In this document: one piece after another, positions 1 through 64,000 of the stretch
How the letters are laid out: every line of letters starts with the position of its first letter
How positions within the stretch are numbered: the stretch's first letter is position 1
Source of the DNA: Escherichia coli
GTDB taxonomy: Bacteria > Pseudomonadota > Gammaproteobacteria > Enterobacterales > Enterobacteriaceae
Length of the DNA: 64,000 bases
NCBI RefSeq assembly: GCF_016026235.1
Contig: NZ_CP065613.1
Direction: 5' to 3' (one strand)
The notes under the pieces: generated by a model
The model's database searches: none
What the model saw: only the letters and a program-made list of their open reading frames with translations
What the model was told of the DNA's origin: nothing
Translations under genes and position numbers: made by a program

Positions 1-176
1 CCATGGGTAAATCATTTTGAACGGCTATGGCAGGCGCTTCATGAAACGATAACGCGCAATCATCAGTGCCGGAGATGTGGCAGTTGCTGAAAAAAGTCCA
101 ACACTTTATGGAAACTGCCAGTCCGTTCCCCGGCGGGAGACATGGTCTGGCAAAAGTGTAGCGGTATTAGGCGCAG

Positions 177-865
177 CTATTTAGCGACATATTCCTTTGT
201 TTTATCGTCAGTTCGTAAACGTCCGATAGCGATGATGTGAAGTGCACTATTTGCAGCACGCTCCCCACCCCGATTAAGTCGGTAACGGTTCATTTTTTTA
301 GAAGATACGGTAACCGAGTTGACACCACACAGCACCGCAAAACCTGATTCTATTCTTAGCCGTTGGGGATTATCTCCGGCAGTGATGAGCAACTGCGAAG
401 CGCTTTCGTATCCAACAGCATTACGTTTAATCAGTTCAGGTGCCAGTTCATCGACAATTGCCGCAATCATGACATCAAGGTCGGCGATTTCATCATGTAA
501 CTCGAAATAGCGTCAGGCAAGTGATTTCAATGCAATGCGATAAACGTTGGTAACATTACGATATTCACTGGCACTAGGCTTCCAGGATCCCGGAGTCCTG
601 ATAAGTTGCATACGTGTCATATTTCTGAGTGGTTCGCGTAATTCATCCGGTGCAGAGATAATATAGGAATGGATAATCTGGAGAGCGACTCTGCAGGCTG
701 ATATTGCGGTTTTGCGGCAAGTTTTTGGCATCCGCTTCTACGCCAAATACCTGAAGTAGGAATGGATGCGTTAGCAGCATACATCCGGATCTGCGCGGGG
801 AATAGCCGGAAACGGCTATCCCTACCACAATAGCTAACTTTGTAATAGTGCCCTTTTAGGCTCAT
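177..865 (-). pseudogene. IS110-family transposase remnant (C-terminal portion only, frameshifted)
   Basis: ORF 177..470 (97 aa) carries the IS110-family C-terminal signature VGYESASQLLITAGDNPQRLRIESGFAVLCGV..SSGK..RYRLNRGGERAANSALH; the upstream frames (513..731, 617..865) are broken, and the N-terminal DEDD domain is missing because the LacI-type gene starts at 862. Confidence 0.45.
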
Positions 866-1893
866 GTACTCTGACGTAATTCTATCTGGTAGTTGAATTG
901 CACGATACGCGACTCTTCTGATTCATCATGATTATTATTCAATAGCCCAATCAGTAACTTACCCGTCTCTATCCCCATTTTTTTGTAGTCAATACGGATG
1001 GATGTCAAGGTTGGGTGTGTTTGATCGCAATTGTCTGAACCATCAAGACAAGCTACAGCGATATTTTCAGGAATTTTTAACAAACGCCGCTGGCACTCAA
1101 ACATGATACCCAGCGCAATCTCTTCGTGGCTGCAAATCACAGCATCCAGCTCTGGTTGTCGCAGTAATATCTCGTTTAATGCGTAACGCCCCAATTGCAG
1201 ACTTGCGGCATCCGGCATGGTGATAACAAGATCAGAGTTCTGGTAATGGCTCAACATTGCTTTATGCCAGCCGTTCAGTTGCTGACGTTGCAGGCGGTTG
1301 TCCATATGCGCACCGATAAATCCGATATTCTTATAACCCTGTTCCAGCAGATGTTCGGTCAGTTTATGTGATGCTTCAAAAAATGCTGTTTCGATGGTAA
1401 TTTGAGCCGGACTGAAAGGGGAACCGACAACGTTAATGGTAGGTATATTTGTTTTCTCGAGTATCTGGTGAGTTTTATCAGCCAACTGAGAACCAAAAAT
1501 AACTAACGCCGCCGGGTTGCCTTGAAGAAGCGTCATCAGAATTTCAGCTTCTTTGAGCTGATTATACTCATGACACCCAAGCAGTAGCTGGAATTCATTT
1601 TTATTAAGCACCTGCTGCAACGACTGCATAAAGCGGGAGCTGGCTTTATCTGTCAGGGAAGGAACCAGTACGGCGACTGTATCACTGTGACCAGATGCAA
1701 GGGCGCCAGCAGTTCTGTTGGGAATATAACCCAACTCTTCTACGGCCTGTTCTATCTTTTCCCTCAGCTTGTCAGATACCTGTTCCGGTGTTCTCAGCGC
1801 ACGGGAAACGGTCATGGTTCCGACACCTGCAAAGTTAGCGACCTCCTGCAGCGTCACCCGTCCGGTACCACGGCGCTTACGTGTTTTTTCCAT
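862..1893 (-). CDS. LacI-family transcriptional regulator (343 aa)
   Basis: N-terminal HTH (RVTLQEVANFAGVGTMTVSRAL) followed by a periplasmic-binding-protein-like sugar-binding fold; ATG at 1891-1893; divergent from the PTS genes. Confidence 0.8.
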   Translation of the reverse strand: MEKTRKRRGTGRVTLQEVANFAGVGTMTVSRALRTPEQVSDKLREKIEQAVEELGYIPNRTAGALASGHSDTVAVLVPSLTDKASSRFMQSLQQVLNKNEFQLLLGCHEYNQLKEAEILMTLLQGNPAALVIFGSQLADKTHQILEKTNIPTINVVGSPFSPAQITIETAFFEASHKLTEHLLEQGYKNIGFIGAHMDNRLQRQQLNGWHKAMLSHYQNSDLVITMPDAASLQLGRYALNEILLRQPELDAVICSHEEIALGIMFECQRRLLKIPENIAVACLDGSDNCDQTHPTLTSIRIDYKKMGIETGKLLIGLLNNNHDESEESRIVQFNYQIELRQST

Positions 1894-2038
1894 TTCGACT
1901 CCATGGATAATTACAACCAGCTGTTTTCATTACTGTTATTTCACCATTACTCTTTCCAGTTTTTGCCCACGGTAGCAAATATCCTGTTGCATTGTATATG
2001 CAGGAACCGAATATAGCCAAAGCATGGCGGCAGAGAAA

Positions 2039-2086
2039 TGATAGCGCTATCACAAAGATTGGTAGCGTTATCAGATAGCGCTATCA
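2039..2086. promoter_or_regulatory. Three LacI-type operator-like palindromes with central CG
   Basis: TGATAGCGCTATCA (2039-2052, perfect 14-bp palindrome), TGGTAGCGTTATCA (2059-2072) and AGATAGCGCTATCA (2073-2086), in the divergent regulator/PTS intergenic region. Confidence 0.5.
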
Positions 2087-2163
2087 AATGCGACAATCAT
2101 CACATTAATTAATGCGTAAAATATCTACTCTCCTGTTAATTATCATCGGGAGTTATCAGTAGC

Positions 2164-2607
2164 ATGTTAAAAAATCTATTAAATACAGAGGTCGTTCAGG
2201 TCGTGGAACAGGCCAAAGACTGGCGGGAAGCCGTGGCGATTTCATGCCGGCCGTTGATTGAAAACGGTTCTATCGAACCGCGTTATGTTGATGCGATCTA
2301 TCGCTCGCACGACACTATCGGTCCGTACTATGTGGTTGGCCCTGGTATTGCGATGCCTCATGCGCGCCCGGAAGAGGGAGCTAACAAGCTGTCATTAGCA
2401 CTGACCCTGATCCCTTCAGGTGTGAATTTTGATGCCGATGAAAACGATCCAGTGAAATTACTGATTGTGCTGGCTGCAACCGACAGTACCAGCCACATTG
2501 AAGCGATTTCTCAACTCGCCAAGTTATTCGATAACGAAAAAGACATACAGGCCATTTTGATGGCCAAAACGACGCAGGACATTTTGTCTGTTATTGCGCG
2601 CTATTAA
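2164..2607 (+). CDS. PTS enzyme IIA component, ascorbate (UlaC/SgcA-like) family
   Basis: 147 aa with PTS_EIIA_2-type motifs (GPYYVVGPGIAMPHARPEEG); GGGAG Shine-Dalgarno upstream of the ATG. Confidence 0.8.
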   Translation: MLKNLLNTEVVQVVEQAKDWREAVAISCRPLIENGSIEPRYVDAIYRSHDTIGPYYVVGPGIAMPHARPEEGANKLSLALTLIPSGVNFDADENDPVKLLIVLAATDSTSHIEAISQLAKLFDNEKDIQAILMAKTTQDILSVIARY

Positions 2608-2622
2608 TCCAGAGGAACATTT

Positions 2623-2910
2623 ATGAAAATTACAGTGGTTTGCGGTAACGGCTTAGGCACCAGCCTGATGATGGAAATGAGCATTAAAAGCATTTTGAAG
2701 GATTTGTCCGTCAGCGCTGATGTTGATCACGTCGACCTGGGCTCCGCGAAAGGGACGCCGAGTGATATCTATGTCGGCACCAAAGACATTGCCGAGCAGT
2801 TAGTCGCGCAGTCTGTCGCAGGCAAAATCGTCGCACTGGAAAATATGATTGATAAGAAAGCCATGAGAGAACGTTTATCCGTGGTATTAAACGAATTAGG
2901 CGCACTGTAA
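2623..2910 (+). CDS. PTS enzyme IIB component (UlaB-like)
   Basis: 95 aa; N-terminal KITVVCGNGLGTS cysteine phosphorylation-site motif typical of small IIB proteins. Confidence 0.8.
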   Translation: MKITVVCGNGLGTSLMMEMSIKSILKDLSVSADVDHVDLGSAKGTPSDIYVGTKDIAEQLVAQSVAGKIVALENMIDKKAMRERLSVVLNELGAL

Positions 2911-2922
2911 GCTGGGGGCGAT

Positions 2923-4179
2923 ATGGATTTCTTTCGTTTTTTGATGAGCGATGTACTTTCCGAACCCGCAGTGCTGGTCGGTTTAATCGCCCTGATTGGC
3001 CTGATTGCACAGAAAAAACCGGTAACCGAATGCATTAAAGGTACCGTCAAGACCATTATGGGGTTTGTGATTTTAGGCGCAGGGGCGGGTTTAGTTGTGT
3101 CGTCACTGGGTGACTTCGCAAACATTTTCCAGCATGCCTTTGGTATTCAGGGTGTAGTGCCGAACAATGAAGCCATTGTTTCCGTAGCGCAGAAAAGCTT
3201 CGGGAAAGAAATGGCGATGATTATGTTCTTTGCGATGGTTATCAACATTATGATTGCCCGTTTCACACCGTGGAAATTTATCTTCCTGACCGGTCATCAC
3301 ACGTTGTTTATGTCGATGATGGTAGCGGTAATTCTGGCAACAGCAGGCATGACCGGCATTACGCTTATAGCCGTTGGCTCTTTGGTTGTTGGCGTGGCAA
3401 TGGTCTTTTTCCCGGCTATTGCGCATCCGTACATGAAGAAAGTGACCGGTTCTGATGACGTTGCCATCGGCCACTTCTCAACATTATCTTATGTATTGGC
3501 CGGTTTCATCGGCAGCAAGTTTGGTAATAAAGAGCACTCGACTGAAGACATGAATGTGCCGAAAAGTCTGCTGTTCTTGCGCGACACGCCGGTTGCTATC
3601 TCTTTTACCATGAGCATAATTTTCCTGGTGACGTGCCTGTTTGCGGGTGCAGATGCGGTGAAAGAGCTTAGCGGTGGTAAAAACTGGTTCATGTTCTCTA
3701 TCATGCAATCCATTACCTTCGCAGCTGGCGTGTACATCATTCTGCAGGGTGTGCGCATGGTGATTGCGGAGATTGTCCCGGCATTCAAAGGTATTTCAGA
3801 CAAGCTGGTTCCGAATGCCAGACCTGCTCTCGATTGCCCGGTCGTCTTCCCTTACGCACCTAACGCTGTACTGGTTGGTTTCCTGAGTAGCTTTGCTGCA
3901 GGTTTAATCGGTATGTTCACGTTGTATCTGCTGAACATGATCGTGATTATTCCTGGTGTGGTGCCGCACTTCTTCGTAGGTGCAGCTGCAGGGGTATTCG
4001 GTAATGCAACGGGTGGACGTCGTGGTGCGATTTTGGGTGCCTTCGCTCAAGGCTTGCTTATTACCTTCCTGCCAGTATTCTTATTGCCGGTGCTGGGTGA
4101 TATTGGTTTTGCTAACACCACCTTCAGTGATGCTGACTTTGGCGCACTGGGTATTTTGTTAGGGATTATCGTTCGCTAA
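2923..4179 (+). CDS. PTS enzyme IIC permease, ascorbate (UlaA/SgaT) family
   Basis: 418 aa polytopic membrane protein with UlaA-like segments (IKGTVKTIMGF, VAEIVPAFKGISDKLVPNA). Confidence 0.85.
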   Translation: MDFFRFLMSDVLSEPAVLVGLIALIGLIAQKKPVTECIKGTVKTIMGFVILGAGAGLVVSSLGDFANIFQHAFGIQGVVPNNEAIVSVAQKSFGKEMAMIMFFAMVINIMIARFTPWKFIFLTGHHTLFMSMMVAVILATAGMTGITLIAVGSLVVGVAMVFFPAIAHPYMKKVTGSDDVAIGHFSTLSYVLAGFIGSKFGNKEHSTEDMNVPKSLLFLRDTPVAISFTMSIIFLVTCLFAGADAVKELSGGKNWFMFSIMQSITFAAGVYIILQGVRMVIAEIVPAFKGISDKLVPNARPALDCPVVFPYAPNAVLVGFLSSFAAGLIGMFTLYLLNMIVIIPGVVPHFFVGAAAGVFGNATGGRRGAILGAFAQGLLITFLPVFLLPVLGDIGFANTTFSDADFGALGILLGIIVR

Positions 4180-4192
4180 TATTTTGATGACA

Positions 4193-4245
4193 TTAATATC
4201 CTCCAGGATTTCAGGAACGTGGAGGATATTAATTCCTCTTATTTT
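4193..4245 (+). terminator. Intrinsic terminator after the PTS operon
   Basis: Perfect 13-bp inverted repeat TTAATATCCTCCA...TGGAGGATATTAA (4193-4232) followed by a T-rich tract. Confidence 0.6.
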
Positions 4246-4418
4246 CTCCATTTTTCTTTCTTCCAGTCAGGACTGCATCCGATTAATCGTAAGGCAGTAT
4301 GACTTTCTGTGAGACAGATGCTGGCCAACGTGGGATATTTAACGCGGGTTAACATCGTTGTCAGAGCCGCATGGGTGAGCTGTTGCTACACCCCGGTATT
4401 TCCACCACGGAGGCCAGC

Positions 4419-5546
4419 ATGAACAACAATAACACATTGTACGTCGGGTTAGATGTTCACAAAGAATCGATTACTGTCGCTTATGCTATCAATTCAGAAC
4501 CTGTTGAACTGATGGGTAAAATTGGCACATCACCTACTGATATTCAGAATCTTTGTAAACGTCTCAGGTCAAAGTCATCGCAGGTCAGTATCGTTTATGA
4601 AGCGGGGCCCTGTGGTTATGGACTTTATCGTCGGCTGGTGAAATCCGGTTTTGACTGCATGGTCTGCGCCCCCTCACTTATCCCGAAAAAACCGGGGGAG
4701 CGGGTTAAAACCGATCGCCGTGATGCCATCAGACTTGTGCGTTCACTGCGTGCAGGAGATCTTTCTGCTGTCTACGTACCCGGCATTGAAGATGAGGCAT
4801 TCCGGGATTTGGCCCGGGCATGGGCATCTGCCCGCGATGATTTACGGCATGCAAGGCAACGTCTGAAATCGTTTCTTCTGGTTCATGGGGTCCATTATGT
4901 CGGGCGAGCAGATTGGGGCCCTGCACACCGACGCTGGCTCAGCAAATACTCATTCGAAAGTCCCTGGCGACAATTAGCTTTTGACGAACACCGTCGTACA
5001 ATAGAAGACCGGCAGGCACAATGTGAACGGCTGGAATCCGCCCTGAAGGAGGCCGTTACCGAATGGAGGCTGTATCCGGTAGTAGAGGCGCTGCAAGCCA
5101 TGCGAGGGATTCAGTTTATTACTGCGGTTGGATTAATTTCTGAACTGGGTGATCTGACCCGTTTTGAACATCCACGACAACTGATGTCATGGTTTGGTAT
5201 CACGCCATCAGAATATTCATCGGGTGGAAGCAGACATCAGGGCAGCATTACCAAAGCCGGAAACAGCTATGCCAGAAAGCTATTGGTCGAGGCAGCGTGG
5301 AGTTACCGTCATCCGGCACGCATCAGTCCGGCAATACAAAAAAGGCAGGAAAATTTACCCCGCCCCGTCATTGACAGAGCATGGGATGCTCAACTCAGGC
5401 TTTGTAAGAGGTATCGAAAACTTCAGGCCAAAGGAAAGAATGTCAATATTACAATTGTTGCTGTTGCACGTGAGCTGGCGGGTTTTATCTGGGATATGGG
5501 CCGAATAGCAATATCTGTCGCACAACAACCACAATGTCACAAATAA
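4419..5546 (+). CDS. IS110-family transposase/recombinase (375 aa from the SD-preceded ATG; the ORF track starts at 4371)
   Basis: N-terminal LYVGLDVHKESI RuvC-like DEDD domain and C-terminal Transposase_20-type region (GITPSEYSSGGSRHQGSITKAGNSYARKLL); GGAGG 7 nt upstream of the ATG at 4419. Confidence 0.8.
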   Translation: MNNNNTLYVGLDVHKESITVAYAINSEPVELMGKIGTSPTDIQNLCKRLRSKSSQVSIVYEAGPCGYGLYRRLVKSGFDCMVCAPSLIPKKPGERVKTDRRDAIRLVRSLRAGDLSAVYVPGIEDEAFRDLARAWASARDDLRHARQRLKSFLLVHGVHYVGRADWGPAHRRWLSKYSFESPWRQLAFDEHRRTIEDRQAQCERLESALKEAVTEWRLYPVVEALQAMRGIQFITAVGLISELGDLTRFEHPRQLMSWFGITPSEYSSGGSRHQGSITKAGNSYARKLLVEAAWSYRHPARISPAIQKRQENLPRPVIDRAWDAQLRLCKRYRKLQAKGKNVNITIVAVARELAGFIWDMGRIAISVAQQPQCHK

Positions 5547-5565
5547 AAAATGAGAATAACCAGTT

Positions 5566-5748
5566 CCCTGAAGGCGACGTAGCCCGGTACAAGAGTAACC
5601 CACGTTAGCGCTTGGCGACGGCGGAACAAAGCTGATTCGCGACGTAAGAAAGTGGCAGGCTCATATGACGGACCTCTGTAATGCGGTATCCAACCCGCGA
5701 ATATCAGCGTGATTCACCGTCGGATTTACTGCTACGTCGCCCTCAGGG
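5566..5748 (+). other. Long-range inverted repeat enclosing 147 bp downstream of the IS110-family recombinase (candidate structured RNA)
   Basis: CCCTGAAGGCGACGTAGC (5566-5583) is complementary at 17 of 18 positions to GCTACGTCGCCCTCAGGG (5731-5748). Confidence 0.4.
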
Positions 5749-6134
5749 AATTAAACCTAAAAAGAAAATCGTCAAAATTAGAGATTCCGGTTTGACACGG
5801 AAAGTCATATCAGCGCTGACGGGTGACCCTAAGCCCTGATAATCATAGCTTAAGGTGAGGATTTATGAGGGATTAATTAGGAAAAGTAATAATTAATTTG
5901 TTGTCAGTCGGCGATGTTTGTTAGGCCAATATTTCAAAAATAATCCAGCTTGTCGTCAATAATTGCGATAAAGAGATAAATTAAAGTTAAATAATTAAAT
6001 CATTAAAAAATTACGCCATTAAAATGCGAGGCGTCTTCCGGATTAGAATCGATAAAACAGAATGGGTTAAAGAGAGCGATATAATAGCGGCGGGTGCTTG
6101 AGGCTGTCTGTCTCAGGCATTAGCTGAACGGCAG

Positions 6135-6195
6135 ATAGAGAAAAGCCCCGAGTGATATTTTACCATCAACCCGAGGCCCCCTATATGCTGAACAC
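6135..6195 (-). ncRNA. sokC: sokC antisense RNA of the hokC/mokC locus (position inferred)
   Basis: In hok/sok loci the Sok RNA is antisense to the mok start region; TTGACC (reverse complement of 6223-6228) is a candidate -35. Coordinates are approximate. Confidence 0.3.
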
Positions 6196-6394
6196 ATGTA
6201 GAGTGCCTCTTACTGACCGTAAGGTCAAGGAGAAGAGAGCAATGAAGCAGCATAAGGCGATGATTGTCGCCCTGATCGTCATCTGTATCACCGCCGTAGT
6301 GGCGGCGCTGGTAACGAGAAAAGACCTCTGTGAGGTTCACATCCGAACTGGCCAGACGGAGGTTGCTGTTTTCACGGCTTACGAATCCGAGTAA
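6185..6394 (+). CDS. mokC: MokC, overlapping regulatory reading frame of hokC
   Basis: 69-codon frame MLNTCRVPLTDRKVKEKRA... that contains hokC in the same frame. Confidence 0.65.
   Translation: MLNTCRVPLTDRKVKEKRAMKQHKAMIVALIVICITAVVAALVTRKDLCEVHIRTGQTEVAVFTAYESE
6242..6394 (+). CDS. hokC: HokC (Gef) small membrane toxin
   Basis: 50 aa MKQHKAMIVALIVICITAVVAALVTRKDLCEVHIRTGQTEVAVFTAYESE, matching the Hok family. Confidence 0.85.
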   Translation: MKQHKAMIVALIVICITAVVAALVTRKDLCEVHIRTGQTEVAVFTAYESE

Positions 6395-6417
6395 GAGCAA
6401 CGGCGGGGAGTGATCCC

Positions 6418-7711
6418 CTGAGGGATCCCCAGAAAATTTAGTAAACCATTATCATATTGGTATACCGTTGCTGTAGAACTTTCAGCCCTGCGTCAAGTGA
6501 CAGTGTGTTTAGTATGAGTGGAGAATGTCGAATCACATTCTCCGCCAGTTTTAATAACGAGATGACTCGCCTGTGCTTCACTGTATTTGCCTGATATTTA
6601 TGATGTATCCCTTTGTTTTCCAGGCTGAAACCGCTTAACCACATAATGATACTGGCTAATGTTGCGATCAGACTCAATACCGTGACCCGCCCGGATGAAT
6701 GACTGGCACCAAACCGTAGTCCAAATCCCCAGCGAGGATTTTTTTCATCCCTGAAATTTTGCTCAATTTGCATTCTACGGCTGTATAATTTCATTACCTG
6801 TTTTGGCGAGAACTCAGTACTGTTTGTGAAAATAAACCATGGTGATTTCCCGGCAGTACGAGCTTTAGCCGTCACCGATGGTCTGGTTGCTCTTTCCTTC
6901 GAGCGTTTAAATCTACGACCTTTAGGCTTACTTTTATAAAGATAAAAATGCCCTTCATGTTGTGCATTTTTATCTCGACCCAGCAGGCCTTCACCTAAAT
7001 AAATTGCTGTCGTTGATGCTTTTGTGCCTGAGTCCGACACCTTTTCCCAGCCATTACCAACATTGTAATAATGATTGCCCAGTACCCGGCAAATATAGGT
7101 CCAGCCACGGGAGCGGAGCTGTTGGAACCATCGCCCCTGAAAACCGGCATCTGTAATAACAATGACATCAGTCCCGGGGGAAAAGCACTCAGCAAGCGAT
7201 TCCAGAAAACGCTCATGTACATCTGCATTCGCTGTCTGTGATGATGGAACGACACAACTCATCAACGGTAAAGAACGCCCGTCACATGCCAGGCTTGCCC
7301 GCAAAAGCTGAAAACGAGAGGCATGATAAGCACTCCAGTCAATGAGTATCACAACACGAGACATTCCCCGCGTAATCTTTTGGGTAATTCGCTGAAAAAT
7401 GGTGGAAACCTCATTTTGCAAATGTCGATTCCCCAACAGTCGATCCACCCGCTTTATTTTGTTTTTAACTGATGCCGTACCGGTTAAATGACGCCCGATA
7501 CTGGTAAGTGTGAGGGAAGCGCCATTTATTACAGCATTAGTTGCGTCAATCAGTGATTTTTGACGGTAAAGATGCAAAGGGGCCAGTATATTGTTAAGGA
7601 AATTTTGGCATAATGAACGTGCAGGCATAGTGGTGATCTCCTTGAAATTGTTAGCACAATCAATTAGATCACATCTCACTATGCCTGTCTTGTTTTCTGG
7701 GGATTCCTCAG
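6418..7711 (-). mobile_element. IS10-like (IS4-family) insertion sequence, intact copy, about 1.29 kb
   Basis: Terminal inverted repeats CTGAGGGATCCCCAGAAAA (left) and CTGAGGAATCCCCAGAAAA (right, reverse complement), resembling IS10 ends; flanked by direct repeat GAGTGATCC(C) at 6408-6417 and 7712-7721. Confidence 0.8.
6438..7628 (-). CDS. IS4-family (IS10-group) transposase, 396 aa
   Basis: Shares IS10 transposase motifs (KIKRVDRLLGNRHL, DWSA, DAGF, YSRRMQIEQNFRDEK, QANTVKHRRV); true start is MPARSL at 7628, the ORF-track start at 7727 lies outside the element. Confidence 0.85.
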   Translation of the reverse strand: MPARSLCQNFLNNILAPLHLYRQKSLIDATNAVINGASLTLTSIGRHLTGTASVKNKIKRVDRLLGNRHLQNEVSTIFQRITQKITRGMSRVVILIDWSAYHASRFQLLRASLACDGRSLPLMSCVVPSSQTANADVHERFLESLAECFSPGTDVIVITDAGFQGRWFQQLRSRGWTYICRVLGNHYYNVGNGWEKVSDSGTKASTTAIYLGEGLLGRDKNAQHEGHFYLYKSKPKGRRFKRSKERATRPSVTAKARTAGKSPWFIFTNSTEFSPKQVMKLYSRRMQIEQNFRDEKNPRWGFGLRFGASHSSGRVTVLSLIATLASIIMWLSGFSLENKGIHHKYQANTVKHRRVISLLKLAENVIRHSPLILNTLSLDAGLKVLQQRYTNMIMVY

Positions 7712-7760
7712 GAGTGATCCCCGCCACTTTACAGGTGCTCGCATATCTTCAACGCACCCT

Positions 7761-7794
7761 ATTTTTACCCAGGCCTGCCCACGGGCAGGCTTTT
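7761..7794. terminator. Bidirectional hairpin terminator between dnaJ and the hokC side
   Basis: GCCTGCCCacgGGCAGGC hairpin with TTTT on the plus strand and an A/T run on the minus strand. Confidence 0.4.
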
Positions 7795-7801
7795 GGGGAG
7801 G

Positions 7802-8932
7802 TTAGCGGGTCAGGTCGTCAAAAAACTTCTTCACACCATCAAAGAAGCTCTTTGAGCGCGGGCTGTTGTGCTCGCCGGTTGGGCCACCGAAGCTTTCTTG
7901 CAGCTCTTGCAGCAGCTGTTTCTGCTTCTCGTTCAGGCCTACCGGTGTTTCGACGACAACGCGGCACAGCAAATCACCCTGTGCGCCACCGCGGACAGAC
8001 TTGACGCCTTTACCGCGCATACGGAATAGCTTACCGGTCTGGGTTTCGCCAGGCACTTTCAGTTTGACGCGACCATCAAGGGTCGGTACTTCGATTTCGC
8101 CACCCAGCGCCGCCATAGCGAAGTTGATCGGGACTTCGCAATACAGGTTGTTGCCTTCACGCTCGAAAATCGGGTGCTGTTTAACCTGAACCTGAACGTA
8201 CAGATCGCCTGCCGGTGCGCCATGCTCGCCCGCTTCACCTTCGCCCGCAAGACGGATGCGGTCTCCAGTGTCCACCCCTGCCGGGATTTTAACGGACAGC
8301 GTTTTGCTGCGCTCAACACGACCATGACCATGACATTTGTTGCACGGATCTTTGATCAGCGTACCGCGGCCCTGACAGTGTGGACAGGTCTGCTGCACGG
8401 CAAAGAAACCCTGGCGCATCTGCACCTGACCAGAACCATGACAGGTCGGACAGGTCTGCGGCTGTGTACCTGGTTTTGCACCGCTACCGTGGCAAACGTC
8501 ACACTCTTCCAGAGTCGGAATGCGGATCTCTTTGGTCACGCCACGTACAGCTTCTTCGAGGGTGAGCTCCATGTTATAGCGTAAATCAGCACCGCGCGCC
8601 GCACGTTGACGACCACGTCCGCCGCCAAAAATATCGCCGAAAACGTCACCAAAAATATCGCTGAAGTCTGCGCCGCCGCCAAAACCGCCGCCGCCCATGC
8701 CACCTTGCTCAAACGCAGCATGACCATACTGATCGTATGCCGCACGTTTTTGCGAGTCGGTCAGAACTTCATAAGCTTCCTTGATCTCTTTAAATTTCGC
8801 CTCGGCCTCTTTGTCACCCTGGTTACGGTCTGGGTGGTATTTCATGGCCAGGCGTTTGTAGGCCTTTTTGATTTCACGCTCTTCCGCTGTTTTGGAAACG
8901 CCTAAAATCTCGTAATAATCTTGCTTAGCCAT
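7802..8932 (-). CDS. dnaJ: Chaperone DnaJ (Hsp40)
   Basis: [13 protein letters not shown]-domain, Gly/Phe-rich region and CxxCxGxG zinc-finger repeats; 376 aa. Confidence 0.95.
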
Positions 8933-9020
8933 CTTTTTTAAATTGCCCCTAGATGAATGCACGGGCGGAGAGGAAATTCCCCTTCGCCCGTGTCAGTATA
9001 ATTACCCGTTTATAGGGCGA

Positions 9021-10937
9021 TTATTTTTTGTCTTTGACTTCTTCAAATTCAGCGTCGACAACATCGTCATCTTTCGCGTTGTTTGCAGAAGCATCAGCAC
9101 CGGCAGTCTGCTGCTGGGCATGTTGCTGCTGGGCGATTTCCATCAGTTTCTGGGAAACCTGTGCCAGTTCCTGCATTTTCGCTTCGATAGCGGCTTTGTC
9201 TTCACCTTTCAGAGCAGTTTCCAGTGCAGTCAGCGCAGACTCGATAGCAGTTTTGTCGTCAGCCGGCAGTTTGTCGCCTGCTTCTTCAACCTGCTTACGG
9301 GTGCTGTGCAGCAGATGGTCGCCCTGGTTGCGAGTCTGTACCAGCTCTTCAAACTTACGGTCAGCTTCGGCGTTAGCTTCTGCGTCGCGTACCATTTTCT
9401 GGATTTCATCTTCGTTCAGACCAGAAGAAGCCTTGATGGTGATCTTCTGCTCTTTACCGCTGTTTTTATCTTTCGCGGAAACGTGCAGGATACCGTCAGC
9501 ATCGATATCGAAGGTAACTTCGATCTGCGGCATGCCGCGCGGTGCCGGGTTGATACCATCCAGGTTGAACTGACCCAGAGATTTGTTATCAGCCGCACGT
9601 TTACGTTCACCCTGCAGCACGTGGATGGTTACCGCAGACTGGTTGTCTTCAGCGGTAGAGAACACCTGGCTGTGCTTGGTCGGGATAGTGGTGTTTTTCG
9701 CGATCAGCGTCGTCATCACACCGCCCATGGTTTCGATACCCAGAGACAGCGGGGTAACGTCCAGCAGCAGTACGTCTTTTACGTCACCAGTCAGAACACC
9801 ACCCTGAACAGCAGCACCGATTGCTACAGCTTCGTCCGGGTTAACATCTTTACGCGGCTCTTTACCAAAGAACTCAGCAACTTTCTTCTGAACCATTGGC
9901 ATACGAGTCTGACCACCAACGAGGATAACGTCGTCGATATCAGATACGGACAGGCCAGCGTCCTGCAGTGCAACTTTCAGCGGCTCAATGGAACGGTTTA
10001 CCAGATCTTCAACCAGGCTTTCCAGTTTCGCACGAGTCACTTTGATGTTCATGTGTTTCGGACCGGTCGCGTCTGCAGTGATGTACGGCAGGTTAACGTC
10101 GGTCTGCTGAGCGGAAGACAGTTCGATTTTCGCTTTTTCTGCCGCTTCTTTCAGGCGCTGCATTGCCAGCGGATCGTTGCGCAGGTCAATGCCCTGATCT
10201 TTCTTGAATTCTTCAACCAGATAGTTGATCAGACGGCTGTCGAAGTCTTCACCACCCAGGTGGGTATCACCGTTGGTTGCCAGAACTTCGAAGGTTTTTT
10301 CGCCGTCAACTTCGTCGATTTCGATAATAGAAATATCGAAAGTACCACCACCCAGGTCATAAACCGCGATAGTACGGTTGCCAGTACCTTTGTCCAGACC
10401 GTAAGCCAGCGCAGCTGCGGTCGGTTCGTTGATGATACGTTTTACTTCGAGACCAGCGATACGGCCTGCGTCTTTGGTTGCCTGACGCTGAGCATCGTTA
10501 AAGTATGCCGGTACGGTGATAACAGCTTCAGTTACCGGTTCACCCAGGTAATCTTCAGCGGTTTTCTTCATTTTTTTCAGCACTTCAGCAGAGATCTGCG
10601 GCGGTGCCATTTTCTGGCCTTTAACTTCGACCCATGCGTCGCCGTTATCAGCAGCAATAATTTTGAACGGCATGATGGAAACATCACGCTGTACTTCTTC
10701 GTCCTGGAAGCGGCGGCCAATCAGGCGTTTAATCGCAAACAGGGTGTTTTGCGGGTTCGTCACTGCCTGACGTTTAGCCGGCTGACCAACCAGAGTTTCA
10801 CCATCCTGGGTATAGGCAATAATAGAAGGCGTGGTGCGATCGCCTTCGGCGTTCTCCAGCACGCGAGGAGTGGTGCCATCCATAATCGCTACACAAGAGT
10901 TGGTAGTACCCAGGTCGATACCAATTATTTTACCCAT
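9021..10937 (-). CDS. dnaK: Chaperone DnaK (Hsp70)
   Basis: [21 protein letters not shown]... 638 aa, immediately upstream of dnaJ. Confidence 0.97.
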
Positions 10938-10985
10938 CTAAACGTCTCCACTATATATTCGGTCATCATGTGGTTGTGAGTCTGT

Positions 10986-11089
10986 AATAGGGGCGAAACG
11001 TCTGGTTTCAACTGCCCAATTTCATTTTTTTGCAGACTCACTCACTGCGGTTGACTACTAAATGGGGTCGTAACCCACGTCATCAAGGG
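10986..11089 (-). promoter_or_regulatory. dnaK heat-shock (sigma-32) promoters P1 and P2
   Basis: On the minus strand: CCCTTGATG ... CCCCATTTA (P1, 11059-11089) and TTGAAA ... CCCCTATTA (P2, 10986-11011), matching the sigma-32 consensus. Confidence 0.6.
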
Positions 11090-11313
11090 GGAGATGCAAA
11101 AATTTTTTGTGCTTTTGCTCAGAAATTTCGCGATATGGCAGGACAAGACGTAAAATTGACAGCAATTTTATTCATATAAAGAATGAATCGCAGCCAAGGT
11201 ATTCATCAAAAAATTGTAATAAAAAGAAAAGATTACGTGCCTGAATCTTCTCTTTATCAGCAGTAAACTAGTGGGTATTCATCCCCCTACCTCTTCCCAC
11301 TAAGAGAATCCTT

Positions 11314-11718
11314 ATGAAATCCGTTTTTACGATTTCCGCCAGCCTGGCGATTAGCCTGATGCTGTGCTGCACGGCGCAGGCAAACGACCATAAACTCCTC
11401 GGCGTCATTGCAATGCCGCGTAACGAAACCAACGATCTGGCGCTGAAACTTCCTGTTTGTCGCATTGTGAAACGCATACAACTCTCTGCCGACCATGGCG
11501 ATTTACAGTTAAGCGGTGCATCGGTTTATTTCAAAGCCGCCCGTAGCGCCAGTCAGAGCCTGAATATTCCTTCAGAAATAAAAGAAGGGCAAACCACTGA
11601 CTGGATCAACATTAACAGTGATAACGACAATAAACGCTGCGTCTCAAAAATCACCTTTTCCGGTCATACGGTGAACTCATCGGATATGGCCACGCTGAAA
11701 ATTATCGGCGACGACTAA
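11314..11718 (+). CDS. yaaI: DUF2541 secreted protein YaaI
   Basis: 134 aa with signal peptide; K-12 gene order dnaK-yaaI. Confidence 0.9.
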
Positions 11719-11743
11719 CGCCAGAATATAGAAGCCACAAAAA

Positions 11744-12457
11744 ATGAATGTTAATTACCTGAATGATTCAGATCTGGATTTTCTCCAGCATTGTAGTGAG
11801 GAACAGTTAGCAAATTTCGCCCAGCTGCTCACCCATAATGAAAAAGGCAAAACTAGCCTCTCCAGCGTACTGATGCGCAACGAACTGTTTAAATCGATGG
11901 AAGGACATCCCGAGCAACATCGCCGCAACTGGCAGCTGATTGCTGGAGAATTACAGCATTTTGGTGGCGATAGTATCGCCAACAAACTGCGCGGACACGG
12001 TAAATTGTATCGGGCCATTTTGCTCGATGTTTCAAAACGATTGAAGCTGAAAGCCGACAAAGAGATGTCTACGTTTGAAATTGAGCAACAGTTACTGGAA
12101 CAATTTCTGCGTAATACCTGGAAGAAAATGGACGAGGAACATAAGCAGGAGTTTCTGCACGCGGTCGATGCCAGGGTGAATGAGCTGGAAGAGCTGCTGC
12201 CGCTGCTGATGAAAGACAAATTATTGGCAAAAGGCGTGTCGCATTTGCTTTCCAGCCAATTGACCCGCATTTTACGCACCCACGCAGCAATGAGCGTGCT
12301 TGGGCATGGTTTGCTGCGCGGCGCGGGTCTGGGAGGCCCTGTGGGCGCAGCATTAAATGGGGTTAAAGCGGTCAGCGGCAGCGCCTATCGCGTGACGATT
12401 CCAGCCGTACTGCAAATCGCCTGCCTGCGCCGGATGGTTAGCGCCACTCAGGTCTGA
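11744..12457 (+). CDS. yaaW: Uncharacterized protein YaaW
   Basis: 237 aa, K-12 synteny. Confidence 0.9.
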   Translation: MNVNYLNDSDLDFLQHCSEEQLANFAQLLTHNEKGKTSLSSVLMRNELFKSMEGHPEQHRRNWQLIAGELQHFGGDSIANKLRGHGKLYRAILLDVSKRLKLKADKEMSTFEIEQQLLEQFLRNTWKKMDEEHKQEFLHAVDARVNELEELLPLLMKDKLLAKGVSHLLSSQLTRILRTHAAMSVLGHGLLRGAGLGGPVGAALNGVKAVSGSAYRVTIPAVLQIACLRRMVSATQV

Positions 12458-12605
12458 TACCGGAAACCGGGGAAAATTTTCATTTTCCCCTCAAAAGATC
12501 GTAGACACTGCCCCACTGGCTGATTATTATGCCGCGCCCTGAAAACACTACAGTTATTCAGGGAAATTATTTCACCATTCATTCGATGATGATTTTTGAG
12601 GAATT

Positions 12606-13172
12606 ATGGGCAACACTAAGTTGGCTAATCCGGCACCGCTGGGCCTGATGGGCTTCGGCATGACCACCATTCTGCTTAACCTGCACAACGTGGGTTATTT
12701 CGCTCTGGACGGTATTATTCTTGCCATGGGCATTTTCTACGGCGGCATCGCGCAAATTTTTGCCGGTCTGCTGGAGTACAAAAAAGGCAACACTTTCGGT
12801 TTAACCGCATTCACCTCTTACGGTTCTTTCTGGCTGACGCTGGTTGCGATTCTGCTGATGCCGAAACTGGGTCTGACCGATGCGCCAAATGCACAGTTCC
12901 TTGGTGTCTACCTGGGTCTGTGGGGCGTATTTACGCTGTTTATGTTCTTCGGCACTCTGAAAGGCGCACGCGTCCTGCAATTCGTTTTCTTTAGCCTGAC
13001 CGTGCTGTTTGCCCTGCTGGCGATCGGTAACATTGCCGGTAATGCCGCGATCATCCACTTTGCCGGCTGGATTGGTCTGATCTGCGGTGCCAGCGCAATC
13101 TATCTGGCGATGGGTGAAGTGCTGAACGAGCAGTTTGGTCGCACCGTTCTGCCGATTGGTGAATCCCACTAA
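12606..13172 (+). CDS. satP: Succinate-acetate/proton symporter SatP (YaaH)
   Basis: 188 aa GPR1/FUN34/YaaH-family membrane protein. Confidence 0.9.
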   Translation: MGNTKLANPAPLGLMGFGMTTILLNLHNVGYFALDGIILAMGIFYGGIAQIFAGLLEYKKGNTFGLTAFTSYGSFWLTLVAILLMPKLGLTDAPNAQFLGVYLGLWGVFTLFMFFGTLKGARVLQFVFFSLTVLFALLAIGNIAGNAAIIHFAGWIGLICGASAIYLAMGEVLNEQFGRTVLPIGESH

Positions 13173-13177
13173 TTGTT

Positions 13178-13212
13178 TTGAGATCCCCCCGCTCGGGGGG
13201 ATTTTTTTATTC
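13178..13212. terminator. Bidirectional terminator between satP and mog
   Basis: ATCCCCCCGCTCGGGGGGAT hairpin flanked by A/T runs. Confidence 0.6.
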
Positions 13213-13794
13213 GCTAACGTCGCGTCTTGCACTCTTCGGTCTGAATGCAGCAACCACTTCTGGTGCCGTTTCAACGTATGGCCCTTCCAGCAACTGAATG
13301 CAGTACGGTACGCTGGCAAAAATACCGTGTACCACAACGTTACCCTCAGCGTCCTTCACACCTTCCAGCGTCTCTTTAATAGACTTCGGCTGACCGGGTA
13401 AGTTAAGGATCAGCGCCTGTTTGCGAATCACACCCACCTGACGCGAAAGGATCGCAGTTGGTACAAAATGCAGGCTGATCTGACGCATCTGTTCACCAAA
13501 GCCAGGCATCTCGCGGTCCGCTACTGCCAGCGTCGCATCGGGCGTTACGTCACGACGCGCCGGGCCAGTTCCGCCCGTGGTGAGCACCAGATGGCAACTC
13601 ATTTCATCCACCAGCTCACACAACGTTTGTTCGATGATCGCCTGCTCATCGGGGATTAAGCGGGTTTCCAGTTCAAACGGCGTGGTTAGCGCCGATGTCA
13701 GCCATTCTTCCAGCGCAGGGATGCCTTTATCCTGATAAACGCCGCTGGATGCGCGATCAGAGATGGAAACTAAGCCAATACGTAAAGTATTCAT
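13207..13794 (-). CDS. mog: Molybdopterin adenylyltransferase Mog
   Basis: MNTLRIGLVSISDRASSGVY..., 195 aa. Confidence 0.9.
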   Translation of the reverse strand: MNTLRIGLVSISDRASSGVYQDKGIPALEEWLTSALTTPFELETRLIPDEQAIIEQTLCELVDEMSCHLVLTTGGTGPARRDVTPDATLAVADREMPGFGEQMRQISLHFVPTAILSRQVGVIRKQALILNLPGQPKSIKETLEGVKDAEGNVVVHGIFASVPYCIQLLEGPYVETAPEVVAAFRPKSARRDVSE

Positions 13795-13908
13795 CAAGAT
13801 TTTTCCGTTTAAACAGTCTCGTTAAACAGAATGATACACTGCGAAGGGAGTGACAGACAGGCTTCAGAAGAGGTAGCGTGACCGACTTCCCGGTCACGCT
13901 AAGAATGA

Positions 13909-14862
13909 TTACAGCAGATCGCCGATCATTTTTTCCAGTTTTTCCTGGTCAATAGCAAACTTACGGATACCTTCCGCCAGTTTATCTACTGCCATTGGAT
14001 CCTGGTTGTGCTGCCACAGGAACTCGGACTCAGTGATACGCGCCGGACGCGCTTTCACTTCGCCGGTGTAAGACAGTTTACGTTCGATAGCCCCTTCGCT
14101 CTCCGCCAGCTCTTTCAGCAGTGCCGGTGCGATGGTCAGACGGTCGCAGCCTGCCAGTTCCAGAATTTCGCCGATGTTACGGAAGCTTGCGCCCATAACC
14201 ACGGTTTCATAACCGTGCTCTTTGTAGTACTGGTAGATTTCAGATACAGAAACCACGCCCGGATCTTCTGCCGGAGCGTACTCTTTCTTATCGGTATTCG
14301 CTTTGTACCAGTCAAGAATACGGCCAACAAACGGCGAGATCAGGAACACGCCCGCTTCCGCACAAGCACGAGCCTGAGCGAAGGAGAACAGCAGGGTCAG
14401 GTTACAGTTGATGCCTTCTTTTTCCAGCTGTTCTGCAGCACGGATACCCTGCCAGGTAGAAGCCAGTTTGATCAGAATACGATCGTTGCTAATACCTGCA
14501 TCGTTGTAAAGTTTGATCAGGCGTTTTGCTTTCGCAATTGACGCTTCGGTGTCATAGGAAAGACGCGCATCAACTTCAGTTGAGATACGGCCCGGAACCA
14601 GTTTCAGGATTTCCAGACCAATATTTACTGCCAGTTTGTCGGTCGCGTCCACGATCTGCTGCGCGCGATCGTTGCTCTGCTGTTTCGCCCAGGCGACAGC
14701 ATCATCAATCAACTTACGATATTCCGGAATCTGCGCTGCGTTAAGAATGAGAGAAGGGTTGGTTGTGGCATCCTGCGGTTGATACAGCTTCATTGCCGCG
14801 ATGTCCCCAGTGTCGGCCACTACGGTGGTGTACTGACGAAGGGAGGTCAATTTGTCCGTCAT
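13909..14862 (-). CDS. talB: Transaldolase B
   Basis: [21 protein letters not shown]..., 317 aa; the ORF-track start at 14925 is an upstream extension. Confidence 0.95.
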
Positions 14863-15140
14863 GATAGTATTTCTCTTTAAACAGCTTGTTAGGGGGATGT
14901 AACCGGTCTGCCCTGATGATATCACGACGCAACGTCAGCGCAACCGCCGACAAGACGGTTATCGCCAGGCGAGACTGTTTCGGATTTCTGACACTGCGTT
15001 GATATCGCCCGCCATTTTTATACAAAACCTCATGTATGCTACGCAGAAGTTATCAAGTACCTCGTAGCGTATATACTTCTTAAACAATTGGTAACGTTTA
15101 CACAGGAAAGTCATCGCGACCGGCAATAAGAGGGATATGC

Positions 15141-16571
15141 ATGCCAGATTTTTTCTCCTTTATTAACAGCGTCCTTTGGGGATCGGTAATGATTTACCTG
15201 CTCTTCGGCGCAGGTTGTTGGTTCACTTTTCGCACCGGATTTGTGCAGTTTCGCTACATCCGCCAGTTTGGCAAAAGTCTTAAAAATAGCATTCATCCAC
15301 AGCCAGGCGGTTTAACCTCATTTCAGTCATTGTGTACCAGTCTTGCGGCGCGCGTGGGTAGCGGCAACCTGGCCGGCGTTGCGCTGGCAATTACCGCCGG
15401 TGGACCTGGAGCCGTCTTTTGGATGTGGGTTGCCGCGTTTATCGGCATGGCGACCTCGTTTGCCGAATGTTCTCTGGCACAACTTTATAAAGAACGTGAC
15501 GTCAATGGACAGTTTCGTGGCGGACCGGCATGGTATATGGCGCGCGGGCTGGGGATGCGTTGGATGGGCGTTCTGTTCGCCGTCTTTTTGCTCATCGCCT
15601 ATGGCATAATTTTCAGCGGAGTTCAGGCGAACGCCGTTGCCCGCGCCCTAAGTTTTTCTTTTGATTTTCCTCCGCTGGTGACAGGCATTATTCTCGCTGT
15701 CTTTGCTCTGCTGGCAATCACTCGCGGTCTTCATGGCGTCGCCCGGCTCATGCAGGGGTTTGTCCCGTTGATGGCGATAATCTGGGTGCTGACCAGCATG
15801 GTGATTTGCGTAATAAATATCGGGCAACTTCCCCACGTCATTTGGTCTATTTTTGAGAGTGCTTTTGGCTGGCAGGAAGCGGCAGGCGGCGCGGCGGGAT
15901 ATACCTTAAGCCAGGCGATTACTAACGGTTTTCAGCGCAGTATGTTTTCCAATGAGGCGGGAATGGGTTCGACGCCAAACGCGGCAGCGGCAGCGGCGTC
16001 CTGGCCTCCGCATCCGGCAGCGCAAGGGATTGTCCAGATGATTGGCATTTTTATCGACACCCTGGTCATCTGTACGGCAAGCGCCATGCTGATATTACTG
16101 GCGGGTAACGACACAACCTACATGCCGCTGGAAGGTATTCAGCTTATCCAGAAGGCGATGCGGGTGCTAATGGGTTCCTGGGGTGCTGAGTTTGTTACCC
16201 TCGTGGTTATTCTGTTTGCCTTCAGCTCCATCGTTGCCAACTACATTTATGCCGAAAACAATCTCTTCTTTTTACGCCTGAACAACCCTAAAGCGATCTG
16301 GTGTTTGCGGATCTGCACCTTCGCAACGGTCATCGGCGGCACCTTGCTAAGCCTTCCGCTGATGTGGCAATTGGCAGATATCATAATGGCCTGCATGGCT
16401 ATTACCAATTTGACCGCCATTTTACTGCTCTCGCCTGTGGTTCATACCATTGCCAGTGATTATCTACGCCAGCGTAAACTCGGCGTGCGCCCGGTGTTTG
16501 ATCCGTTGCGTTATCCGGATATCGGTCGCCAGCTTTCTCCGGACGCGTGGGATGATGTTTCGCAGGAGTAA
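15141..16571 (+). CDS. yaaJ: Alanine/glycine:cation symporter family transporter YaaJ
   Basis: 476 aa polytopic membrane protein, K-12 synteny. Confidence 0.9.
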   Translation: MPDFFSFINSVLWGSVMIYLLFGAGCWFTFRTGFVQFRYIRQFGKSLKNSIHPQPGGLTSFQSLCTSLAARVGSGNLAGVALAITAGGPGAVFWMWVAAFIGMATSFAECSLAQLYKERDVNGQFRGGPAWYMARGLGMRWMGVLFAVFLLIAYGIIFSGVQANAVARALSFSFDFPPLVTGIILAVFALLAITRGLHGVARLMQGFVPLMAIIWVLTSMVICVINIGQLPHVIWSIFESAFGWQEAAGGAAGYTLSQAITNGFQRSMFSNEAGMGSTPNAAAAAASWPPHPAAQGIVQMIGIFIDTLVICTASAMLILLAGNDTTYMPLEGIQLIQKAMRVLMGSWGAEFVTLVVILFAFSSIVANYIYAENNLFFLRLNNPKAIWCLRICTFATVIGGTLLSLPLMWQLADIIMACMAITNLTAILLLSPVVHTIASDYLRQRKLGVRPVFDPLRYPDIGRQLSPDAWDDVSQE

Positions 16572-16640
16572 TCACAACTATCGATCAACTCATTCTCTTT
16601 TTTTGCTAAAGTCGGCATAAATTTCCTGCAAGGACTGGAT

Positions 16641-17417
16641 ATGCTGATTCTTATTTCACCTGCGAAAACGCTTGATTACCAAAGCCCGTTGACCACCACG
16701 CGCTATACGCTGCCGGAGCTGTTAGACAATTCCCAGCAGTTGATCCATGAAGCGCGGAAACTGACGCCTCCGCAGATTAGCACGCTGATGCGCATCAGCG
16801 ACAAACTGGCGGGTATCAACGCCGCTCGCTTTCATGACTGGCAGCCAGATTTCACGCCGGAGAATGCCCGCCAGGCGATTCTGGCGTTTAAAGGTGATGT
16901 CTACACCGGCTTGCAGGCCGAAACCTTCAGCGAAGACGATTTCGATTTTGCCCAACAGCATTTGCGAATGCTTTCCGGCTTGTATGGCGTACTGCGCCCG
17001 CTCGATTTAATGCAGCCTTATCGTCTGGAAATGGGGATCCGTCTTGAGAATGCCCGAGGGAAAGATCTGTATCAATTCTGGGGAGATATCATCACCAACA
17101 AGCTGAACGAGGCGCTCGCAGCACAAGGCGATAATGTGGTGATTAATCTGGCGTCAGATGAGTATTTTAAATCGGTGAAGCCGAAGAAATTGAATGCCGA
17201 GATTATCAAGCCGGTGTTCCTCGATGAGAAGAACGGCAAATTTAAGATAATCAGCTTCTACGCTAAGAAAGCACGCGGTCTGATGAGTCGTTTTATTATT
17301 GAAAATCGGCTGACCAAACCAGAGCAACTGACAGGTTTTAATAGCGAAGGTTACTTCTTTGATGAAGCTTCCTCCAGCAATGGCGAACTGGTGTTTAAAC
17401 GCTACGAGCAGCGTTAA
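16641..17417 (+). CDS. yaaA: Peroxide stress resistance protein YaaA
   Basis: 258 aa, K-12 synteny. Confidence 0.9.
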
Positions 17418-17429
17418 GTTTGCAGTCAA

Positions 17430-17560
17430 TGCCGGATGCGGCGTGAACGCCTTATCCGGCCTACAAAAGCATGCAGATTCAATATATTGCAGAATTCACG
17501 TAGGCCTGATAAGACGCGCCAGCGTCGCATCAGGCGCTGAATGCCGGATTGTTACCCGGC
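17430..17560. repeat. REP/BIME palindromic element cluster
   Basis: GCCGGATGCGGCGTGAACGCCTTATCCGGCCTACA-type REP units in both orientations. Confidence 0.7.
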
Positions 17561-17569
17561 ATTTGTCAT

Positions 17570-17866
17570 TTAGCGGTGATGTTTGCCTGGACCATGACCG
17601 CCGTGATGATCATGAGGAGCTTTCTTATGGTGGCGCGGCGGTGGCGGCGGTCCGTGTGGGTGCCAGCGATTGCCTCGCCATTCATAATGTTGTTTCCACC
17701 AGCCGTGGTCGCGCCAGTGACCGCCATCCCAGTAATAGCCACGATTATCACGATCGCCTATCTGTAATTTTACTGACGGGACTAACGTAATTTCCGCAGC
17801 CTGTGCTGCCATGGGAGCGACCAGAACCAGGGAAAGTGCGAGTACGATAGATTGCATCTTTTTCAC
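17570..17866 (-). CDS. yaaX: DUF2502 secreted protein YaaX
   Basis: 98 aa with signal peptide and His/Trp/Gly/Pro-rich C-terminus. Confidence 0.8.
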
Positions 17867-18030
17867 AGGTTACTCCTTTTATCATTGCCCGTTATGGGTC
17901 GATATCTGGAGATTACGCGATGAGAACGACGGTTGTTATTCTCCGCAATCCTAATCTCTAAGTTACCGCATTTATTGAGAATTTCTCCTTTTTCCCTGCC
18001 GTTTTTCTCCATAATTTCTTCATAAAAAAG

Positions 18031-18070
18031 CCGGGCTGCATAAAAGCAAACCCGGCCTGATTGAGATAAT
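18031..18070 (-). terminator. thr operon terminator
   Basis: On the minus strand GCCGGGTTTGCTTTTATGCAGCCCGGC followed by TTTTTTAT, just downstream of thrC. Confidence 0.6.
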
Positions 18071-18079
18071 GAATAGATT

Positions 18080-19366
18080 TTACTGATGATTCATCATCAA
18101 TTTACGCAACGCAGCAAAATCGGCGGGCAGATTATGTGAAAGCAAGGGTAAATCAGCACGTTCTGCCAGCTCTTTTGGCAGATCCAACGTTTCACCGAGA
18201 ATCGCTTCCACGCTCTCTTTAAATTTCGCCGGATGCGCGGTGCCGAGGAACAAGCCATATTCGCCTGGATTCAACTGGTCACGCAGCGCACGATACGCTA
18301 CGGCAGCGTGCGGCTCCGAGGTGTAGCCCAGTTCTTTTAACTCACGCATTGTCTGTTGCGTGGTTTCATCATCCACGGCTGCATAACCCAGCTCTTTCAG
18401 TTGCCAGATTTTGCGGCGGAACAACTCTTCCACACGCGGCCAGTTGTTCGGCTGACTCACGTCCATCGCGTTGGATAACGTCGCCTGAGTCGCTTTGGGT
18501 GACCACTGACCGTCGTGCAGGAAACGTGGCACGGTATCGTTCACGTTGGTCGCAGCAATAAAACGTTTCACCGGCAGACCGAGTGACTTCGCCAGCAGAC
18601 CCGCCGTCAAATCGCCGAAGTTTCCGCTTGGCACCGAGACAACCAGCTGGTTGCGCGCTTCCTGCGGCAGCTGCGCAACTGCTTCAAAGTAGTAGCAAAT
18701 CTGCGCCAGCAAACGGCTGATGTTAATCGAGTTAGCCGAGTTTAACCCCAGCGCCACTTTCAGTTCTTCATCATCAAACGCCTGCTTCACCAGCGCCTGA
18801 CAGGCATCGAAATCGCCGTCGATGGCAACAGTTTCGATATTGCCGCCCAACGTACAGAACAGTTTTTCTTGCAGTGGACTGATTTTGCCTCGTGGATAGA
18901 GGATAACCACTTTCACATTCGGCAAACCGTAGAAAGCATGAGCCACTGCCGCTCCGGTATCACCGGAGGTCGCGGTCAGAATGGTCACTGGCTTATCGCC
19001 CGCAATATGGGTCAGCATTTGTGCCATAAAGCGACCGCCGAAATCTTTAAATGCCAGCGTTGGCCCGTGGAACAATTCCAGACAACCGACATCGCTTTCA
19101 ACATTGGCGACCGGAGCCGGGAAGGCAAACGCCGCGCGCACGCGCTCTTCCAGGATTTCCTGCGGGATTTCATCACCAATAAACGCCGAGAGGATCTTCG
19201 CACTGCGGGTGACAAAATCCAGCTTCAGCATCTCATCAATTTCAGTCAGGCTGAATTCCGGCAGGTCATGCGGAAAAAACAGCCCCTGATTTTTGCCCAA
19301 CCCCTGGGTTACGGCTTGCGCAAAGCTGACCTGCTCGTTGTGATCTTTCAGATTGTAGAGTTTCAT
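18080..19366 (-). CDS. thrC: Threonine synthase
   Basis: MKLYNLKDHNEQVSFAQAV..., 428 aa. Confidence 0.97.
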   Translation of the reverse strand: MKLYNLKDHNEQVSFAQAVTQGLGKNQGLFFPHDLPEFSLTEIDEMLKLDFVTRSAKILSAFIGDEIPQEILEERVRAAFAFPAPVANVESDVGCLELFHGPTLAFKDFGGRFMAQMLTHIAGDKPVTILTATSGDTGAAVAHAFYGLPNVKVVILYPRGKISPLQEKLFCTLGGNIETVAIDGDFDACQALVKQAFDDEELKVALGLNSANSINISRLLAQICYYFEAVAQLPQEARNQLVVSVPSGNFGDLTAGLLAKSLGLPVKRFIAATNVNDTVPRFLHDGQWSPKATQATLSNAMDVSQPNNWPRVEELFRRKIWQLKELGYAAVDDETTQQTMRELKELGYTSEPHAAVAYRALRDQLNPGEYGLFLGTAHPAKFKESVEAILGETLDLPKELAERADLPLLSHNLPADFAALRKLMMNHQ

Positions 19367-20299
19367 TTAGTTTTCCAGTACTCGTGCGCCCGCCGTATCC
19401 AGCCGGCAAATATGAACAAAACCTTCCTGATTTTGCAGGTAGTTCTTACCCAACCAGTCGGCAACGCGCTGGGCGGTATCCGGCTTGTCACATAGAGCGA
19501 ACAAGGTCGGGCCGGAGCCGGAGATACCGCTCGCTACCGCGCCGATTTCCGCGACCGCCTGCCGCGCCTGCCGGAAGCCAGGCAGTAACCGTTCACGGTA
19601 GGGTTCAGCGATAACATCTTTCATCAGCTTCGCGGCAAGCTCAGGCTGACGGGAATAGCAGGCGTGAATGAAGCCAGCCAGATGTCGCCCGTGCGCAATG
19701 CAATCCTGGCGGCGATACTGCGCCGGTAAAATAGCCCGGGCTTCTGCCGTCGAGACTTTAATTCCCGGATACGCCAGCACCCACAGCCACTCATCAAACC
19801 CTGGCACTTGCTGGCTGATGATGTCGTTTTCTTCGATCATCAACTGCATACCACCAAGAAAACACGGTGCCACGTTGTCGTAATGAATGCTGCCGGAGAT
19901 ACGTCCTTCCAGCTCGCCCATCAAAGCCAGCAAACGGGTGTCATTAAGTGGCTTGCCGCAGTGTTCATTCATCGCCATCAGCGCCGCGACCACCGAACAG
20001 GCGCTGGAGCCTAAGCCCGAGCCGATCGGCATATTCTTTTCCAGAGTCATCGCCACTGGAATTTGCTTGCCCAGCTCCAGGCAAAAACGCTCCCAGCACT
20101 GATAAACGATATTTTCCCGTGGTTCTGACGGCAGCTTATCGGCAAAGCGTCCGAGGTTGTTGAGACTGAATGTCTCTGCCGCCTCAACCGTGACTACATC
20201 TCCGAGCAATGCACCATCAACGGGTGTCACCGCCGCCCCGAGCACATCAAACCCGACGCTCATATTGGCACTGGAAGCCGGGGCATAAACTTTAACCAT
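19367..20299 (-). CDS. thrB: Homoserine kinase
   Basis: [21 protein letters not shown]..., 310 aa. Confidence 0.97.
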
Positions 20300-20300
20300 G

Positions 20301-22763
20301 TCAGACTCCTAACTTCCATGAGAGGGTACGTAGCAGATCGGCAAAGACACCAGCAGCGGTAACGTCATTGCCCGCACCATATCCGCGCAGCACCAACGGC
20401 AGCGGCTGATAATAGTGGCTATAAAAGGCCAGGGCGTTTTCGCCATTTTTCACTTTGAACAGCGGATCATTCCCATCCACTTCGGCAATCTTCACGCGGC
20501 AGACACCATCTTCATCAATATTGCCAACATAGCGCAAAACTTTTCCTTCATCACGGGCCTTCGCCACGCGCGCGGCAAAGAGATCGTCGAGCTGTGACAG
20601 ATTCGCCATAAAAGCGGCAACATCACCCTCGGCGTTAAACTCTGCGGGCAGCACAGGTTCAATTTCAATATCCGCCAGCTCCAGTTCACGTCCCGTTTCA
20701 CGAGCGAGAATCAATAGTTTACGCGCCACATCCATACCAGAAAGATCATCTCGCGGGTCCGGTTCGGTATAACCCATTTCCCGCGCCAGCGTGGTCGCCT
20801 CGGAGAAACTCATGCCTTCGTCTAACTTGCCGAAGATATAAGAAAGCGAACCTGAAAGAATGCCGGAGAACTTCACCAATTCATCACCTGCATTGAGCAG
20901 ATTTTGCAGGTTCTCAATAACCGGTAATCCAGCCCCAACGTTGGTGTCATAGAGGAATTTACGCCGCGATTTTTCCGCCGCATAACGCAACTGATGATAG
21001 TAATCCATCGACGAGGTGTTGGCCTTTTTGTTCGGCGTGACAACGTGGAAACCTTCGCGCAGGAAGTCGGCATATTGATCCGCCACTGCCTGGCTGGAGG
21101 TGCAGTCAACAATGACCGGGTTCAGCAGATGATATTCTTTCACGAGGCGAATTAAGCGCCCGAGATTAAACGGCTCTTTGGCTTGTGCAAGTTCTTCCTG
21201 CCAGTTTTCCAGATTAAGGCCATGCACACTAGTGAGCAGAGCCTTCGAGTTGGCAACGCCGCAGACACGTAAGTCGATATGTTTATTCTTCAGCCAGCTT
21301 TGCTGACGCTTCAGTTGCTCCAGCAGCGCACCGCCAACGCCACCGACGCCAATCACAAACACTTCGATAACCTGATCGGTATTGAACAGCATCTGATGAG
21401 TAACGCGCACGCCAGTGGTCGCATCATCGTTATTTACCACGACAGAGATTGAGCGTTCAGAAGATCCCTGAGCAATGGCGACAATGTTGATATTGGCGCG
21501 GGCCAGCGCGGCAAAGAATTTCGCCGAGATCCCACGCAAGGTGCGCATACCATCACCTACCACCGAGATAATGGCCAGCCGTTCCGTCACCGCCAGCGGC
21601 TCCAGTAAGCCTTCTTTCAGTTCCAGGTAGAACTCTTCCTGCATTGCCCGTTCAGCCCGCACACAGTCGCTTTGCGGAACGCAGAAACTGATACTGTATT
21701 CGGAAGATGATTGCGTAATCAGCACCACGGAAATACGGGCGCGTGACATCGCGGCAAAGACGCGCGCCGCCATGCCGACCATTCCTTTCATCCCCGGGCC
21801 GGAAACGCTGAACATTGCCATGTTATTCAGATTGGAAATGCCCTTGACCGGTAATTCGCCTTCATCACGACTGGCACCAATGAGCGTACCTGGTGCTTGA
21901 GGATTTCCGGTATTTTTAATCAGGCAAGGGATCTGGAACTGGGCGATGGGGGTAATGGTGCGGGGGTGAAGAACTTTAGCGCCGAAGTAGGAAAGCTCCA
22001 TCGCTTCCTGGTAGGACATCGACTTCAACAACCTCGCATCGGGCACCTGACGCGGGTCGCAGGTATAGACCCCGTCAACGTCCGTCCAAATCTCGCAACA
22101 ATCGGCGCGTAAACAGGCAGCCAGCACCGCCGCGGAGTAGTCGGAACCGTTGCGTCCAAGTACCACCAGTTCGCCTTTTTCATTACCGGCGGTGAAGCCT
22201 GCCATCAGCACCATGTGATCAGCCGGAATACGACTTGCCGCAATACGGCGGGTGGACTCAGCAATATCGACGGTAGATTCGAGGTAATGCCCCACTGCCA
22301 GTAGTTTTTCGACCGGATCGATAACGGTAACGTTGTGACCACGCGCTTCTAACACGCCGGCCATAATGGCGATCGACATTTTCTCGCCACGGCAAATCAG
22401 CGCAGCGTTAATGCTATCCGGGCACTGCCCTAACAAACTAATGCCATGCAGGACATGTTTTATTTGGGCAAATTCCTGGTCGACGAAAGTTTTCAATTGC
22501 GCCAGCGGGAATCCCGGCTGGGCGGCGGCGAGTCCCGTCAAAAGTTCGGCAAAAATACGTTCGGCATCGCTGATATTGGGTAAAGCATCCTGGCCGCTAA
22601 TGGTTTTTTCAATCATCGCCACCAGGTGGTTGGTGATTTTGGCGGGGGCAGAGAGGACGGTGGCCACCTGCCCCTGCCTGGCATTGCTTTCCAGAATATC
22701 GGCAACCCGCAGAAAACGTTCTGCATTTGCCACTGATGTACCGCCGAACTTCAACACTCGCAT
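20301..22763 (-). CDS. thrA: Bifunctional aspartokinase I / homoserine dehydrogenase I
   Basis: [20 protein letters not shown]..., 820 aa; the ORF-track start at 22805 is an upstream extension. Confidence 0.97.
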
Positions 22764-22787
22764 GGTTGTTACCTCGTTACCTTTGGT

Positions 22788-22830
22788 CGAAAAAAAAGCC
22801 CGCACTGTCAGGTGCGGGCTTTTTTCTGTG
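22788..22830 (-). terminator. thr attenuator (leader terminator)
   Basis: GCCCGCACCTGACAGTGCGGGC hairpin followed by a T run on the minus strand, between thrL and thrA. Confidence 0.7.
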
Positions 22831-22843
22831 TTTCCTGTACGCG

Positions 22844-22912
<69 letters not shown>

Positions 22913-23122
22913 TGTTGTGTACTCTGTAATTTTTATCTGTCTGTGCGCTATGCCTATATTGGTTAAAGTATTTAGTGACCTAAGTCAATAAAATTTTAAT
23001 TTACTCACGGCAGGTAACCAGTTCAGAAGCTGCTATCAGACACTCTTTTTTTAATCCACACAGAGACATATTGCCCGTTGCAGTCAGAATGAAAAGCTGA
23101 AAAATACTTACTAAGGCGTTTT

Positions 23123-23809
23123 TTATTTGGTGATATTTTTTTCAATATCATGCAGCAAACGGTGCAACATTGCCGTGTCTCGTTGCTCTAAAAGCCCCAG
23201 GCGTTGCTGTAACCAGTCGACCAGTTTTATGTCATCTGCCACTGCCAGAGTCGTCAGCAATGCCATGACTCGTTCGCGTAAAGCTTGCAGTTGATGTTGG
23301 TCTGCCGTTGTGTCACTTTTCGCCGGTTGTTGTATTAATGTTGCTAATTGATAGCAATAGACCATCACCGCCTGCCCCAGATTGAGCGAAGGATAATCCG
23401 CCACCATCGGCACACCAGTAAGAACGTCAGCCAACGCTAACTCTTCGTTAGTCAGCCCGGAATCTTCGCGACCAAACACCAGCGCGGCATGGCTCATCCA
23501 TGAAGATTTTTCCTCTAACAGCGGCACCAGTTCTACTGGCGTGGCGTAGTAATGATATTTCGCCCGACTGCGCGCAGTGGTGGCGACAGTGAAATCGACA
23601 TCGTGTAACGATTCAGCCAGTGTTGGGAAAACTTTAATATTATCAATAACATCACCAGATCCATGTGCGACCCAGCGGGTGGCTGGCTCCAGGTGTGCCT
23701 GACTATCGACAATCCGCAGTTCGCTAAAACCCATCGTTTTCATTGCCCGCGCCGCTGCCCCAATATTTTCTGCTCTGGCGGGTGCGACCAGGATAATCGT
23801 TATACGCAT
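23123..23809 (-). CDS. lasT: SpoU-family tRNA/rRNA methyltransferase LasT (YjtD)
   Basis: MRITIILVAPARAENIGAAARAMKTMGF..., 228 aa; last gene of the K-12 map, so K-12 coordinate 1 corresponds to about window position 23098. Confidence 0.9.
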   Translation of the reverse strand: MRITIILVAPARAENIGAAARAMKTMGFSELRIVDSQAHLEPATRWVAHGSGDVIDNIKVFPTLAESLHDVDFTVATTARSRAKYHYYATPVELVPLLEEKSSWMSHAALVFGREDSGLTNEELALADVLTGVPMVADYPSLNLGQAVMVYCYQLATLIQQPAKSDTTADQHQLQALRERVMALLTTLAVADDIKLVDWLQQRLGLLEQRDTAMLHRLLHDIEKNITK

Positions 23810-24208
23810 ATTGCCACTCTTCTTGACCAAATAACCGCGAACAGGGTGATCACTGTCAACTTATTACGCGGTGCGAATTTACAAATTCTTAACGTAAGTC
23901 GCAGAAAAAGCCCTTTACTTAGCTTAAAAAAGGCTAAACTATTTCCTGACTGTACTAACGGTTTAATTGTTAAAAAATGCTACATATCCTTCTGTTTACT
24001 TAGGATAATTTTATAAAAAATAAATCTCGACAATTGGATTCACCACGTTTATTAGTTGTATGATGCAACTAGTTGGATTATTAAAATAATGTGACGAAAG
24101 CTAGCATTTAGATACGATGATTTCATCAAACTGTTAACGTGCTACAATTGAACTTGATATATGTCAACGAAGCGTAGTTTTATTGGGTGTCCGGCCCCTC
24201 TTAGCCTG

Positions 24209-24349
24209 TTATGTTGCTGTTAAAATGGTTAGGATGACAGCCGTTTTTGACACTGTCGGGTCCTGAGGGAAAGTACCCACGACCAAGCTAATGATGTTGT
24301 TGACGTTGATGGAAAGTGCATCAAGAACGCAATTACGTACTTTAGTCAT
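24209..24349 (-). CDS. yjjY: Small uncharacterized protein YjjY (46 aa)
   Basis: Reverse complement reads ATG ACT AAA GTA CGT AAT TGC ... TAA, the K-12 yjjY frame; not in the ORF track because it is under 60 aa. Confidence 0.65.
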   Translation of the reverse strand: MTKVRNCVLDALSINVNNIISLVVGTFPQDPTVSKTAVILTILTAT

Positions 24350-24444
24350 GTTACGCCGATCATGTTAATTTGCAGCATGCATCAGGCAGGTCAGGGACTT
24401 TTGTACTTCCTGTTTCGATTTAGTTGGCAATTTAGGTAGCAAAC

Positions 24445-25161
24445 ATGCAGACCCCGCACATTCTTATCGTTGAAGACGAGTTGGTAACACGCAACACGTT
24501 GAAAAGTATTTTCGAAGCGGAAGGCTATGATGTTTTCGAAGCGACAGATGGCGCGGAAATGCATCAGATCCTCTCTGAATATGACATCAACCTGGTGATC
24601 ATGGATATCAATCTGCCGGGTAAGAACGGTCTTCTGTTAGCGCGTGAACTGCGCGAGCAGGCGAATGTTGCGTTGATGTTCCTGACTGGCCGTGACAACG
24701 AAGTCGATAAAATTCTCGGCCTCGAAATCGGTGCAGATGACTACATCACCAAACCGTTCAACCCGCGTGAACTGACGATTCGTGCACGCAACCTGCTGTC
24801 CCGTACCATGAATCTGGGTACTGTCAGCGAAGAACGTCGTAGCGTTGAAAGCTACAAGTTCAATGGTTGGGAACTGGACATCAACAGCCGTTCGTTGATC
24901 GGCCCTGATGGCGAGCAGTACAAGCTGCCGCGCAGCGAGTTCCGCGCCATGCTTCACTTCTGTGAAAACCCAGGCAAAATTCAGTCCCGTGCTGAACTGC
25001 TGAAGAAAATGACCGGCCGTGAGCTGAAACCACACGACCGTACTGTAGACGTGACGATCCGCCGTATTCGTAAACATTTCGAATCTACGCCGGATACGCC
25101 GGAAATCATCGCCACCATCCACGGTGAAGGTTATCGCTTCTGTGGTGATCTGGAAGATTAA
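24445..25161 (+). CDS. arcA: Aerobic respiration control response regulator ArcA
   Basis: [30 protein letters not shown]..., 238 aa OmpR-family regulator. Confidence 0.97.
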
Positions 25162-25175
25162 TCGGCTTTTCCACC

Positions 25176-25215
25176 GTCAAAAAAAACGGCGCTTTTTAGC
25201 GCCGTTTTTATTTTT
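25176..25215. terminator. Bidirectional terminator between arcA and creD
   Basis: AAAACGGCGCTTTTTAGCGCCGTTTTT hairpin with flanking A/T runs. Confidence 0.65.
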
Positions 25216-25220
25216 CAACC

Positions 25221-26573
25221 TTATTTCCAGATACGTAATTCATCGTCCGTTGTAACTTCTTTACTGGCTTTCATTTTCGGCAGTGAAAACGCATACCAGT
25301 CGATATTACGAGTCACAAACATCATGCCGGCCAGCGCCACCACCAGCACACTGGTTCCCAACAACAGCGCGCTATCGACAGAGTTGAGCAGTCCCCACAT
25401 CACTCCATCCAGCAACAACAGCGCGAGGGTAAACAACATGCTATTGCGCCAGCCTTTCAATACCGCCTGCAAATAAATACCGTTCATTAACGCCCCAATC
25501 AGACTGGCGATTATCCATGCCACGGTAAAACCGATATGTTCAGAAAGCGCCAGCAAGAGCAAATAAAACATCACCAATGAAAGCCCCACCAGCAAATATT
25601 GCATTGGGTGTAAACGTTGCGCGGTGAGCGTTTCAAAAACAAAGAACGCCATAAAAGTCAGTGCAATCAGCAGAATGGCGTACTTAGTCGCCCGGTCCGT
25701 TAATTGGTATTGATCGGCTGGCGTCGTCACTGCGACGCTAAACGCGGGGAAGTTTTCCCAGCCGGTATCATTGCCTGAAGCAAAACGCTCACCGAGATTA
25801 TTAGCAAACCAGCTGCTTTGCCATTGCGCCTGAAAACCTGACTCGCTAACTTCCCGTTTGGCTGGCAAAAAATCACCTAAAAAACTGGGATGCGGCCAGT
25901 TGCTGGTTAAGGTCATTTCGCTATTACGCCCGGCAGGCACCACAGAAAGATCGCCGGTACCGCTTAAATTCAGGGCCATATTCAGCTTCAGGTTCTGCTT
26001 CCGCCAGTCCCCTTCGGGTAAAGGGATATGCACGCCCTGCCCGCCTTGCTCTAACCCGGTGCCGGGTTCAATGGTCAGCGCCGTTCCGTTAACTTCAGGC
26101 GCTTTCACCACACCAATACCACGCGCATCCCCGACGCTAATCACAATAAATGGCTTGCCAAAGGTGATATTTGGCGCGTCGAGTTCGCTAAGACGCGAAA
26201 CATCGAAATCGGCTTTTAGCGTTAAATCACTGTGCCAGACCTGACCGGTATAAATCCCTATCTTGCGTTCTTCCACGTTCTGATTGCCATCAACCATCAA
26301 TGACTCAGGTAACCAAAAATGGATAAAACTTCGTTTCCGCTCCACGGTTTTATCCTCTTCCTGTACCGTATAAAGCTCGGTCACAGGAATAGCGATAAGC
26401 GGCCCAACGAGTTTTTGCGGCCCGCTGGTACTTTGGCGAATCGCATCTTCCACATCGCTACGGTAATCGGCACGTTCGACAATCACCTGCCGAATCAGCA
26501 TTATCGGAATCAACAACAGCAATACTGCACCAAACAGGGTGGTCATTTTCCAGAACAGGGGGGATTTCAACAT
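25221..26573 (-). CDS. creD: Inner membrane protein CreD
   Basis: 450 aa, K-12 synteny. Confidence 0.93.
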   Translation of the reverse strand: MLKSPLFWKMTTLFGAVLLLLIPIMLIRQVIVERADYRSDVEDAIRQSTSGPQKLVGPLIAIPVTELYTVQEEDKTVERKRSFIHFWLPESLMVDGNQNVEERKIGIYTGQVWHSDLTLKADFDVSRLSELDAPNITFGKPFIVISVGDARGIGVVKAPEVNGTALTIEPGTGLEQGGQGVHIPLPEGDWRKQNLKLNMALNLSGTGDLSVVPAGRNSEMTLTSNWPHPSFLGDFLPAKREVSESGFQAQWQSSWFANNLGERFASGNDTGWENFPAFSVAVTTPADQYQLTDRATKYAILLIALTFMAFFVFETLTAQRLHPMQYLLVGLSLVMFYLLLLALSEHIGFTVAWIIASLIGALMNGIYLQAVLKGWRNSMLFTLALLLLDGVMWGLLNSVDSALLLGTSVLVVALAGMMFVTRNIDWYAFSLPKMKASKEVTTDDELRIWK

Positions 26574-26630
26574 AGTCTTCTCCTTTGCAATGGCAGCAGG
26601 ATACGAAGGCTATGTGGGAAGAATTTGAAG

Positions 26631-28055
26631 CTATGTGAAGTGACGGTGAAGTCGAAGCGAGGCCAGCACGCCACCTTCCTGCACGTTGCGCAGCGTGACT
26701 TCGCCGTTAAACAAACGGGCGACCTCACTGACGAACGCCAACCCCAGACCGCTGCTTTTTTGCCCATTTGCACGCGGCAAAGAGTAAAAGCGTTCAAAAA
26801 TACGTGACAGCGCGTAGTCAGGAATACCACTACCGGTATCCAGCACCTTAAGCGTGACGTGTTCCTGATCCACTTCGGCGCTTAGCGTTATACGACCGCT
26901 CTCGGGGGTAAAATCGATGGCGTTATCCAGTAAATTCCCCAGCGCCTGATCCAGTAACGCCGGTTCAGCAGCAACATTAACCTCGGTGGGCGTAACATGT
27001 AGAGTGATGTTTTTTTCTGCCAACTGCACGGTGCGCGCTTCGCTGACGCGGCGGAATAATGCCGCCACATCAACAGCAGTCAAAACGACTTCCTGACGAT
27101 TCTCCAGTCTTGCCTGGCGTAGTAACGTTTCCACCAGTGCCTGCATTCGCGCATTTTGCGTCAGAATGTTGTCAGTAAAACGAGCCACTACTTCAGGCGG
27201 CGGACCTTCGCGTAAAATTTCCGCCGCGCCACGAATCGCCGCCAGTGGGCTTTTTAGCTCATGGGTTAACGCATAAACATACTGCTCAATATAGTTTTTC
27301 CCTTCCAGCTTCACGCGCATACTTTCCAGCGCCTGCGCGAGTTTACGCAGCTCGCTACTACCGAGATCGGGAAGAGGAACGGGCTTATTGTCAGTGACGG
27401 AATCAGCATAGCGAGTGAGCCGGGCAATGGAGCGGTTGATCCACCAAACCATGCCTGCGCCAATCACCAGTGCGATCCCCAACAAAATGGCGCTGGCCCA
27501 TAAAATTCGCCGCTCGCTGCGTTTAATGACCGGAGCCATCGCCGCGTTCGGTTTGCCTACGCTCAAAACGCCAATAAGCCGCGAGCCGTCCATAATCGGC
27601 GCGGCAACATACATCACCGAACTTTCGGGATCGGCAGGATTTTGCAACGTGCTACGCGCACCATACTGACCACGCAACGTTAGCCAGACGTCATTCCAGC
27701 GCGAATAATCCTGCCCAACGGCTTTATTTGCCGAATCGAACAATACTTTGCCCTGCGCATCGGTCATATAGACATGATATTCATTGCGCACTTTGTTAAT
27801 GCCACCGATATTGGCGCGAAACGGGCGGTGTTGTAGCTGATTAAACGCCTGCGCCAGTTGCCCATGCGTTGGGTCCCCAGAGAGCAAATCGGGACGCGCC
27901 AGCTCCGCCAGCAACGTTGCGGTATCGATTAACGTCCCCTCCGTTGCTCTTCGCACGCCCGGTTTAACTTCTTTGACAAAAATAGCCAGTACGAACCAGG
28001 CCGCCACCGCCACCAGTAAAAAATAGCCCAGCAGCAACCGCATGCCGATACGCAT
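26631..28055 (-). CDS. creC: Sensor histidine kinase CreC
   Basis: 474 aa with HisKA/HATPase motifs. Confidence 0.93.
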   Translation of the reverse strand: MRIGMRLLLGYFLLVAVAAWFVLAIFVKEVKPGVRRATEGTLIDTATLLAELARPDLLSGDPTHGQLAQAFNQLQHRPFRANIGGINKVRNEYHVYMTDAQGKVLFDSANKAVGQDYSRWNDVWLTLRGQYGARSTLQNPADPESSVMYVAAPIMDGSRLIGVLSVGKPNAAMAPVIKRSERRILWASAILLGIALVIGAGMVWWINRSIARLTRYADSVTDNKPVPLPDLGSSELRKLAQALESMRVKLEGKNYIEQYVYALTHELKSPLAAIRGAAEILREGPPPEVVARFTDNILTQNARMQALVETLLRQARLENRQEVVLTAVDVAALFRRVSEARTVQLAEKNITLHVTPTEVNVAAEPALLDQALGNLLDNAIDFTPESGRITLSAEVDQEHVTLKVLDTGSGIPDYALSRIFERFYSLPRANGQKSSGLGLAFVSEVARLFNGEVTLRNVQEGGVLASLRLHRHFT

Positions 28056-28744
28056 TACAGGCCCCTCAGGCTATATCCCATGCCGCGATGAGTATTAATC
28101 GGAGAAAGATCGGGGTTGATGGCGCGCAGCTTGGCACGCAACGTTTTAATGTGGGTATCGACGGTGCGATCGTAGGTGTCCTGCGCATCTTCCCACACGC
28201 TATCCATTAGTTGCTGGCGGGACCAGACGCGGCCTGGCGACTTGAGTAACGTCTTCAGCAATAAAAACTCATACCGCGTCAGCGTTAATGGCGTGTCAAA
28301 CCAGCTGATCTGCGCCGCGGGTTCATTCAATTCAAAATGACCAATACGGATGACGGGAGACGGCGACGAGAACTTCTTCACCCGACGCAGTAAGGTGCGC
28401 ACCCTGGCGCACACTTCGCGGGGTGAAAACGGTTTAGCCACATAGTCGTCAGCGCCAATTTCCAGCCCAAGCAGGCGATCGACCTCTTCACTTCGGGCCG
28501 TCAGGAACAGTACAGGTAACGCCGGATGGAGCGCCAGTAACTGGCGGCACAATTCAAAGCCGCTGATATCAGGCAAACCAACATCGAGAATCATGACGTC
28601 GGGAACCTGCTGGCGAGCTTTATCCAGCACCGGCAAGCCTCGCTCAAAGACCTCGACGGCAAAACCTTCCTGCTGCAACATGTAGACCAGCGTGTCGGCT
28701 ATCCCTTGCTCATCTTCCACTAACCAGACCGTTTCCCGTTGCAT
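28055..28744 (-). CDS. creB: Response regulator CreB
   Basis: 229 aa OmpR-family regulator; its stop overlaps the creC start. Confidence 0.93.
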   Translation of the reverse strand: MQRETVWLVEDEQGIADTLVYMLQQEGFAVEVFERGLPVLDKARQQVPDVMILDVGLPDISGFELCRQLLALHPALPVLFLTARSEEVDRLLGLEIGADDYVAKPFSPREVCARVRTLLRRVKKFSSPSPVIRIGHFELNEPAAQISWFDTPLTLTRYEFLLLKTLLKSPGRVWSRQQLMDSVWEDAQDTYDRTVDTHIKTLRAKLRAINPDLSPINTHRGMGYSLRGL

Positions 28745-28756
28745 AAATCGCCTCTG

Positions 28757-29230
28757 TTATTGCCGCCACGGCATGACAGGAACCGCGCTAATCGCGTTTT
28801 TCGGCGAACCTTCTACAACTTTGTCGGAGTAAGCCAGATAAGCGAGCGCGTTGCGTTTGGCGTCATAAAAGCGCACGACCTGTAACGACTTAAAGACCAG
28901 GGACGTGCGTTTTTTGAATACTACCTCGCCCTGAGCTTTGCCGTTTTTAATACGATCCGACAGTTCAATCGGCCCGACTTGCTGACAAGAAATAGCCGCA
29001 TCGGAGGTATCTTCCGCCAGACCCAATCCCCCTTTAATACCACCTGTTTTCGCCCGGCTCACATAACAGGTGACATTTTTCACATCGGGATCGTCAAAGG
29101 CTTCCACAACAATTTTGTGATCCGGGCCGATCATTTTAAATACGGTGTCGACCGAACCAATCTCTTCTGCATGAGCCAATGGCCCCAGCATTATCAGGCT
29201 TAAAGACAGGATCAAATGCTTGTATTTCAT
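28757..29230 (-). CDS. creA: Periplasmic protein CreA
   Basis: 157 aa with signal peptide. Confidence 0.93.
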
Positions 29231-29440
29231 ATTGTTACCATTTTTATCTATTACACGAGCAATTAGTTCGTCACGGTAAATAACATATTGATTAAGAACA
29301 AAATCTCAATACTTTTATTTCCGTCAAGCCCTAAAACATACTCTACTAAGAAAAAAACACTGAATGCTAAAACAGCAAAAAATGCTATTATCCAATTACC
29401 TGATGTCAGGTGCTCGTTGTTGAAAGGATGAGGATATTTT

Positions 29441-30310
29441 ATGGATCAGGCCGGCATTATTCGCGACCTTTTAATCTGGCTGGAAGGTCATCTGGATCAG
29501 CCCCTGTCGCTCGACAATGTAGCGGCGAAAGCAGGTTATTCCAAGTGGCACTTACAGAGAATGTTTAAAGATGTCACTGGCCATGCTATTGGCGCGTATA
29601 TTCGTGCTCGTCGTTTGTCGAAATCGGCGGTCGCACTACGCCTGACTGCGCGTCCGATTCTGGACATCGCGCTGCAATACCGCTTCGACTCTCAACAGAC
29701 ATTTACTCGCGCATTCAAGAAGCAGTTTGCCCAGACTCCTGCACTTTACCGCCGTTCTCCTGAATGGAGCGCCTTTGGTATTCGCCCGCCGCTACGTCTG
29801 GGTGAATTCACAATGCCAGAGCACAAATTTGTCACCCTGGAAGATACGCCGCTGATTGGTGTTACCCAGAGCTACTCCTGTTCGCTGGAGCAAATCTCTG
29901 ATTTCCGCCATGAAATGCGTTATCAGTTCTGGCACGATTTTCTCGGCAACGCGCCGACCATTCCGCCAGTGCTCTACGGCCTGAATGAAACGCGTCCGAG
30001 TCAGGATAAAGACGACGAACAAGAGGTATTCTATACCACCGCGTTAGCCCAGGATCAGGCAGATGGCTATGTACTGACGGGGCATCCGGTGATGCTGCAG
30101 GGCGGCGAATATGTGATGTTTACCTATGAAGGTCTGGGAACCGGCGTGCAGGAGTTTATCCTGACGGTATACGGAACGTGCATGCCAATGCTCAACCTGA
30201 CGCGCCGTAAAGGTCAGGATATTGAGCGATACTACCCGGCAGAAGACGCCAAAGCGGGAGATCGCCCAATTAATCTGCGCTGTGAACTGCTGATTCCTAT
30301 CCGCCGTTAA
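29441..30310 (+). CDS. rob: AraC/XylS-family right-origin-binding regulator Rob
   Basis: MDQAGIIRDLLIWLEGHLDQPLSLDNVAAKAGYSKWHLQRMFK..., 289 aa. Confidence 0.95.
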   Translation: MDQAGIIRDLLIWLEGHLDQPLSLDNVAAKAGYSKWHLQRMFKDVTGHAIGAYIRARRLSKSAVALRLTARPILDIALQYRFDSQQTFTRAFKKQFAQTPALYRRSPEWSAFGIRPPLRLGEFTMPEHKFVTLEDTPLIGVTQSYSCSLEQISDFRHEMRYQFWHDFLGNAPTIPPVLYGLNETRPSQDKDDEQEVFYTTALAQDQADGYVLTGHPVMLQGGEYVMFTYEGLGTGVQEFILTVYGTCMPMLNLTRRKGQDIERYYPAEDAKAGDRPINLRCELLIPIRR

Positions 30311-30954
30311 CGCTGCAGCTCATCTAATGCAGGGGCGTCCAGATGCGAGATGTCCCCTGCGGTTTCAACGACCCAGCCAGACGCCAGCCACAGGCTTTCC
30401 TGATAATCCACGCGCGAAATAGAACAGTTACGCAGACGTAAGCGGCGCTCTGCCCATGCTGGTAATCCGAGAATCGTACTCACCAGACATCCCAGTGCAA
30501 TACCATGGCTCACCAGCAGCGGTCGGCTTCCCTGCGGTAAGTCCCGGCAAGATTCCAGTGCCGCATTGACGCGATCGCTGAGCTCCTGCATTGACTCGCC
30601 TTCAGGAATACGCCCGTCAACGGTGCCATTGACCAGCTGCCGACGCCAGTTCTCTTCTTCTTCGGTCAGAGAATCGATATGTCTTTTTTCCAGCACACCC
30701 ATGTTTAATTCACGCAGGCGAGAATCAAAGATGATGTCACAGCCGCAGGCCTGGGCGATGATTTCCGCCGTACGCCGGGTGCGTCCTAAATCGCTACTGA
30801 TAATATGCGTAATGCCAAGCTCTTTGGCACGGGTTGCCACCTGCATCGCCTGTTGCTCACCTTTGGCGGTCAGCGGGCTGTCAGACTGGCCCTGAATACG
30901 TCGCTCGGCGTTCCACTGCGTTTCACCGTGGCGGACTAGGTATACCTGTAACAT
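30307..30954 (-). CDS. gpmB: Probable phosphoglycerate mutase GpmB (YtjC)
   Basis: MLQVYLVRHGETQWNAERRIQGQSDSPLT..., 215 aa histidine phosphatase. Confidence 0.95.
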   Translation of the reverse strand: MLQVYLVRHGETQWNAERRIQGQSDSPLTAKGEQQAMQVATRAKELGITHIISSDLGRTRRTAEIIAQACGCDIIFDSRLRELNMGVLEKRHIDSLTEEEENWRRQLVNGTVDGRIPEGESMQELSDRVNAALESCRDLPQGSRPLLVSHGIALGCLVSTILGLPAWAERRLRLRNCSISRVDYQESLWLASGWVVETAGDISHLDAPALDELQR

Positions 30955-30993
30955 GCTTTTTTTCCGTATACTGCTGTAACGTTAATTTTCTGA

Positions 30994-31527
<534 letters not shown>

Positions 31528-31610
31528 GACGGATAAGGCGTTCACGCCGCATCCGGCATTCGGTGCACGATGCCTGATGCGACGCTGCCGCGTCTTATCA
31601 GGCCTACAAA
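31528..31610. repeat. REP element pair
   Basis: GGATAAGGCGTTCACGCCGCATCCGGCA and the inverted copy TGCCTGATGCGACGCTG...TTATCAGGCCTAC. Confidence 0.7.
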
Positions 31611-31611
31611 A

Positions 31612-31953
<342 letters not shown>

Positions 31954-32027
31954 TTAGCGGGGGAAGCAAAATGCCTCCCCCGGTTGTACTCGCTAAAGAG
32001 TACGATAGCATATCATAAACGTGCGGA

Positions 32028-42934: not shown

Positions 42935-43186
42935 TGGAGCACCTCAAAAACACCATCATACACTAAATCAGTAAGTTGGCAGCATCACCCTCGTTATTAA
43001 AACTGGCGGAGAATGTGATTCGACATTCTCCACTCATACTAAACACACTGTCACTTGACGCAGGGCTGAAAGTTCTACAGCAACGGTATACCAATATGAT
43101 AATGGTTTACTAAATTTTCTGGGGATCCCTCAGGAGCAGTCCCCCACTCCGGCTTAACACGACAATCGCCTTTCAGCGAAACACAA

Positions 43187-43906
43187 TTACTCTTTATCGC
43201 CCAGCAGAACGGATTCCAGTGCGATTTTGATCATGTCGTTGAAGGTGGTCTGACGCTCAGCGGCAGTGGTCTGCTCGTGAGTGCGGATGTGGTCAGACAC
43301 GGTGCAGATGGTCAGGGCTTTCGCGCCAAATTCTGCAGCGACGCCGTAGATACCAGCCGCTTCCATTTCCACGCCGAGGATGCCGTATTTTTCCATCACG
43401 TCGAACATTTCGCCGTCCGGAGAGTAGAACAGGTCAGCGGAGAACAGGTTACCAACGCGAGCATCAATGCCCAGTGCTTTAGCCGCGTCTACCGCGTTAC
43501 GCACCATGTCAAAGTCAGCGATAGCGGCAAAGTCATGATCTTTAAAACGGATGCGGTTAACTTTGGAATCGGTGCAGGCACCCATACCGATAACGACGTC
43601 GCGCAGTTTTACGTGCGGCAGAACTGCGCCACAGGAACCCACGCGGATAATTTTCTTCACGCCGAAATCGGTGATCAGTTCTTTGGTGTAGATGGAGCAG
43701 GACGGGATACCCATACCGTGACCCATTACGGAAATTTTGCGGCCTTTGTAAGTACCGGTGAAGCCCAGCATACCGCGAACGTTGTTCACTTCACGGGCAT
43801 CTTCAAGGAAAGTTTCAGCAATATACTTCGCACGCAGCGGGTCGCCTGGCATCAAAACTACGTCAGCGAAATCGCCCATTTCTGCATTAATGTGTGGGGT
43901 AGCCAT
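43187..43906 (-). CDS. deoD: Purine nucleoside phosphorylase DeoD
   Basis: [33 protein letters not shown]...; 239 aa. Confidence 0.97.
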
Positions 43907-43985
43907 TGTTTTATCCTTATCAACATGTTTTCACCCTCTCCCTGAGGGAGAGGGCCGGGGTGAGGGCATCAAGCCGCACCCATTA

Positions 43986-45230
<1,245 letters not shown>

Positions 45231-45260
45231 TCAAATTTAAATGATCAGATCAGTATACCG

Positions 45261-46583
45261 TTATTCGCTGATACGGCGATAGACAGTTGGTGTGCTTTCC
45301 GGTGCTTTATCGGCAAGTTTAATTGCCGCTTTCACCGCTTTCGCCGCTTCCTGCCAGCTGTTTTCGTCTTTCGCGTGGATAACCGCCAGCGGACGCTGAC
45401 CGTCTACCTGGTCGCCCAAACGCGCCATATCAGTAAAGCCGACGCTGTAATCAATGGTGTCAGATGCCTGACGACGACCGCCGCCCATTGCAACCACTGC
45501 CATCCCCAGCGCGCGGGTATCCATTTCACTGACAAAACCTTCGGTATCAGCATAGACTGCTTTCGTCAGCATCGCTGTCGGCAGATACTTCGCGTAGTTC
45601 TCAACGAAGTCGGTTGGGCCTTTTTGTGCCGCTACCATACGACCAAAGACTTCTGCCGCTTTACCGTTGTCCAGCACTGCTTGCAATTTCGCGCGCGCTT
45701 CGGCGTCATCTTTCGCCAGTTTGCCGGAGATAAGCATCTCCACGCACAGCGCCATCGTGACATCAAACAGACGCGGGTTACGATACTCACCCGTCAGGAA
45801 CTGCACCGCTTCACGAACTTCAACCGCGTTACCTGCACTGGAGGCCAGTACCTGATTCATGTCGGTGAGCAGCGCGGTGGTGCGCACGCCAGCGCCGTTA
45901 GCCACGCCAACAATCGCTTCGGCAAGGGCTTCAGAGAGTTCGTAGGTCGGCATAAACGCGCCGCTACCCACTTTCACGTCCATCACCAGCGCGTCCAGAC
46001 CTTCCGCAAGTTTCTTCGCCAGAATAGAGGCGGTGATCAGCGGGATGGAGTCCACGGTTGCGGTAATATCACGGGTCGCGTAGAAACGTTTATCCGCCGG
46101 AGCCAGTGAGCTGGTCTGACCGATAATCGCCACGCCGACGTCTTTAATAATTTCGCGGAAACGGTTGTCATCCGGGAAAATGTCGAAGCCAGGGATGGAT
46201 TCCAGTTTGTCGAGCGTACCGCCAGTATGACCGAGGCCGCGACCAGAGATCATCGGAATATAGCCGCCGCAGGCTGCGACCATCGGCCCCAACATCAGCG
46301 AAGTCACATCGCCGACGCCACCAGTGGAATGTTTATCAACAATCGGGCCATTCAGATGCAGGCTTTTCCAGTCGAGAACGGTTCCTGAATCTCGCATCGC
46401 CATGGTCAGCGAGACACGCTCAGGCATTGTCATATCGTGGAAGAAAATGGTCATCGCGAGGGCGGCAATCTGCCCTTCGGAGATAGTGTTGTCGCGAATG
46501 CCGTTGATAAAGAAACGAATTTCTTCATCGCTCAGTGCATGACCATCACGTTTTTTACGAATAATTTCTTGTGCGAGAAACAA
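45261..46583 (-). CDS. deoA: Thymidine phosphorylase
   Basis: [44 protein letters not shown]...; 440 aa. Confidence 0.97.
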
Positions 46584-46611
46584 GGTAACCTCCCGAGGAA
46601 AAGAGTATGAG

Positions 46612-46700
46612 GCGGCTTTTGCCGGATGCGTCTACGCCTTATCCGGCCTACGGGTAGATACGTCTCGTAGGCCTGATAAGCGCAGCGCATCAGGCGTAAA
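46612..46700. repeat. REP element pair
   Basis: TGCCGGATGCGTCTACGCCTTATCCGGCCTAC ... GTAGGCCTGATAAGCGCAGCGCATCAGGCG. Confidence 0.7.
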
Positions 46701-46709
46701 GCATCTTAC

Positions 46710-47489
46710 TTAGTAGCTGCTGGCGCTCTTACCGTCACCGTGGCCCAGCGCTTTCAACAGGCTTGCCAGCAGGCTGGAAGCACCAAAGCGGTAGTGACGC
46801 GCATCTGCCCAGTCAGCACCGAACAGTTCATCTGCGATGGCGAGATATTTCTGCGCATCTTCCGCAGTACGCACGCCGCCCGCTGGTTTGAAACCAACGG
46901 TTTTTTCTACGCCCATATCACGGATCACTTCCATCATGATGCGCGCGCTTTCCGGCGTCGCGTTCACAGCCACTTTACCGGTAGAGGTTTTGATGAAGTC
47001 CGCACCCGCTTTGATGGAGATTTCAGACGCTTTACGGATCAGCGCTTCGTCTTTCAGTTCGCCGGTTTCGATGATCACTTTCAGCAGTACGTTAGCCGCA
47101 GCGCAAGCCTCTTTACAGGCTTTCACCAGGTCAAAACCAACCTGCTCGTTACCCGCCATCAGCGCGCGGTACGGGAACACCACGTCAACTTCATCGGCAC
47201 CGTAGGCGATTGCCGCACGGGTTTCTGCCAGCGCAATGTCGATGTCGTCGTTACCGTGTGGGAAGTTAGTTACCGTAGCGATACGGATTTCCGGGGTGCC
47301 CTGCTCTTTCAGAGTTTTGCGAGCAATCGGGATAAAGCGAGGATAGATACAGATAGCGGCGGTATTGCCGACCGGAGTTTTGGCCTGATGACACAGGGCG
47401 ATCACTTTCTCGTCGGTGTCGTCGTCATTCAGGGTGGTCAGGTCCATCAATTTCAGTGCACGCAGGCTGCTTGCTTTCAGATCAGTCAT
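46710..47489 (-). CDS. deoC: Deoxyribose-phosphate aldolase
   Basis: [54 protein letters not shown]...; 259 aa; AGGAG Shine-Dalgarno. Confidence 0.97.
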
Positions 47490-47533
47490 TTCATTCTCCT
47501 GGCTTGTCGCCAATAAAATTCACCTTGCGAGTT

Positions 47534-47549
47534 TGTTAGTATTCTAACA
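47534..47549. promoter_or_regulatory. DeoR operator (deoO2-like) overlapping a TAGAAT -10
   Basis: TGTTAGTATTCTAACA, a 16-bp palindrome about 45 bp upstream of the deoC ATG. Confidence 0.65.
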
Positions 47550-47746
47550 TCTACTCCGCAACACACTTCGATGTACATCACAATTAAGGAAATCTACTTA
47601 CAAGTTTGCATCACTGTAATGCGATCTGGTTCAAATAATTCACTTTCAAATGAATGCGTCAGTGGTGGCAAACGCATCAGGATCAAAGTGAACATCACGA
47701 AACTTCTTACAATGGCGCATCACCTTCGGCATAAAAGGAAAAGAAG

Positions 47747-49297
47747 ATGCCCACTTCTCATGAAAATGCACTGCAACAACGTTGCCAGCAAATTGTCACC
47801 AGCCCGGTACTTAGCCCGGAGCAGAAGCGCCATTTTCTGGCACTGGAAGCAGAAAACAATCTGCCTTATCCGCAGCTTCCTGCCGAAGCCCGCCGCGCGC
47901 TGGATGAGGGGGTAATCTGCGATATGTTTGAAGGTCATGCGCCGTACAAACCGCGCTATGTCTTACCCGATTACGCCCGTTTTCTGGCGCACGGTTCCGA
48001 ATGGCTGGAGCTGGAAGGCGCGAAAGACCTTGATGACGCACTCTCTCTGCTCACCATTCTTTACCACCATGTACCGTCGGTCACATCGATGCCGGTCTAC
48101 CTGGGGCAACTGGATGCGTTGTTGCAACCGTATGTTAGAATTCTAACGCAAGACGAGATCGATATTCGAATAAAACGTTTCTGGCGTTACCTCGACAGAA
48201 CCCTGCCAGATGCCTTTATGCACGCCAATATCGGCCCGTCTGATTCGCCCATTACCCGCGCAATCTTACGTGCAGACGCAGAGTTGAAGCAGGTTTCACC
48301 GAACCTGACCTTTATCTACGATCCTGAAATCACCCCTGATGACCTGCTGCTGGAAGTGGCGAAGAACATCTGTGAATGTAGCAAACCGCACATCGCCAAC
48401 GGTCCGGTGCATGATAAAATTTTCACAAAAGGGGGCTACGGGATTGTGAGCTGTTACAACTCACTGCCGCTGGCGGGTGGTGGCAGCACGCTGGTACGCC
48501 TAAACCTGAAAGCCATTGCCGAGCGCAGTGAATCGCTGGAGGACTTCTTTACGCACACTCTACCGCACTACTGCCAGCAGCAGATCGCCATCATCGATGC
48601 GCGGTGTGAATTCCTCTATCAACAATCACACTTCTTTGAGAATAGCTTCCTGGTGAAAGAAGGGCTGATTAACCCTGAACGTTTTGTGCCAATGTTTGGC
48701 ATGTATGGGCTGGCGGAAGCGGTTAACTTGCTGTGTAAGAAAGAAGGGATTGCCGCGCGCTACGGTAAAGAAGCCGCCGCAAATGAAGTGGGTTATCGCA
48801 TCAGCGCGCAACTGGCGGAGTTTGTCGCCAATACCCCCGTGAAATATGGCTGGCAAAAACGCGCCATGTTACACGCACAGTCGGGGATCAGTTCCGATAT
48901 CGGCACCACGCCGGGCGCGCGTTTGCCGTATGGTGATGAGCCAGATCCGATCACCCATCTGCAAACTGTCGCCCCGCATCATGCTTATTATTATTCCGGC
49001 ATCAGCGACATTCTGACGCTCGACGAAACCATCAAACGTAATCCGCAGGCGCTGGTACAGCTTTGCCTCGGTGCCTTTAAAGCCGGAATGCGTGAATTTA
49101 CTGCCAATGTCAGCGGTAACGATCTGGTTCGCGTTACCGGTTATATGGTGCGTTTGTCGGATTTAGAAAAATATCGCGCCGAAGGTTCACGCACCAACAC
49201 CACCTGGCTGGGCGAAGAAGCCGCACGCAACACTCGTATTCTGGAACGCCAGCCGCGCGTGATAAGCCATGAACAGCAGATGCGCTTTAGTCAGTAA
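47747..49297 (+). CDS. yjjI: DUF3029 glycyl-radical-enzyme-like protein YjjI
   Basis: 516 aa, K-12 synteny; adjacent to the radical-SAM activase gene. Confidence 0.9.
48133..48148. promoter_or_regulatory. DeoR operator (deoO1-like) with TAGAAT -10
   Basis: TGTTAGAATTCTAACG, exactly 599 bp from the 47534 site, which is the classical deoP1-deoP2 operator spacing. Confidence 0.6.
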
Positions 49298-50132
49298 GAT
49301 TATCCCCTTCTCCTGCGTTGACGGGCCAGGCAGTCGTCTGGCTCTGTTTTTGCAGGGCTGCAATCTGCGCTGCAAAAACTGTCACAATCCGTGGACGATG
49401 GGACGTTGCAATGACTGTGGGGAGTGCGTGCCACAGTGTCCGCATCAGGCGTTGCAGATTGTTGACGGCAAAGTGGTGTGGAACGCAGTGGTTTGCGAGC
49501 AGTGTGATACCTGCCTGAAGAGGTGTCCGCAACATGCCACGCCAATGGCGCAATCCATGAGCGTGGACGAAGTGCTTAGCCATGTCCGCAAAGCGGTGCT
49601 GTTTATTGAAGGGATAACGGTAAGCGGCGGCGAAGCCACGACCCAACTGCCGTTTGTAGTGGCGCTGTTTACTGCTATCAAAAACGATCCGCAACTGCGC
49701 CACCTCACCTGCCTGGTGGACAGTAACGGCATGTTGAGCGAAACCGGCTGGGAAAAATTACTCCCGGTGTGTGACGGCGCAATGCTCGATCTCAAAGCGT
49801 GGGGGAGCGAATGTCATCAGCAATTAACCGGACGCGATAATCAGCAGATTAAGCGCAGCATCTGTTTGCTGGCAGAGCGCGGTAAGCTGGCGGAACTGCG
49901 TTTGCTGGTGATCCCTGGCCAGGTGGATTATTTGCAACACATCGAAGAACTGGCGGCGTTTATCAAGGGACTCGGCGATGTTCCGGTACGCCTGAACGCG
50001 TTTCATGCCCACGGCGTGTATGGCGAGGCGCAAAGCTGGGCGAGCGCCACGCCGGAAGACGTTGAGCCGTTGGCTGATGCGTTAAAGGTGCGCGGGGTGA
50101 GCCGGTTGATATTTCCGGCGCTCTATTTGTGA
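49269..50132 (+). CDS. yjjW: Glycyl-radical enzyme activating protein YjjW (radical SAM)
   Basis: Cys-rich motifs ([10 protein letters not shown], CxxCxxC ferredoxin-like); 287 aa. Confidence 0.9.
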
Positions 50133-50242
50133 CATGCCGGATACGGCCTACGGTTCGGCACAAACCTGTAGGCATGATAAGACGCGTTAAGCGTCGCATC
50201 AGGCATTATGCGCCGACTGCCGGATGCTGCCTACGAAGGGTA
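50133..50242. repeat. REP/BIME cluster
   Basis: TGCCGGATACGGCCTACG..., GTAGGCATGATAAGACGCG..., GCCGGATGCTGCCTACG units. Confidence 0.7.
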
Positions 50243-50244
50243 AA

Positions 50245-51027
50245 CTACCCACTAACGCTAAACAACGCATACGTATTATTAAGCAACACTTCGGCAATCT
50301 CATCTTCTGGTTCCGGGCGCAACTCGCAAAGCACGTCAAACACCCGCACAGCCTGTTCCGGTCGGTTAGGCTGCCCCTGAAAGCCGTTGAGCGGCATATC
50401 CGGCGCGTCGGTTTCCAGCAACAACGATGCCAGCGGTAATTTTGCGATGACATCGCGGGTTTTACTGGCGCGTGGATAGGTGATAGTACCGCCTACGCCG
50501 ATTTTGTAGCCCAGCTGTACAAACCGCTCGGCCTGTTGCAGGCTGCCGGAAAAACCGTGAACCACGCCAGTGCACGGTAAATCGTGACGTTTAAGATGCA
50601 TCGCCAGTTTGTCGTGTGTACGCCGGGAATGAAGGATCACCGGCAGATCGTAGCGTTTCGCCAGTTTCAGCTGTTCGTCGAGTAACCACTGCTGCCTCTC
50701 AAATTGCGGATCGTCGCCGAAGAGATCCAGACCGATCTCCCCCACCGCCACCACCTTCGCCGGACGCCTTTCCAGCGCCTGCTGTAGCTGATCAAGAGAC
50801 ACATCGCTATGTTTTTCCAACATCCCCGGATGCAACCCCAATGCGGCATACAGCGGTTGATATTTTTCCGCTAACGCCTGCACGCGGGCAAAATTTTCCG
50901 CCTCTGTCGCCGGAACAATGATCTTGCCTACGCCCGCTTGTGCCGCGCGTTGCAGGCTGGCCTCTTCATCGCCACTAAACGGCGGGAAATCAAAATGGCA
51001 GTGGGTATCGATAAAACGGCAAATCAA
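50245..51027 (-). CDS. yjjV: TatD-family metal-dependent hydrolase YjjV
   Basis: MICRFIDTHCHFDFPPF..., 260 aa. Confidence 0.9.
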   Translation of the reverse strand: MICRFIDTHCHFDFPPFSGDEEASLQRAAQAGVGKIIVPATEAENFARVQALAEKYQPLYAALGLHPGMLEKHSDVSLDQLQQALERRPAKVVAVGEIGLDLFGDDPQFERQQWLLDEQLKLAKRYDLPVILHSRRTHDKLAMHLKRHDLPCTGVVHGFSGSLQQAERFVQLGYKIGVGGTITYPRASKTRDVIAKLPLASLLLETDAPDMPLNGFQGQPNRPEQAVRVFDVLCELRPEPEDEIAEVLLNNTYALFSVSG

Positions 51028-52097
51028 GCCAGATCCTCATTGTTAAATGTCGGGTCGTTCGCCTGCGGAGCATCGCTCACTTCGGCAACCAGCGTATCGT
51101 TGGCGACTGGCGCAGGCGGAATAACGATCGATTCCGGCGTCACCACTGGCACCAGATGGCGGGTAAGCGGCGCTTTTTCAGTTAATAGCTTGCCAACCGT
51201 GGCGAGGAAATAACGACCGCATAAACGCCCAAGTTTATAGTCTTCACGCAGCGCCGGAATCCGACTGCCAAGCGCGATACTATGTAATGGCTTCGGTGGA
51301 TAAATTTCGAATATCCGCAGCTTGCCCGGTGGTTTCTCAATAAATTGCTGAATGTCACGATAGCTGGTTTCATGATGCTGCACCAGATTGACCAGCGGCT
51401 GCAGGCTACTGTCACCCAGCCAGCGTTCCATGCGTTTGAACCACTGCGGCGTGTAGTACATTTGTGACGGCACAGTGCGGATGACGACCAACGTTTTAGC
51501 GCCCTGCCTTGCCGCCTCTTTAACCGGAATCGCATCACTGATCCCGCCATCCAGGTAGTTAATGCCTTCCAGCGACACTCCGCTACGATAAAAGCCAGGT
51601 ATCGCACTGGAGGCGCGAATCACATCCAGCCAGTTTTGTTTGGTTGGTAAAAAGTAATTAGGCGCGTAGTCATCCTGACGACAGGCGCACATATAAAACG
51701 ATTTGCCGCCGTCAAACAACCGCGCGGCGGTATCCATTTGCAACGGCATCTGGCTTGCGGTGGCCTCCACCAGCCAGTCGAGATCGATAAGATTTCCTCC
51801 ACGGACAAAGCGCAATGGATCGAAAAATTCGCGTTTTGTGGTATAGCGCATGATGACTTTGCGCGCGTAACCGGGCTGATTGCAGATAAACGCCGAGAGG
51901 TTCTGCGCCCCGGCAGATGTGCCGAGATAAAGATCGAAAGGATTAAACTGCGCGCGCATAAACTCATCCAGCACGCCAGCCGTGAAAATTCCACGCTGTC
52001 CGCCGCCTTCGCACACCAGAGCTATTCGTCCAGGCTGGAACGGCCTTAGCGACAACGGCGCAATATTACCAAGCGTTACAGGTATTCGCTGCCCCAC
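51024..52097 (-). CDS. yjjU: Patatin-like phospholipase YjjU
   Basis: GGGQRG and GTSAG patatin motifs; probable GTG start giving 357 aa (the ORF track starts at 52133). Confidence 0.85.
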   Translation of the reverse strand: MGQRIPVTLGNIAPLSLRPFQPGRIALVCEGGGQRGIFTAGVLDEFMRAQFNPFDLYLGTSAGAQNLSAFICNQPGYARKVIMRYTTKREFFDPLRFVRGGNLIDLDWLVEATASQMPLQMDTAARLFDGGKSFYMCACRQDDYAPNYFLPTKQNWLDVIRASSAIPGFYRSGVSLEGINYLDGGISDAIPVKEAARQGAKTLVVIRTVPSQMYYTPQWFKRMERWLGDSSLQPLVNLVQHHETSYRDIQQFIEKPPGKLRIFEIYPPKPLHSIALGSRIPALREDYKLGRLCGRYFLATVGKLLTEKAPLTRHLVPVVTPESIVIPPAPVANDTLVAEVSDAPQANDPTFNNEDLA

Positions 52098-52218
52098 CTC
52101 TGCCTTCCTGTTTTTGTTGTGAAAGAATGACAAAGTAACGCAATTTATTATTCGCTAAAACCGCAAAAGCCAGTCCGCTGGACTGGCTTTGGATAAAATT
52201 TTCTTAATGGTCTGAAAT

Positions 52219-52380
52219 CTAGGGTCGTTTTCGGCCCATGAACAAACTCACCAGGAACAGAATAATCCCGACGACAAAGACAATTTTAGCTGCGCCTGCA
52301 GCGGTACCGGCCAGACCACCAAACCCAAGTGCGGCGGCGATTAACGCGATAACCAGAAATATGATGCCCCAACGAAACAT
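52219..52380 (-). CDS. ytjA: Small membrane protein YtjA (DUF1328)
   Basis: [53 protein letters not shown]; 53 aa. Confidence 0.85.
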
Positions 52381-52506
52381 AAGCGTCTCCTTTACCATAG
52401 TTAATGTCACCGCTTGATATGAGCGTGAAAATCACTCAATGCGATATTTTTAGTGTGGTGCACATCGCGCCTCCCGACAAAGTTCGGGAGGTCGAATTAC
52501 GACGAA

Positions 52507-53112
52507 TTACTTAGTTTTCAGATCATTTTTAACGCTTTTCACACCATCTACCGCTTTGGCGATACTTTCAGCACAGTCACTTTGTGCCTGAGAATCTACG
52601 GTACCGGAGAGCTGAACCACACCATCGGTGGTTTCAACTTTCACTTTACGTGAAGGAACGATATCGTCCGCCAGCAGTTTGGCTTTGATTTCACTGGTGG
52701 TGGCGGTGTCACCCGCGTAGCCCTTCACAGAGCCTTCTTTAGCGTCGCGAACGTGCAGTTTGTCGCTGACAGAGGTCACGCCTTCAACGCCTTTCGCCAC
52801 TTTCACTGCCTCTTCGGCCTGGGCCTGGCTTTCAACGAAACCGCTCAGGGTCACGACTTTTTGATCGGTTTTGACAGAGATATCGGTGCTCTTGATGTTG
52901 TCATGATCCACCAGGGCCGCCTTCACTTTCGCGGTGATGGCGCTGTCATCCATGAAATTACCGACTTTATTCATAGAGCTATCGACTTTTTGCCCTGCGC
53001 TTTCATTGGTAGTCTGTGCGTTGTTTTCCGCGTAGGCAGAGCCGGTCGCGACGGCAGAGGTCAACATTACAGCCAGCAGAGTTTTCGAAATCTTCAGTCT
53101 TGTCATAGTCAT
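52507..53112 (-). CDS. osmY: Osmotically inducible periplasmic protein OsmY
   Basis: [28 protein letters not shown] signal peptide and two BON domains; 201 aa. Confidence 0.93.
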
Positions 53113-53504
53113 CGATTTATTCCTGTATGTTTGCTCGTAATTTGAGCCTGGCAACACGAGGTTGCATTGCTGAATAGGGAGAGACTTCACCCTCTACAGA
53201 AGTCAATGGTCGCCATCACAAAAGCGATGGGTGATGAATAACGACCATTACAGCCTCTGAATCAGTTATTAATATCGGTAGAATGACAATCGACGGCTTT
53301 AGATACTGATATCTACGCATTGAACGGTATTTAACGCCATCAGAAATGTCATTACTTTGTTAAATATAGATCACAATTTTGAAACCGCTCGGGATATCCC
53401 CTAAAACATAAGCAAAAGTGAATGTTTTAAGAACATTCCGTAAGCGGCTAATAAGGAAGGGAAATTGACAGGGCGCAGCGGCTACCGCGCCCTGGAGGCT
53501 AGAA

Positions 53505-55094
53505 TTAATGCTCGCGGGTCTGGTGGAACTGAACGTCCGGATAACGTTCCTGCGCCAGGCGCAGATTGACCATGCTGGTAGCGATGTAAGCGAGGTTATC
53601 GCCGCCATCAAGCGCCAGTTGGCTTTCGTTCTTACGCTTGAACTCTTCGAATTTCTTCGCGTCCGCACATTCTACCCAGCGGGCGGTGGCAACGTTGACT
53701 GACTCATACACTGCTTCAACGTTGTATTCGCTCTTCAGGCGCGCTACCACCACATCAAACTGCAGCACACCAACCGCGCCAACGATCAGATCGTTGTTGG
53801 AGATCGGACGGAACACCTGCACCGCCCCCTCTTCGGAAAGCTGTACCAGCCCTTTGAGCAGCTGTTTTTGCTTCAGCGGATCTTTCAGGCGGATACGACG
53901 GAACAGTTCTGGTGCGAAGTTCGGAATACCGGTGAACTTCATCATCTCACCCTGGGTAAAGGTGTCGCCGATCTGAATAGTGCCGTGGTTGTGCAGGCCG
54001 AGGATATCGCCCGGATACGCTTCTTCAACGTGCGAACGGTCGCCCGCCATAAAGGTCAGCGCGTCGGAGATAACCACATCTTTCGCAGTACGCACCTGGC
54101 GCAGCTTCATGCCTTTTTCATATTTACCGGATACTACGCGCATAAACGCCACGCGGTCGCGGTGTTTCGGGTCCATGTTGGCCTGAATTTTAAATACGAA
54201 GCCGGTAAATTTGTCTTCGCTCGCCTCTACGGTACGGGTATCAGTCTGACGCGGCATCGGCGCAGGAGCCCACTCCACCAGGCCATCCAGCATATGATCA
54301 ACGCCGAAGTTACCCAGCGCAGTACCGAAGAATACCGGAGTGATTTCGCCCGCAAGGAACAATTCTTTGTCGAACTCGTTAGACGCGCCTTTCACCAGTT
54401 CCAGTTCGTCACGTAGCTGCTGTGCCAGATCTTCACCAACCGCAGCGTCGAGAGCCGGGTTATTCAGCCCTTTAACAATACGGACTTCCTGAATCGTGTG
54501 GCCTTTACCGCTCTGATAGAGATAGGTTTCGTCTTTATAAAGGTGGTAAACGCCTTTAAACAGCTTGCCGCAGCCAATCGGCCAGGTGATCGGTGCGCAG
54601 CCGATTTTCAGCTCGTTCTCAACTTCATCGAGCAGTTCCATCGGGTCGCGGATATCACGGTCAAGTTTGTTCATAAAGGTGAGGATCGGCGTGTCGCGCA
54701 GACGGGTAACTTCCATCAGCTTACGGGTACGATCTTCAACACCTTTTGCAGCGTCGATAACCATCAGGCAGCAGTCCACCGCCGTCAGGGTACGATAGGT
54801 ATCTTCCGAGAAGTCTTCGTGCCCCGGGGTGTCGAGCAGGTTAACCAGGCAATCGTGATACGGAAACTGCATCACAGACGTAGTAATGGAGATCCCACGC
54901 TGCTTTTCCATCTCCATCCAGTCCGACTTAGCGTGCTGGTTGGAACCACGGCCTTTTACTGTACCGGCGGTCTGAATGGCCTGTCCGAACAGCAGCACCT
55001 TCTCGGTGATGGTAGTCTTACCGGCATCCGGGTGAGAAATAATGGCAAAAGTGCGGCGCTTCGCCACCTCTTGCAAATAAGGAGACAACGTCAT
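53505..55094 (-). CDS. prfC: Peptide chain release factor 3
   Basis: [35 protein letters not shown]... GTPase; 529 aa. Confidence 0.97.
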
Positions 55095-55184
55095 AATTCT
55101 TTCTTCTTGAGTAAGCGGCATCGCGCCGCGCTTGTTGAAAACGAAAAATTGCGGCTATTTTACCCATCAACGGGGGGGAGGCAA

Positions 55185-55862
55185 TCAGTGTTTACACAGG
55201 AGCTGCTCCAGTTCGTGCAACGAAGAAACGGTCCAGGTGGGCGCGATGCCTTCTGGTTGCTCGCGATGGTGCGCATTCAGCCAGCAGGTCGCAAGCCCGG
55301 CGTTGATGCCACCGAGAATATCGGACTCGGCAGTGTCGCCAACCATCAGCACGCGTGAACGGTCAGGATTGCCCGCCTGTTCCAGCGCATAATCGAAAAT
55401 TTTCTTATTCGGTTTGGCAACGCCAACTTCTTCGGAAATCACCAGCAAATCGAAGTAATCACGCAGGCCCGTGCGTTCCAGACGCACTTGCTGCAAGGCG
55501 CTAAAGCCGTTGGTGATGATGCCGATTTTGGCGTTGCCACGAATGGCGTTAAGCAGAGAAACCGCGCCCGGCAGCGGCGTGCAGATTTCCGCCATCGCAT
55601 TAATAAAGGCATCGTTAAGCAAGCCTGCTTCAACTTTCAGCCGTTCGGCCCAGCTCTCAAAACGCCCGTGCTGAAGCTGTAATGAAGTGATCGCGCCGTT
55701 TTGATAATCCACCCACAGTGGCTTGTTAACGGCCTGATAGTCCTGAAAATCTTCAGCGGTAAAGGTGACGCTGTAATCAAGAAACATCCGCTGCAGGCCG
55801 GTGAATGAGTCAAAGGTAAACAGCGTTTCATCGGCATCAAAGAAAATCCAGTCCCACTTCAT
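55185..55862 (-). CDS. yjjG: HAD-family pyrimidine 5'-nucleotidase YjjG
   Basis: [17 protein letters not shown]...; 225 aa. Confidence 0.93.
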
Positions 55863-55876
55863 TATTCCACCTTGTC

Positions 55877-56323
55877 TTACATACTGATTGGCAACGCCAT
55901 GATGATGGCGTCTTCGCGACCGTCCGTGGTGGGGTAGTAATTGCGGCGAATCGTCGCCTCGTTAAAGCCTAAACTTTCGTACAGGGCAATGGCGGCAGCA
56001 TTTGAGGCACGGACTTCCAGCCATAGTGTCGCCACGCCGCGTTTTTCCAGTTCGTCGATCAGATGTTCCAGCAGCGCCCTTCCCAATCCCTGACGCTGAT
56101 AGTCAGGATCGACCGCAATATTGAACAATGTAGCTTCATCCAGCACCACTTGCGTAATCGCAAACGCCGCCATTTTGCCGTTTTGCGTTAACTGAAAGTT
56201 GAGATAACGCTCGCCCTGGTTGCTGGCAAAGGTTTTTTCACTCCACGGAAAGGCGTGGGCGCGTTGTTCAATGTGGTAAGCCGCTGGTAAATCAGTCGTT
56301 TCGAGGGAAGAAATCGTGTTCAT
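55877..56323 (-). CDS. rimI: Ribosomal protein S18 alanine N-acetyltransferase RimI
   Basis: GNAT fold; 148 aa. Confidence 0.95.
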
Positions 56324-56705
56324 ATGTGCAAATTTGTTGCCATAACGCGGCGCGTGCCGTTGGGTTTGCCCGTAATTCGGTGAGCGCCGGTGATGCCACC
56401 TGAGCGCCTTCCAGTGATAGCGGTTCGTCAGTACCCAACCGCCAGCTGTTGCAGCGACTGCCTTGCGGCAGCATCGCGATTTTTTCTGGCGTCAGTTGCA
56501 GCACTTGATCGGGGCTGACGGTTAATGCGCGCAGAACATCGCTCACTAAAGGATCGGTCAGGGCGGGAAGATCGTTTGCCACCATCACCAGACGGACGTG
56601 TGCCGGGATCGCAATGGCAATCTCCCCCTGCAACGCGCCAGGGCGACGCAGCGACCACTGGGTAATGCCCAGTTGCTGTAACTGCCAGTCTCGTCGGGAT
56701 GTCAT
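56292..56705 (-). CDS. holD: DNA polymerase III psi subunit
   Basis: MTSRRDWQLQQLGITQWSLRRPGALQGEIAIAIP...; 137 aa; overlaps the rimI start. Confidence 0.95.
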   Translation of the reverse strand: MTSRRDWQLQQLGITQWSLRRPGALQGEIAIAIPAHVRLVMVANDLPALTDPLVSDVLRALTVSPDQVLQLTPEKIAMLPQGSRCNSWRLGTDEPLSLEGAQVASPALTELRANPTARAALWQQICTYEHDFFPRND

Positions 56706-56807
56706 AGCGAATCGCTCCTGTTGTCAGGGGCGCAAATATAGCAAATTCGTCGATACCGCGCCAACATATGGCTATAATCGCCGCCAGTATCAATTGAGGA
56801 GCATTCC

Positions 56808-57839
56808 ATGTCTGCATTTACCCCGGCAAGTGAAGTCTTGCTGCGTCACAGTGATGATTTCGAACAAAGCCGTATTCTGTTTGCCGGAGACTTACAGGAT
56901 GACCTGCCCGCGCGTTTAGATACCGCGGCCAGCCGTGCTCATACCCAGCAATTCCACCACTGGCAGGTATTAAGCCGCCAGATGGGGGATAACGCCCGTT
57001 TCAGTCTGGTCGCCACGGCGGATGACGTCGCAGATTGCGATACGCTGATTTACTACTGGCCGAAGAACAAACCGGAAGCCCAGTTCCAGTTGATGAATTT
57101 ACTTTCTCTGCTGCCAGTGGGGACAGATATTTTTGTCGTTGGCGAGAACCGCAGCGGCGTGCGCAGCGCCGAGCAGATGCTGGCAGATTATGCGCCGTTG
57201 AATAAAGTCGACAGCGCTCGTCGCTGTGGCCTCTATTTTGGTCGTCTGGAAAAACAGCCGGTATTTGATGCGGATAAATTCTGGGGCGAATACAGCGTCG
57301 ATGGCCTGACGGTCAAAACGCTGCCTGGCGTGTTTAGCCGCGACGGTCTGGATGTCGGTAGCCAGTTGCTGCTCTCGACGTTAACCCCGCACACGAAAGG
57401 TAAAGTGCTGGATGTCGGCTGTGGCGCGGGTGTGCTTTCAGTTGCCTTTGCGCGCCATTCGCCGAAAATTCGTCTCACCTTGTGCGATGTCTCTGCGCCA
57501 GCGGTAGAAGCCAGCCGCGCAACACTTGCGGCCAACGGTGTTGAAGGTGAAGTCTTTGCCAGCAACGTCTTTTCCGAGGTGAAAGGTCGTTTTGATATGA
57601 TCATCTCCAACCCGCCGTTCCACGATGGGATGCAAACCAGCCTGGATGCGGCGCAAACGCTGATTCGCGGCGCGGTGCGTCATCTTAATAGTGGCGGCGA
57701 GCTGCGAATTGTAGCGAACGCCTTCCTGCCTTATCCGGACGTGCTGGATGAGACATTTGGCTTCCATGAAGTGATTGCGCAAACCGGGCGTTTCAAGGTA
57801 TATCACGCCATTATGACCCGCCAGGCGAAAAAAGGTTAA
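56808..57839 (+). CDS. rsmC: 16S rRNA (guanine1207-N2)-methyltransferase RsmC
   Basis: 343 aa with SAM-binding [11 protein letters not shown] and NPPFH motifs. Confidence 0.95.
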
Positions 57840-57849
57840 GTATCCCGCC

Positions 57850-57960
57850 GCAAGCCTTGCCGGATGCGGCGTAAACGCCTTATCCGACCTACAAAACCTG
57901 CATGTTAGCCCTTCGTAGGCCAGATAAGACGCGCCAGCGTCGCATCTGGCATCTGCCCCC
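57850..57960. repeat. REP/BIME cluster
   Basis: TGCCGGATGCGGCGTAAACGCCTTATCCGACCTACA and GTAGGCCAGATAAGACGCGCCAGCGTCGCATC. Confidence 0.7.
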
Positions 57961-58037
57961 GCATGCCTACCAAACCTGCACGCTAGTTTCCTGATGGACA
58001 TTTTTCCAGCAATTACACCTCCGGCGATAATTAACTA

Positions 58038-58065
58038 TTGACGAAAAGCTGAAAACCACTAGAAT
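58038..58065 (+). promoter_or_regulatory. Promoter of the tRNA-Leu operon
   Basis: TTGACG, 16-bp spacer, TAGAAT, about 40 bp upstream of the first tRNA. Confidence 0.6.
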
Positions 58066-58106
58066 GCGCCTCCGTGGTAGCAATTCTTTTTAAGAATTGA
58101 TGGTAT

Positions 58107-58193
58107 GCGAAGGTGGCGGAATTGGTAGACGCGCTAGCTTCAGGTGTTAGTGTCCTTACGGACGTGGGGGTTCAAGTCCCCCCCCTCGCACCA
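58107..58193 (+). tRNA. tRNA-Leu (anticodon CAG)
   Basis: 87-nt GCGAAGGTGGCGGAATTGGTAGACGCGCTAGCTTCAGGTG...TCGCACCA with CAG anticodon loop and encoded CCA. Confidence 0.93.
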
Positions 58194-58227
58194 AACGAGG
58201 CGATATCAAAAAAAGTAAGATGACTGT

Positions 58228-58314
58228 GCGAAGGTGGCGGAATTGGTAGACGCGCTAGCTTCAGGTGTTAGTGTCCTTACGGACGTGGGGGTTCAAGTCC
58301 CCCCCCTCGCACCA
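58228..58314 (+). tRNA. tRNA-Leu (anticodon CAG), second tandem copy
   Basis: Identical 87-nt sequence, 34-bp spacer after the first copy. Confidence 0.93.
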
Positions 58315-58352
58315 ATTATCTTTACTTCCTTTCTTGTTTCTTCCTTGATTTT

Positions 58353-58589
58353 TCATCCCTGATTCAAATTCATTATCATCAGCATGATGGCAGCAATAAG
58401 CGCTAGGCACGATGGTAGCAAAACGTAATGCCGTAACTGTTTGTGATACAGCATCACCGGCGTCAATACTAATCCCATCAGAATGACAATCCGCCACTGA
58501 TCCGGCGATAAATCCGCATACATCAGCCCTGCAATCAGCAATCCCGGCAGCAACACTCCCCAGCCACTGCCCAGCGTACGTTGCAACAT
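58353..58589 (-). CDS. yjjZ: Small membrane protein YjjZ
   Basis: MLQRTLGSGWGVLLPGLLIAGLMYADLSPDQWRIV...; 78 aa; the ORF-track start at 58700 is an upstream extension. Confidence 0.8.
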   Translation of the reverse strand: MLQRTLGSGWGVLLPGLLIAGLMYADLSPDQWRIVILMGLVLTPVMLYHKQLRHYVLLPSCLALIAAIMLMIMNLNQG

Positions 58590-58630
58590 GGTTTCATCTC
58601 TTTCATTGATAATGATAACCAATATCATAT

Positions 58631-58714
58631 GATAATTTTTATCATTTGCAAGCCAGAGAAATCCCTTGCTATCGGGTAAACCTATCGCTAGGATTAGCAA
58701 TCATTATCATTTAG
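58631..58714. promoter_or_regulatory. Fur boxes in the divergent yjjZ/fhuF control region
   Basis: GATAATTTTTATCATT (58631-58646) and GCAATCATTATCATTTAG (58697-58714), resembling the GATAATGATAATCATTATC consensus. Confidence 0.55.
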
Positions 58715-58729
58715 ATTGCTATCCCGATT

Positions 58730-59518
58730 ATGGCCTATCGTTCCGCACCGCTCTATGAAGATGTTATCTGGCGAACGCATCTCCAGCCGCAGGATCCCAC
58801 GCTTGCGCAAGCCGTGCGGGCGACGATCGCAAAACATCGTGAACATTTGCTGGAGTTTATCCGCCTGGATGAACCTGCCCCACTTAACGCCATGACGCTG
58901 GCGCAATGGTCATCACCGAATGTGCTAAGTTCTCTGCTGGCGGTCTATTCCGATCATATCTATCGCAACCAACCGATGATGATCCGCGAGAACAAACCGC
59001 TGATCTCACTGTGGGCACAATGGTATATCGGCCTGATGGTGCCACCATTAATGCTGGCGCTACTGACGCAGGAAAAGGCATTAGATGTGTCGCCGGAACA
59101 TTTCCATGCTGAGTTTCACGAAACCGGCCGTGCCGCCTGTTTCTGGGTCGATGTGTGTGAAGATAAAAACGCAACACCACATTCGCCGCAGCAGCGAATG
59201 GAAAGGTTAATCAGCCAGGCGCTGGTTCCGGTTGTGCAGGCACTAGAAGCGACCGGAGAGATCAACGGCAAACTTATCTGGAGTAATACCGGTTATTTGA
59301 TCAACTGGTATCTTACTGAGATGAAGCAACTGCTCGGCGAGGCGACGGTTGAATCGCTGCGCCATGCCCTCTTTTTTGAGAAAACGCTCACGAACGGTGA
59401 AGATAATCCACTCTGGCGTACCGTGGTACTGCGCGATGGCCTGCTGGTGCGCCGCACTTGCTGCCAGCGTTATCGCTTACCGGATGTGCAGCAATGTGGC
59501 GATTGTACGCTGAAATGA
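58730..59518 (+). CDS. fhuF: Ferric-siderophore reductase FhuF (C-terminal 2Fe-2S cluster)
   Basis: 262 aa ending in the C-C-x10-C-x2-C motif (RRTCCQRYRLPDVQQCGDC). Confidence 0.93.
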   Translation: MAYRSAPLYEDVIWRTHLQPQDPTLAQAVRATIAKHREHLLEFIRLDEPAPLNAMTLAQWSSPNVLSSLLAVYSDHIYRNQPMMIRENKPLISLWAQWYIGLMVPPLMLALLTQEKALDVSPEHFHAEFHETGRAACFWVDVCEDKNATPHSPQQRMERLISQALVPVVQALEATGEINGKLIWSNTGYLINWYLTEMKQLLGEATVESLRHALFFEKTLTNGEDNPLWRTVVLRDGLLVRRTCCQRYRLPDVQQCGDCTLK

Positions 59519-59555
59519 AAGCACTGCCGGGGAAGTAAACCCGGCATCATGCGGA

Positions 59556-60233
59556 TTAATAGGGATGCAACACATTACTTGTTTCGCAATGCCGCATACA
59601 TAACAGAATATCTGCGGCCTCCAACAACCCTGCATCAGAACTGACGCCCAGTTTCGACATCACATTAAATTTATGTGCACGGATCGTTTTGATATTGCGT
59701 TTAAGCTGCTCGGCAATTTGTGTCATTGAGTAGCCACGCGACATAAAGCGCAATATTTCTCTCTCCGTCGGGCTTAACGTCCGGCTTTGGTTAATGTACC
59801 ACTGATTGTTCAGTCGGTCGGTCGCCTGACGTACACCATTTAATGACAAAAAGAGTTCCTGATGAAAAATCTCCAGCGTTGACGCTTTACTTAATACACC
59901 GTCCAGCGGTGATGGCGACAATGAACCAATCAGCCGAGCTTCAATATCATCATCCGCAATAACTAAACGCTGGGTACGCGGAAACTTAATCGCCAGTTCA
60001 GTCAGGCAAGATAATCCCTCTCTGCGCTCACTTCTCATGGCAGAAAAAGAAAAAATGACCGCCGCAAACGAGATCCGCGACATGGCATCCTGAAATGACT
60101 CCTGACTGGTATAGGTATGGAGCTTGTAAGGGTTACCCGCAAACTTTCTGAATAAACTCTCAATACCGATACTGCTCATGACGCATTTTTCTATGAGTGC
60201 GACATTTCTCTTCTTAATTCGGCTGTGTTCCAT
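59556..60233 (-). CDS. bglJ: LuxR-family regulator BglJ
   Basis: 225 aa with C-terminal LuxR HTH ([36 protein letters not shown]). Confidence 0.9.
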
Positions 60234-60916
60234 TCTGCGGCATCTCCATAAACAGAAGGCAAGTTAAGTTCTCTTGCACCCTGCGCGCTATTTATCCATG
60301 CATACATTTCAGCGTTGCTGTGAATTGCCAGTCGACGCATCGCACTGTTTTTTTGGGCGCTGATAGTTTTATTACTTTTCTTAAGCAACGAAGCTATCTG
60401 GTTGATGCCCCATCCTTTACCTAATAGCCGCAGTACCTTGCGCTCTGAAAGAGTGAGAATGACGGAGCGATAGCTAAAATCATGAGTTTCAGTCATTGCC
60501 GGAGAGGTCAGCATGGCGCTGATACGCTCTGCGTGCGTATTGCCGGAACGTACGGTCTTGACCAGATTCTCAATGGGTTCAACATCAGACAATAACGTCG
60601 CCGTAGGGCACATGAGCAATTCTACTGCCTGGGAATACCAGGAGCGTGACACCATGAAAACCCAGTGAATTTCCCGATATTGTGAGATTAAAGAATAATA
60701 ATGTTCACAAACAGAACGTGGATCTTCACTTTCACCGGCTAAATCAGCAATGACTAATCCGGAACGACGTAATTGTAATAAGGTAAGGTCCTCCGCAGAG
60801 GCGCTGGATATTATTTCATATTCAGGGAAGTGAGTCCTCATGACCTCTTTTAACCCTGCTTGCATAACAGGTATTTTACTGATAAAAATTCCATTTTTGC
60901 AGCATCCTGGCAACAT
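60191..60916 (-). CDS. yjjQ: LuxR-family regulator YjjQ
   Basis: 241 aa with C-terminal LuxR HTH ([34 protein letters not shown]); overlaps the bglJ start. Confidence 0.9.
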
Positions 60917-61534
60917 ATTTCCTCCACATCCACTGTCTAAAAATCATGATGGTTTATTCAGGATATTCATTCCTTAAATGTTTCCAGCAAATTAATAGAT
61001 TAAGCGAATAAATTATCCTTAGCATTCACTTTCATATCAGCATACTCCTGCTGCACAACAACTCCACTGCGTGTGTCAGAAGGTTAGCATCAAATGATAA
61101 CCTGGTGAAATAGCCTGGAGACATTTAAAATATCTACATTAAGTTGTTAGGAATACTTAATGAAAAACAGAAATCACATTCATTTAATTTATAATTAAAT
61201 GATATCCCTTCCCGCAGAATGAAAAATCACACAACCAATATTTATTCAATGAAATCTGATGGTTTTAACTTGTTAACATTAAAAAACGTGCCCGGTTATC
61301 TATTATCCTGATTCGTAAAGGCCAAACAATAAATTCATTATAGTGATAATATTCATGTGATAGTTTGTTTGCGGCGAGAGATAATTCGCTTTTTATCACC
61401 GAGCTTGTCCCGATAACCAGGATTAATCAGCGCAATTTTGATCTTAACCTACCGCAAAACAACCGTGCTTCATGATACAAATGGATTCTCATTATCTGAA
61501 CAATACGCAGCACGTCTATGACAAAGGGCGAGTT

Positions 61535-62769
<1,235 letters not shown>

Positions 62770-62876
62770 AATTGCCTCGCTTAAAGCACACGGATGAGAG
62801 ACAGCCTCCTCTCCTCCGTGTGTTACTATAAAAGTTATCTCCCTTCTCGTTCATCGTTCCATATTTGAGAAACAGT

Positions 62877-63416
62877 ATGTCTTCCAGAGTTTTGACCCCG
62901 GACGTCGTTGGTATTGACGCCCTGGTACACGATCACCAAACCGTTCTGGCAAAAGCTGAAGGCGGTGTGGTTGCCGTATTTGCTAACAATGCCCCGGCGT
63001 TTTATGCCGTCACGCCTGCACGCCTGGCTGAACTGCTGGCGCTGGAAGAAAAGCTGGCGCGTCCGGGAAGCGATGTCGCTCTGGACGATCAACTCTATCA
63101 GGAACCGCAAGCCGCTCCCGTTGCTGTACCCATGGGGAAATTCGCCATGTATCCGGACTGGCAACCCGATGCCGATTTTATCCGCCTGGCGGCGCTATGG
63201 GGTGTGGCACTAAGAGAGCCGGTGACCACCGAAGAACTGGCCTCATTCATTGCCTACTGGCAGGCGGAAGGTAAAGTCTTTCACCATGTGCAGTGGCAAC
63301 AAAAACTGGCGCGCAGCCTGCAAATCGGTCGTGCCAGCAACGGCGGACTGCCGAAACGAGATGTGAATACGGTCAGCGAACCTGACAGTCAAATTCCACC
63401 AGGATTCAGAGGGTAA
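62877..63416 (+). CDS. dnaT: Primosomal protein DnaT
   Basis: [34 protein letters not shown]...; 179 aa. Confidence 0.95.
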
Positions 63417-63418
63417 CG

Positions 63419-64000
63419 ATGAAAAACGTTGGCGACCTGATGCAACGCCTGCAAAAAATGATGCCTGCCCATATCAAACCTGCATTCAAAACGGGTGAAG
63501 AACTACTGGCCTGGCAGAAAGAACAAGGAGCGATCCGCTCCGCCGCTCTCGAACGTGAAAATCGGGCGATGAAAATGCAGCGCACCTTTAACCGCTCCGG
63601 TATTCGGCCACTGCATCAGAACTGCTCCTTTGAGAACTATCGCGTTGAGTGTGAAGGGCAGATGAATGCGTTAAGCAAAGCGCGCCAGTACGTCGAAGAG
63701 TTTGACGGCAACATCGCCAGCTTCATCTTTTCTGGTAAGCCAGGAACCGGCAAAAACCATCTGGCGGCGGCAATCTGCAACGAGCTGCTGCTACGCGGTA
63801 AATCCGTATTGATCATCACCGTGGCCGATATTATGTCGGCGATGAAAGATACCTTCAGGAATAGCGGTACCAGTGAAGAACAACTGCTTAACGATCTGAG
63901 CAACGTTGATCTGCTGGTGATCGATGAGATCGGCGTGCAGACCGAATCGAAATACGAAAAAGTGATCATCAACCAGATCGTCGATCGCCGCTCTTCTTCC
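63419..64000 (+). CDS. dnaC: DNA replication helicase loader DnaC (5' part; runs off the window)
   Basis: MKNVGDLMQRLQKMMPAHIKPAFKTGEELLAWQKEQGAIRSAALERENRAMK... with Walker A GKPGTGKNHLAAAI. Confidence 0.95.
   Translation, partial: MKNVGDLMQRLQKMMPAHIKPAFKTGEELLAWQKEQGAIRSAALERENRAMKMQRTFNRSGIRPLHQNCSFENYRVECEGQMNALSKARQYVEEFDGNIASFIFSGKPGTGKNHLAAAICNELLLRGKSVLIITVADIMSAMKDTFRNSGTSEEQLLNDLSNVDLLVIDEIGVQTESKYEKVIINQIVDRRSSS

Follow-up and report, generated by a model that had tools for sequence, protein, structure and literature searches.

The window considered here is a stretch of 64,000 nucleotides from Escherichia coli (contig NZ_CP065613.1), whose positions 1-4293 are 100% identical to many E. 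coli chromosomes, for example those of SE15, NCTC86 and FDAARGOS_943. In the RefSeq annotation of SE15 the order from left to right is an IS630-family pseudogene, a pseudogene named "transposase", a LacI-family regulator and the genes for the IIA, IIB and IIC components of a PTS transporter. The features of the window, together with the left edges of the transposase fragment in related strains, are collected in Table 1. An Rfam scan of window 1-8000 matched the sok RNA alone, and a promoter and terminator scan of 1-2200 gave no sites beyond shuffled expectation.

Table 1. Features around the IS110-type fragment, with window positions, and the left edge of the fragment at cassette-bearing E. 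coli loci
Feature	Position	Strand	Remarks
ISEc33-like IS630-family element, degenerate, right-hand end	1..183	+	pseudogene runs past the left edge of the window; terminus at ~183
ISEc21-cluster (IS110-type) transposase gene, internal 552-bp piece	184..735	-	codons 133-317 of 358
Residual 97-codon ORF	177..470	-	internal Met start; TAG end formed at the IS630 junction
In-frame nonsense codon TGA	513..515	-	Arg206 (CGA) of intact relatives
Group II intron 3'-terminal relic, degenerate	733..831	+	final ~40 nt of the intron-encoded protein ORF, then domains V and VI; 733-735 shared with the fragment
30 bp separating the 3' end of the intron relic from the LacI stop codon	832..861		Buttiauxella cassette homology starts at ~850
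LacI-family regulator	862..1893	-	Pfam LacI and Peripla_BP_3
PTS IIA (2164-2607), IIB (2623-2910) and IIC (2923-4179), ascorbate type	2164..4179	+	
ISSso6, intact, IS110 family, assigned to the IS1111 type	~4289..5816	+	ends approximate, within ~5 bp
Left edge in the window, SE15 and FDAARGOS_943	184		adjoins the IS630-type end
Left edge in strain 500010	209		adjoins a transposase-domain remnant and ISEc45
Left edge in UPEC-245U	410		adjoins a group II intron
Left edge in strain 315	638		
Left edge in SCU-111	660		adjoins other DNA

Regarding the transposase fragment, the minus-strand ORF at 177..470 (97 amino acids) had been read in the initial annotation as part of an IS110-family transposase, and profile searches bear this out: it matched Pfam Transposase_20 (PF02371) with an E-value of 3.6e-7 and 30.9 bits, above the cutoff of 21.3, across profile positions 10-86 of 87; it also matched the NCBIfam IS110 model (NF033542) with an E-value of 1.5e-9, over profile positions 193-301 of 343 only and with 37.5 bits, which falls below the whole-protein cutoff of 140 of that model. 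When the 358-residue ISEc21 transposase was aligned by tblastn with window 1-1200, a single alignment was obtained, joining residues 133-317 to window 734..180 in one frame, with 164 identical residues in 185 (89%), no gaps, one stop codon and an E-value of 1e-115, a match that can be regarded as far beyond chance. The DNA alignments to intact copies, which are annotated as "IS110-like element ISEc21 family", form one ungapped block over 543-552 bp (184-726/735), with 89.1% nucleotide identity to an ISEc21 copy and 92.2% to a sister variant carried on E. coli IncF plasmids. The fragment and ISEc21 have in common the same C-terminal Transposase_20 domain, and nucleotide and amino acid identity both reach 89% over codons 133-317; the nucleotide identities of 89-92% mark the fragment as a diverged relative of ISEc21 and not as ISEc21 itself.

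As for its extent, the surviving part is the internal third of an ISEc21-type element, about bp 670-1220 of ~1.37 kb when the ends of ISEc21 are estimated from annotated flanks. The ORF had been taken for the C-terminal 97 codons of the gene; this does not hold, since the intact proteins run 41 residues further and the homology stops at 184. The fragment closes at residue 317 of the 358 in ISEc21, without the final 41 native codons, and the TAG at 177-179 sits in junction or flanking DNA. The frames upstream, formerly described as broken, are in fact continuous with it, because the single-frame, ungapped alignment with only one stop makes of the ORFs at 177..470 and 513..731 one reading frame cut by a nonsense mutation, a TGA at 513-515 where the three intact relatives (the ISEc21 copy and two of the sister variant) have CGA. 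In line with this, the tblastn mapping that had been proposed for positions 1-900, extended to 1-1200, disclosed no frameshifts, and the nucleotide alignments placed the truncation points at 184 and 735. On the side of the LacI gene, the IS110 sequence had been drawn up to 865; the resemblance to ISEc21-type elements is lost after 735, within the transposase gene.

ISEc21 belongs to the IS110 family, IS110 type, and its DEDD transposase is guided by a seekRNA (bridge RNA); its movement requires the DEDD domain and a C-terminal finger with an SG motif, a guide RNA produced from element bp 8-179 and both ends of the element in the correct target context, and the non-coding region that encodes the essential seekRNA lies upstream of the gene (PMC11187229). 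The N-terminal DEDD (RuvC-like) domain PF01548, found in the intact proteins, had no Pfam match in the fragment, and tblastn detected no N-terminal homology in window 1-1200. The upstream guide-RNA region was not found either, as the homology ends within the gene and the Rfam scans showed no such RNA family; nor was either terminus of the element, both homology boundaries falling inside coding sequence. The SG finger motif at 294-305 is altered from SSGK to SSKK, and the usual insertion site of ISEc21, an IS3-family target, is no longer left in the flanks of the fragment. Overall, the Transposase_20 domain and the high collinear identity to ISEc21 place the sequence as a fragment of an IS110-type element of the ISEc21 cluster, and it is short of a functional IS110 element in its DEDD domain, guide-RNA region, both termini and an uninterrupted frame with an SG motif. 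Finally, a PDB search with the ISEc21 transposase gave no sequence-level match to solved structures.

Since it is without the left end and guide-RNA region, the DEDD codons 1-132, the last 41 codons and the right end, the fragment is inert, unable to move by itself and also unable to be mobilised in trans. What remains of the frame is burdened by the CGA to TGA change, the mutated SG motif and an excess of amino acid replacements: the dN/dS ratio between the fragment and intact copies is 0.17-0.36, as against 0.05-0.07 for intact copies compared with each other, and a three-taxon split assigns about 20 replacement and about 13 silent changes to the branch of the fragment, with an omega of ~0.5. 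This pattern of substitutions agrees with long inactivity. Window 184-735 is thus, with high confidence, an inert fossil of an ISEc21-type insertion sequence.

The fragment is already known in RefSeq as a transposase pseudogene, with the label "transposase; internal stop; missing N- and C-terminus" for window 180-734, minus strand; the pseudogene ECSF_RS25420 of E. coli SE15 is 100% identical to it, with an internal stop and both termini missing, and in other strains the same locus carries pseudogenes labelled "IS110 family transposase". These annotations make no mention of the kinship with ISEc21, of the IS630 end that forms the junction or of the intron relic described below, and positions 736-861 are unannotated; the present analysis adds only the assignment to the ISEc21 cluster, the precise position of the junctions and the group II intron tail, which had no annotation.

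Resemblance of the fragment to actinobacterial proteins, which had been noted from a motif, exists at a distance only. A tblastn search of 72,556 plasmids with the 96-residue C-terminal piece retrieved relatives with 85-92% amino acid identity in Klebsiella, Escherichia, Salmonella, Enterobacter and Citrobacter, with 61-72% in Paraburkholderia and Phaeobacter, and with 42-50% in Streptomyces, Rhodococcus and Arthrobacter. The nearest relatives being enterobacterial, a proximate actinobacterial origin was rejected.

At the left junction, RefSeq places an IS630-family pseudogene that is frameshifted and has an internal stop. Window 1-183 aligns with ISEc33 copies at ~83% identity as far as the base that precedes the IS110 fragment, and the alignment of an intact ISEc33 ends at window 183/184, where ISEc33 gives way to its flanking DNA. 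The cut in the IS110 fragment thus coincides exactly with the end of an IS630-type element, itself decayed. IS630 elements insert at TA. At the site matching this junction the intact ISEc21-type copies have TG, not TA, so the junction, which would derive from either a simple insertion or a deletion adjacent to the IS, may be of the latter kind.

The right junction is of a different nature. Window 733-830 has 85.9% identity over 98 nt (E-value 8e-22) with the Salmonella diarizonae plasmid CP053333.1, on which the matched bases form the 3' terminus of a group II intron; this intron scores 164 bits with the Rfam family group-II-D1D4-6, has a reverse-transcriptase ORF of 526 amino acids, and over the homologous bases matches Intron_gpII (RF00029, domains V-VI) at 38.2 bits with an E-value of 2.7e-5, the gathering score being 40. 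About 99 nt of the relic likewise correspond to the 3' termini of ltrA introns annotated in E. coli, such as the one located between hlyE and umuD in NZ_CP020048.1; a second intron scores 186.6 bits with group-II-D1D4-6, and a four-way alignment sets a common 3' boundary at window ~831. In these introns it is the last ~98 nt that align with window 733/736-831; the part of the CP053333.1 intron with a counterpart in the window comprises the end of the reverse-transcriptase ORF followed by domains V and VI, at 86% identity, whereas domains D1-D4 and the reverse-transcriptase gene are missing from the relic. The window copy itself had no RF00029 match at E ≤ 10 in an Rfam scan of 600-900; the 5' strand of its domain V is mutated, from GAGCC to GA-AU, with loss of the AGC triad. 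Positions 733/736-831 are accordingly read as a 3' relic of a group II intron by their nucleotide homology to two introns, each of which has the group-II-D1D4-6 signature as well as a gene for a reverse transcriptase.

The ISEc21-type and the intron sequences share bases 733-735 (CGC), a 3-nt microhomology of the kind left by illegitimate recombination. In 736-865 no N-terminal IS110 homology was detected by tblastn with the ISEc21, ISSso6 and ISEc45 transposases, which produced chance matches only, and the ORFs at 617-865 and 643-828 had no Pfam or NCBIfam match. A Moco riboswitch hit at 600-900 (20.5 bits, gathering score 36) was dismissed as chance, driven by the intron domain VI hairpin. 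Besides, a paralogue of 736-823 in another E. coli island, which seemed at first the end of some other element, turned out to be another tail of a group II intron; its match is weaker.

In E. coli the stretch at 736-861 (126 bp) is single-copy and never occurs apart from the cassette; of the 5,426 complete genomes of this species, 937 contain 80% or more of it and 1,039 have some match to it. It is missing from the orthologous cassettes of other genera, whose homology to the window ends at 850-862, and folding of 736-865 is not significantly better than that of shuffled sequences (z -1.9).

With respect to the LacI-PTS cassette, homology to Buttiauxella extends over window ~850-4186 with ~88% nucleotide identity (up to 87.7% in Buttiauxella sp. 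B2), a span that corresponds to the interval from the LacI stop to the IIC stop. A scan with the LacI protein, with one genome per species, found 29 loci in other species; the orthologues belong to Buttiauxella (87-90% protein identity), Dryocola, Enterobacter, Yersinia (70-83%), Klebsiella, Citrobacter, Brenneria, Edaphovirga and Moellerella, and the regulator plus PTS IIA, IIB and IIC form a four-gene unit conserved in Buttiauxella, Yersinia, Dryocola, Brenneria and others. None of the 29 orthologous cassette loci has IS110-type sequence. The four genes are thus a unit that was acquired horizontally, and the remains of mobile elements are a feature of the E. coli island and not of the cassette.

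On the other side of the cassette, the transposase ORF at 4419-5546 matches Pfam DEDD_Tnp_IS110 and Transposase_20 and scores 273.9 bits with the NCBIfam model, and the element is annotated "IS110-like element ISSso6 family" in matching genomes. Its subterminal inverted repeats, of 14 nt each (4298-4311 and 5796-5809), are 93% complementary, and the non-coding DNA measures 130 bp upstream of the transposase gene and 270 bp downstream. The IS1111 type is defined by such subterminal repeats together with a long non-coding region on the downstream side of the gene (PMC11187229), and by these sequence criteria the element can be assigned to it. ISSso6 and the fragment belong to the same superfamily, as NF033542 and PF02371 are matched by both, and they are of different lineages, as had been proposed: the fragment and the 4419..5546 transposase have 26% identity over 96 residues with an E-value of 0.029, ISSso6 has subterminal repeats and its long non-coding region is downstream of the gene, while that of ISEc21 is upstream. 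Furthermore, in contrast to the fragment, ISSso6 is intact, multi-copy (37 matches in FDAARGOS_943, the closest genome) and newly placed.

Collinearity with the five fetched cassette-bearing genomes ends at 4293, and ISSso6 is absent there; the right flank was retrieved for four other E. coli loci, and in each of them it contains an IS66-type TnpA-like ORF of 63 or 84 amino acids. Among the matches listed from the 5,426 complete E. coli genomes none spans the cassette/ISSso6 junction, the best ones starting at the IS. To the right of ISSso6 come sok/mokC and ISEc60, then dnaK, thrA and, further on, creD, and this DNA is 100% identical to a region of FDAARGOS_943 situated ~127 kb from the cassette. 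Since the right-hand DNA is the distant mokC-dnaK-thr core region, the juxtaposition of cassette and ISSso6 is a late, lineage-specific rearrangement, with a geometry that fits an inversion between two inverted ISSso6 copies, as we infer.

The comparison of orthologous E. coli loci revealed a fixed right junction and a variable left edge. The 735/736 junction is the same in all five fetched cassette loci of E. coli, and the left edge differs among lineages, with different neighbours (Table 1). In the set of 5,426 complete E. coli genomes, 408 hold at least 80% of 177-865, and 323 hold the entire arrangement of 1-1000. As the same junction recurs in every cassette-bearing E. coli locus examined, the 735/736 fusion was probably a single event, early in the history of the island, and the simplest reading is that the lineages inherited this one fusion and afterwards lost sequence independently from the opposite side. 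Across lineages, at least five mobile elements have met at this place: an ISEc21-type IS, two kinds of group II intron, an IS630-type IS and ISEc45. A separate observation concerns the 97-codon ORF, which is intact and 100% conserved in several hundred genomes and could be read as being under constraint; the genomes that conserve it are near-identical over the whole kilobase, and other lineages have deleted it.

This conservation leads to another explanation of the fragment, namely that the 97-codon ORF is a retained and expressed truncated protein, for instance a dominant-negative inhibitor of ISEc21-type transposase/guide-RNA complexes. Its ATG start, its uninterrupted frame and its identity in more than 300 genomes speak in its favour; on the contrary, no promoter-like site faces the ORF, the scan giving no more sites than shuffled sequence, the excess of replacement changes and the altered SG motif are at odds with a preserved function, its stop codon was created by the IS630 junction, RefSeq labels it a pseudogene, and the lineages with a left edge at 410, 638 or 660 have lost all or most of it and kept the cassette. 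An expressed product is for these reasons extremely unlikely, and the inert fossil is the reading retained. Equally improbable is that 736-861 constitutes the native 3' flank of the cassette, such as the terminator of the LacI gene, and no mobile-element relic. On the strand of the LacI gene a 10-bp hairpin does occur 42 nt past the stop codon, and the stretch accompanies the cassette in E. coli always and in single copy; nonetheless, this hairpin is domain VI of the intron, with which the stretch aligns base for base through domains V-VI on the opposite strand, the cassette homology of other genera gives out at 850-862, and neither a terminator-like site nor a significant folding energy was found. 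The intron relic is hence preferred.

The last alternative is the one implied by the initial annotation, in which two types of IS110 sequence bracket the cassette and record its arrival: the pair would delimit it as a transposon-like unit, with a left copy that is frameshifted, near full-length and reaches LacI. IS110-family sequence is indeed present on both sides of the cassette in the window, and the cassette, acquired horizontally, lies amid IS remnants. The properties of a composite transposon are nevertheless lacking, as the flanking elements are unrelated in type, with subterminal repeats and a downstream non-coding region in ISSso6 only, the right one is absent in five carriers, and the orthologous cassettes of 29 other species are without IS110 sequence. 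IS110-type and IS1111-type elements each need their own guide RNA and their own ends (PMC11187229), and the fragment has neither; its homology stops at 735 with no frameshift, leaving 736-831 to the intron tail. Moreover, the DNA past ISSso6 is a distant core region, and because the cassette/ISSso6 junction occurs in no listed genome and marks a rearrangement, the bracketing is coincidental and says nothing on how the cassette arrived. A meaningful bracket is consequently very unlikely. The involvement of IS-associated events stands in one respect, that mobile elements truncated the old IS110 remnant, and not in the other, the IS110 pair as a record of arrival; the comparison of loci that had been recommended showed a shared right junction with a varying left edge, and found no ISSso6 in the five fetched carriers.

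Considering these data together, we regard the locus as ordinary debris of mobile elements within a genomic island of E. coli, beside a horizontally acquired sugar-transport cassette, and its history may have had three steps. In the initial setting, a group II intron would have ended 30 bp downstream of the LacI gene of the acquired LacI-PTS cassette; a deletion or an illegitimate recombination across CGC would then have joined the transposase gene, at codon 133, to the final ~98 nt of this intron, probably once and early in the history of the island. Later, differing mobile elements would have removed sequence from the other side, lineage by lineage; in the lineage of the window, the element in question would be the ISEc33-like IS630, the terminus of which lies exactly at 183/184. 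At last, the unrelated ISSso6, of the IS1111 type, arrived recently to the right of the cassette in this lineage, where it is the breakpoint of a rearrangement that joins the cassette to the mokC-dnaK-thr region, presumably the inversion proposed above. It is conceivable, with a very low probability, that the site downstream of LacI is a preferred spot for the landing of, or deletion by, retro-elements and ISs directed by a guide RNA, or that the ORF at 177-470 is expressed and interferes with ISEc21-type transposase complexes.

In conclusion, these findings put the annotation of a single E. coli island in order and bear on no open question. With the right junction constant, the left edges that differ between lineages could be used as simple phylogenetic markers of the island, and the locus is a textbook example of mobile elements piling up and eroding one another.

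Regarding its gene content, the homologous block of the PTS cassette (850-4186) encodes only the LacI-type regulator and the PTS IIA, IIB and IIC transporter, and no gene for a catabolic enzyme lies inside it. Comparison with orthologous loci from other genera (L009-L037) placed the nearest relatives of this unit in Buttiauxella, with 88% nucleotide identity, and found it widespread in Yersinia. As for PTS IIC, the window carries an uninterrupted ORF of 418 codons (2923-4179), whereas the gene is annotated as frameshifted in E. coli FDAARGOS_943 (locus L008, 5366-6621), even though this genome is otherwise near-identical to the window.

The usual place of the cassette is an island near ilvN; here it is fused, via the IS1111-type element ISSso6 (4289-5816; junction at 4293/4294), to the mokC-dnaK-thr-cre core region, and this junction was found in none of the complete E. 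coli genomes among the matches listed. FDAARGOS_943, the closest genome, contains 37 ISSso6 matches and carries the cassette and the mokC-dnaK-thr-cre region ∼127 kb apart, a separation compatible with an inversion between inverted ISSso6 copies. The non-coding region of ISSso6 is where the seekRNA, or bridge RNA, of an IS1111-type element would be expected, and it holds a long-range inverted repeat of 20 nt, 95% complementary, with hairpin arms at 5564-5583 and 5731-5750.

Features at and to the right of the 3' end of ISSso6 (window coordinates)
Feature	Position	Strand	Remarks
ISSso6 non-coding region, 270 bp	5547-5816		3' of the ISSso6 transposase gene
hok/sok-type toxin-antitoxin locus	6092-6400		Rfam sok match; mokC annotation in matching genomes
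IS4-like ISEc60	6438-7727	-	Directly after the hok/sok-type locus

The Rfam sok match scored 119.5 bits at 6092-6244. Farther right, between 39001 and 64000, the core genes deoA/deoB, prfC, opgB and yjjI are broken up relative to other genomes, with five aligned pieces; this segment also includes at least one repeat, presumably a widespread IS, of which E. coli plasmids carry some 15,000 copies.

On the left of the cassette, a Moco riboswitch at 728-837 was discarded as a false lead: the Rfam match, at 20.5 bits, fell short of the gathering score of 36 and arose from the domain VI hairpin of the degenerate group II intron tail. A second orphan tail from the 3' end of a group II intron, sharing 78% identity with 736-823 of the window, occurs without annotation in an unrelated island, beside large hypothetical genes, in E. 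coli EC2 (L038, 3001-3088) and ∼74 other genomes. In UPEC-245U the IS110 fragment is cut back to window position 410, and precisely at this edge lies the end of a different group II intron, which has reverse transcriptase and maturase ORFs (L004, 2671-4003); introns have therefore encountered the fragment on at least two occasions, with the same orientation each time.

Finally, a short IS66-family TnpA-like ORF of 63-84 aa is found on the right flank of the cassette in other E. coli, namely SE15 (L001, 12426-12680), 500010 (L003), SCU-111 (L005) and FDAARGOS_943, and thus the IS debris on both sides of the cassette predates ISSso6.

Follow-up and report, generated by a model that had tools for sequence, protein, structure and literature searches.

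The four-gene cassette near the start of the E. coli DNA analysed here (a 64-kb stretch, called the window throughout) is not new: it is vpe, a published locus of pathogenicity islands in E. coli. Martinez-Jehanne et al. reportedly described vpe, an operon of extraintestinal pathogenic E. coli, in Infect Immun in 2012. That the cassette is vpe, an accessory four-gene PTS module, and that it works by the mechanism proposed here is a joint reading that we regard as very probable. Under this model, VpeA His66 would take phosphate from EI and HPr and hand it to VpeB Cys7, and VpeB would phosphorylate a carbohydrate brought inward by VpeC, a predicted elevator-type IIC of the SgaT/UlaA family. VpeR would bind 14-bp palindromes upstream of vpeA (O1, O2 and O3) and act as a repressor in the absence of an effector derived from the substrate. 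Since the module brings no catabolic gene along, processing of the phosphorylated product would fall to core metabolism or to genes located elsewhere.

The locus is present in about one-sixth of complete E. coli genomes, and published work on pathogenic E. coli links it to urovirulence, capsule production and colonisation of the gut. Our analysis adds a candidate operator, an argument against ascorbate as a likely substrate, and the observation that the four genes move as a unit through many genera, points that narrow the experiments needed. The overall picture of a known accessory PTS, here in a rearranged context, is unchanged.

Gene content and relation to the Ula and Sgc systems

Judged by sequence, the cassette is an SgaT/Ula-family PTS enzyme II under a LacI-type regulator (Table 1). 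The original prediction of a compact module of regulator, IIA, IIB and IIC between positions 1894 and 4245 was borne out as to the genes, since an ORF check of the window found all four to be full length and intact and Pfam and NCBIfam profiles assigned them to the expected families. The regulator, however, lies outside that interval, and rather than preceding IIA on a single strand, it is transcribed divergently from the transporter genes.

Table 1. Features of the vpe cassette and its flanks (positions in the window)
Feature	Position	Strand	Basis or remark
Degenerate transposase remnant, left of cassette	177-734	-	Weak IS110 match for the 177-470 piece only
vpeR, LacI/GalR-family transcriptional regulator, 343 aa	862-1893	-	Divergent from transporter genes
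Candidate sigma-70 promoter of vpeR, TTGGCT-18-TACAAT	1991-2020	-	Consensus scan only
Candidate operator O1, perfect palindrome TGATAGCGCTATCA	2039-2052	.	Motif scan
Candidate operator O2, TGGTAGCGTTATCA, 2 mismatches	2060-2073	.	Some lineages only
Candidate operator O3, AGATAGCGCTATCA, 1 mismatch, 34 bp from O1	2073-2086	.	Motif scan
CRP-like site TGCGACAATCATCACA	2089-2104	.	1 mismatch to TGTGA-N6-TCACA
vpeA, PTS enzyme IIA	2164-2607	+	PTS_EIIA_2
vpeB, PTS enzyme IIB	2623-2910	+	PTS_IIB
vpeC, PTS enzyme IIC, SgaT/UlaA family, 418 aa	2923-4179	+	NCBIfam and structure matches
Hairpin and T-rich tail, plausible intrinsic operon terminator	4186-4260	+	Folding
ISSso6 (IS110 family), outside vpe module	4289-5820	+	Transposase ORF 4371-5546

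The regulator combines an N-terminal LacI helix-turn-helix (Pfam, residues 14-59) with a periplasmic-binding-protein-like effector domain (Peripla_BP_1/3), the arrangement of the LacI/GalR family, and its best NCBIfam models are GntR/IdnR-type repressors, every one of them scoring below its own cutoff; PDB 3D8U is a homologue of the effector domain. VpeA matches Pfam PTS_EIIA_2 (E 3e-36) and, over its full length, PDB 3OXP (244 bits); VpeB matches PTS_IIB (E 2e-12). VpeC scores 628 bits with NCBIfam NF006919 (cutoff 380) and also exceeds the cutoff of NF009553, while PF03611 (EIIC-GAT) is found on a protein identical to it; over residues 3-392 it aligns with the UlaA structures 4RP8 and 5ZOV (E 2.5e-50).

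The catalytic residues of the ascorbate system, UlaC His68 and UlaB Cys9, align with VpeA His66 and VpeB Cys7, and a separate IIB with an N-terminal Cys beside a separate EIIA_2-type IIA with its His is the architecture of the SgaT/UlaA family. VpeC retains the equivalents of UlaA Gly58, Gly286, Arg288, His135, His194 and Asp314, and Gly54, Gly276 and Arg278 in VpeC numbering are shared without exception by the orthologues aligned and by UlaA; in the UlaA elevator mechanism, Gly58 and Gly286 form the pivot and Arg288 also has an assigned role (PMC6048161). With 193 synonymous versus 17 non-synonymous codon differences between the E. coli and Yersinia genes, VpeC is under strong purifying selection. 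A search of Rfam found no RNA family within the cassette.

The closest well-known relative is UlaABC of K-12, which belongs to the same transporter family, has the same three-protein architecture and shares the V-motif glycines, Arg288, His135, His194, Asp314, the IIA His and the IIB Cys. The two systems nevertheless differ in several respects. Comparison with the K-12 ula layout confirmed that the vpe order, IIA-IIB-IIC, is the reverse of ulaA(IIC)-ulaB(IIB)-ulaC(IIA) and that a LacI-type regulator stands in place of the DeoR-type UlaR, both as predicted; VpeC has 418 aa against 465 aa in UlaA; and ula has linked lactonase, decarboxylase and epimerase genes, whereas vpe has none. Protein identity to UlaA, UlaB and UlaC is 31%, 27% and 38%, respectively, too low for a relocated copy of ulaABC. 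The ula genes are almost universal in E. coli, so a near-copy would be matched in nearly every genome, but only 1349 of 5426 complete E. coli genomes have any megablast match.

SgcABC of K-12, whose IIC is of the galactitol type, is like vpe a poorly characterised accessory PTS, and its IIA is 39% identical to VpeA. Unlike vpe, the sgc genes are clustered with an epimerase, other enzymes and a DeoR-type regulator. The similarity of VpeC to SgcC is not significant (E 0.47), which argues against a relocated sgcABC copy. The expectation that the cassette would prove to be neither ulaABC nor sgcABC moved to a new site therefore held.

Downstream of vpeC, a hairpin at about 4186-4238 folds with -21.3 kcal/mol (z = -3.46), and none of 200 shuffled sequences folded as well. 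Its stem is AT-rich and the T-rich tail that follows is interrupted, and we consider it a plausible intrinsic terminator of the vpeABC operon on the strength of this folding. Homology between genera runs only as far as 4186, which makes the hairpin a peculiarity of the E. coli island.

Candidate operators between vpeR and vpeA

Three sites resembling TGATAGCGCTATCA lie between vpeR and vpeA inside 48 bp, compared with 0.17 expected over the whole window. O1 and O3 are invariant in five genera amid otherwise diverged intergenic DNA, and their 34-bp spacing is held in 61 of the 68 loci with at least two sites. Every one of the 71 loci with the regulator contains such sites (one to three each, usually two or three), and none of the seven without it does. 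Palindromic, with a central CG and co-inherited with vpeR, TGATAGCGCTATCA has the properties of a putative LacI/GalR operator.

A sigma-70 consensus scan found no good promoter for vpeA; the TACAAT block of the vpeR promoter candidate is kept in Buttiauxella and Yersinia. The CRP-like site recurs at the same position in 42 of 78 loci, versus 2.6% of random windows, and is lineage-restricted, being absent from Proteus, Providencia, Edwardsiella and most Vibrio loci. Its placement just 3' of O3 in E. coli and its closest relatives suggests catabolite control. The CRP-like site lies downstream of the operators, which cover no obvious -10/-35 pair, so the geometry of repression is uncertain, and we infer, rather than observe, repression as the direction of regulation, the role of CRP and the start of transcription.

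This arrangement resembles that of the gal operon, whose repressor, GalR, belongs to the LacI family and has an operator next to a CRP site. Shared features are a LacI-family regulator, palindromes with a central CG, multiple operators at fixed spacing and an operator immediately 5' of a CRP-like site. In contrast to the gal operators, which are split across the promoter, those of vpe stand in tandem within 48 bp, with tentative positions relative to the promoter.

Island context, insertion sequences and neighbouring genes

The identification as vpe rests on two published descriptions (PMC5382810, PMC6455142) and on gene order, rather than on an alignment with the AL511 type sequence. Positions 1-4293 of the window, vpeR included, are 100% identical to DNA of E. 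coli DA33135. In DA33135, an O103:H2 strain and NCTC 86, the order is LacI, IIA, IIB, IIC, one transposase ORF and four deoK-operon genes; STEC17-190 has the same layout, and the DNA of the four strains is 99-100% identical to the window. In NCTC 86, where IIA, IIB and IIC carry the same protein accessions as in DA33135, the locus lies in the leuX island, one ORF from the deoK operon. Both papers locate vpe there: a "Vpe - pts system" and deoK are listed on ROD 40 (valS-fecE) of NCTC 86 (PMC5382810), and vpe has been described as four ORFs, a one-ORF gap and then deoK (PMC6455142). The layout that we find, a four-ORF PTS locus with a single ORF between it and the deoK operon, in a tRNA-associated island, is thus that of vpe, which in extraintestinal pathogenic E. 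coli is likewise a four-ORF PTS enzyme II near deoK in leuX or pheV islands. The transporter is therefore not an orphan of an unrecognised kind, as had been proposed, but a published locus that normally sits one ORF from the deoK operon; the name "Vpe" was absent from the database sources searched for these proteins. A pan-genome presence/absence survey showed the cassette to be accessory, complete in 935 of 5426 complete E. coli genomes, and about 400 genomes retain just a 3' fragment of vpeC.

What sets the window apart from the usual vpe setting is that it contains no deoK operon and that the cassette adjoins ISSso6-mokC-dnaJ. ISSso6 is the junction of a rearrangement that joined an island fragment to mokC-ISEc60-dnaJ; elsewhere in E. 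coli the right flank of the cassette is an IS66-type TnpA fragment, and related strains have nhaA at the position of the ISSso6 junction. This is not an insertion of the module into the K-12 map. Recombination at an ISSso6 copy probably parted vpe from the deoK operon and set it beside mokC-ISEc60-dnaJ.

The supposed bracketing of the cassette by IS110-family sequences stands on the right only, where ISSso6 is intact (its transposase scores 273.6 bits). On the left is a degenerate remnant, which the DA33135 and NCTC86 annotations give as a transposase pseudogene interrupted by a stop codon, and of which the 177-470 piece matches the IS110 model NF033542 weakly (25 bits, E 8e-6) and the 513-731 piece has no NCBIfam match. 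The remnant has no DNA or protein similarity to ISSso6, of which the window holds a single copy. As the two flanking sequences are unrelated to each other, they do not form a composite transposon of two IS110-family copies.

Conservation beyond E. coli bears on the prediction that the module comprises transport components without linked catabolic enzymes. In 80 species of about 20 genera, only IIC, IIA, IIB and the LacI regulator are co-conserved; these are the only gene clusters common to at least 16 genera, and the next commonest are core genes of the local neighbourhood, for example pta, ackA, yfcD and pstB. Because only the four module genes stay together across genera, the "transport only" description holds, and a search for catabolic genes lying just outside the window found no conserved partner. 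Beyond the window's edges, we checked DA33135, the O103:H2 strain, STEC17-190 and NCTC 86. The left side of the cassette is occupied by IS debris and, in some strains, also by fatty-acid-type genes or an unrelated set of RpiR, PtsG-like and NanE-like genes; on the right, in the islands, stands the deoK operon, but in no other genus is this operon linked to the module.

Two candidate partners were rejected. HAD phosphatase genes lie near the module in Buttiauxella, Edwardsiella, Vibrio and Yersinia, but they are different local genes in each. The Nudix gene directly 3' of the module in Yersinia, Brenneria and Proteus fits yfcD by domain and position, yfcD being a gene that we take to follow pta in the K-12 order. 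The contexts of the HAD genes were a yieH context, a neighbouring cellobiose-type PTS cluster, a phnX-like gene and a yfbT context.

Possible substrates and roles

Everything said here about the substrate is inferred. A fuller reading, which we consider doubtful, is that the module is an old, self-sufficient uptake unit of Enterobacterales, Vibrionales and Aeromonas for a substrate new to the PTS, with VpeR and TGATAGCGCTATCA constituting a new LacI-family regulon. The substrate may then be, for example, an aldonate-type sugar acid that is phosphorylated straight into a central metabolite.

Uptake of a sugar acid or a similar compound, such as a gluconate- or idonate-like aldonate or ketoaldonate, can also be considered in its own right, and we judge it unlikely. 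A phosphorylated sugar acid would itself be a central metabolite, for example 6-phosphogluconate, so no catabolic genes would be needed, in keeping with a module that stands alone in about 20 genera with differing neighbours. The one characterised member of the transporter family carries a sugar-acid lactone, and VpeR scores highest with gluconate and idonate repressor models (P. aeruginosa GntR 279 bits, IdnR 208, E. coli GntR 175), ahead of RbsR (147), its second-best structure match being PDB 3H5O, "GntR". However, every match of VpeR is far below its family cutoff, and the effector specificity of LacI-family proteins is not reliably inferred at such a distance. The nearest out-group IICs, at about 50% identity, have mixed contexts (transketolase, transaldolase, SIS isomerases, DeoC-type aldolases, or orphan) that point to neutral ketose or pentose phosphates rather than to a sugar acid, but they are too mixed and too distant to be transferred as hints of the substrate.

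A second L-ascorbate transporter, feeding ascorbate-6-phosphate to the core ulaG/ulaDEF enzymes, is very unlikely. The NCBI product name, "PTS ascorbate transporter subunit IIC", goes with the high NF006919 score, which leaves a small probability for ascorbate or a close analogue; the only solved homologues are the UlaA structures, and the catalytic His, His, Asp and Arg are kept. Against this, VpeC and UlaA share just 31% identity, VpeC falls short of the UlaA equivalog model (NF009549, 592 bits, cutoff 890), as do VpeA and VpeB with the cutoffs of the Ula IIA and IIB models, and the LacI-type regulator with its own operator takes the place of UlaR. Moreover, no linkage to ulaG/ulaDEF or to a DeoR-type UlaR was found in the window, in the E. 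coli islands or in any of the 80 other species. Among the eleven ascorbate-contact residues listed for UlaA (PMC6048161), H135, H194, D314 and F362 are kept in VpeC and I358 is present as V, whereas T86N, Y87E, I136H, Q139F, Q195F and M410F are replacements; non-conservative changes affect at least five of the eleven, and each of the seven orthologues aligned carries the same substitutions. These replacements make ascorbate an unlikely substrate, and on this comparison of contact residues, VpeC probably does not carry L-ascorbate. The earlier view that the substrate cannot be inferred from sequence was thus broadly right, except that sequence does argue against ascorbate.

The phenotypes reported for vpe invite a different role, that of a sensory or regulatory PTS branch altering surface polysaccharide and virulence through its phosphorylation state rather than by nutritional transport. 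In the UPEC strain AL511, vpe mutants are reported to make much less group 2 capsule (PMC5382810), vpe is cited as a promoter of intestinal colonisation in mice (PMC6455142), and the absence of linked catabolic genes would fit as well. Such a role is nonetheless quite improbable: VpeC retains all transport and phosphotransfer residues and is strongly constrained, a substrate-type LacI repressor accompanied by conserved operators normally marks an inducible uptake system, and a capsule defect can arise indirectly from a lost supply of carbon or precursors.

That the cassette is instead a decaying island remnant, cut from its partners by IS activity and nonfunctional in this genome, is extremely improbable, since the IS debris on its left, the ISSso6 rearrangement on its right, the missing deoK and the many genomes with only a vpeC fragment are set against four intact ORFs, intact operators and Shine-Dalgarno sequence, and DNA that matches complete-island strains at 100% identity. 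As the vpe module is self-contained in other genera, loss of its deoK neighbour should not matter.

Gene content and identity of the cassette

The cassette encodes a LacI-family regulator, VpeR, and the IIA, IIB and IIC components of a PTS, VpeA, VpeB and VpeC, the last belonging to the SgaT/UlaA type. The original prediction of a PTS module at 1894-4245 described the structure accurately, and its gene set is real, but vpeR lies outside that interval and is divergent from vpeABC. In the ORF list, the vpeR-vpeA intergenic region is 270 bp and vpeA, vpeB and vpeC are closely spaced. VpeC scores above the cutoff of NCBIfam NF006919, "PTS ascorbate transporter subunit IIC" (628 bits versus 380). 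Folding of the region 3' of vpeC gave a hairpin with an AT-rich stem (-21.3 kcal/mol, z = -3.46) and a T-rich, interrupted tail, which is plausibly a terminator; an Rfam search inside the cassette returned no RNA family. Structures are available for close homologs of two of the proteins: PDB entry 3OXP ("Phosphotransferase enzyme II, A component", 150 aa) aligns with the whole of VpeA (244 bits), and 3D8U ("PurR transcriptional regulator", 275 aa) with the effector domain of VpeR (230 bits).

Features of the window (coordinates in nucleotides)
Feature	Position	Strand	Basis
Degenerate transposase remnant	177-734		one piece matches IS110 family, 25 bits
vpeR, LacI HTH + Peripla_BP_1/3, 343 aa	862-1893	minus	ORF list, Pfam
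O1, candidate operator	2039-2052		perfect palindrome TGATAGCGCTATCA
O2, candidate operator	2060-2073		near copy of O1
O3, candidate operator	2073-2086		near copy of O1
CRP-like site	2089-2104		TGCGACAATCATCACA, one mismatch
vpeA, PTS_EIIA_2, 147 aa	2164-2607	plus	ORF list, Pfam E 3e-36
vpeB, PTS_IIB, 95 aa	2623-2910	plus	ORF list, Pfam E 2e-12
vpeC, PF03611 EIIC-GAT, 418 aa	2923-4179	plus	ORF list, Pfam
ISSso6, intact IS110-family element	from 4289
vpeC-ISSso6-mokC junction	4289-6440
sok antitoxin RNA, overlapping mokC/hokC toxin ORF	6092-6394		Rfam RF01794, 119.5 bits
IS4-family element between mokC/hokC and dnaJ	6438-7727		named ISEc60 in a related strain
tpke11 sRNA family, dnaK-dnaJ intergenic	8933-9000	minus	Rfam, 53.9 bits; partial match, ends with searched stretch
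Operator-like sequence, inside minus-strand ORF 52507-53190	52935-52948		TGATGGCGCTGTCA, 2 mismatches

The cassette genes are found at 99-100% DNA identity in DA33135, an O103:H2 strain, STEC17-190 and NCTC 86. In these four strains, one small transposase ORF lies 3' of the cassette, followed by an aldose-1-epimerase-like gene, a FucP-like permease, a ribokinase-like kinase and a DeoR regulator, which we take to be the deoK operon because of their order and product types and because two papers place deoK there (PMC5382810, PMC6455142). The vpe PTS locus and deoK are both on ROD 40 of NCTC 86, entered in a supplementary table as "valS-fecE, Vpe - pts system" (PMC5382810). On the NCTC 86 chromosome, ROD 40 proved to be a tRNA-Leu island whose IIA, IIB and IIC proteins share their accessions with those of DA33135. 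One of the two papers describes vpe as four ORFs with a single ORF between them and deoK. The island also bears an RpiR/PtsG-like/NanE-like trio, but with only three genes, and without the one-ORF spacing from deoK, the trio does not match this account, which among the modules of the island suits the present cassette alone. The evidence that the cassette is the vpe locus is thus strong but indirect. On this identification it is a known accessory virulence-associated PTS, already described and named, rather than the "orphan" it had been called. Group 2 capsule is reported to be much reduced in vpe mutants of UPEC AL511 (PMC5382810), and vpe is cited as promoting mouse intestinal colonization (PMC6455142). 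The locus is also common in E. coli. The new points are small ones: the candidate operator, the case against ascorbate, how widespread and self-contained the module is, and an ISSso6 rearrangement in the source genome. The RpiR/PtsG-like/NanE-like trio, with genes for an RpiR-family regulator, a PtsG-like PTS IIC and a ManNAc-6-phosphate epimerase-like protein, forms a second small sugar module on the leuX island of DA33135 and NCTC 86, about 2 kb left of where the window begins (9582-12817 in the DA33135 locus, L001; 1-3087 in the NCTC 86 locus, L107).

The K-12 ula region carries ulaR (DeoR type), ulaG, ulaA (IIC), ulaB (IIB), ulaC (IIA) and ulaDEF. That the cassette might be a relocated copy of ulaABC or sgcABC, a possibility raised with the original prediction, was checked by protein comparison, and it is a copy of neither. 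Its IIC, IIB and IIA share 31%, 27% and 38% identity with UlaA, UlaB and UlaC, and a megablast search with the cassette hit only 1349 of the 5426 complete E. coli genomes; VpeC and SgcC are not significantly similar (E 0.47), and VpeA is 39% identical to SgcA.

Flanks, distribution and conservation

Window 1-4293 is 100% identical to DA33135, where it lies inside a pathogenicity island. Window 4289-12440, beginning with ISSso6, is 99.9% identical to FDAARGOS_943, whose order is nhaR-nhaA-ISSso6-mokC-ISEc60-dnaJ-dnaK; the cassette stands where that strain has the nhaA side. None of the 5426 complete E. coli genomes has the vpeC-ISSso6-mokC junction, nor does any species-representative genome, and neither nhaA nor the deoK operon is within the 64-kb window. 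Given a junction without parallel and the near-identical nhaA-ISSso6-mokC arrangement, ISSso6 probably marks a rearrangement breakpoint; the simplest reading is that recombination at ISSso6 copies joined an island fragment to the mokC-dnaJ region. The cassette had been predicted to be bracketed by IS110-family sequences, which holds on the right, but the left remnant is a weak match to the family without similarity to ISSso6. The flanking elements are thus unrelated to each other, which means that the cassette does not form a composite transposon.

The full cassette is present in 935 of the 5426 genomes (17%), and most other matching genomes appear to have a 3' piece of vpeC only. Some 400 have a partial match only (window 3302-4293); in most of these, vpeC appears to survive as a pseudogene of its final 876 bp, with deoK still adjoining. 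In U14A (locus L104, 6003-6878), the vpeC truncation adjoins a transposase fragment and a gene cluster encoding IclR, a DHDPS-family protein, a UxaA-family hydrolase, a PdxA-family dehydrogenase and an MFS transporter.

Orthologs at 85-99% protein identity were identified in 80 species, spread over about 20 genera: Buttiauxella, Yersinia (including Y. pestis), Enterobacter, Klebsiella, Cedecea, Citrobacter, Edaphovirga, Brenneria, Serratia, Providencia, Proteus, Edwardsiella, Photorhabdus, Xenorhabdus, Ca. Fukatsuia, Vibrio, Photobacterium, Grimontia and Aeromonas. When ORFs called in the 10-kb flanks were clustered by all-against-all blastp, only four clusters spanned at least 16 genera: IIC (79 loci, the positional reference), IIA (78) and IIB (73), both upstream on the same strand, and the LacI regulator (71), always divergent and about 1 kb upstream of IIC. 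The next-ranking clusters are local core genes, with ackA, pta and a Nudix gene downstream in Yersinia, Brenneria and Proteus, and, in Buttiauxella, genes for a HAD-type hydrolase on the upstream side and a pstB-like ABC ATPase on the downstream side; from Pfam domains and gene order relative to the K-12 map, we take the Nudix, hydrolase and ATPase genes to be yfcD, yieH and pstB. Pfam annotation of the gene surroundings in eight genera gave the same picture. As the four module genes alone are co-conserved across these species, the predicted absence of linked catabolic genes is confirmed well beyond the window. E. coli and Buttiauxella are homologous at the DNA level between 861 and 4186, a stretch bounded by the vpeR stop codon and a point just beyond the vpeC stop. 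The E. coli and Yersinia IIC genes differ at 193 synonymous and 17 non-synonymous codons, and by such sequence comparison the module is under strong purifying selection.

The module lies between pta and the Nudix gene in three genera of different families (L025, L035-L048, Yersinia; L050-L052, Brenneria; L060-L070, Proteus), which suggests that this presumed pta-yfcD site is an old chromosomal position. The closest relative of the E. coli copy is that of Buttiauxella (98-99% protein and 84% DNA identity), suggesting that E. coli may have acquired it later, into the island.

Candidate operators

The candidate VpeR operators O1, O2 and O3 lie in the vpeR-vpeA intergenic region, with a chance expectation of 0.17 sites over the whole 64-kb window. 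O1 and O3 are invariant in a five-genus alignment in which the DNA around them has diverged. Across the 78 loci having an identified IIA, operator and regulator are co-inherited: each of the 71 loci with the regulator has between one and three sites ahead of IIA, most often two or three, and none of the seven without it bears any. As background, 1.5 Mb searched on both strands yielded 24 matches, or about 12 distinct sites, as a palindrome is counted on both strands. Among the 68 loci with at least two sites, 61 have a spacing of 34 bp between the outer ones. These data are good comparative evidence that the regulator binds the palindrome motif; by analogy with usual LacI-family behavior, VpeR would repress rather than activate. 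Xenorhabdus, Ca. Fukatsuia and Serratia microhaemolytica have kept IIA-IIB-IIC and lack the LacI regulator and all operator sites (L090, L093, L096, L097, L099, L100 and L102), apparently a natural case in which the module has lost its regulatory half.

The CRP-like site recurs at the corresponding position in 42 of the 78 loci, compared to 2.6% of random windows, and is absent from Proteus, Providencia, Edwardsiella and most Vibrio in this survey. Hypothetically, were it centered at -41.5, the vpeA start would fall near 2138, with TACTCT as the -10 element and O3 near -58. Such a layout would resemble that of galP1, where the GalR operator adjoins a CRP site. A promoter scan upstream of vpeA found no good sigma-70 match. 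The operator-like sequence at 52935-52948 is probably a chance match.

Proposed mechanism and substrate

In the proposed mechanism, PEP would donate phosphate, by way of EI and HPr, to the catalytic residue His66 of VpeA, from which it would move to Cys7 of VpeB and on to a substrate bound in the VpeC core domain; VpeC would move this substrate inward by an elevator motion, as described for UlaA. VpeR at O1-O3 would keep vpeABC off until released by a substrate-derived effector, the CRP-like site would add CRP dependence in E. coli and its closest relatives, and the phosphorylated product would be handled by enzymes encoded elsewhere.

The best family matches of VpeR are gluconate/idonate-type repressors, all far below cutoff, a weak hint at a sugar acid, which we consider an unlikely substrate. 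The nearest out-group IICs (about 50% identity) lie beside transketolase, transaldolase, SIS isomerases or DeoC-type aldolases, or are orphans, an equally weak hint in another direction.

In E. coli UlaA, vitamin C is contacted by Thr86, Tyr87, His135, Ile136, Gln139, His194, Gln195, Asp314, Ile358, Phe362 and Met410, Gly58 and Gly286 are pivots, and Arg288 is essential (PMC6048161). In an alignment of seven VpeC orthologs with UlaA, both pivot glycines, Arg288, His135, His194, Asp314 and Phe362 are kept and Ile358 is conservatively changed to Val, while Thr86 is replaced by Asn, Tyr87 by Glu, Ile136 by His, Gln139 by Phe, Gln195 by Phe and Met410 by Phe or Ile. Judged from this alignment, VpeC keeps the transport and phosphotransfer machinery and has a different specificity pocket. 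With six contact residues replaced, five of them (Thr86 to Gln195) identically in all seven orthologs, and a score below the threshold of the UlaA equivalog model, the comparison argues against L-ascorbate, which is a very improbable substrate.

Follow-up and report, generated by a model that had tools for sequence, protein, structure and literature searches.

A conserved array of three putative operators between a LacI-family regulator gene and the vpe PTS operon of Escherichia coli

The DNA analyzed here, referred to as the window, is a stretch of 64,000 nucleotides from Escherichia coli. A gene for a LacI-family regulator of 343 amino acids is found on the minus strand at positions 862 to 1893; it was named vpeR in this work, and its product is the presumed cognate repressor. 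The protein matches the Pfam LacI HTH domain (PF00356) at residues 14 to 59 and Peripla_BP_1/3. On the plus strand, a PTS operon starts with vpeA (2164 to 2607), encoding an EIIA component (PF00359, PTS_EIIA_2; also recognized by NCBIfam), followed by vpeB (2623 to 2910), encoding EIIB (PF02302, PTS_IIB), and vpeC (2923 to 4179), encoding an EIIC component of the ascorbate (EIIC-GAT) family (PF03611, E = 4e-150). The assignment of VpeC was supported by a score of 628 bits against NF006919, for which the cut-off is 380. The Shine-Dalgarno sequence of vpeA, GGGAG, is located at 2150 to 2154 on the plus strand, overlapping a conserved block at 2144 to 2153. A terminator-like hairpin at 4221 to 4239 (plus strand), found by a consensus scan only, probably marks where the operon ends.

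IS remnants border this module in near-identical E. coli loci, and its neighbors there are genes for a ribokinase, a fucP-like permease, an epimerase, and a DeoR-family regulator. The accessible text of two papers describes vpe as four open reading frames adjacent to deoK (PMC5382810, PMC6455142). The locus likewise consists of a regulator plus PTS IIA, IIB, and IIC next to deoK-type deoxyribose genes in an accessory island, and from this gene content and island context it is identified as the E. coli vpe operon. According to the same accessible text, vpe contributes to the fitness of pathogenic E. coli in colonization and urovirulence (PMC5382810 and PMC6455142, both after Martinez-Jehanne 2012). 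The accessible literature defines neither the substrate of vpe nor its regulation, and no catabolic genes are linked to the locus. In other genera, the genes downstream of vpeC are unrelated or on the opposite strand and gave no clue to the substrate; Pectobacterium is an exception, with a transaldolase/FSA-like open reading frame at this place. A literature search on vpeR, vpeA, and the literal motif described below returned nothing useful, so that an operator array has apparently not been described for vpe before.

The NCBIfam models nearest to VpeR are those of GntR and IdnR. All scores were below the cut-offs: 279 versus 400 for the Pseudomonas-type GntR, 208 versus 500 for IdnR, and 175 versus 433 for the E. 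coli GntR. Because the equivalog cut-offs of both are missed, VpeR is classified, on its sequence, as a member of a distinct family related to GntR and IdnR rather than as either of those proteins. Its relatives form three clusters at 50% identity, after which identity drops to 39% or less. The Peripla_BP_3 match extends to residue 343 of 343, and an alignment to LacI ends without an extra tail; neither the domain match nor the alignment thus leaves room for a C-terminal tetramerization segment. For the core of the Vibrio orthologue, a structure is available as PDB 3d8u. As for a name, LfaR of RegPrecise (6 Enterobacteriales) was considered and rejected, its sequence being unrelated. Another RegPrecise group, "SgaR," is associated with an ascorbate-type PTS, occurs in 9 of 12 Enterobacteriales with 34 sites, and is anchored on Salmonella STM2345, according to the accessible part of a survey of the LacI family (PMC4052901). 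Since no Salmonella or Aeromonas protein was found among the VpeR relatives at 45% identity or more or in the next-nearest clusters, "SgaR" is probably a separate orthologous group. Neither VpeR nor its motif was found in the accessible tables of that survey (PMC4052901).

Three palindromes are situated between vpeR and the PTS operon (2164 to 4179). They had been noticed as a cluster in a reading of the sequence alone, and our analysis confirmed this. O1 (2039 to 2052, TGATAGCGCTATCA) is a perfect 14-bp palindrome with a central CG. Two variants lie with it within 48 bp: O2 (2060 to 2073, TGGTAGCGTTATCA) has two mismatches and is centered 21 bp from O1, and O3 (2073 to 2086, AGATAGCGCTATCA) has one mismatch and is centered 34 bp from O1. 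O2 and O3 had been described as directly abutting within 2059 to 2086. The pair exists, but it starts at 2060, and its members overlap by 1 bp, sharing base 2073, with a center-to-center distance of 13 bp. Both retain TAGCG(C/T)TA, and the consensus of the array is TGRTAGCGCTAYCA. The sites start 125, 104, and 91 bp upstream of the vpeA ATG (O1, O2, and O3, respectively), all within the zone of 30 to 140 bp upstream of start codons in which most LacI-family sites are located, according to the accessible part of the survey (PMC4052901).

Such a cluster is not expected by chance. A 14-mer with at most two mismatches should occur about 0.2 times per 64 kb (862/4^14 per position). When up to three mismatches were allowed, 9 matches were found in the window versus 2.5 ± 1.3 in shuffled sequences, and none of 100 shuffles reached 9. 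The best three matches all fall inside the same 48 bp of one intergenic region; the remaining six are scattered, with two to three mismatches each. The matches at 52935 and 52971 (two to three mismatches) apparently lie in coding sequence and were dismissed as chance. The scan of the 64-kb window gave no further good operator site and no distant partner for the array.

Conservation was then checked in 82 orthologous loci (80 GTDB species loci plus Vibrio and Photobacterium) ranging from Buttiauxella to Vibrio, with regulators 48 to 90% identical. The divergent regulator/PTS pair is retained in every locus examined. The palindromes are conserved as well, in the 80 GTDB species loci and in Vibrio and Photobacterium, and recur at fixed positions, most often with identical spacing of 21 plus 13 bp. 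In the 80 GTDB loci, the sites are found at -125, -104, and -91 from the vpeA ATG, or O1 and O3 are present 34 bp apart. Motif matches numbered 164 in the upstream zones versus 2 in about 487 kb of flanking sequence, an enrichment of about 550-fold. O1 is the best-conserved site: it is perfect or has at most two mismatches in almost all single-HTH orthologous loci and is also found in Vibrio and Photobacterium. O2 occupies the same position in Buttiauxella, Yersinia, Brenneria, Vibrio, and Photobacterium and is absent from the Photorhabdus, Providencia, Proteus, Moellerella, and Edwardsiella loci, while O3 and the 34-bp distance between O1 and O3 are conserved in all clades. The same O1-21-O2-13-O3 array is present in Vibrio and Photobacterium, whose regulators are 48 to 51% identical to VpeR. 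The layout of the array predates the split of Enterobacterales from Vibrionaceae. A lack of conservation at orthologous loci, named with the sequence-only reading as a refuting outcome, was therefore not observed.

The LacI HTH of the neighboring gene product and the conservation at fixed positions strongly support the proposal, made from the sequence alone, that these are LacI/GalR-type operators of the divergent regulator. A different protein could in principle bind them, with the vpeR neighborhood being coincidental: the half-site TGnTAnCG resembles GntR operators, and E. coli has many LacI paralogues, so that the chromosomal GntR/IdnR or a LacI paralogue would be the candidates. We consider this very improbable, as the sites accompany a vpeR-type gene at every locus, across at least four bacterial families and including hosts with a horizontally acquired module. 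The motif and the gntK sites also disagree at four symmetric positions: bases 3, 6, 9, and 12 are A/G/C/T in vpe and T/C/G/A in gntK. In addition, the recognition helix MTVSRALR is invariant among single-HTH orthologues, and the operators are altered exactly in the two-HTH clade, where the DNA-binding region of the regulator is remodeled.

In that clade, the orthologues of Erwinia and Pectobacterium carry two tandem LacI DNA-binding domains per subunit. The upstream site of the operator pair lacks the central CG there, and the 13-bp offset is retained; a candidate target of the double-HTH orthologues is TGATAGnCATATCAGTTAGCGCTATCT. It is conceivable, though we hold it doubtful, that the O2/O3 overlap is read in a special mode, with four HTH domains engaging 27 bp at once. 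If so, the double-HTH orthologues would be a natural experiment on how 13-bp overlapping pairs are occupied, and they would address a question on such pairs left by the accessible part of the LacI-family survey (PMC4052901). A literature search for LacI proteins with tandem HTH domains found nothing relevant.

Inverted repeats may also act as nucleic acid structures, namely, an RNA hairpin or terminator or a DNA cruciform, instead of as protein sites. If transcribed, the segment from 2030 to 2095 would fold with -23.2 kcal/mol (z = -4.8), and in one Yersinia locus the O2/O3 pair was flagged as terminator-like. However, repeated palindromes fold stably as a matter of course, and each site is palindromic by itself around its CG. 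Pairing of O1 with O3 would require A.C at positions 3/12 in 31 of the 49 distinct sequences and A.A at positions 14/1 in all 49, with no compensatory changes; the hairpin reading was rejected for this lack of covariation. A known RNA family was rejected too, there being no Rfam match (best E = 0.49, 21 bits versus a gathering score of 90). Moreover, the region lies between the divergent promoters, upstream of both inferred start sites. We regard a structural role as next to negligible in probability.

We next consider the promoters. A CRP-like site, TGCGAcaatcaTCACA, directly follows O3 at 2089 to 2104, with 9 of 10 half-site bases of the CRP consensus TGTGA-N6-TCACA. Its center (2096.5) is 17 bp from that of O3, and it is the sole match to TGNGA-N6-TCACA in the 64-kb window. 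A CRP-like site is present at the same position, 17 bp from O3, in 41 loci, Vibrio and Photobacterium included. The predicted -10 element of vpeA, TACTCT (2126 to 2131, plus strand), is of the form TAnnnT and begins 21 nt after the right CRP half-site. A TAnnnT at exactly this distance was found in 45 of 83 loci, with 29.5 bp between the CRP center and its first base, against a background of 0.022 per position, and this spacing is retained from Vibrio to Erwinia. In a footprint alignment of 31 loci, the operators, the CRP half-sites, the -10 element, and the vpeR promoter hexamers are conserved and the CRP spacer is variable; columns 2124 to 2132 are near-invariant. These elements point to a vpeA transcription start near 2138, which would put CRP at -41.5, in the geometry of a class II CRP-dependent promoter. 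Because the CRP-like site and TAnnnT fit this geometry, O3, O2, and O1 would be centered at about -58.5, -71.5, and -92.5, respectively. The sequence-only reading had missed the conserved CRP-like site and the -10 element, which place all operators upstream of the likely vpeA promoter.

The linkage to CRP has exceptions. In Cedecea, a Klebsiella sp., and a MAG (L023, L025, and L033), the last operator lies 30 bp instead of 17 bp from the CRP center; adjacency to CRP is therefore not obligatory. Degenerate CRP half-sites are found in Proteus, Providencia, Moellerella, and Edwardsiella, together with a TACTAT hexamer 8 nt after O3, which suggests a different promoter in these four genera, with O3 over its -35/spacer region. 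The latter loci bear on a classical alternative, in which the vpeA promoter of E. coli overlaps O3 (a -35-like element in O3, a -10 of AATCAT at 2095 to 2100, and a start at about 2107), the repressor simply keeps RNA polymerase off, and the "CRP site" is either fortuitous or a repressing site of that promoter. In Morganellaceae and Edwardsiella, a good -10 (TACTAT or TATTAT) is indeed located 8 nt after O3, with TAGATA within O3 as a -35; Photorhabdus has TAATAT in the same slot, and its downstream sequence varies in length. The equivalent slot in E. coli holds the weak hexamer AATCAT, but together with CAGATA it makes a poor promoter, which was absent from the scan output. Among E. coli-type loci, the conserved bases are those of the CRP half-sites rather than those of the spacer hexamer (columns 2094 to 2099, 40 to 80%). 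The TAnnnT placed exactly 21 nt after TCACA, from Vibrio to Erwinia, also speaks against occlusion. We therefore rate promoter occlusion by O3 in E. coli as possible but distinctly less probable than a promoter of the class II CRP type.

For vpeR, a consensus scan gave a -35 of TTGGCT (2015 to 2020) and a -10 of TACAAT (1991 to 1996), both on the minus strand and within conserved blocks (2012 to 2022 and 1988 to 2000, respectively). The hexamer pair was also found in the Yersinia locus L013, and Brenneria retains TACAAT or TATAAT as the -10. Such consensus scans are weak evidence; in Proteus, Providencia, Photorhabdus, and Yersinia, they gave inconsistent, low-confidence matches that were used as hints only. 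A vpeR start near 1984 would place O1 at about -61.5 of this promoter, about 18 bp upstream of the predicted -35. Consequently, no operator overlaps either predicted core promoter, that of vpeA or that of vpeR. This is unusual for simple repression, and the sign of regulation is not fixed by it.

Seen from either predicted core promoter, all operators are on the upstream side (about -58 to -92 for vpeA and about -61 for vpeR), and VpeR might therefore be an activator or a dual regulator acting from upstream sites, like Cra and CcpA, two members of the LacI family that activate from upstream positions. This seems unlikely to us. The local sugar-PTS regulators of the LacI family are repressors in the known cases and are freed by the sugar or sugar phosphate, repression is also the main mode of action of the closest relatives, GntR and IdnR, and in Morganellaceae O3 overlaps the likely -35/spacer region, a repressing position.

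Our preferred reading, which we consider likely, is that the three palindromes are the operator array through which the divergently encoded VpeR controls vpeABC, silencing it by anti-activation. It builds on sequence, gene content, conservation, and geometry, which were observed directly; from these we infer binding, the sign of regulation, the start sites, CRP dependence, and the inducer. By analogy with the family, each 14-bp site would be bound by one VpeR dimer, with two HTH domains reading the TGRTAG half-sites and the hinge helices entering the central CpG. O1 would serve as the high-affinity anchor. Without inducer, the bound array would silence vpeABC by crowding or contacting CRP and blocking the docking zone of the alpha-CTD upstream of CRP, in the manner of GalR at OE. 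It would neither cover the -35 and -10 elements nor form a LacI-type loop. Anti-activation is favored over promoter occlusion or looping because the operators lie upstream of the class II CRP geometry. The bound array would probably damp vpeR too, and a sugar or sugar phosphate imported by VpeABC would release the repressor.

As to how the sites work together, cooperative binding is plausible given the spacing of 21 bp (two turns) between O1 and O2 and the universally retained 34 bp between O1 and O3. Repression by looping, suggested earlier along with cooperativity, is judged unlikely, at least in the style of LacI: the sites span only 48 bp, and VpeR ends with its core domain. The marks of a LacI-type looping tetramer are missing on both sides, with no tail on the protein and no distant auxiliary operators in the 64-kb window. 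The 13-bp O2/O3 pair is a recognized arrangement in the LacI family, distinct from simple side-by-side cooperativity. Autoregulation of vpeR, likewise proposed from the sequence alone, remains plausible.

The vpe array is an otherwise ordinary local sugar switch; what is new here is the conserved CRP-like site with its 21-nt-spaced TAnnnT next to O3, as read from the aligned loci. The operator consensus, the predicted CRP-dependent promoter, and the cognate repressor provide handles for finding the inducer, for defining the regulon, and for explaining when, in gut or urinary tract, the island transporter is turned on. The locus is also a clean, deeply conserved example of the 21-plus-13-bp triple-site design in the LacI family and, combined with the double-HTH orthologues, makes the problem of 13-bp overlapping operators tractable.

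The array can be compared with the general pattern of the LacI family. In the accessible part of the survey by Ravcheev et al. (2014, PMC4052901), operators are even palindromes with a central CG, and the distances between sites have maxima at 13, 22, and 32 bp. Three sites were recorded for 116 operons, with divergons having the higher numbers of sites. The vpe array, with 21 + 13 = 34 bp, fits this multisite pattern. The same part of the survey reports 13-bp pairs upstream of 110 operons, which its authors could not reconcile with known structures. Such pairs are typical of GntR orthologues; the one at gntKU is functional, and over half of the GntR-regulated operons have kept theirs (PMC4052901).

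The closest characterized relatives of VpeR are GntR and IdnR; VpeR is 33% identical to the GntR of E. coli K-12, and the HTH/hinge region is near-identical. The sequence upstream of K-12 gntK reads TGTTACCGATAAC|AGTTACCCGTAACA, that is, two sites with one shared base and a 13-bp offset. A direct comparison of 2060 to 2086 with the gntK upstream sequence TGTTACCGATAACAGTTACCCGTAACA showed the same GntR-type pair architecture: both are TGnTAnCGnTAnCA pairs with a 1-bp overlap, and the second site begins with AG. Unlike gntK, vpe has a third site 21 bp upstream of the pair, and its CRP-like sequence is downstream of the operators, whereas that of gntK, as judged by eye, is upstream.

Among PTS loci, the ula (sga) L-ascorbate system of E. 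coli K-12 has EIIC-GAT, IIB, and IIA components homologous to those of vpe, and it also has a divergently encoded repressor. However, UlaR belongs to the DeoR family, and its operators are unrelated; vpe differs in having a LacI-family regulator and no linked catabolic genes. MalI is a LacI-family protein encoded divergently from a PTS gene with a CRP-dependent promoter, and CytR, of the same family, represses by neutralizing CRP without blocking the core promoter. The MalI operators overlap the core promoters; CytR binds between a pair of CRP sites and depends on contacts with CRP. Neither arrangement matches the three vpe operators upstream of a single CRP-like site. In the gal operon, a second operator is located 114 bp away, and looping depends on HU, unlike in vpe, where three sites lie within 48 bp with no distant partner in the window. 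The likeness to gal is in the upstream operator. OE, a LacI-family operator at -60.5, is directly followed by the CRP site (-41.5) of a class II promoter, and GalR bound to OE represses by interfering with the alpha-CTD of RNA polymerase, not by occlusion. On the predicted start sites, O3 would similarly be at about -58.5 of the vpeA promoter, and O1 at about -61.5 of the vpeR promoter.

The intergenic region between vpeR, the minus-strand LacI-family regulator gene (862-1893), and the plus-strand ORF at 2164-2607, which opens the divergent PTS operon vpeABC, is 270 bp long and contains three palindromes. O1 (2039-2052; TGATAGCGCTATCA) is perfectly palindromic over its 14 bp and has CG at its centre, while O2 (2060-2073; TGGTAGCGTTATCA) and O3 (2073-2086; AGATAGCGCTATCA) have two mismatches and one mismatch, respectively. 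Base 2073 is common to O2 and O3, and the centre-to-centre distances are 21 bp for O1-O2, 13 bp for O2-O3 and 34 bp for O1-O3. The cluster of three LacI-type palindromes described in the sequence-only reading is present, with coordinates correct to within one base. By calculation, chance alone should yield about 0.2 14-mer matches per 64 kb at two or fewer mismatches. When the window was scanned at three or fewer mismatches, nine matches were observed, against 2.5 +/- 1.3 in shuffled sequences, and the top three all fell within the 48-bp stretch covering O1 to O3. Weak matches at 52935-52948 and 52971-52984 (2 and 3 mismatches; 36 bp apart), apparently in coding sequence, were judged to be due to chance. 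A full-text search of the literature returned no match for the motif.

The conservation of the palindromes, for which the earlier reading had claimed a role as operators, was checked in orthologous loci. When one genome was scanned for each GTDB species, 80 loci with regulators 54-90% identical were recovered, and the divergent regulator/IIA-IIB-IIC arrangement was kept in all of them. At two or fewer mismatches, 164 matches were found in the 900-bp upstream zones of these loci versus 2 in the other ~487 kb. The palindromes were kept at fixed positions. In Buttiauxella, Dryocola, Enterobacter sp., Citrobacter sp., Yersinia, Edaphovirga and Brenneria, three sites occupy positions -125, -104 and -91 relative to the vpeA ATG, with 21 + 13 spacing. 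In Photorhabdus, Providencia, Proteus, Moellerella and Edwardsiella, the 34-bp O1-O3 distance is kept and the O2 slot is not conserved. Three perfect copies of TGATAGCGCTATCA, spaced 22 + 22 bp, are found in the intergenic DNA before position 3001 in Cedecea sp. (L023), Klebsiella sp. BIGb0407 (L025) and an Enterobacteriaceae MAG (L033). Vibrio and Photobacterium, with regulators 48-51% identical, have exactly O1-21-O2-13-O3; because the same array occurs there and in Enterobacterales, the triple array is older than the Enterobacterales/Vibrionaceae split, and the loss of O2 is secondary. When 31 three-operator loci were aligned, the operators formed near-invariant blocks amid variable DNA, and the pooled variation gave the consensus TGRTAGCGCTAYCA. 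The reading of the palindromes as predicted LacI-type operators is thus supported by strong comparative evidence. Further downstream, in the putative vpeA 5' leader, the Photorhabdus loci L039, L041, L044 and L045 carry a varying number of short CAGAAGA-like tandem repeats. At locus L046, the operator-to-vpeA spacer is ~370 bp longer, with a large insertion in the putative leader, and the operator-to-ATG distance in Photorhabdus ranges from 67 to 437 nt.

vpeR encodes a LacI-family protein of 343 aa, in which residues 14-59 form a LacI HTH and Peripla_BP_1/3 extends to the final residue. Its orthologues form a discrete family of three 50%-identity clusters, the next relatives (Motilimonas, Gilliamella, Pantoea) being at most 39% identical. 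The recognition helix MTVSRALR is invariant across all orthologues with a single HTH. In Erwinia, Pectobacterium, Samsonia, Winslowiella and Brenneria izbisi, the regulator is instead ~396 aa long and has two tandem LacI HTH domains (loci L063, L066, L068, L070 and L073-L080, regulator from ~3001; proteins P0041 and P0051), with helices MTVSRVMR in HTH1 and MTVSRALR in HTH2. A literature search found no publications on tandem-HTH LacI proteins. The double-HTH loci have the operator pair TGATAGnCATATCA + AGTTAGCGCTATCT, which keeps the 13-bp offset although its upstream member lacks the central CG, and, another 21 bp upstream, a degenerate site. The only clade with a remodelled DNA-binding region also has remodelled operators. 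This co-variation and the strict co-occurrence together speak for the neighbouring regulator as the cognate binder of O1-O3. The same two grounds make a different LacI paralogue an unlikely binder, and the sites also show four symmetric base differences from those of GntR. A hairpin function of the repeats, in RNA or DNA, is formally possible, as the segment 2030-2095 folds with z = -4.8, but it is not supported: if O1 paired with O3, positions 3/12 would form an A.C mismatch in 31 of the 49 distinct sequences and positions 14/1 an A.A mismatch in all 49, with no compensation, and every site is self-palindromic about CG. The operator region matched no Rfam family.

A CRP-like site (2089-2104; TGCGAcaatcaTCACA) starts two nucleotides past O3 and is the single match to TGNGA-N6-TCACA in the 64-kb window. 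Its half-sites are conserved in the 31-locus alignment while the spacer varies, a pattern characteristic of CRP sites. Exactly 21 nt past the right half-site, after nonconserved sequence, comes a TAnnnT hexamer, which reads TACTCT in E. coli, Yersinia and Erwinia, TACCCT in some Buttiauxella, TACGCT in Brenneria, TATCCT in Pectobacterium and TAAAGT in Vibrio and Photobacterium. Of 83 loci, 45 have the whole module; the background rate of TAnnnT is 0.022 per position. With the CRP-like centre at 2096.5 and the first hexamer base at 2126, 29.5 bp on, the predicted vpeA promoter (PvpeA) would have class II CRP-dependent geometry: a start at ~2138, a -10 element spanning -12 to -7, and CRP centred at -41.5. 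The centres of O3, O2 and O1 would then lie at ~-58.5, ~-71.5 and ~-92.5, which places the operators upstream of a probable CRP-dependent vpeA promoter. On the minus strand, a promoter scan predicted PvpeR as TTGGCT-18-TACAAT (2020-2015/1996-1991), whose hexamers are kept at a constant distance from O1 in Buttiauxella, Yersinia and Brenneria; O1 would be centred at ~-61.5 of this promoter.

We infer that the regulation is repressing in sign. Regulator dimers on O1-O3 would span roughly -51 to -100 of PvpeA, the docking site of the RNA polymerase alpha-CTD upstream of class II CRP, and the centre of O3 is just 17 bp from that of CRP. Because the dimers would cover the alpha-CTD zone and O3 adjoins CRP, we propose, as the simplest model that fits this layout, that repression acts by anti-activation, through crowding or contacting CRP and alpha-CTD. 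A parallel is offered by GalR, which anti-activates galP1 from OE (-60.5), beside the CRP site at -41.5; CytR also anti-activates, by a different route. Some observations weaken the details of this model. Adjacency to CRP is not obligatory, since in L023, L025 and L033 the operator closest to the CRP-like centre occupies the E. coli O2 position, 30 bp away, and none abuts the CRP-like element. Plain occlusion, with O3 over the -35/spacer region of a vpeA promoter, is a live rival: the CRP half-sites are degenerate in Morganellaceae and Edwardsiella, where TACTAT 8 nt after O3 suggests such a promoter, and in E. coli the equivalent place (2095-2100) is taken by a weak hexamer, AATCAT. VpeR can also be read as an activator acting from upstream sites, as Cra and other upstream-bound LacI-family proteins can activate. 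As to how a repressing VpeR would use several sites, the sequence-only reading had suggested cooperativity or looping. Cooperative binding to O1-O3 is plausible, but LacI-type looping is unlikely, as the protein has no tail beyond its core and the window has no distant site. Autoregulation of vpeR, also suggested there, is plausible given the position of O1 relative to the predicted PvpeR and the fact that O1 is the best conserved site.

The plus-strand products are PTS EIIA (PTS_EIIA_2), EIIB (PTS_IIB) and an EIIC of the ascorbate/EIIC-GAT family. Compared with L085 (1687-2943) and other loci, EIIC (2923-4179) is unusually conserved, being 87% identical between E. coli and Vibrio and 89% identical to that of Proteus, whereas the adjoining regulator is only 48-57% identical, which indicates that the transporter is under very strong constraint. 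Near-identical copies of the 3.3-kb vpe module are present in 935 of 5,426 complete E. coli genomes, with transposase remnants on the flanks and a ribokinase/fucP-like/epimerase/DeoR cluster adjoining. Here, transposase remnants lie upstream of vpeR (177-865), and an intact IS110-family transposase ORF of 391 aa (4371-5546) lies directly 3' of vpeC, an arrangement found in only 17 of the 5,426 genomes. The gene order exactly matches the four-ORF vpe operon beside the deoK operon on islands of pathogenic E. coli (PMC5382810, PMC6455142). Both papers, citing Martinez-Jehanne et al. 2012, give vpe roles in colonisation and urovirulence. In Yersinia pestis NCTC5923 (L018, ~1-2000), the operon appears disrupted, with no vpeC match, vpeB cut to 80 aa and a transposase-like ORF of 413 aa; the regulator and all three operators are still intact. 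In Pectobacterium versatile (L073, ~1-485, minus), a transaldolase/fructose-6-phosphate-aldolase-like ORF lies downstream of vpeC in the same orientation; among the genera examined, no other linked gene was seen that could be a catabolic candidate.

The best NCBIfam models for VpeR were Pseudomonas-type GntR, IdnR and E. coli GntR. Every score was under its equivalog cut-off, and VpeR is therefore akin to these proteins without being any of them. It is 33% identical to K-12 GntR, with a near-identical HTH/hinge. VpeR does not appear in the accessible tables of a LacI-family regulon survey (PMC4052901). LfaR was considered as its name there and rejected, as that protein is unrelated, and SgaR, anchored on Salmonella STM2345, is probably a different group. 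According to the survey, LacI-family motifs are even palindromes with CG at the centre; a distance of 30-140 bp separates >75% of sites from the start codon downstream; ~20% of operons carry multiple sites, with triple sites at 116; and intersite distances peak at 13, 22 and 32 bp. It also describes 13-bp overlapping pairs in 110 operons; these function at gntKU, are typical for the orthologues of GntR and have an unexplained binding mode. The double-HTH orthologues might shed light on that mode. The interest of the vpe array is modest and comes mostly from these orthologues and the tie to an ExPEC fitness operon. Upstream of K-12 gntK, the sequence reads TGTTACCGATAAC followed by AGTTACCCGTAACA, and it has in common with O2/O3 the TGnTAnCGnTAnCA pattern, the one-base overlap and a second site beginning with AG. 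The vpe array is a textbook case of a documented LacI-family design: the kind of element is well known and its architecture documented, and the vpe instance is new.

What the first reader, a model, noticed from the sequence alone, without database searches (positions are those of the whole stretch)
4250..5750. IS110-family element with a candidate guide (bridge/seek) RNA in its 3' noncoding tail
The element encodes a long DEDD/Transposase_20 recombinase (4419..5546) and has no terminal inverted repeats. Immediately after the stop codon there is an 18-bp inverted repeat (5566-5583 against 5731-5748, 17 of 18 complementary) enclosing 147 bp, the size and position expected for the structured guide RNA that IS1111-group elements carry at their right end. 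Such RNAs specify both target and donor sequence, so this copy could report the element's target site.
Basis: partly seen in the sequence, partly recalled or inferred. Interest (0 to 1): 0.6.

Follow-up and report, generated by a model that had tools for sequence, protein, structure and literature searches.

The report
ISSso6 insertion sequence guide RNA
The inverted repeat is the basal stem of a conserved, about 190-nt guide (bridge/seek) RNA encoded just after the recombinase gene of the insertion sequence ISSso6; its loops spell out the element's insertion site, which makes it a well-supported new example of an RNA-guided transposon type described in 2024.

Summary

**The element.** It is ISSso6. 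Empty-site comparison bounds it at about 4294-5811, with a shared AG "core" at both junctions. The repeat lies inside it (20 nt, 19/20 complementary: 5564-5583 and 5731-5750).

- The element does have 14-bp subterminal inverted repeats: 4298-4311 and 5796-5809.

**The RNA.**
- The 3' non-coding region is conserved in more than 45 related elements and folds into a conserved structure.
- With distant relatives included, 35 of 47 base pairs show compensatory changes. Frequent G-U pairs place the RNA on the + strand.
- One internal loop holds two hypervariable patches that co-vary with the flanking DNA:
  - 5604-5613 (GUUAGCGCUU) is complementary to the right flank.
  - 5643-5648 (CGUAAG) is identical to the left flank.
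  - No permutation out of 20,000 reached either observed value.
- A second loop carries an invariant AUAUCAG (5701-5707), identical to the right end. The next base tracks the first flank base in 27 of 30 cases.

**Limits and standing.** Expression and protein binding are inferred, not shown. This copy is chimeric: its left flank comes from a PTS-operon site and its right flank from the nhaA-hokC site. I rate it a new member of a known kind, of moderate interest.

The parts
4294..5811 (+). ISSso6 insertion sequence. The AG dinucleotide at 4292-4293 and again at 5812-5813 is shared between element and target, so the element is 1,518 bp plus one AG.
   Evidence: Megablast finds 99.8-99.9% identical copies that PGAP annotates 'IS110-like element ISSso6 family transposase'. 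Junctions were aligned with the empty sites L012 and L013.
4288..4293 (+). Left target half plus core (CGTA-AG), derived from the site downstream of the PTS ascorbate-type IIC gene.
   Evidence: The empty site L012 reads ...TTAATCGTAAG|CGCTCCGAG. The sequence is identical to RNA 5643-5648.
4298..4311 (+). Left subterminal inverted repeat, TATGACTTTCTGTG. Other copies have C at the position equivalent to 4308.
   Evidence: (pair I6). The inner part co-varies with the right repeat across relatives.
4295..4300 (+). CAGTAT, the candidate -10 hexamer of a junction promoter that would form only in the excised circle.
   Evidence: In the circle, the -35 TTGACA at 5792-5797 would lie 17 bp upstream (counted). 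Both hexamers are invariant in relatives. This is an inference by analogy with ISEc11 and ISEc21 (PMC11187229).
4419..5546 (+). Recombinase/transposase gene, 375 aa, with the ribosome-binding site GGAGG at 4409-4413.
   Evidence: Pfam DEDD_Tnp_IS110 and Transposase_20. NCBIfam NF033542 'IS110 family RNA-guided transposase', 273.9 bits against a cut-off of 140. 46% identical to the ISCARN28 transposase.
5561..5753 (+). Predicted guide (bridge/seek) RNA, delimited by its basal stem.
   Evidence: RNAalifold consensus. Pair counts: 98.4% of cells paired in close relatives; 95.4% paired with 35/47 compensatory pairs when distant relatives are added. The covariance model scores 205.8 bits on the + strand and 32 on the - strand.
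5561..5583 (+).
   Evidence: All 22 pairs of this stem show compensatory changes or G-U variation once distant relatives are included.
5731..5753 (+).
5604..5613 (+). Right-target guide, GUUAGCGCUU, on the 5' side of internal loop 1. It is complementary to the top strand A-AG-CGCTAAC.
   Evidence: It matches the flank of the intact nhaA-hokC insertion (L004) at 10/10 positions, and the window flank 5812-5821 with one U-G wobble. Covariation with right flanks: 144/232 observed against 76.7 +/- 6.7 when flanks are permuted, 0/20000. The MI scan shows an antidiagonal over 5606-5610.
5615..5640 (+). Apical hairpin that closes internal loop 1.
   Evidence: Helices 4 and 5 have compensatory changes.
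5643..5648 (+). Left-target guide, CGUAAG, on the 3' side of internal loop 1. It is identical to the top strand of the left flank plus core, so it would pair with the bottom strand.
   Evidence: The two bases before the core match the flank at 42/48 positions, against 18.7 +/- 3.3 permuted, 0/20000. In the MI scan, 5645 and 5646 match flank positions at 0.89 identity.
5667..5721 (+). Second domain: stem 5667-5671/5717-5721, a large internal loop, and the inner hairpin 5682-5686/5695-5699.
   Evidence: It is highly conserved with few compensatory changes, so these stems are less well supported.
5701..5708 (+). AUAUCAG plus C. The first 7 nt are identical to the right end plus core (ATATC-AG), a candidate left-donor guide. 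The 8th base copies the first base of the right flank.
   Evidence: AUAUCAG is nearly invariant, even in relatives at 47-57% protein identity. Position 5708 equals the first flank base after the core in 27/30 cases, against 13.7 +/- 2.4 permuted, 0/20000 (MI 0.90).
5727..5732 (+). UACUGC in the multiloop junction, complementary to the left end GCAGTA (4294-4299). This is a weak candidate right-donor guide.
   Evidence: The match is seen directly in the sequence and is nearly invariant. A 6-mer match of this kind is expected by chance about 0.3 times, and no covariation is available to test it.
5792..5797 (+). TTGACA, the candidate -35 hexamer of the circle-junction promoter.
   Evidence: Invariant in relatives. 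It sits in the loop of the hairpin 5785-5802.
5796..5809 (+). Right subterminal inverted repeat, CACGGAAAGTCATA.
5812..5821 (+). Core plus right target half (AG-CGCTGACG), from the nhaA-hokC intergenic site.
   Evidence: The empty site in K-12 (L013) and the intact insertion in CFSAN029787 (L004).

Best explanation
The window holds one copy of ISSso6, an IS110-family element organised like the IS1111 group: subterminal inverted repeats, a short 5' non-coding end and a long 3' one.

Inside that stem, a first domain presents an internal loop with two guides. [quoted passage not shown] The two guides overlap at an AG core, and together they specify about (C)GTA-AG-CGCTAAC.

A second domain presents AUAUCAG (5701-5707), which matches the right end of the element plus the core and probably holds the donor end. 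The following base (5708) reads the first base of the right flank. That fits recognition of the right junction, either for excision or after strand exchange, in the manner of a handshake base.

By analogy with ISEc11 and IS621, the recombinase bound to this RNA would excise the element as a circle. The circle junction would create a TTGACA-17 bp-CAGTAT promoter. The same complex would then insert the circle at a matching site by exchange at the core, without a target duplication.

Shown here: the boundaries, the conserved structure, the strand, and the covariation between guides and flanks. Inferred: transcription and processing, binding to the recombinase, the donor contacts, and the chemistry.
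For: - Identity and boundaries.
- Recombinase family.
- Nucleotide conservation of the 3' non-coding region in more than 45 relatives whose proteins are only 65-80% identical.
- Consensus structure: 98.4% of cells paired, 13 compensatory pairs, 0/500 shuffles reaching the observed values, and 37-41% paired when partners are slid.
- With relatives down to 47% protein identity: 35/47 compensatory pairs.
- Strand: many G-U pairs (for example 28, 13, 19, 14 and 31 sequences at five pairs); the covariance model scores 205.8 bits on + and 32 on -.
- Sequence variation is concentrated in the two loop patches and at 5708-5709.
- Right-target guide against right flank: 0/20000 permutations. Left-target guide against left flank: 0/20000. 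Position 5708 against the first flank base: 27/30, 0/20000.
- An unbiased mutual-information scan returns only these signals at the top.
- Distant relatives obey the same rule.
- The order of guides, top-strand match 5' of bottom-strand match, is the order reported for IS1111-family seekRNAs (PMC11187229).
- The guide definitions follow PMC11208160.
Against: - There is no direct evidence of a transcript. No sigma-70-like promoter is predicted just upstream of the RNA, so expression would depend on read-through from the recombinase gene or from the circle-junction promoter.
- Rfam 15 has no matching family.
- Donor recognition is only partly supported. AUAUCAG is invariant, so it cannot be tested by covariation. 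The candidate right-donor guide is a 6-mer that could arise by chance. The stems of domain 2 have few compensatory changes.
- The alignment used was fitted to the model, which favours the structure.
- This copy has a C-to-T change in the left subterminal repeat and an M-to-I change in the recombinase, and its flanks are chimeric, so its own activity is uncertain.
Confidence: 0.9

Rival explanations
1. The inverted repeat is a transcription terminator or an mRNA-stabilising 3' hairpin for the recombinase gene, with no guide function.
For: It lies immediately after the stop codon and forms a very stable stem.
Against: No T-run follows the stem; the next bases are AATTAAACCTAAAAAG, and the terminator scan does not report it. 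The stem encloses 147 nt of conserved, structured sequence. The loop patches co-vary with flanking DNA outside the element, which a terminator would not explain.
Confidence: 0.03
2. The conserved 3' region acts as DNA, for example as recombinase-binding sites or a cruciform in the right end, and not as RNA.
For: The reverse strand folds about as well in a single-sequence prediction (-81.8 kcal/mol). IS1111-type elements do have DNA-level end signals, the subterminal repeats.
Against: Many conserved G-U pairs would be A-C mismatches on the other strand. The covariance model scores 205.8 bits on + and 32 on -. In related families, RNA from this region co-purifies with the recombinase and works in trans (PMC11187229).
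Confidence: 0.04
3. The repeat is a chance feature, or part of the pre-existing chromosomal nhaA-hokC sequence.
For: None was found.
Against: Shuffles expect 0.02 such sites. The repeat is present in every ISSso6 copy whatever its location, and absent from both empty sites.
Confidence: 0.01

Closest known systems
ISCARN28 and its predicted bridge RNA (Durrant et al. [quoted passage not shown]
   Same: The recombinases are 46% identical over their full length (E 1.8e-114). ISCARN28 is listed there among six elements, three of each group, for which a bridge RNA was predicted. The paper notes that many IS1111-group RNAs carry donor-binding bases in a multiloop, which is where the UACUGC candidate sits here.
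   Different: It is a different element with a different host and target. I could not see the published figure, so the RNA architectures were not compared directly. The ISSso6 RNA itself is not described in any paper I could search.
seekRNAs of the IS1111-family elements ISEc11, ISPa11 and ISKpn4 (Siddiquee et al. 2024, PMC11187229)
   Same: The RNA is encoded downstream of the recombinase gene. The elements have subterminal inverted repeats. [quoted passage not shown] Relatives are naturally re-targeted by changes confined to these patches. There is no target duplication, and a promoter forms at the circle junction.
   Different: The ISSso6 recombinase is 375 aa, against 330-350 aa for that family, and resembles IS1111A and ISEc11 only in about 70-130 residues of the C-terminal domain. 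Those RNAs were shown experimentally to bind the recombinase and to be required; here that is inferred.
IS621 bridge RNA (IS110 group; PMC11208160 and PMC11208158)
   Same: Two-loop logic: a target loop with left and right guides that both include the core dinucleotide; a donor-directed guide matching the element end; and an extra base that reads the non-cognate partner, as the handshake guides do.
   Different: In IS621 the RNA is upstream of the gene, the order of guides is reversed, the core is CT, and the handshake bases flank the top-strand guides and read positions left of the core. In ISSso6 the covarying base follows the bottom-strand donor guide and reads the base to the right of the core.

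Membership tests
IS110 family (DEDD recombinase elements) | A recombinase with an N-terminal DEDD/RuvC-like domain and a C-terminal Transposase_20 domain | tested here: met
   Pfam PF01548 (E 6.7e-11) and PF02371 (E 1.6e-23). NCBIfam NF033542, 273.9 bits against a cut-off of 140.
IS110 family (DEDD recombinase elements) | Site-specific insertion without a target duplication, at a short core shared by element and target | tested here: met
   The empty sites read GTA-AG-CGCT. The occupied sites read GTA-AG-[IS]-AG-CGCT, with a single AG accounted for by the target.
IS1111 group | Subterminal inverted repeats of 7-17 bp | tested here: met
   A 14-bp repeat, 4298-4311 and 5796-5809. It is perfect in other copies, and its inner part co-varies across relatives.
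IS1111 group | The longer non-coding region lies downstream of the recombinase gene | tested here: met
   The 5' non-coding end is 125 nt (4294-4418) and the 3' non-coding end is 265 nt (5547-5811).
IS1111 group | A recombinase related to that of IS1111 across its full length, about 330-350 aa (criterion in PMC11187229) | tested here: not met
   The protein is 375 aa. BLASTP to IS1111A aligns only 69 residues (33%), and to ISEc11 only 129 residues (25%). The full-length relative is ISCARN28. I therefore describe the element as IS1111-like in organisation and as a member of the ISCARN28 clade, not as a canonical IS1111 member.
Bridge RNA / seekRNA | A conserved structured RNA in the non-coding end, on the sense strand | tested here: met
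   covariation, G-U strand asymmetry, and a strand-specific covariance-model score.
Bridge RNA / seekRNA | [quoted passage not shown] | tested here: met
Bridge RNA / seekRNA | A second loop complementary to both ends of the element (the donor) | tested here: inconclusive
   AUAUCAG equals the right end plus core and is invariant, and the adjacent base tracks the flank. The left-end match UACUGC is only a 6-mer with no covariation available.
Bridge RNA / seekRNA | The RNA is transcribed, binds the recombinase and is required for excision and insertion | not testable with these tools
   No expression or biochemical data are available. This needs RNA-seq or RIP and transposition assays.
Bridge RNA / seekRNA | A match to a curated RNA family model | tested here: not met
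   Rfam 15 gives no hit in 5547-5811, even at E <= 10. I could not establish whether Rfam holds a model for this class at all.

The most novel reading that the evidence does not exclude
ISSso6 and its relatives form a separate lineage. Their recombinases are like ISCARN28 and not like IS1111, yet the elements have subterminal repeats and a 3' RNA. In this lineage the donor loop carries a base (5708) that reads the first base of the right target half, a mirror image of the IS621 handshake guides. In relatives with an AA target core, the right junction keeps AA while the left junction reads AG, which suggests that strand exchange falls between the two core nucleotides. If these details are not already in the literature, they refine the rules for programming IS1111-type recombinases. 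The roughly 30 naturally re-targeted relatives in Burkholderiaceae and other bacteria would then serve as a ready-made specificity panel.
Probability: 0.3. Interest if true: 0.45.

Novelty: new member of a known kind. Interest (0 to 1): 0.33.

Why it matters
RNA-guided IS110/IS1111 recombinases are being developed as programmable tools for inserting DNA.

- **Target specificity.** This analysis explains the target specificity of ISSso6, an element that has multiplied in some E. coli (up to 16 places in one genome) and is named for Shigella sonnei. The target is about GTA-AG-CGCTAAC.
- **Annotation.** It shows how such copies can be annotated correctly: element ends, RNA gene and guides.
- **Rearrangement marker.** The chimeric flanks mark this copy as a breakpoint of a genome rearrangement.
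- **Testable design rule.** The comparison across relatives gives one rule that can be tested: base 5708 should match the first base of the right flank.

It does not reveal a new kind of system.

Tried and rejected
- **Rfam scan of 4000-6500 at E <= 10.** Only the sok RNA of the neighbouring hok/sok locus is significant; nothing is found in the non-coding region.
- **Apparent re-targeted relative in E. coli.** It is 95% identical up to window position 5626 and then diverges. It turned out to be a copy truncated by another IS insertion, so it is not informative.
- **First regular-expression attempt to extract left junctions.** It returned nothing because of a pattern error and was redone.
- **Right-donor guide on the 5' side of loop 2 (5672-5681, ACCUCUGUAA).** I found no convincing complementarity to the left end. 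There is a 5-6 nt match to a position about 25 nt inside the left end, which I treat as chance.
- **Bases after the core in the left-target patch (5649-5651).** I tested whether they track the first base of the left end. They follow no consistent rule (rows).
- **The ORF 5681-5839 (52 aa) that crosses the element end.** Rejected as a gene, because the region after 5755 is variable and full of insertions and deletions in relatives.
- **ATATGAC at 5662-5668, which resembles the element ends.** Rejected, because this segment is not conserved in relatives.
Full report
**1. The observation**

The inverted repeat is real and slightly longer than reported.
- Its arms are 5564-5583 and 5731-5750, 20 nt, 19/20 complementary, with 147 nt between them.
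- The arm sequence occurs only at these two places in the window. Shuffles expect 0.02 occurrences.
- The ORF 4419-5546 encodes a 375-aa protein with DEDD_Tnp_IS110 and Transposase_20 domains.
- That protein passes the NCBIfam model NF033542, "IS110 family RNA-guided transposase", at 273.9 bits against a cut-off of 140.

**2. What the element is and where it ends**

Megablast against complete E. coli genomes finds 99.8-99.9% identical copies, annotated by PGAP as "IS110-like element ISSso6 family transposase". One genome holds up to 16 places.

I fetched ten copies and two empty sites and aligned their junctions.
- The empty K-12 nhaA-hokC site reads ...GACGGCTGTA-AG-CGCTCACGAG.
- The empty site downstream of a PTS ascorbate-type IIC gene reads ...TTAATCGTA-AG-CGCTCCGAG.
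- Occupied sites read ...GTA-AG-GCAGTATGAC...GTCATATC-AG-CGCT....

From this I conclude:
- The element is 4294-5811, plus one AG that it shares with the target.
- There is no target duplication.

The element also has a 14-bp subterminal inverted repeat, 4298-4311 and 5796-5809. It is perfect in other copies, and its inner bases co-vary between the two ends in relatives.

**3. This copy is chimeric**

- Its left flank is the PTS site.
- Its right flank is the nhaA-hokC site. E. coli CFSAN029787 has the intact nhaA-ISSso6-hokC arrangement.
- Neither nhaA nor the DNA normally downstream of the PTS operon is in the window.
- The simplest reading is recombination between two ISSso6 copies.
- The copy differs from the common sequence at 4308 (C to T, in the left subterminal repeat) and at 5513 (M to I in the protein). 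The RNA region is identical to that of the other copies.

**4. A conserved structured RNA**

A protein search found hundreds of relatives at 72-95% identity, mostly in Burkholderiaceae. I fetched 80 loci.

Conservation:
- The 265-nt 3' non-coding region is conserved at the nucleotide level in more than 45 of these loci (alignment).

Structure (RNAalifold on 32 sequences):
- a first domain, in which stems enclose an internal loop capped by the hairpin 5615-5640;
- a second domain, with stem 5667-5671/5717-5721 and inner hairpin 5682-5686/5695-5699.

Pair counts:

| Alignment | Cells paired | Pairs with compensatory change | Shuffle control | Slid-partner control |
|---|---|---|---|---|
| 32 close relatives | 98.4% | 13 | 0/500 reach the observed values | 37-41% paired |
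| 38 sequences including distant relatives | 95.4% | 35 of 47 | 0/500 | 37-45% paired, 12-18 pairs |

- A covariance model built from this alignment finds the same RNA just downstream of the gene in relatives down to 47% protein identity. The second row of the table uses that alignment, which was fitted to the model and therefore leans towards the structure.
- The stems of domain 2 have few compensatory changes and are the weakest part.

Strand:
- Several pairs are G-U in many sequences.
- The model scores 205.8 bits on the + strand and 32 on the - strand.
- The RNA is therefore sense to the recombinase gene.

**5. The guides**

Variation is concentrated in two patches of internal loop 1 and at 5708-5709.

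- **Right-target guide, 5604-5613 (GUUAGCGCUU).** Its reverse complement, AAGCGCTAAC, equals the core plus right flank of the intact nhaA-hokC insertion at 10/10 positions. It pairs with the window flank with one U-G wobble. Across 29 distinct guides, the 8 bases beyond the core match their own right flank at 144/232 positions. With flanks permuted the mean is 76.7 +/- 6.7, and 0 of 20,000 permutations reach 144.
- **Left-target guide, 5643-5648 (CGUAAG).** It is identical to the left flank plus core. The two bases before the core match at 42/48 positions, against 18.7 +/- 3.3 permuted, 0/20,000.
- **Unbiased scan.** A mutual-information scan of every variable RNA column against every junction position puts these signals at the top: an antiparallel complementary run 5606-5610 against right-flank positions 6 to 2 (counted from the first core base as 0), a parallel identity run 5645-5646, and one further signal at 5708.
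- **Distant relatives** follow the same rule.

In the nomenclature of PMC11208160, these are a right-target guide, which pairs with the top strand, and a left-target guide, which pairs with the bottom strand. The order here, top-strand match 5' of bottom-strand match, is the one reported for IS1111-family seekRNAs (PMC11187229).

**6. Donor side**

- The 3' side of loop 2 carries AUAUCAG (5701-5707). It is identical to the right end plus core and nearly invariant, even in distant relatives. It is a plausible left-donor guide, but because it does not vary it cannot be tested by covariation.
- The next base (5708) equals the first base of the right flank in 27 of 30 distinct cases. The permuted mean is 13.7 +/- 2.4, with 0/20,000 reaching 27. 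This suggests that this segment reads the junction of right end and right flank, either in the integrated element or after strand exchange. That is reminiscent of the IS621 handshake guides, but mirrored.
- A candidate right-donor guide, UACUGC (5727-5732), is complementary to the left end GCAGTA and sits in the multiloop. PMC11208160 notes that donor-binding bases often lie in a multiloop in IS1111-type RNAs. A 6-mer match of this kind is not significant by itself.

**7. Expression**

- No promoter-like site lies just upstream of the RNA.
- In the excised circle, TTGACA (5792-5797) would sit 17 bp from CAGTAT (4295-4300). Both hexamers are invariant in relatives.
- Junction promoters of this kind, and processing of the guide from a longer transcript, are reported for related elements (PMC11187229; PMC12288879).
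- For ISSso6 this is an inference.

**8. Comparison with what is known, and novelty**

- The ISSso6 recombinase is 46% identical over its full length to that of ISCARN28. ISCARN28 is one of the six elements for which a predicted bridge RNA is drawn in PMC11208160.
- It resembles IS1111A and ISEc11 only in part of the C-terminal domain.
- ISSso6 meets the organisational hallmarks of the IS1111 group but not the criterion of a full-length IS1111-like recombinase of 330-350 aa.
- ISSso6 is in the ISfinder set analysed in PMC11187229, but it is not described individually in any paper I could search.
- NCBI already names the protein family "RNA-guided transposase".

The finding is therefore a well-supported new member of a known kind. 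Two finer points may be new: the behaviour of base 5708, and the pattern of AA at the right junction with AG at the left junction in some relatives.

**9. Verdict**

- My confidence that 5561-5753 encodes the guide RNA of ISSso6 is about 0.9.
- Interest is moderate to low (0.33), because the class and its logic were published in 2024.

Noticed in passing
window 4150-4293 and 5812-5950: The two flanks of this ISSso6 copy come from different insertion sites. The left flank is the site downstream of a PTS ascorbate-type IIC gene, and the right flank is the nhaA-hokC intergenic region. nhaA is absent from the window. This points to a rearrangement between two ISSso6 copies.
   Followed up: partly
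window 5708; relatives L014-L092: The base after AUAUCAG in the second RNA loop equals the first base of the right flank in 27/30 relatives (0/20000 permutations). This is a handshake-like cross-reading that I did not find described for IS1111-type elements.
   Followed up: yes
L025, L026, L037, L060, L065, L066, L072 (junctions): In relatives whose right junction reads ATATC-AA-, the left junction still reads -AG-. This would be expected if strands are exchanged between the two core nucleotides, or if only the first A is the true core.
   Followed up: partly
window 4308 and 5513: This copy differs from other ISSso6 copies by a C-to-T change inside the left subterminal inverted repeat, and by an M-to-I change near the C-terminus of the recombinase. 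The effect on activity is unknown.
   Followed up: partly
window 5785-5802: The hairpin TTCCG-N8-CGGAA encloses the -35-like TTGACA of the right end. On the minus strand it is followed by a T-rich run and is reported as terminator-like. The arms seem to vary together in relatives.
   Followed up: no
window 6092-6394: A hok/sok-type toxin-antitoxin locus. The sok RNA (RF01794) matches at 119.5 bits at 6092-6244, and the mokC/hokC ORF lies at 6152-6394.
   Followed up: no
window 6438-7727 (- strand): A 429-aa ORF lies between hokC and dnaJ. From memory it looks like an IS4-family transposase, at the position where K-12 carries IS186. I did not test this.
   Followed up: no
window 4192-4233: A perfect 14-bp hairpin followed by a T-rich run lies just after the PTS IIC gene. 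It is likely that operon's terminator. It lies in the left-flank sequence shared with other E. coli genomes, outside the element.
   Followed up: no
L011 (E. coli S19-141): An ISSso6 relative, 95% identical, is cut off at the position equivalent to window 5626, inside the RNA gene, by another insertion sequence. Its recombinase gene is frameshifted, so it is a dead copy.
   Followed up: partly

Follow-up and report, generated by a model that had tools for sequence, protein, structure and literature searches.

We analysed a 64,000-nucleotide stretch of Escherichia coli DNA (hereafter, the window) in which K-12 gene order breaks off beside hokC and nhaA and nhaR are missing from their usual place. 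The window most probably shows one end of an inversion of ~126 kb bounded by two inverted copies of ISSso6, generated by homologous recombination between two copies that were already present. The nhaA and nhaR genes are intact but displaced to the other end of the inversion. An initial annotation, made from the sequence of the window, had offered three explanations, namely an IS-associated insertion before nhaA, rearrangement through an IS, and deletion; of these, the rearrangement is supported by the evidence below.

The breakpoint and its two flanks

By BLAST against MG1655, positions 5812-6417 of the window correspond to MG1655 17333..16728 (97.9% identity), positions 7711-23098 to 15389..1 (about 99%) and positions 23099-64000 to 4641652..4600394 (about 98%). 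IS events are the sole breaks in the matches from dnaJ (7802..8932, minus strand), with which the inverted block in K-12 order opens, to dnaC at the end of the window, which bears out the K-12 order that the initial annotation had read there. Collinearity had been said to end between hokC and an IS110-family element, with the junction somewhere in 5547-6184. Alignment of that interval to the K-12 sokC-nhaA spacer, the check proposed at the time, places the end of K-12 homology at exactly 5811/5812, which is the right end of ISSso6 and is equivalent to MG1655 17333/17334, a point that precedes the nhaA ATG by 156 bp. The 638 bp of the interval consist of the ISSso6 tail (5547-5811) and native spacer. 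The proposed location of the junction therefore stands, and its proposed AT-rich component does not: the tract at ~5880-6010 is native sokC-nhaA intergenic DNA, and we rejected it as a breakpoint feature. The K-12-like DNA that begins at the breakpoint (5812..6417, plus strand) comprises the core AG (5812-5813), the spacer with its AT-rich tract, the sokC/hok leader and mokC/hokC.

The sokC-nhaA part of the interval (query 266-638, window 5812-6184) is found in 5,425 of 5,426 complete E. coli genomes, and the whole of 5547-6184 in just 4 of them. None of the 5,426 has the left junction, at which PTS IIC meets the IS (window 3900-4700). A tblastn search with the K-12 proteins finds no NhaA or NhaR homologue in the entire 64-kb window (best E = 2.2), confirming that the two genes are absent from their expected place. 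A 52-aa ORF at 5681-5839 (plus strand) is called as a gene in some annotations (L026, L049-L053). We rejected it as a gene, as it runs across the right end of ISSso6 and 28 bp into the native spacer, and used it as an exact-match tag to find genomes with the junction.

On the other side of ISSso6, positions 1-4293 are 100% identical to the PTS island of E. coli SE15 and of many other E. coli. The cassette encodes a LacI-family regulator (862..1893, minus strand) and, on the plus strand, PTS IIA (2164..2607), PTS IIB (2623..2910) and an ascorbate-type PTS IIC (2923..4179); it is followed by the left target half of the island site, TCGTA-AG (4287..4293, plus strand), whose AG is the shared core dinucleotide. 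In SE15 and other strains a small transposase remnant directly follows the cassette, and after it come a DUF4432 epimerase-like gene, fucP, rbsK and the gene for a DeoR regulator, the SE15 empty site reading ...TTAATCGTAAG to the left of the insertion point and CGCTCCGAG... to its right. In other E. coli this PTS/sugar island is located about 150 kb from thrL in the anticlockwise direction. An old IS110-family transposase remnant at 177..860 (minus strand), in which a 97-aa ORF (177-470) matches PF02371 (3.6e-7), is also present in SE15 at 100% identity; this pseudogene is separate, older, native to the island and unrelated to the junction. Best matches over 186-5626 in STEC were considered as instances of the same junction and rejected: they joined non-collinear pieces, with the IS110 pseudogene on the cassette's other side.

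The native flank carries a sok/hok leader (Rfam RF01794, 6092-6244, plus strand; 119.5 bits against a gathering score of 59) and an intact 50-aa Hok ORF (hokC, 6242-6394, plus strand; PF01848 on the called gene), and is a hok/sok type I toxin-antitoxin locus. An ISEc60-like IS4-family element, named after its annotation in FDAARGOS_943, begins 23 bp past the hokC stop (6418..7710, minus strand; transposase 6438-7628, 396 aa, PF01609 1.8e-20). It fills the GGGG-N6-CCCC hokC-dnaJ hotspot occupied by IS186A in K-12, and K-12 homology resumes exactly at the IS186A boundaries. Its target-site duplication is ~12 bp (GGAGTGATCCCC; flanks 6404-6417 and 7711-7722), as against 10 bp for the K-12 IS186. 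An IS at this position is presumably the means by which hokC is silenced in K-12. The IS4-family element lies in the opposite orientation in GCA_901482675.2 (L049), is absent in L051 and CFSAN029787 (L066), and has many copies in GCA_031665325.1. Elsewhere in the window, at about 41480-43132, K-12 hipH (yjjJ; 4,621,656-4,623,102) is missing; in its place stands the same IS4-family element, represented by its two ends (41892-42221 and 42990-43134) and split by an IS1 (42215-42989) that is 99.6% identical to K-12 IS1A.

ISSso6, its target and a predicted guide RNA

The element at the junction is a complete ISSso6 of 1518 bp (4294..5811, plus strand), with ends set against empty sites and a boundary that is ambiguous by the 2-bp AG. 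Positions 4289-6500 are 99.86% identical to FDAARGOS_943, in which NCBI names the gene "IS110-like element ISSso6 family transposase"; ISSso6 itself is already catalogued and is listed for S. sonnei 53G (PMC7373316). The transposase (4419..5546, plus strand; 375 aa) is of the DEDD type and matches PF01548 (2.4e-11) and PF02371 (8.1e-24), both above curated cut-offs. The non-coding region downstream of the gene is 265 bp long (5547-5811), versus 125 bp upstream (4294-4418). The subterminal inverted repeat, TATGACTTTCCGTG, is 14 bp long and is set in from the left end of the element by 4 bp and from its right end by 2 bp. Its left arm (4298..4311, plus strand) reads TATGACTTTC[T]GTG and its right arm (5796..5809, plus strand) falls within the 3' non-coding region; position 4308 is C in the consensus and T in this copy alone, which leaves the window copy with 13/14 matches. 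By its domains, its longer downstream non-coding region, its subterminal repeats and its target specificity, ISSso6 belongs to the IS110 family and is of the IS1111 type.

The empty site reads ...GGCTGTAAGCGCT(C/G)ACG... in K-12 and IS-free relatives and ...AATCGTAAGCGCTCCGAG... in SE15, and the window reads ...AATCGTAAG[4294-5811]AGCGCTGACGGG... at ISSso6. Empty sites equal the left flank plus the right flank with a single common AG, and a conventional target-site duplication is absent. Among the copies that we fetched, all 14 distinct full-length left flanks end in TAAG, mostly as (C/T)GTAAG, and 10 of the 13 distinct right-end junctions read AG-CG(C/T). Both of the sites joined in the window are good ISSso6 targets, with GTA-AG-CGCT in common.

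The 3' non-coding region (5547..5811, plus strand) is a predicted seekRNA/bridge-RNA region with a structured core at about 5562-5751; its fold has a minimum free energy of -88 kcal/mol (z = -4.64, 0/200 shuffles). It contains two target-like motifs on the plus strand, the palindromic AGCGCT (5607-5612) and CGTAAG (5643-5648), each of which occurs once in ISSso6, and the two are found together in 0.7% of shuffles. An Rfam scan of 4200-6500 gave no match to a bridge/seekRNA family and found sok alone. The fold and the motifs fit a predicted RNA that would specify the target.

At some loci, part of the ISSso6 right end is repeated in tandem just after the element. These duplicates start at window-equivalent position 5651, after GTAAGAA-AG (L030 8159-8325, L062), or at 5607, in GTT-AGCGCT (L061). 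That they begin at the two target-like motifs suggests that the guide-encoding DNA was itself targeted, followed by collapse. In other copies (L025/L063, L058, L059), ISSso6 sits inside the tip of an IS66-family left inverted repeat (GTAAG/CGTAAACTG... and GTAAG/CGTACAGCC...), and L025 has an inverted repeat 2.5 kb downstream that matches it at 18/24 positions. The tips of IS66-type inverted repeats seem to be landing sites for ISSso6.

The reciprocal junction and the origin of the rearrangement

Exact-protein look-ups were informative for the lineage-specific IS4-like transposase, the NhaA allele, the I365 transposase allele and the junction-spanning ORFs. Those with PTS IIC and DnaJ were too widespread, returning ordinary contexts in 24 blocks, and the DnaJ look-up showed that the hokC-nhaA spacer is variable. 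The I365 allele is that of the window copy (5513A, an M365I change) and is found on only 5 contigs of the collection.

The unrearranged order nhaR-nhaA-ISSso6-mokC/hokC-dnaJ is present in at least four genomes: FDAARGOS_943 (in full, nhaR-nhaA-ISSso6-mokC-IS4-like-dnaJ), EIEC CFSAN029787, GCA_901482675.2 (L026/L049) and GCA_900457155.1 (L051), and IS-free relatives (L027, L028, L031-L034) carry the same NhaA allele. Contig UGFA01000002.1 of GCA_900449985.1 is 100.000% identical to window positions 1-13839 (L050) and also holds the reciprocal junction, in which DeoR-rbsK-fucP-DUF4432-Tnp is joined through ISSso6 to nhaA-nhaR (L030/L067). The right flank at this junction, CGCTCCGAGAAGTACG, is the SE15 right flank, and an extra 159-bp partial duplicate of the ISSso6 right end is present there. 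The two ISSso6 copies on the contig, at 2,019,430-2,020,947 (plus strand) and 2,147,104-2,148,621 (minus strand), are inverted relative to each other with ~126 kb between them. When the coordinates of UGFA01000002.1 are converted, the nhaA ATG lies 127.8 kb from the hokC-side junction and ~69.6 kb past the 3' end of the window. We examined the inverted segment inside the window; roughly 68 kb of it extends beyond.

A second long-contig assembly, GCA_031665325.1, contains the same PTS-IS-hokC junction with 1 mismatch in 17,628 bp, and up to three further places have it as well. In GCA_031665325.1 the nhaA-linked ISSso6 is followed by an IS66 element, not by the island; the right half of the island is joined to another ISSso6 copy with a different left flank, and the two relevant copies, separated by 1.49 Mb, are direct repeats. 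This arrangement indicates that ISSso6 copies have swapped flanks repeatedly in the lineage. In another assembly (L052; GCA_001260435.1, CWUY01000269.1), a third kind of left flank, with genes for a LamB-like porin and a GH1 beta-glucosidase, ending in ...CAGCCGATCGTAAG, leads via ISSso6 to the sokC-side right flank; this is either another ISSso6 flank exchange or a different native spacer in that background. Between hokC and nhaA, several other E. coli (L038, L040, L041, L042 and L044) carry three additional genes, for a sulfatase, a Tsx-like channel and a protein of 419 aa. The hokC-nhaA spacer is a site of recurrent variation independent of ISSso6.

In the arrangement of SE15 and K-12, ISSso6 copies at the two sites would face in opposite directions, so a single reciprocal exchange predicts exactly the two junctions observed, both of which are base-precise, with flanks equal to the SE15 and K-12 empty sites. 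Under the scheme that we propose, ISSso6 would have entered the sokC-nhaA spacer 156 bp upstream of nhaA, giving the unrearranged state seen in relatives. Another ISSso6 would have entered the island downstream of PTS IIC, facing the other way on the chromosome, an intermediate that we infer. Homologous recombination, presumably of the RecA type, between the inverted copies would then have flipped ~126 kb, from hokC-dnaJ-dnaK-thr through dnaC to the right half of the island, yielding PTS-IS-hokC (the window) and, ~128 kb away, nhaR-nhaA-IS-island right half. The second parental junction of this scheme would read PTS IIC-GTAAG-ISSso6-(159-bp partial right end)-AGCGCTCCGAG. Its PTS-IS left part occurs in 0 of the 5,426 complete E. 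coli genomes; for the PTS-ISSso6-island junction, the junction-ORF look-up returned IS-truncated short contigs only and exact-protein look-ups returned none.

Single-nucleotide differences between ISSso6 copies bear on where the exchange would have occurred. The window copy has 4308T and 5513A, all nhaA-linked copies and the consensus have 4308C and 5513G, and the copy between ubiC and malM shares 5513A. This pattern indicates that the island-site copy arose independently of the nhaA-site copy, and it places the exchange to the right of 5513, either within 5514-5811 or at the right boundary of the IS. A crossover would have to fall within the final 298 bp of the 1518-bp element, an a priori chance of about 20%, and an exchange at the boundary fits equally well. 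The differences are consistent with one reciprocal exchange. The 159-bp duplicate at the reciprocal junction calls for a prior event at the island site, and the most likely source of this partial right end is an earlier self-insertion there that then collapsed.

The same two junctions could have been made by the RNA-guided DEDD recombinase of ISSso6 in place of host homologous recombination, which we regard as unlikely. It would have acted in one of two ways: by swapping flanks exactly at both IS right boundaries, or by direct transfer within the molecule to the inverted GTAAGCGCT target, which in a single step would have inverted the segment and also duplicated the IS. We know of no description of right-end by right-end exchange for elements of the IS1111 type, and this counts against a role for the recombinase. 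In its favor, both breakpoints are bona fide ISSso6 target sites, an exchange at the right boundary accommodates the nucleotide differences with no crossover inside the IS, and the second parental junction turned up neither among the complete E. coli genomes nor in the junction-ORF look-up. The partial right-end duplications at guide-like motifs point to aberrant element-mediated events in the lineage, and copy-preserving and direct-transfer pathways are reported for another IS110 element in a 2025 preprint (10.1101/2025.10.25.684509). However, the window copy has 5513A, as does the ubiC-malM copy, and the nhaA-site copy has 5513G, so the former is not a fresh replica of the latter; the partial right-end duplication at the island site implies an earlier, independent history of insertion there; and homologous recombination between IS copies is the well-documented cause of inversions in these genomes (PMC12795559). 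A fuller version of this idea, which strikes us as decidedly improbable, is that the ~126-kb inversion was a natural event programmed by a seekRNA/bridge RNA and carried out by the ISSso6 recombinase, not RecA, at the two GTA-AG-CGCT sites, with the spacer and the IS66-type tips serving as recurrent landing and recombination pads set by the guides CGUAAG and AGCGCU.

Two explanations without an inversion fare worse against the contigs described above. A mis-join across a repeated 1.5-kb IS is a natural concern, as ISSso6 is multicopy (13-14 places in FDAARGOS_943) and short-read contigs break at it. An assembly artefact is nevertheless very improbable: the junction is common to two multi-megabase contigs that otherwise differ (GCA_900449985.1 and GCA_031665325.1), the exact reciprocal junction is present on the same contig as the first, and 4308T and 5513A, private SNPs of the IS copy at the junction, are continuous with the flank on either side. 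The remaining alternatives of the initial annotation, a simple insertion of the PTS island and IS between hokC and nhaA or an IS-mediated deletion of nhaA and nhaR, match the local appearance, and other E. coli do have an insertion in this spacer, yet we find them scarcely credible. Had there been an insertion, nhaA might have been expected just beyond the IS110-family remnant at the window edge; upstream of position 1, the window-identical contig instead continues with NanE and a gene for PTS EIIC/EIIB, which form the remainder of the PTS/NanE island in SE15 order (L050, L045). A deletion is contradicted by nhaA (388 aa) and nhaR (299 aa), which are intact on that contig ~128 kb away and still joined to the ISSso6 left end (L030/L067). 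Homologous recombination between two pre-existing inverted copies of ISSso6 remains our preferred explanation.

Relation to known systems

For annotation, the apparent loss of nhaA and nhaR is resolved, as the genes lie at the far end of an IS-bounded inversion. The reversed block of ~126 kb includes dnaKJ, thrABC, deoCABD and three tRNA-Leu genes. If there is no compensating rearrangement, it would be reversed within one replichore, and the orientation of its genes with respect to replication would change. More generally, a site-specific element of the IS110/IS1111 type can pre-set the end points of a large rearrangement through its short target. The analysis adds the exact breakpoint, a consensus for the ISSso6 target, the apparent landing of ISSso6 in IS66-type inverted-repeat tips and the place where nhaA now lies.

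Compared with dnaJ-IS186A-hokC/sokC-nhaA-nhaR of K-12, the window has the same dnaJ-dnaC order, the same hokC/sokC locus and an IS4-family element in the identical hotspot, but the IS in that hotspot is a different one, ISSso6 occupies 17333/17334, and nhaA and nhaR are displaced by the inversion. The IS1111-family elements IS4321 and IS5075 insert into the terminal inverted repeats of Tn21-family transposons. ISSso6 likewise lands in the inverted-repeat tip of another mobile element, the GTAAG/CGT tip of IS66-family left repeats; unlike IS4321 and IS5075, its host element is of the IS66 family, and it also uses chromosomal look-alikes such as the sokC-nhaA spacer.

ISSso6 further resembles the IS1111-family elements ISEc11, ISKpn4 and ISPa11 (Siddiquee et al. 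2024, PMC11187229) in its DEDD domains, longer downstream non-coding region and subterminal repeats, and in having an orientation-specific short target without conventional duplication and non-coding sequences that match it. Those elements have a 3' seekRNA; the ISSso6 RNA is a predicted one, and the target of ISSso6 differs, being (C/T)GTA-AG-CG(C/T).

Inversions bounded by IS elements are commonplace in Shigella and EIEC (PMC12795559, PMC7373316). We found no description of this ~126-kb inversion in that literature (PMC12795559, PMC7373316), and a ~130-kb inversion in S. sonnei (PMC12795559), considered as the same event, was rejected because its gene list (yhiM...hdeAB) belongs to an unrelated region. 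The event is an ordinary one, not unexpected for IS-rich Shigella/EIEC-like genomes, and IS-bounded inversion is a kind of change already known. The IS4- and IS3-flanked inversions of S. sonnei (PMC12795559), set against a background of IS expansion (PMC7373316), likewise involve an inverted IS pair, precise and reciprocal junctions and an IS-rich genome. In contrast, ISSso6 is here a low-copy, site-specific element, and the end points of the inversion are set by target sequence and not by random insertion.

Follow-up and report, generated by a model that had tools for sequence, protein, structure and literature searches.

An ISEc60 element in the hairpin downstream of hokC, at essentially the position of IS186A in K-12

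The hokC locus and the inserted element

Within the 64-kb stretch of DNA analyzed here (hereafter, the window), sequence inspection showed that the mokC and hokC reading frames are intact at positions 6185-6394 of the plus strand. The mokC frame (69 aa, 6185-6394) starts upstream of the toxin gene hokC (50 aa, 6242-6394), is in frame with it, and shares its stop codon, TAA at 6392-6394. The translations of MokC and HokC were 100% identical to those of K-12, and that of MokC was also the same as in strain 120899. The NCBIfam Hok-family matches to the hokC product scored under the curated cut-off; nonetheless, the sequence is that of K-12 HokC. A hok frame overlapped by a mok frame is the arrangement of hok/sok type I toxin-antitoxin loci, and the sok region was also recognized by the Rfam model RF01794 'sok', which matched positions 6092-6244 with 119.5 bits (gathering score, 59). 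The antisense RNA sokC was placed on the minus strand at 6135-6193 by homology to K-12 b4413, mapped via a gap-free alignment. Upstream, inspection found a putative -10 box of the hokC promoter, TATAAT, at 6080-6085 of the plus strand, in a region that aligns with K-12 without gaps, and from this box the hokC mRNA would start at about 6089-6090. The 5' 'tac' element of this mRNA, GGGTGCTTGAGG, lies on the same strand at 6092-6103 and is predicted to pair with the 3' fbi (fold-back inhibition) element.

Directly 3' of hokC, the GC-rich hairpin GGCGGGGA-GTGA-TCCCCGCC is split by an element of 1294 bp, located at 6418-7711, whose first base lies 23 bp past the hokC stop. The first-pass annotation of this DNA had described hokC and mokC as intact and the element as starting at 6418 inside this hairpin, 23 bp past the stop, and both the coordinates and the description proved correct by direct reading. 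The left end of the element, CTGAGGGATCCCC, starts at 6418, and its right end, GGGGATTCCTCAG, finishes at 7711. It is flanked by a 10-bp direct duplication, GAGTGATCCC, at 6408-6417 and 7712-7721. On the plus strand, what remains of the hairpin on the left, GGCGGGGAGTGATCCC (6402-6417), includes the first copy; on the right, the second copy runs into the other hairpin arm, CCCCGCC (7719-7725), with which it overlaps, and the two together span 7712-7725. Further downstream on this strand lie the displaced fbi element, CTTCAACGCACCC (7747-7759), which is predicted to pair with 6092-6103 in the uninterrupted allele, and the displaced hokC terminator hairpin with its T-run (7771-7794), the last hairpin in the predicted fold of the intact mRNA. 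When the element and one copy of the repeat were deleted in silico, the resulting sequence, GGCGGGGAGTGATCCCCGCC, was exactly the uninterrupted site of strain 120899.

We identified the element as ISEc60, lying in the minus orientation. The whole element, used as a query, matched E. coli FDAARGOS_943 with 99.9% identity in a region whose gene is annotated as 'IS4-like element ISEc60 family transposase', and many further annotated ISEc60 copies were 99-100% identical to it; on the chromosome of FDAARGOS_943, NZ_CP065615.1, 36 places matched the element. The transposase gene (396 aa, 6438-7628, minus strand) is antisense to hokC and encodes WP_001111632.1. This protein matched the NCBIfam model NF033591 'IS4 family transposase' with 360 bits (cut-off, 152), which assigns it to the IS4-family DDE transposases, and the Pfam domain DDE_Tnp_1 is recorded for a protein identical to it. 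The length of ISEc60, its ends, and the size of its duplication were set from 12 intact copies at other loci. The inverted-repeat ends, CTGAGGGATCCCCAGAAAA and CTGAGGAATCCCCAGAAAA, agree at 18 of 19 positions, and a 10-bp duplication was found at the window copy and at 10 of the 12 other intact copies, with 11 bp in the remaining two. At an ISEc60 site next to ibsE, a T and not a C precedes CTGAGG, which shows that the target supplies the base at this position and that it is not part of the element. Element limits with an 8-bp duplication and the ends CCTGAGG...CCTCAGG were considered and rejected, since the ibsE site fits a duplication of 10 bp without a mutated end.

The element had been called IS10-like in the first-pass annotation, and the transposase bears this out: it is 36% identical to IS10-type (ISVsa5/IS10A) transposases over 93% of its length, and 52% identical to that of ISSfl1. 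It shares with IS10 of Tn10 the IS4-family DDE transposase, and the ends of both elements presumably resemble each other (CTGAG.GATCCCC in IS10). ISEc60 is nevertheless not IS10 proper. IS10 duplicates 9 bp at NGCTNAGCN, whereas ISEc60 duplicates 10 bp at targets formed by a G-run and a C-run, and the identity between the transposases is only the 36% given above.

Comparison with IS186A of K-12

In MG1655, the gene order is dnaJ, IS186A, hokC. The junctions of IS186A pass from GGCGGGGAGTGATCC into CATAAGCGC at one side and from GCGCTTATG into GGAGTGATCCCCGCC at the other; with longer flanks, TAAGAGCAACGGCGGGGAGTGATCC precedes CATAAGCGC and GGAGTGATCCCCGCCACTTTAC follows GCGCTTATG. Alignment of the junctions placed IS186A 22 bp past the hokC stop, in the same hairpin as the window insertion, against 23 bp here. 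The earlier statement that K-12 carries IS186 at essentially the same place was confirmed, and the K-12 junction falls within the distance of about 20-30 bp from hokC on which that comparison depended. The duplication in K-12 is GGAGTGATCC; it is offset by 1 bp from that of ISEc60, and the two overlap in 9 of their 10 bases. The insertion in the window is thus like that of IS186A at hokC (gef) in its locus and hairpin, in the intact ORF, and in the separation of fbi and terminator from the gene, and unlike it in the inserted element, here ISEc60 with IS10-type ends and transposase, and in the displaced duplication.

The common hairpin and the 9 shared bases of the duplications might suggest that the insertions are not independent, that is, that the element derives from the IS186 of a K-12-like ancestor, took its place, or is an IS186 variant. 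We assign next to no probability to this reading and regard it as already refuted by the sequence. IS186 has the ends CATAAGCGCTAAC, as opposed to CTGAGGGATCCCC here; the transposases show no relationship outside one 22-residue motif, the only part over which the window protein aligned with InsL of IS186 (E = 0.008); the duplication is shifted by 1 bp; no remnant of IS186 is present at the window site; and the transposase has the already mentioned identity with IS10-type enzymes. The window element has neither the InsL-type transposase nor the CATAAGCGCTAACTTAAGGGTTG ends that define IS186/IS421. The proposal that this was an independent insertion is sustained by the non-IS186 nature of the element and the shifted duplication. 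Its wording as an insertion of a different IS family holds in part: the element is not IS186, and the two transposases barely align, but both elements are filed in the IS4 family.

Predicted consequences for the hokC RNA

The minimum-energy fold of the uninterrupted hokC mRNA (about 400 nt) paired the 5' tac element with the 3' fbi element (z = -6.2), the predicted partners being GGGUGCUUGAGG at the 5' end and CUUCAACGCACCC near the 3' end. An 8-bp hairpin and the terminal terminator hairpin were also predicted in the intact mRNA. This predicted fold matches the tac/fbi closed form known for hok mRNAs (PMC9841398). In the window, fbi and the terminator are parted from the hokC ORF by 1,304 bp; no contiguous hokC mRNA with the tac/fbi pairing and its own terminator is encoded there, and the pairing is predicted for the uninterrupted allele only. 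In the predicted fold of the IS-fused transcript, tac pairs locally instead. A consensus scan matched a terminator-like hairpin inside ISEc60, on the plus strand at 6518-6553, which is a candidate end of hokC read-through and where such transcripts might stop.

In K-12, both the fbi sequence and normal processing are believed to be disrupted by IS186, whereas the gef mRNA continues to be produced under the control of the antisense RNA, with its end believed to lie within IS186 (PMC3562002). The K-12 hok loci are described as non-functional where PMC7232551 cites Pedersen and Gerdes 1999. A K-12-like outcome would be expected in the window because fbi and the terminator have been moved 1.3 kb from hokC. 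With hokC, mokC, and sokC intact and these 3' elements displaced, the hokC transcripts would lose the stable closed 5'-3' fold, run into the IS, and take an open form; the open transcripts would then be removed via SokC, and the delayed-killing behavior would end with the toxin gene undestroyed, as reported for K-12. Judging from the predicted folds and the analogy with K-12, the insertion probably abolishes the normal control of the hok mRNA, and in the window strain hokC would probably be uncoupled from it.

Target preference and occupancy of the hok hairpins

The target site at hokC is GGGGAGTGATCCCC, which has the form GGGG(N6)CCCC with the core GGGG-AGTGAT-CCCC, and this hairpin contains the sole GGGG(N6)CCCC within the window. 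In a mutation-accumulation study, nearly all IS186 insertions fell at GGGG(N6/N7)CCCC, with both orientations represented; the K-12 genome has only 19 N6 sites, some of which were struck many times in the mutation-accumulation lines, and only 7 of 59 published IS186 sites deviate from the GGGG/CCCC flanks, by one or two bases (PMC5009759). The lon promoter is a further IS186 hotspot, according to SaiSree et al. 2001, a study cited in bioRxiv 10.1101/527788. At hokC, the hairpin matches the N6 form of the IS186 motif perfectly and is occupied in both orientations, and what sets the window apart is the presence of a second element, with a transposase that is no more than very distantly related to the IS186 enzyme. 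That ISEc60 sits here at a target proper to IS186/IS421 is shared behavior and not evidence of membership.

To describe the target preference of ISEc60, we compiled 32 distinct flanks from the window, two GenBank assemblies with an exact transposase match, and RefSeq chromosomes and plasmids; the preference derives from about 16 distinct sites picked by hit ranking, which is a small, non-random sample. Of the 32 flanks, 30 had G at -11 and 30 had G at -10, while G stood at -9 in 24 flanks and at -8 in 22. Positions -7 to -4 were mostly A or T, and C was the base at -3 in 25 flanks, at -2 in 22, and at -1 in 31. The consensus is roughly G-GGGAWWTCCC-C, where the hyphens stand at the limits of the 10-bp segment, and it differs from the IS186 motif in that the core is shorter and rich in A/T and the duplication is of fixed length, 10 bp. 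The core at hokC is of 6 bp against 4-5 bp at many ISEc60 sites, which makes hokC a non-ideal target for this element. A G-run of this kind, lying 6-8 nt from the end, was also observed in 13 flanks of related elements from Kosakonia, Dryocola, Pluralibacter, 'Candidatus Erwinia dacicola', and an E. coli plasmid. A scan of species representatives for the IS ends gave 13 loci, mostly contig ends and usable as one-sided flanks only. Two scan loci were set aside: one in Maribacter, a probable chance match, and a Pragia element with a flank lacking the G-run. Assembly GCA_031665585.1 has a copy of ISEc60 in its hokB hairpin and strain RMDEC332 has one in its hokE hairpin, and two strains have a copy about 27 bp past ibsE. 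No published account of the ISEc60 target preference was found in the searchable literature, where two papers name the element.

Many of the sites used by ISEc60 and its relatives are terminator-like palindromic hairpins, with A-runs before or T-runs after, and two barely alignable transposases use common sites. Both observations would also be expected if the transposases read an extruded hairpin or cruciform, or the structure of a stalled fork or terminator, and not the GGGG/CCCC bases. However, several ISEc60 sites keep the G-run and the C-run yet are poor palindromes, e.g., GGGGAACTCGCC and GGGGTCAAAGCC; the few published IS186 sites that depart from GGGG/CCCC (7/59) do so by one or two bases (PMC5009759); and the hokB hairpin, an equally good stem, is rarely struck by IS186. 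Targeting directed by structure is, in our judgment, very improbable.

The explanation that we hold to be quite likely is that ISEc60, an IS4-family element of the IS10 type, transposed into the hairpin behind hokC independently of the K-12 IS186, and that the coincidence reflects a target-site hotspot defined by a motif, with the predicted consequence for the RNA described above. ISEc60, with about 36 copies in this lineage, would have moved into the GC-clamped hairpin 3' of hokC, which offers a rare GGGG-AGTGAT-CCCC, and sites of this kind would be favored by both IS186 and ISEc60. We attribute the shared position to a target-site hotspot because both elements prefer GGGG...CCCC; given some 36 copies in the lineage and few suitable sites, the occupation of hokC needs no special explanation. 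Between the two possibilities raised in the first-pass annotation, i.e., selected inactivation of the toxin locus or a hotspot created by the hairpin, the evidence favors the second, refined to the sequence motif GGGG(N6)CCCC.

The occupancy of the hok hairpins was then counted in the complete E. coli genomes of RefSeq (5,426). With a query of 400 bp across the hokC ORF and 3' region, the hokC site (N6) was uninterrupted in 3,815 of 5,425 genomes. IS186 was present at this site in 1,593 genomes: 672 had it in the K-12 orientation and 921 in the opposite one, as counted at the junction with the dnaJ flank, a sequence specific to the chromosome. Counts at the hokC flank (819 + 936) were discarded, since together they exceed the approximately 1,610 interrupted genomes and plasmid hok-IS186 junctions match the query too; IS186 also lies in the corresponding hairpin of a plasmid hok gene, GGCGGGG-N6-CCCCGCC. 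At most 17 of the approximately 1,610 interrupted genomes were left for anything but IS186 across the ORF and 3' region, and these include one ISEc60 genome and at least one assembly artefact. ISEc60 at hokC was found in one of the 5,426 complete RefSeq genomes, plus one GenBank assembly. An apparent third insertion type, in strain MLI104K2, was actually an IS186 copy degraded to poly-G/C assembly junk. As IS186 occurs in two orientations, at least two IS186 events must have taken place at hokC, in addition to that of ISEc60. The hokE hairpin, GGGGAGTAATCCCC (N6; IS186B in K-12), was uninterrupted in only 2,898 of 5,413 genomes, a count in which some genomes differ further downstream and not at the hairpin. 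The hokB hairpin, GGGGATTTTCCCC (N5), was uninterrupted in 5,390 of 5,415 genomes and thus interrupted in <0.5%.

These numbers bear on the possibility that insertions downstream of hokC were repeatedly fixed by a benefit to the host, the shared position being then a result of selection and not of target choice. The existence of at least three independent insertions at hokC, with about 29% of genomes carrying one, is in line with this, and so is the fact that several hok loci are struck. The same passage of PMC7232551, citing Pedersen and Gerdes 1999, describes the K-12 hok loci as IS-inactivated, and a survey placed hok/sok homologs near insertion hotspots and proposed adaptive disruption (bioRxiv 10.1101/527788). 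Selection alone, however, predicts varied positions and IS types, yet nearly all of the interruptions (1,593 of about 1,610) are IS186 at one motif; the hokB hairpin, with its non-canonical N5, is almost never interrupted; and the repeated strikes of IS186 at one motif are also seen in mutation-accumulation lines (PMC5009759). We consider adaptive inactivation unlikely, and these counts lend no specific support to the selected inactivation suggested earlier. Selection is not needed to explain the insertion at hokC, and it may contribute to it. The occupancy pattern fits target specificity and not a general selection against hok loci; the high occupancy at hokC and hokE could also mean that insertions are tolerated or favored there.

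Beyond this locus, we lean, with no great confidence, toward a broader reading, in which elements of the ISEc60 type have a strict preference for GGGG, an A/T core, and CCCC, duplicate 10 bp, and have converged with IS186. The conserved hairpins 3' of type I toxin genes (hokB, hokC, hokE, and ibsE), together with intrinsic terminators, would then be shared traps, and the repeated 'inactivation' of hok loci would for the most part be a side effect of this specificity and not an adaptation.

The general phenomenon is known already, and the advance is small. The IS186 motif has been published, as have insertions just 3' of hok genes and the overrepresentation of hok/sok homologs around insertion hotspots; in both E. 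coli and K. pneumoniae, several homologs of hok are reported to have recurrent insertions beside them (bioRxiv 10.1101/527788). Our results agree with that survey in the recurrence of insertions adjoining hok homologs; whereas it suggested adaptive disruption, the present data implicate the conserved GGGG...CCCC hairpin, an attribution that the comparison of N5 and N6 sites supports. What appears to be new is ISEc60 as a second element at the hokC site, with a target preference of its own, and the use of the N5 and N6 sites as controls, which favor the mechanistic over the adaptive reading. Together they offer a testable reason why chromosomal hok loci often adjoin an IS, i.e., a conserved 3' hairpin with a rare motif sought by at least two transposases, and they temper adaptive readings of 'toxin-antitoxin disruption hotspots'. 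The preference of ISEc60 could also help to forecast its landing sites.

A second copy of ISEc60 was observed in the window at 41892-43134, where it lies in the hairpin GCCGGAG...CTCCGGC.

Target regeneration and tandem dimers of ISEc60

At the left junction of the ISEc60 copy that interrupts the hokC 3' hairpin, a complete GGGGAGTGATCCCC motif was re-formed (window 6405-6418), because the first base of the element is C. This re-formed motif could favour repeat insertions at one spot. Tandem ISEc60 dimers were found at three unrelated loci, i.e., hokB in GCA_031665585.1 (L005/L006), hokE in strain RMDEC332 (L032), and plasmid pCFSAN029787_01 (L035), and the identical 10-bp spacer GGTAAATCCC was present inside these dimers. 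The flank of the plasmid dimer was also GGTAAATCCC, the same as the spacer, and the entire unit at hokB was bounded by its own 10-bp duplication, GGAAAATCCC. Together, these observations suggested that the dimer was formed on the plasmid, via a second insertion into the regenerated target, and that it later moved as one unit.

Other hairpins occupied by ISEc60

The window contained a second ISEc60 copy at 41892-43134, located within a terminator-like hairpin and accompanied by the duplication GGGACTGCTC; here, IS positions 145-965 were replaced by IS1-like sequence (~42217-42990). The element was also observed ~27 bp downstream of the type I toxin gene ibsE in the RMDEC364 and CFSAN029787 chromosomes (L034 and L036, respectively), where the target was a G-run/C-run hairpin and the duplication was GAGAAATCCT. 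On different E. coli plasmids (L031, L033, and L037), the hairpin GGCGGGGAAAATCCCCGCC, located near antirestriction and yubG genes, carried ISEc60 in both orientations, and this therefore indicated independent insertions at a single plasmid site.

An IS110-family element and IS186-related sites

Upstream of hokC, an IS110-family element annotated as ISSso6 was found at ~4289-5811, with its transposase at 4419-5546 on the plus strand, and ~155 bp from the expected nhaA start. In strain FDAARGOS_943, nhaA-nhaR lies to the left of this element, whereas in the window the homology with that strain ended at 4289, and a UlaA/SgaT-like ORF of 418 aa (2923-4179) occupied the nhaA-nhaR place. The break in homology and this replacement suggested a rearrangement at the end of the IS110 element.

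In E. coli MLI104K2 (L029, NZ_CP116925.1), ~700 bp of poly-G/poly-C, annotated as 'hypothetical protein', followed a recognisable IS186 end between hokC and dnaJ, and this stretch looks like an assembly artefact. A canonical IS186 N7 motif, GGGGTTCAAGTCCCC, was detected twice in the window, at 58167 and 58288; both sites were unoccupied and look like tRNA T-arms.
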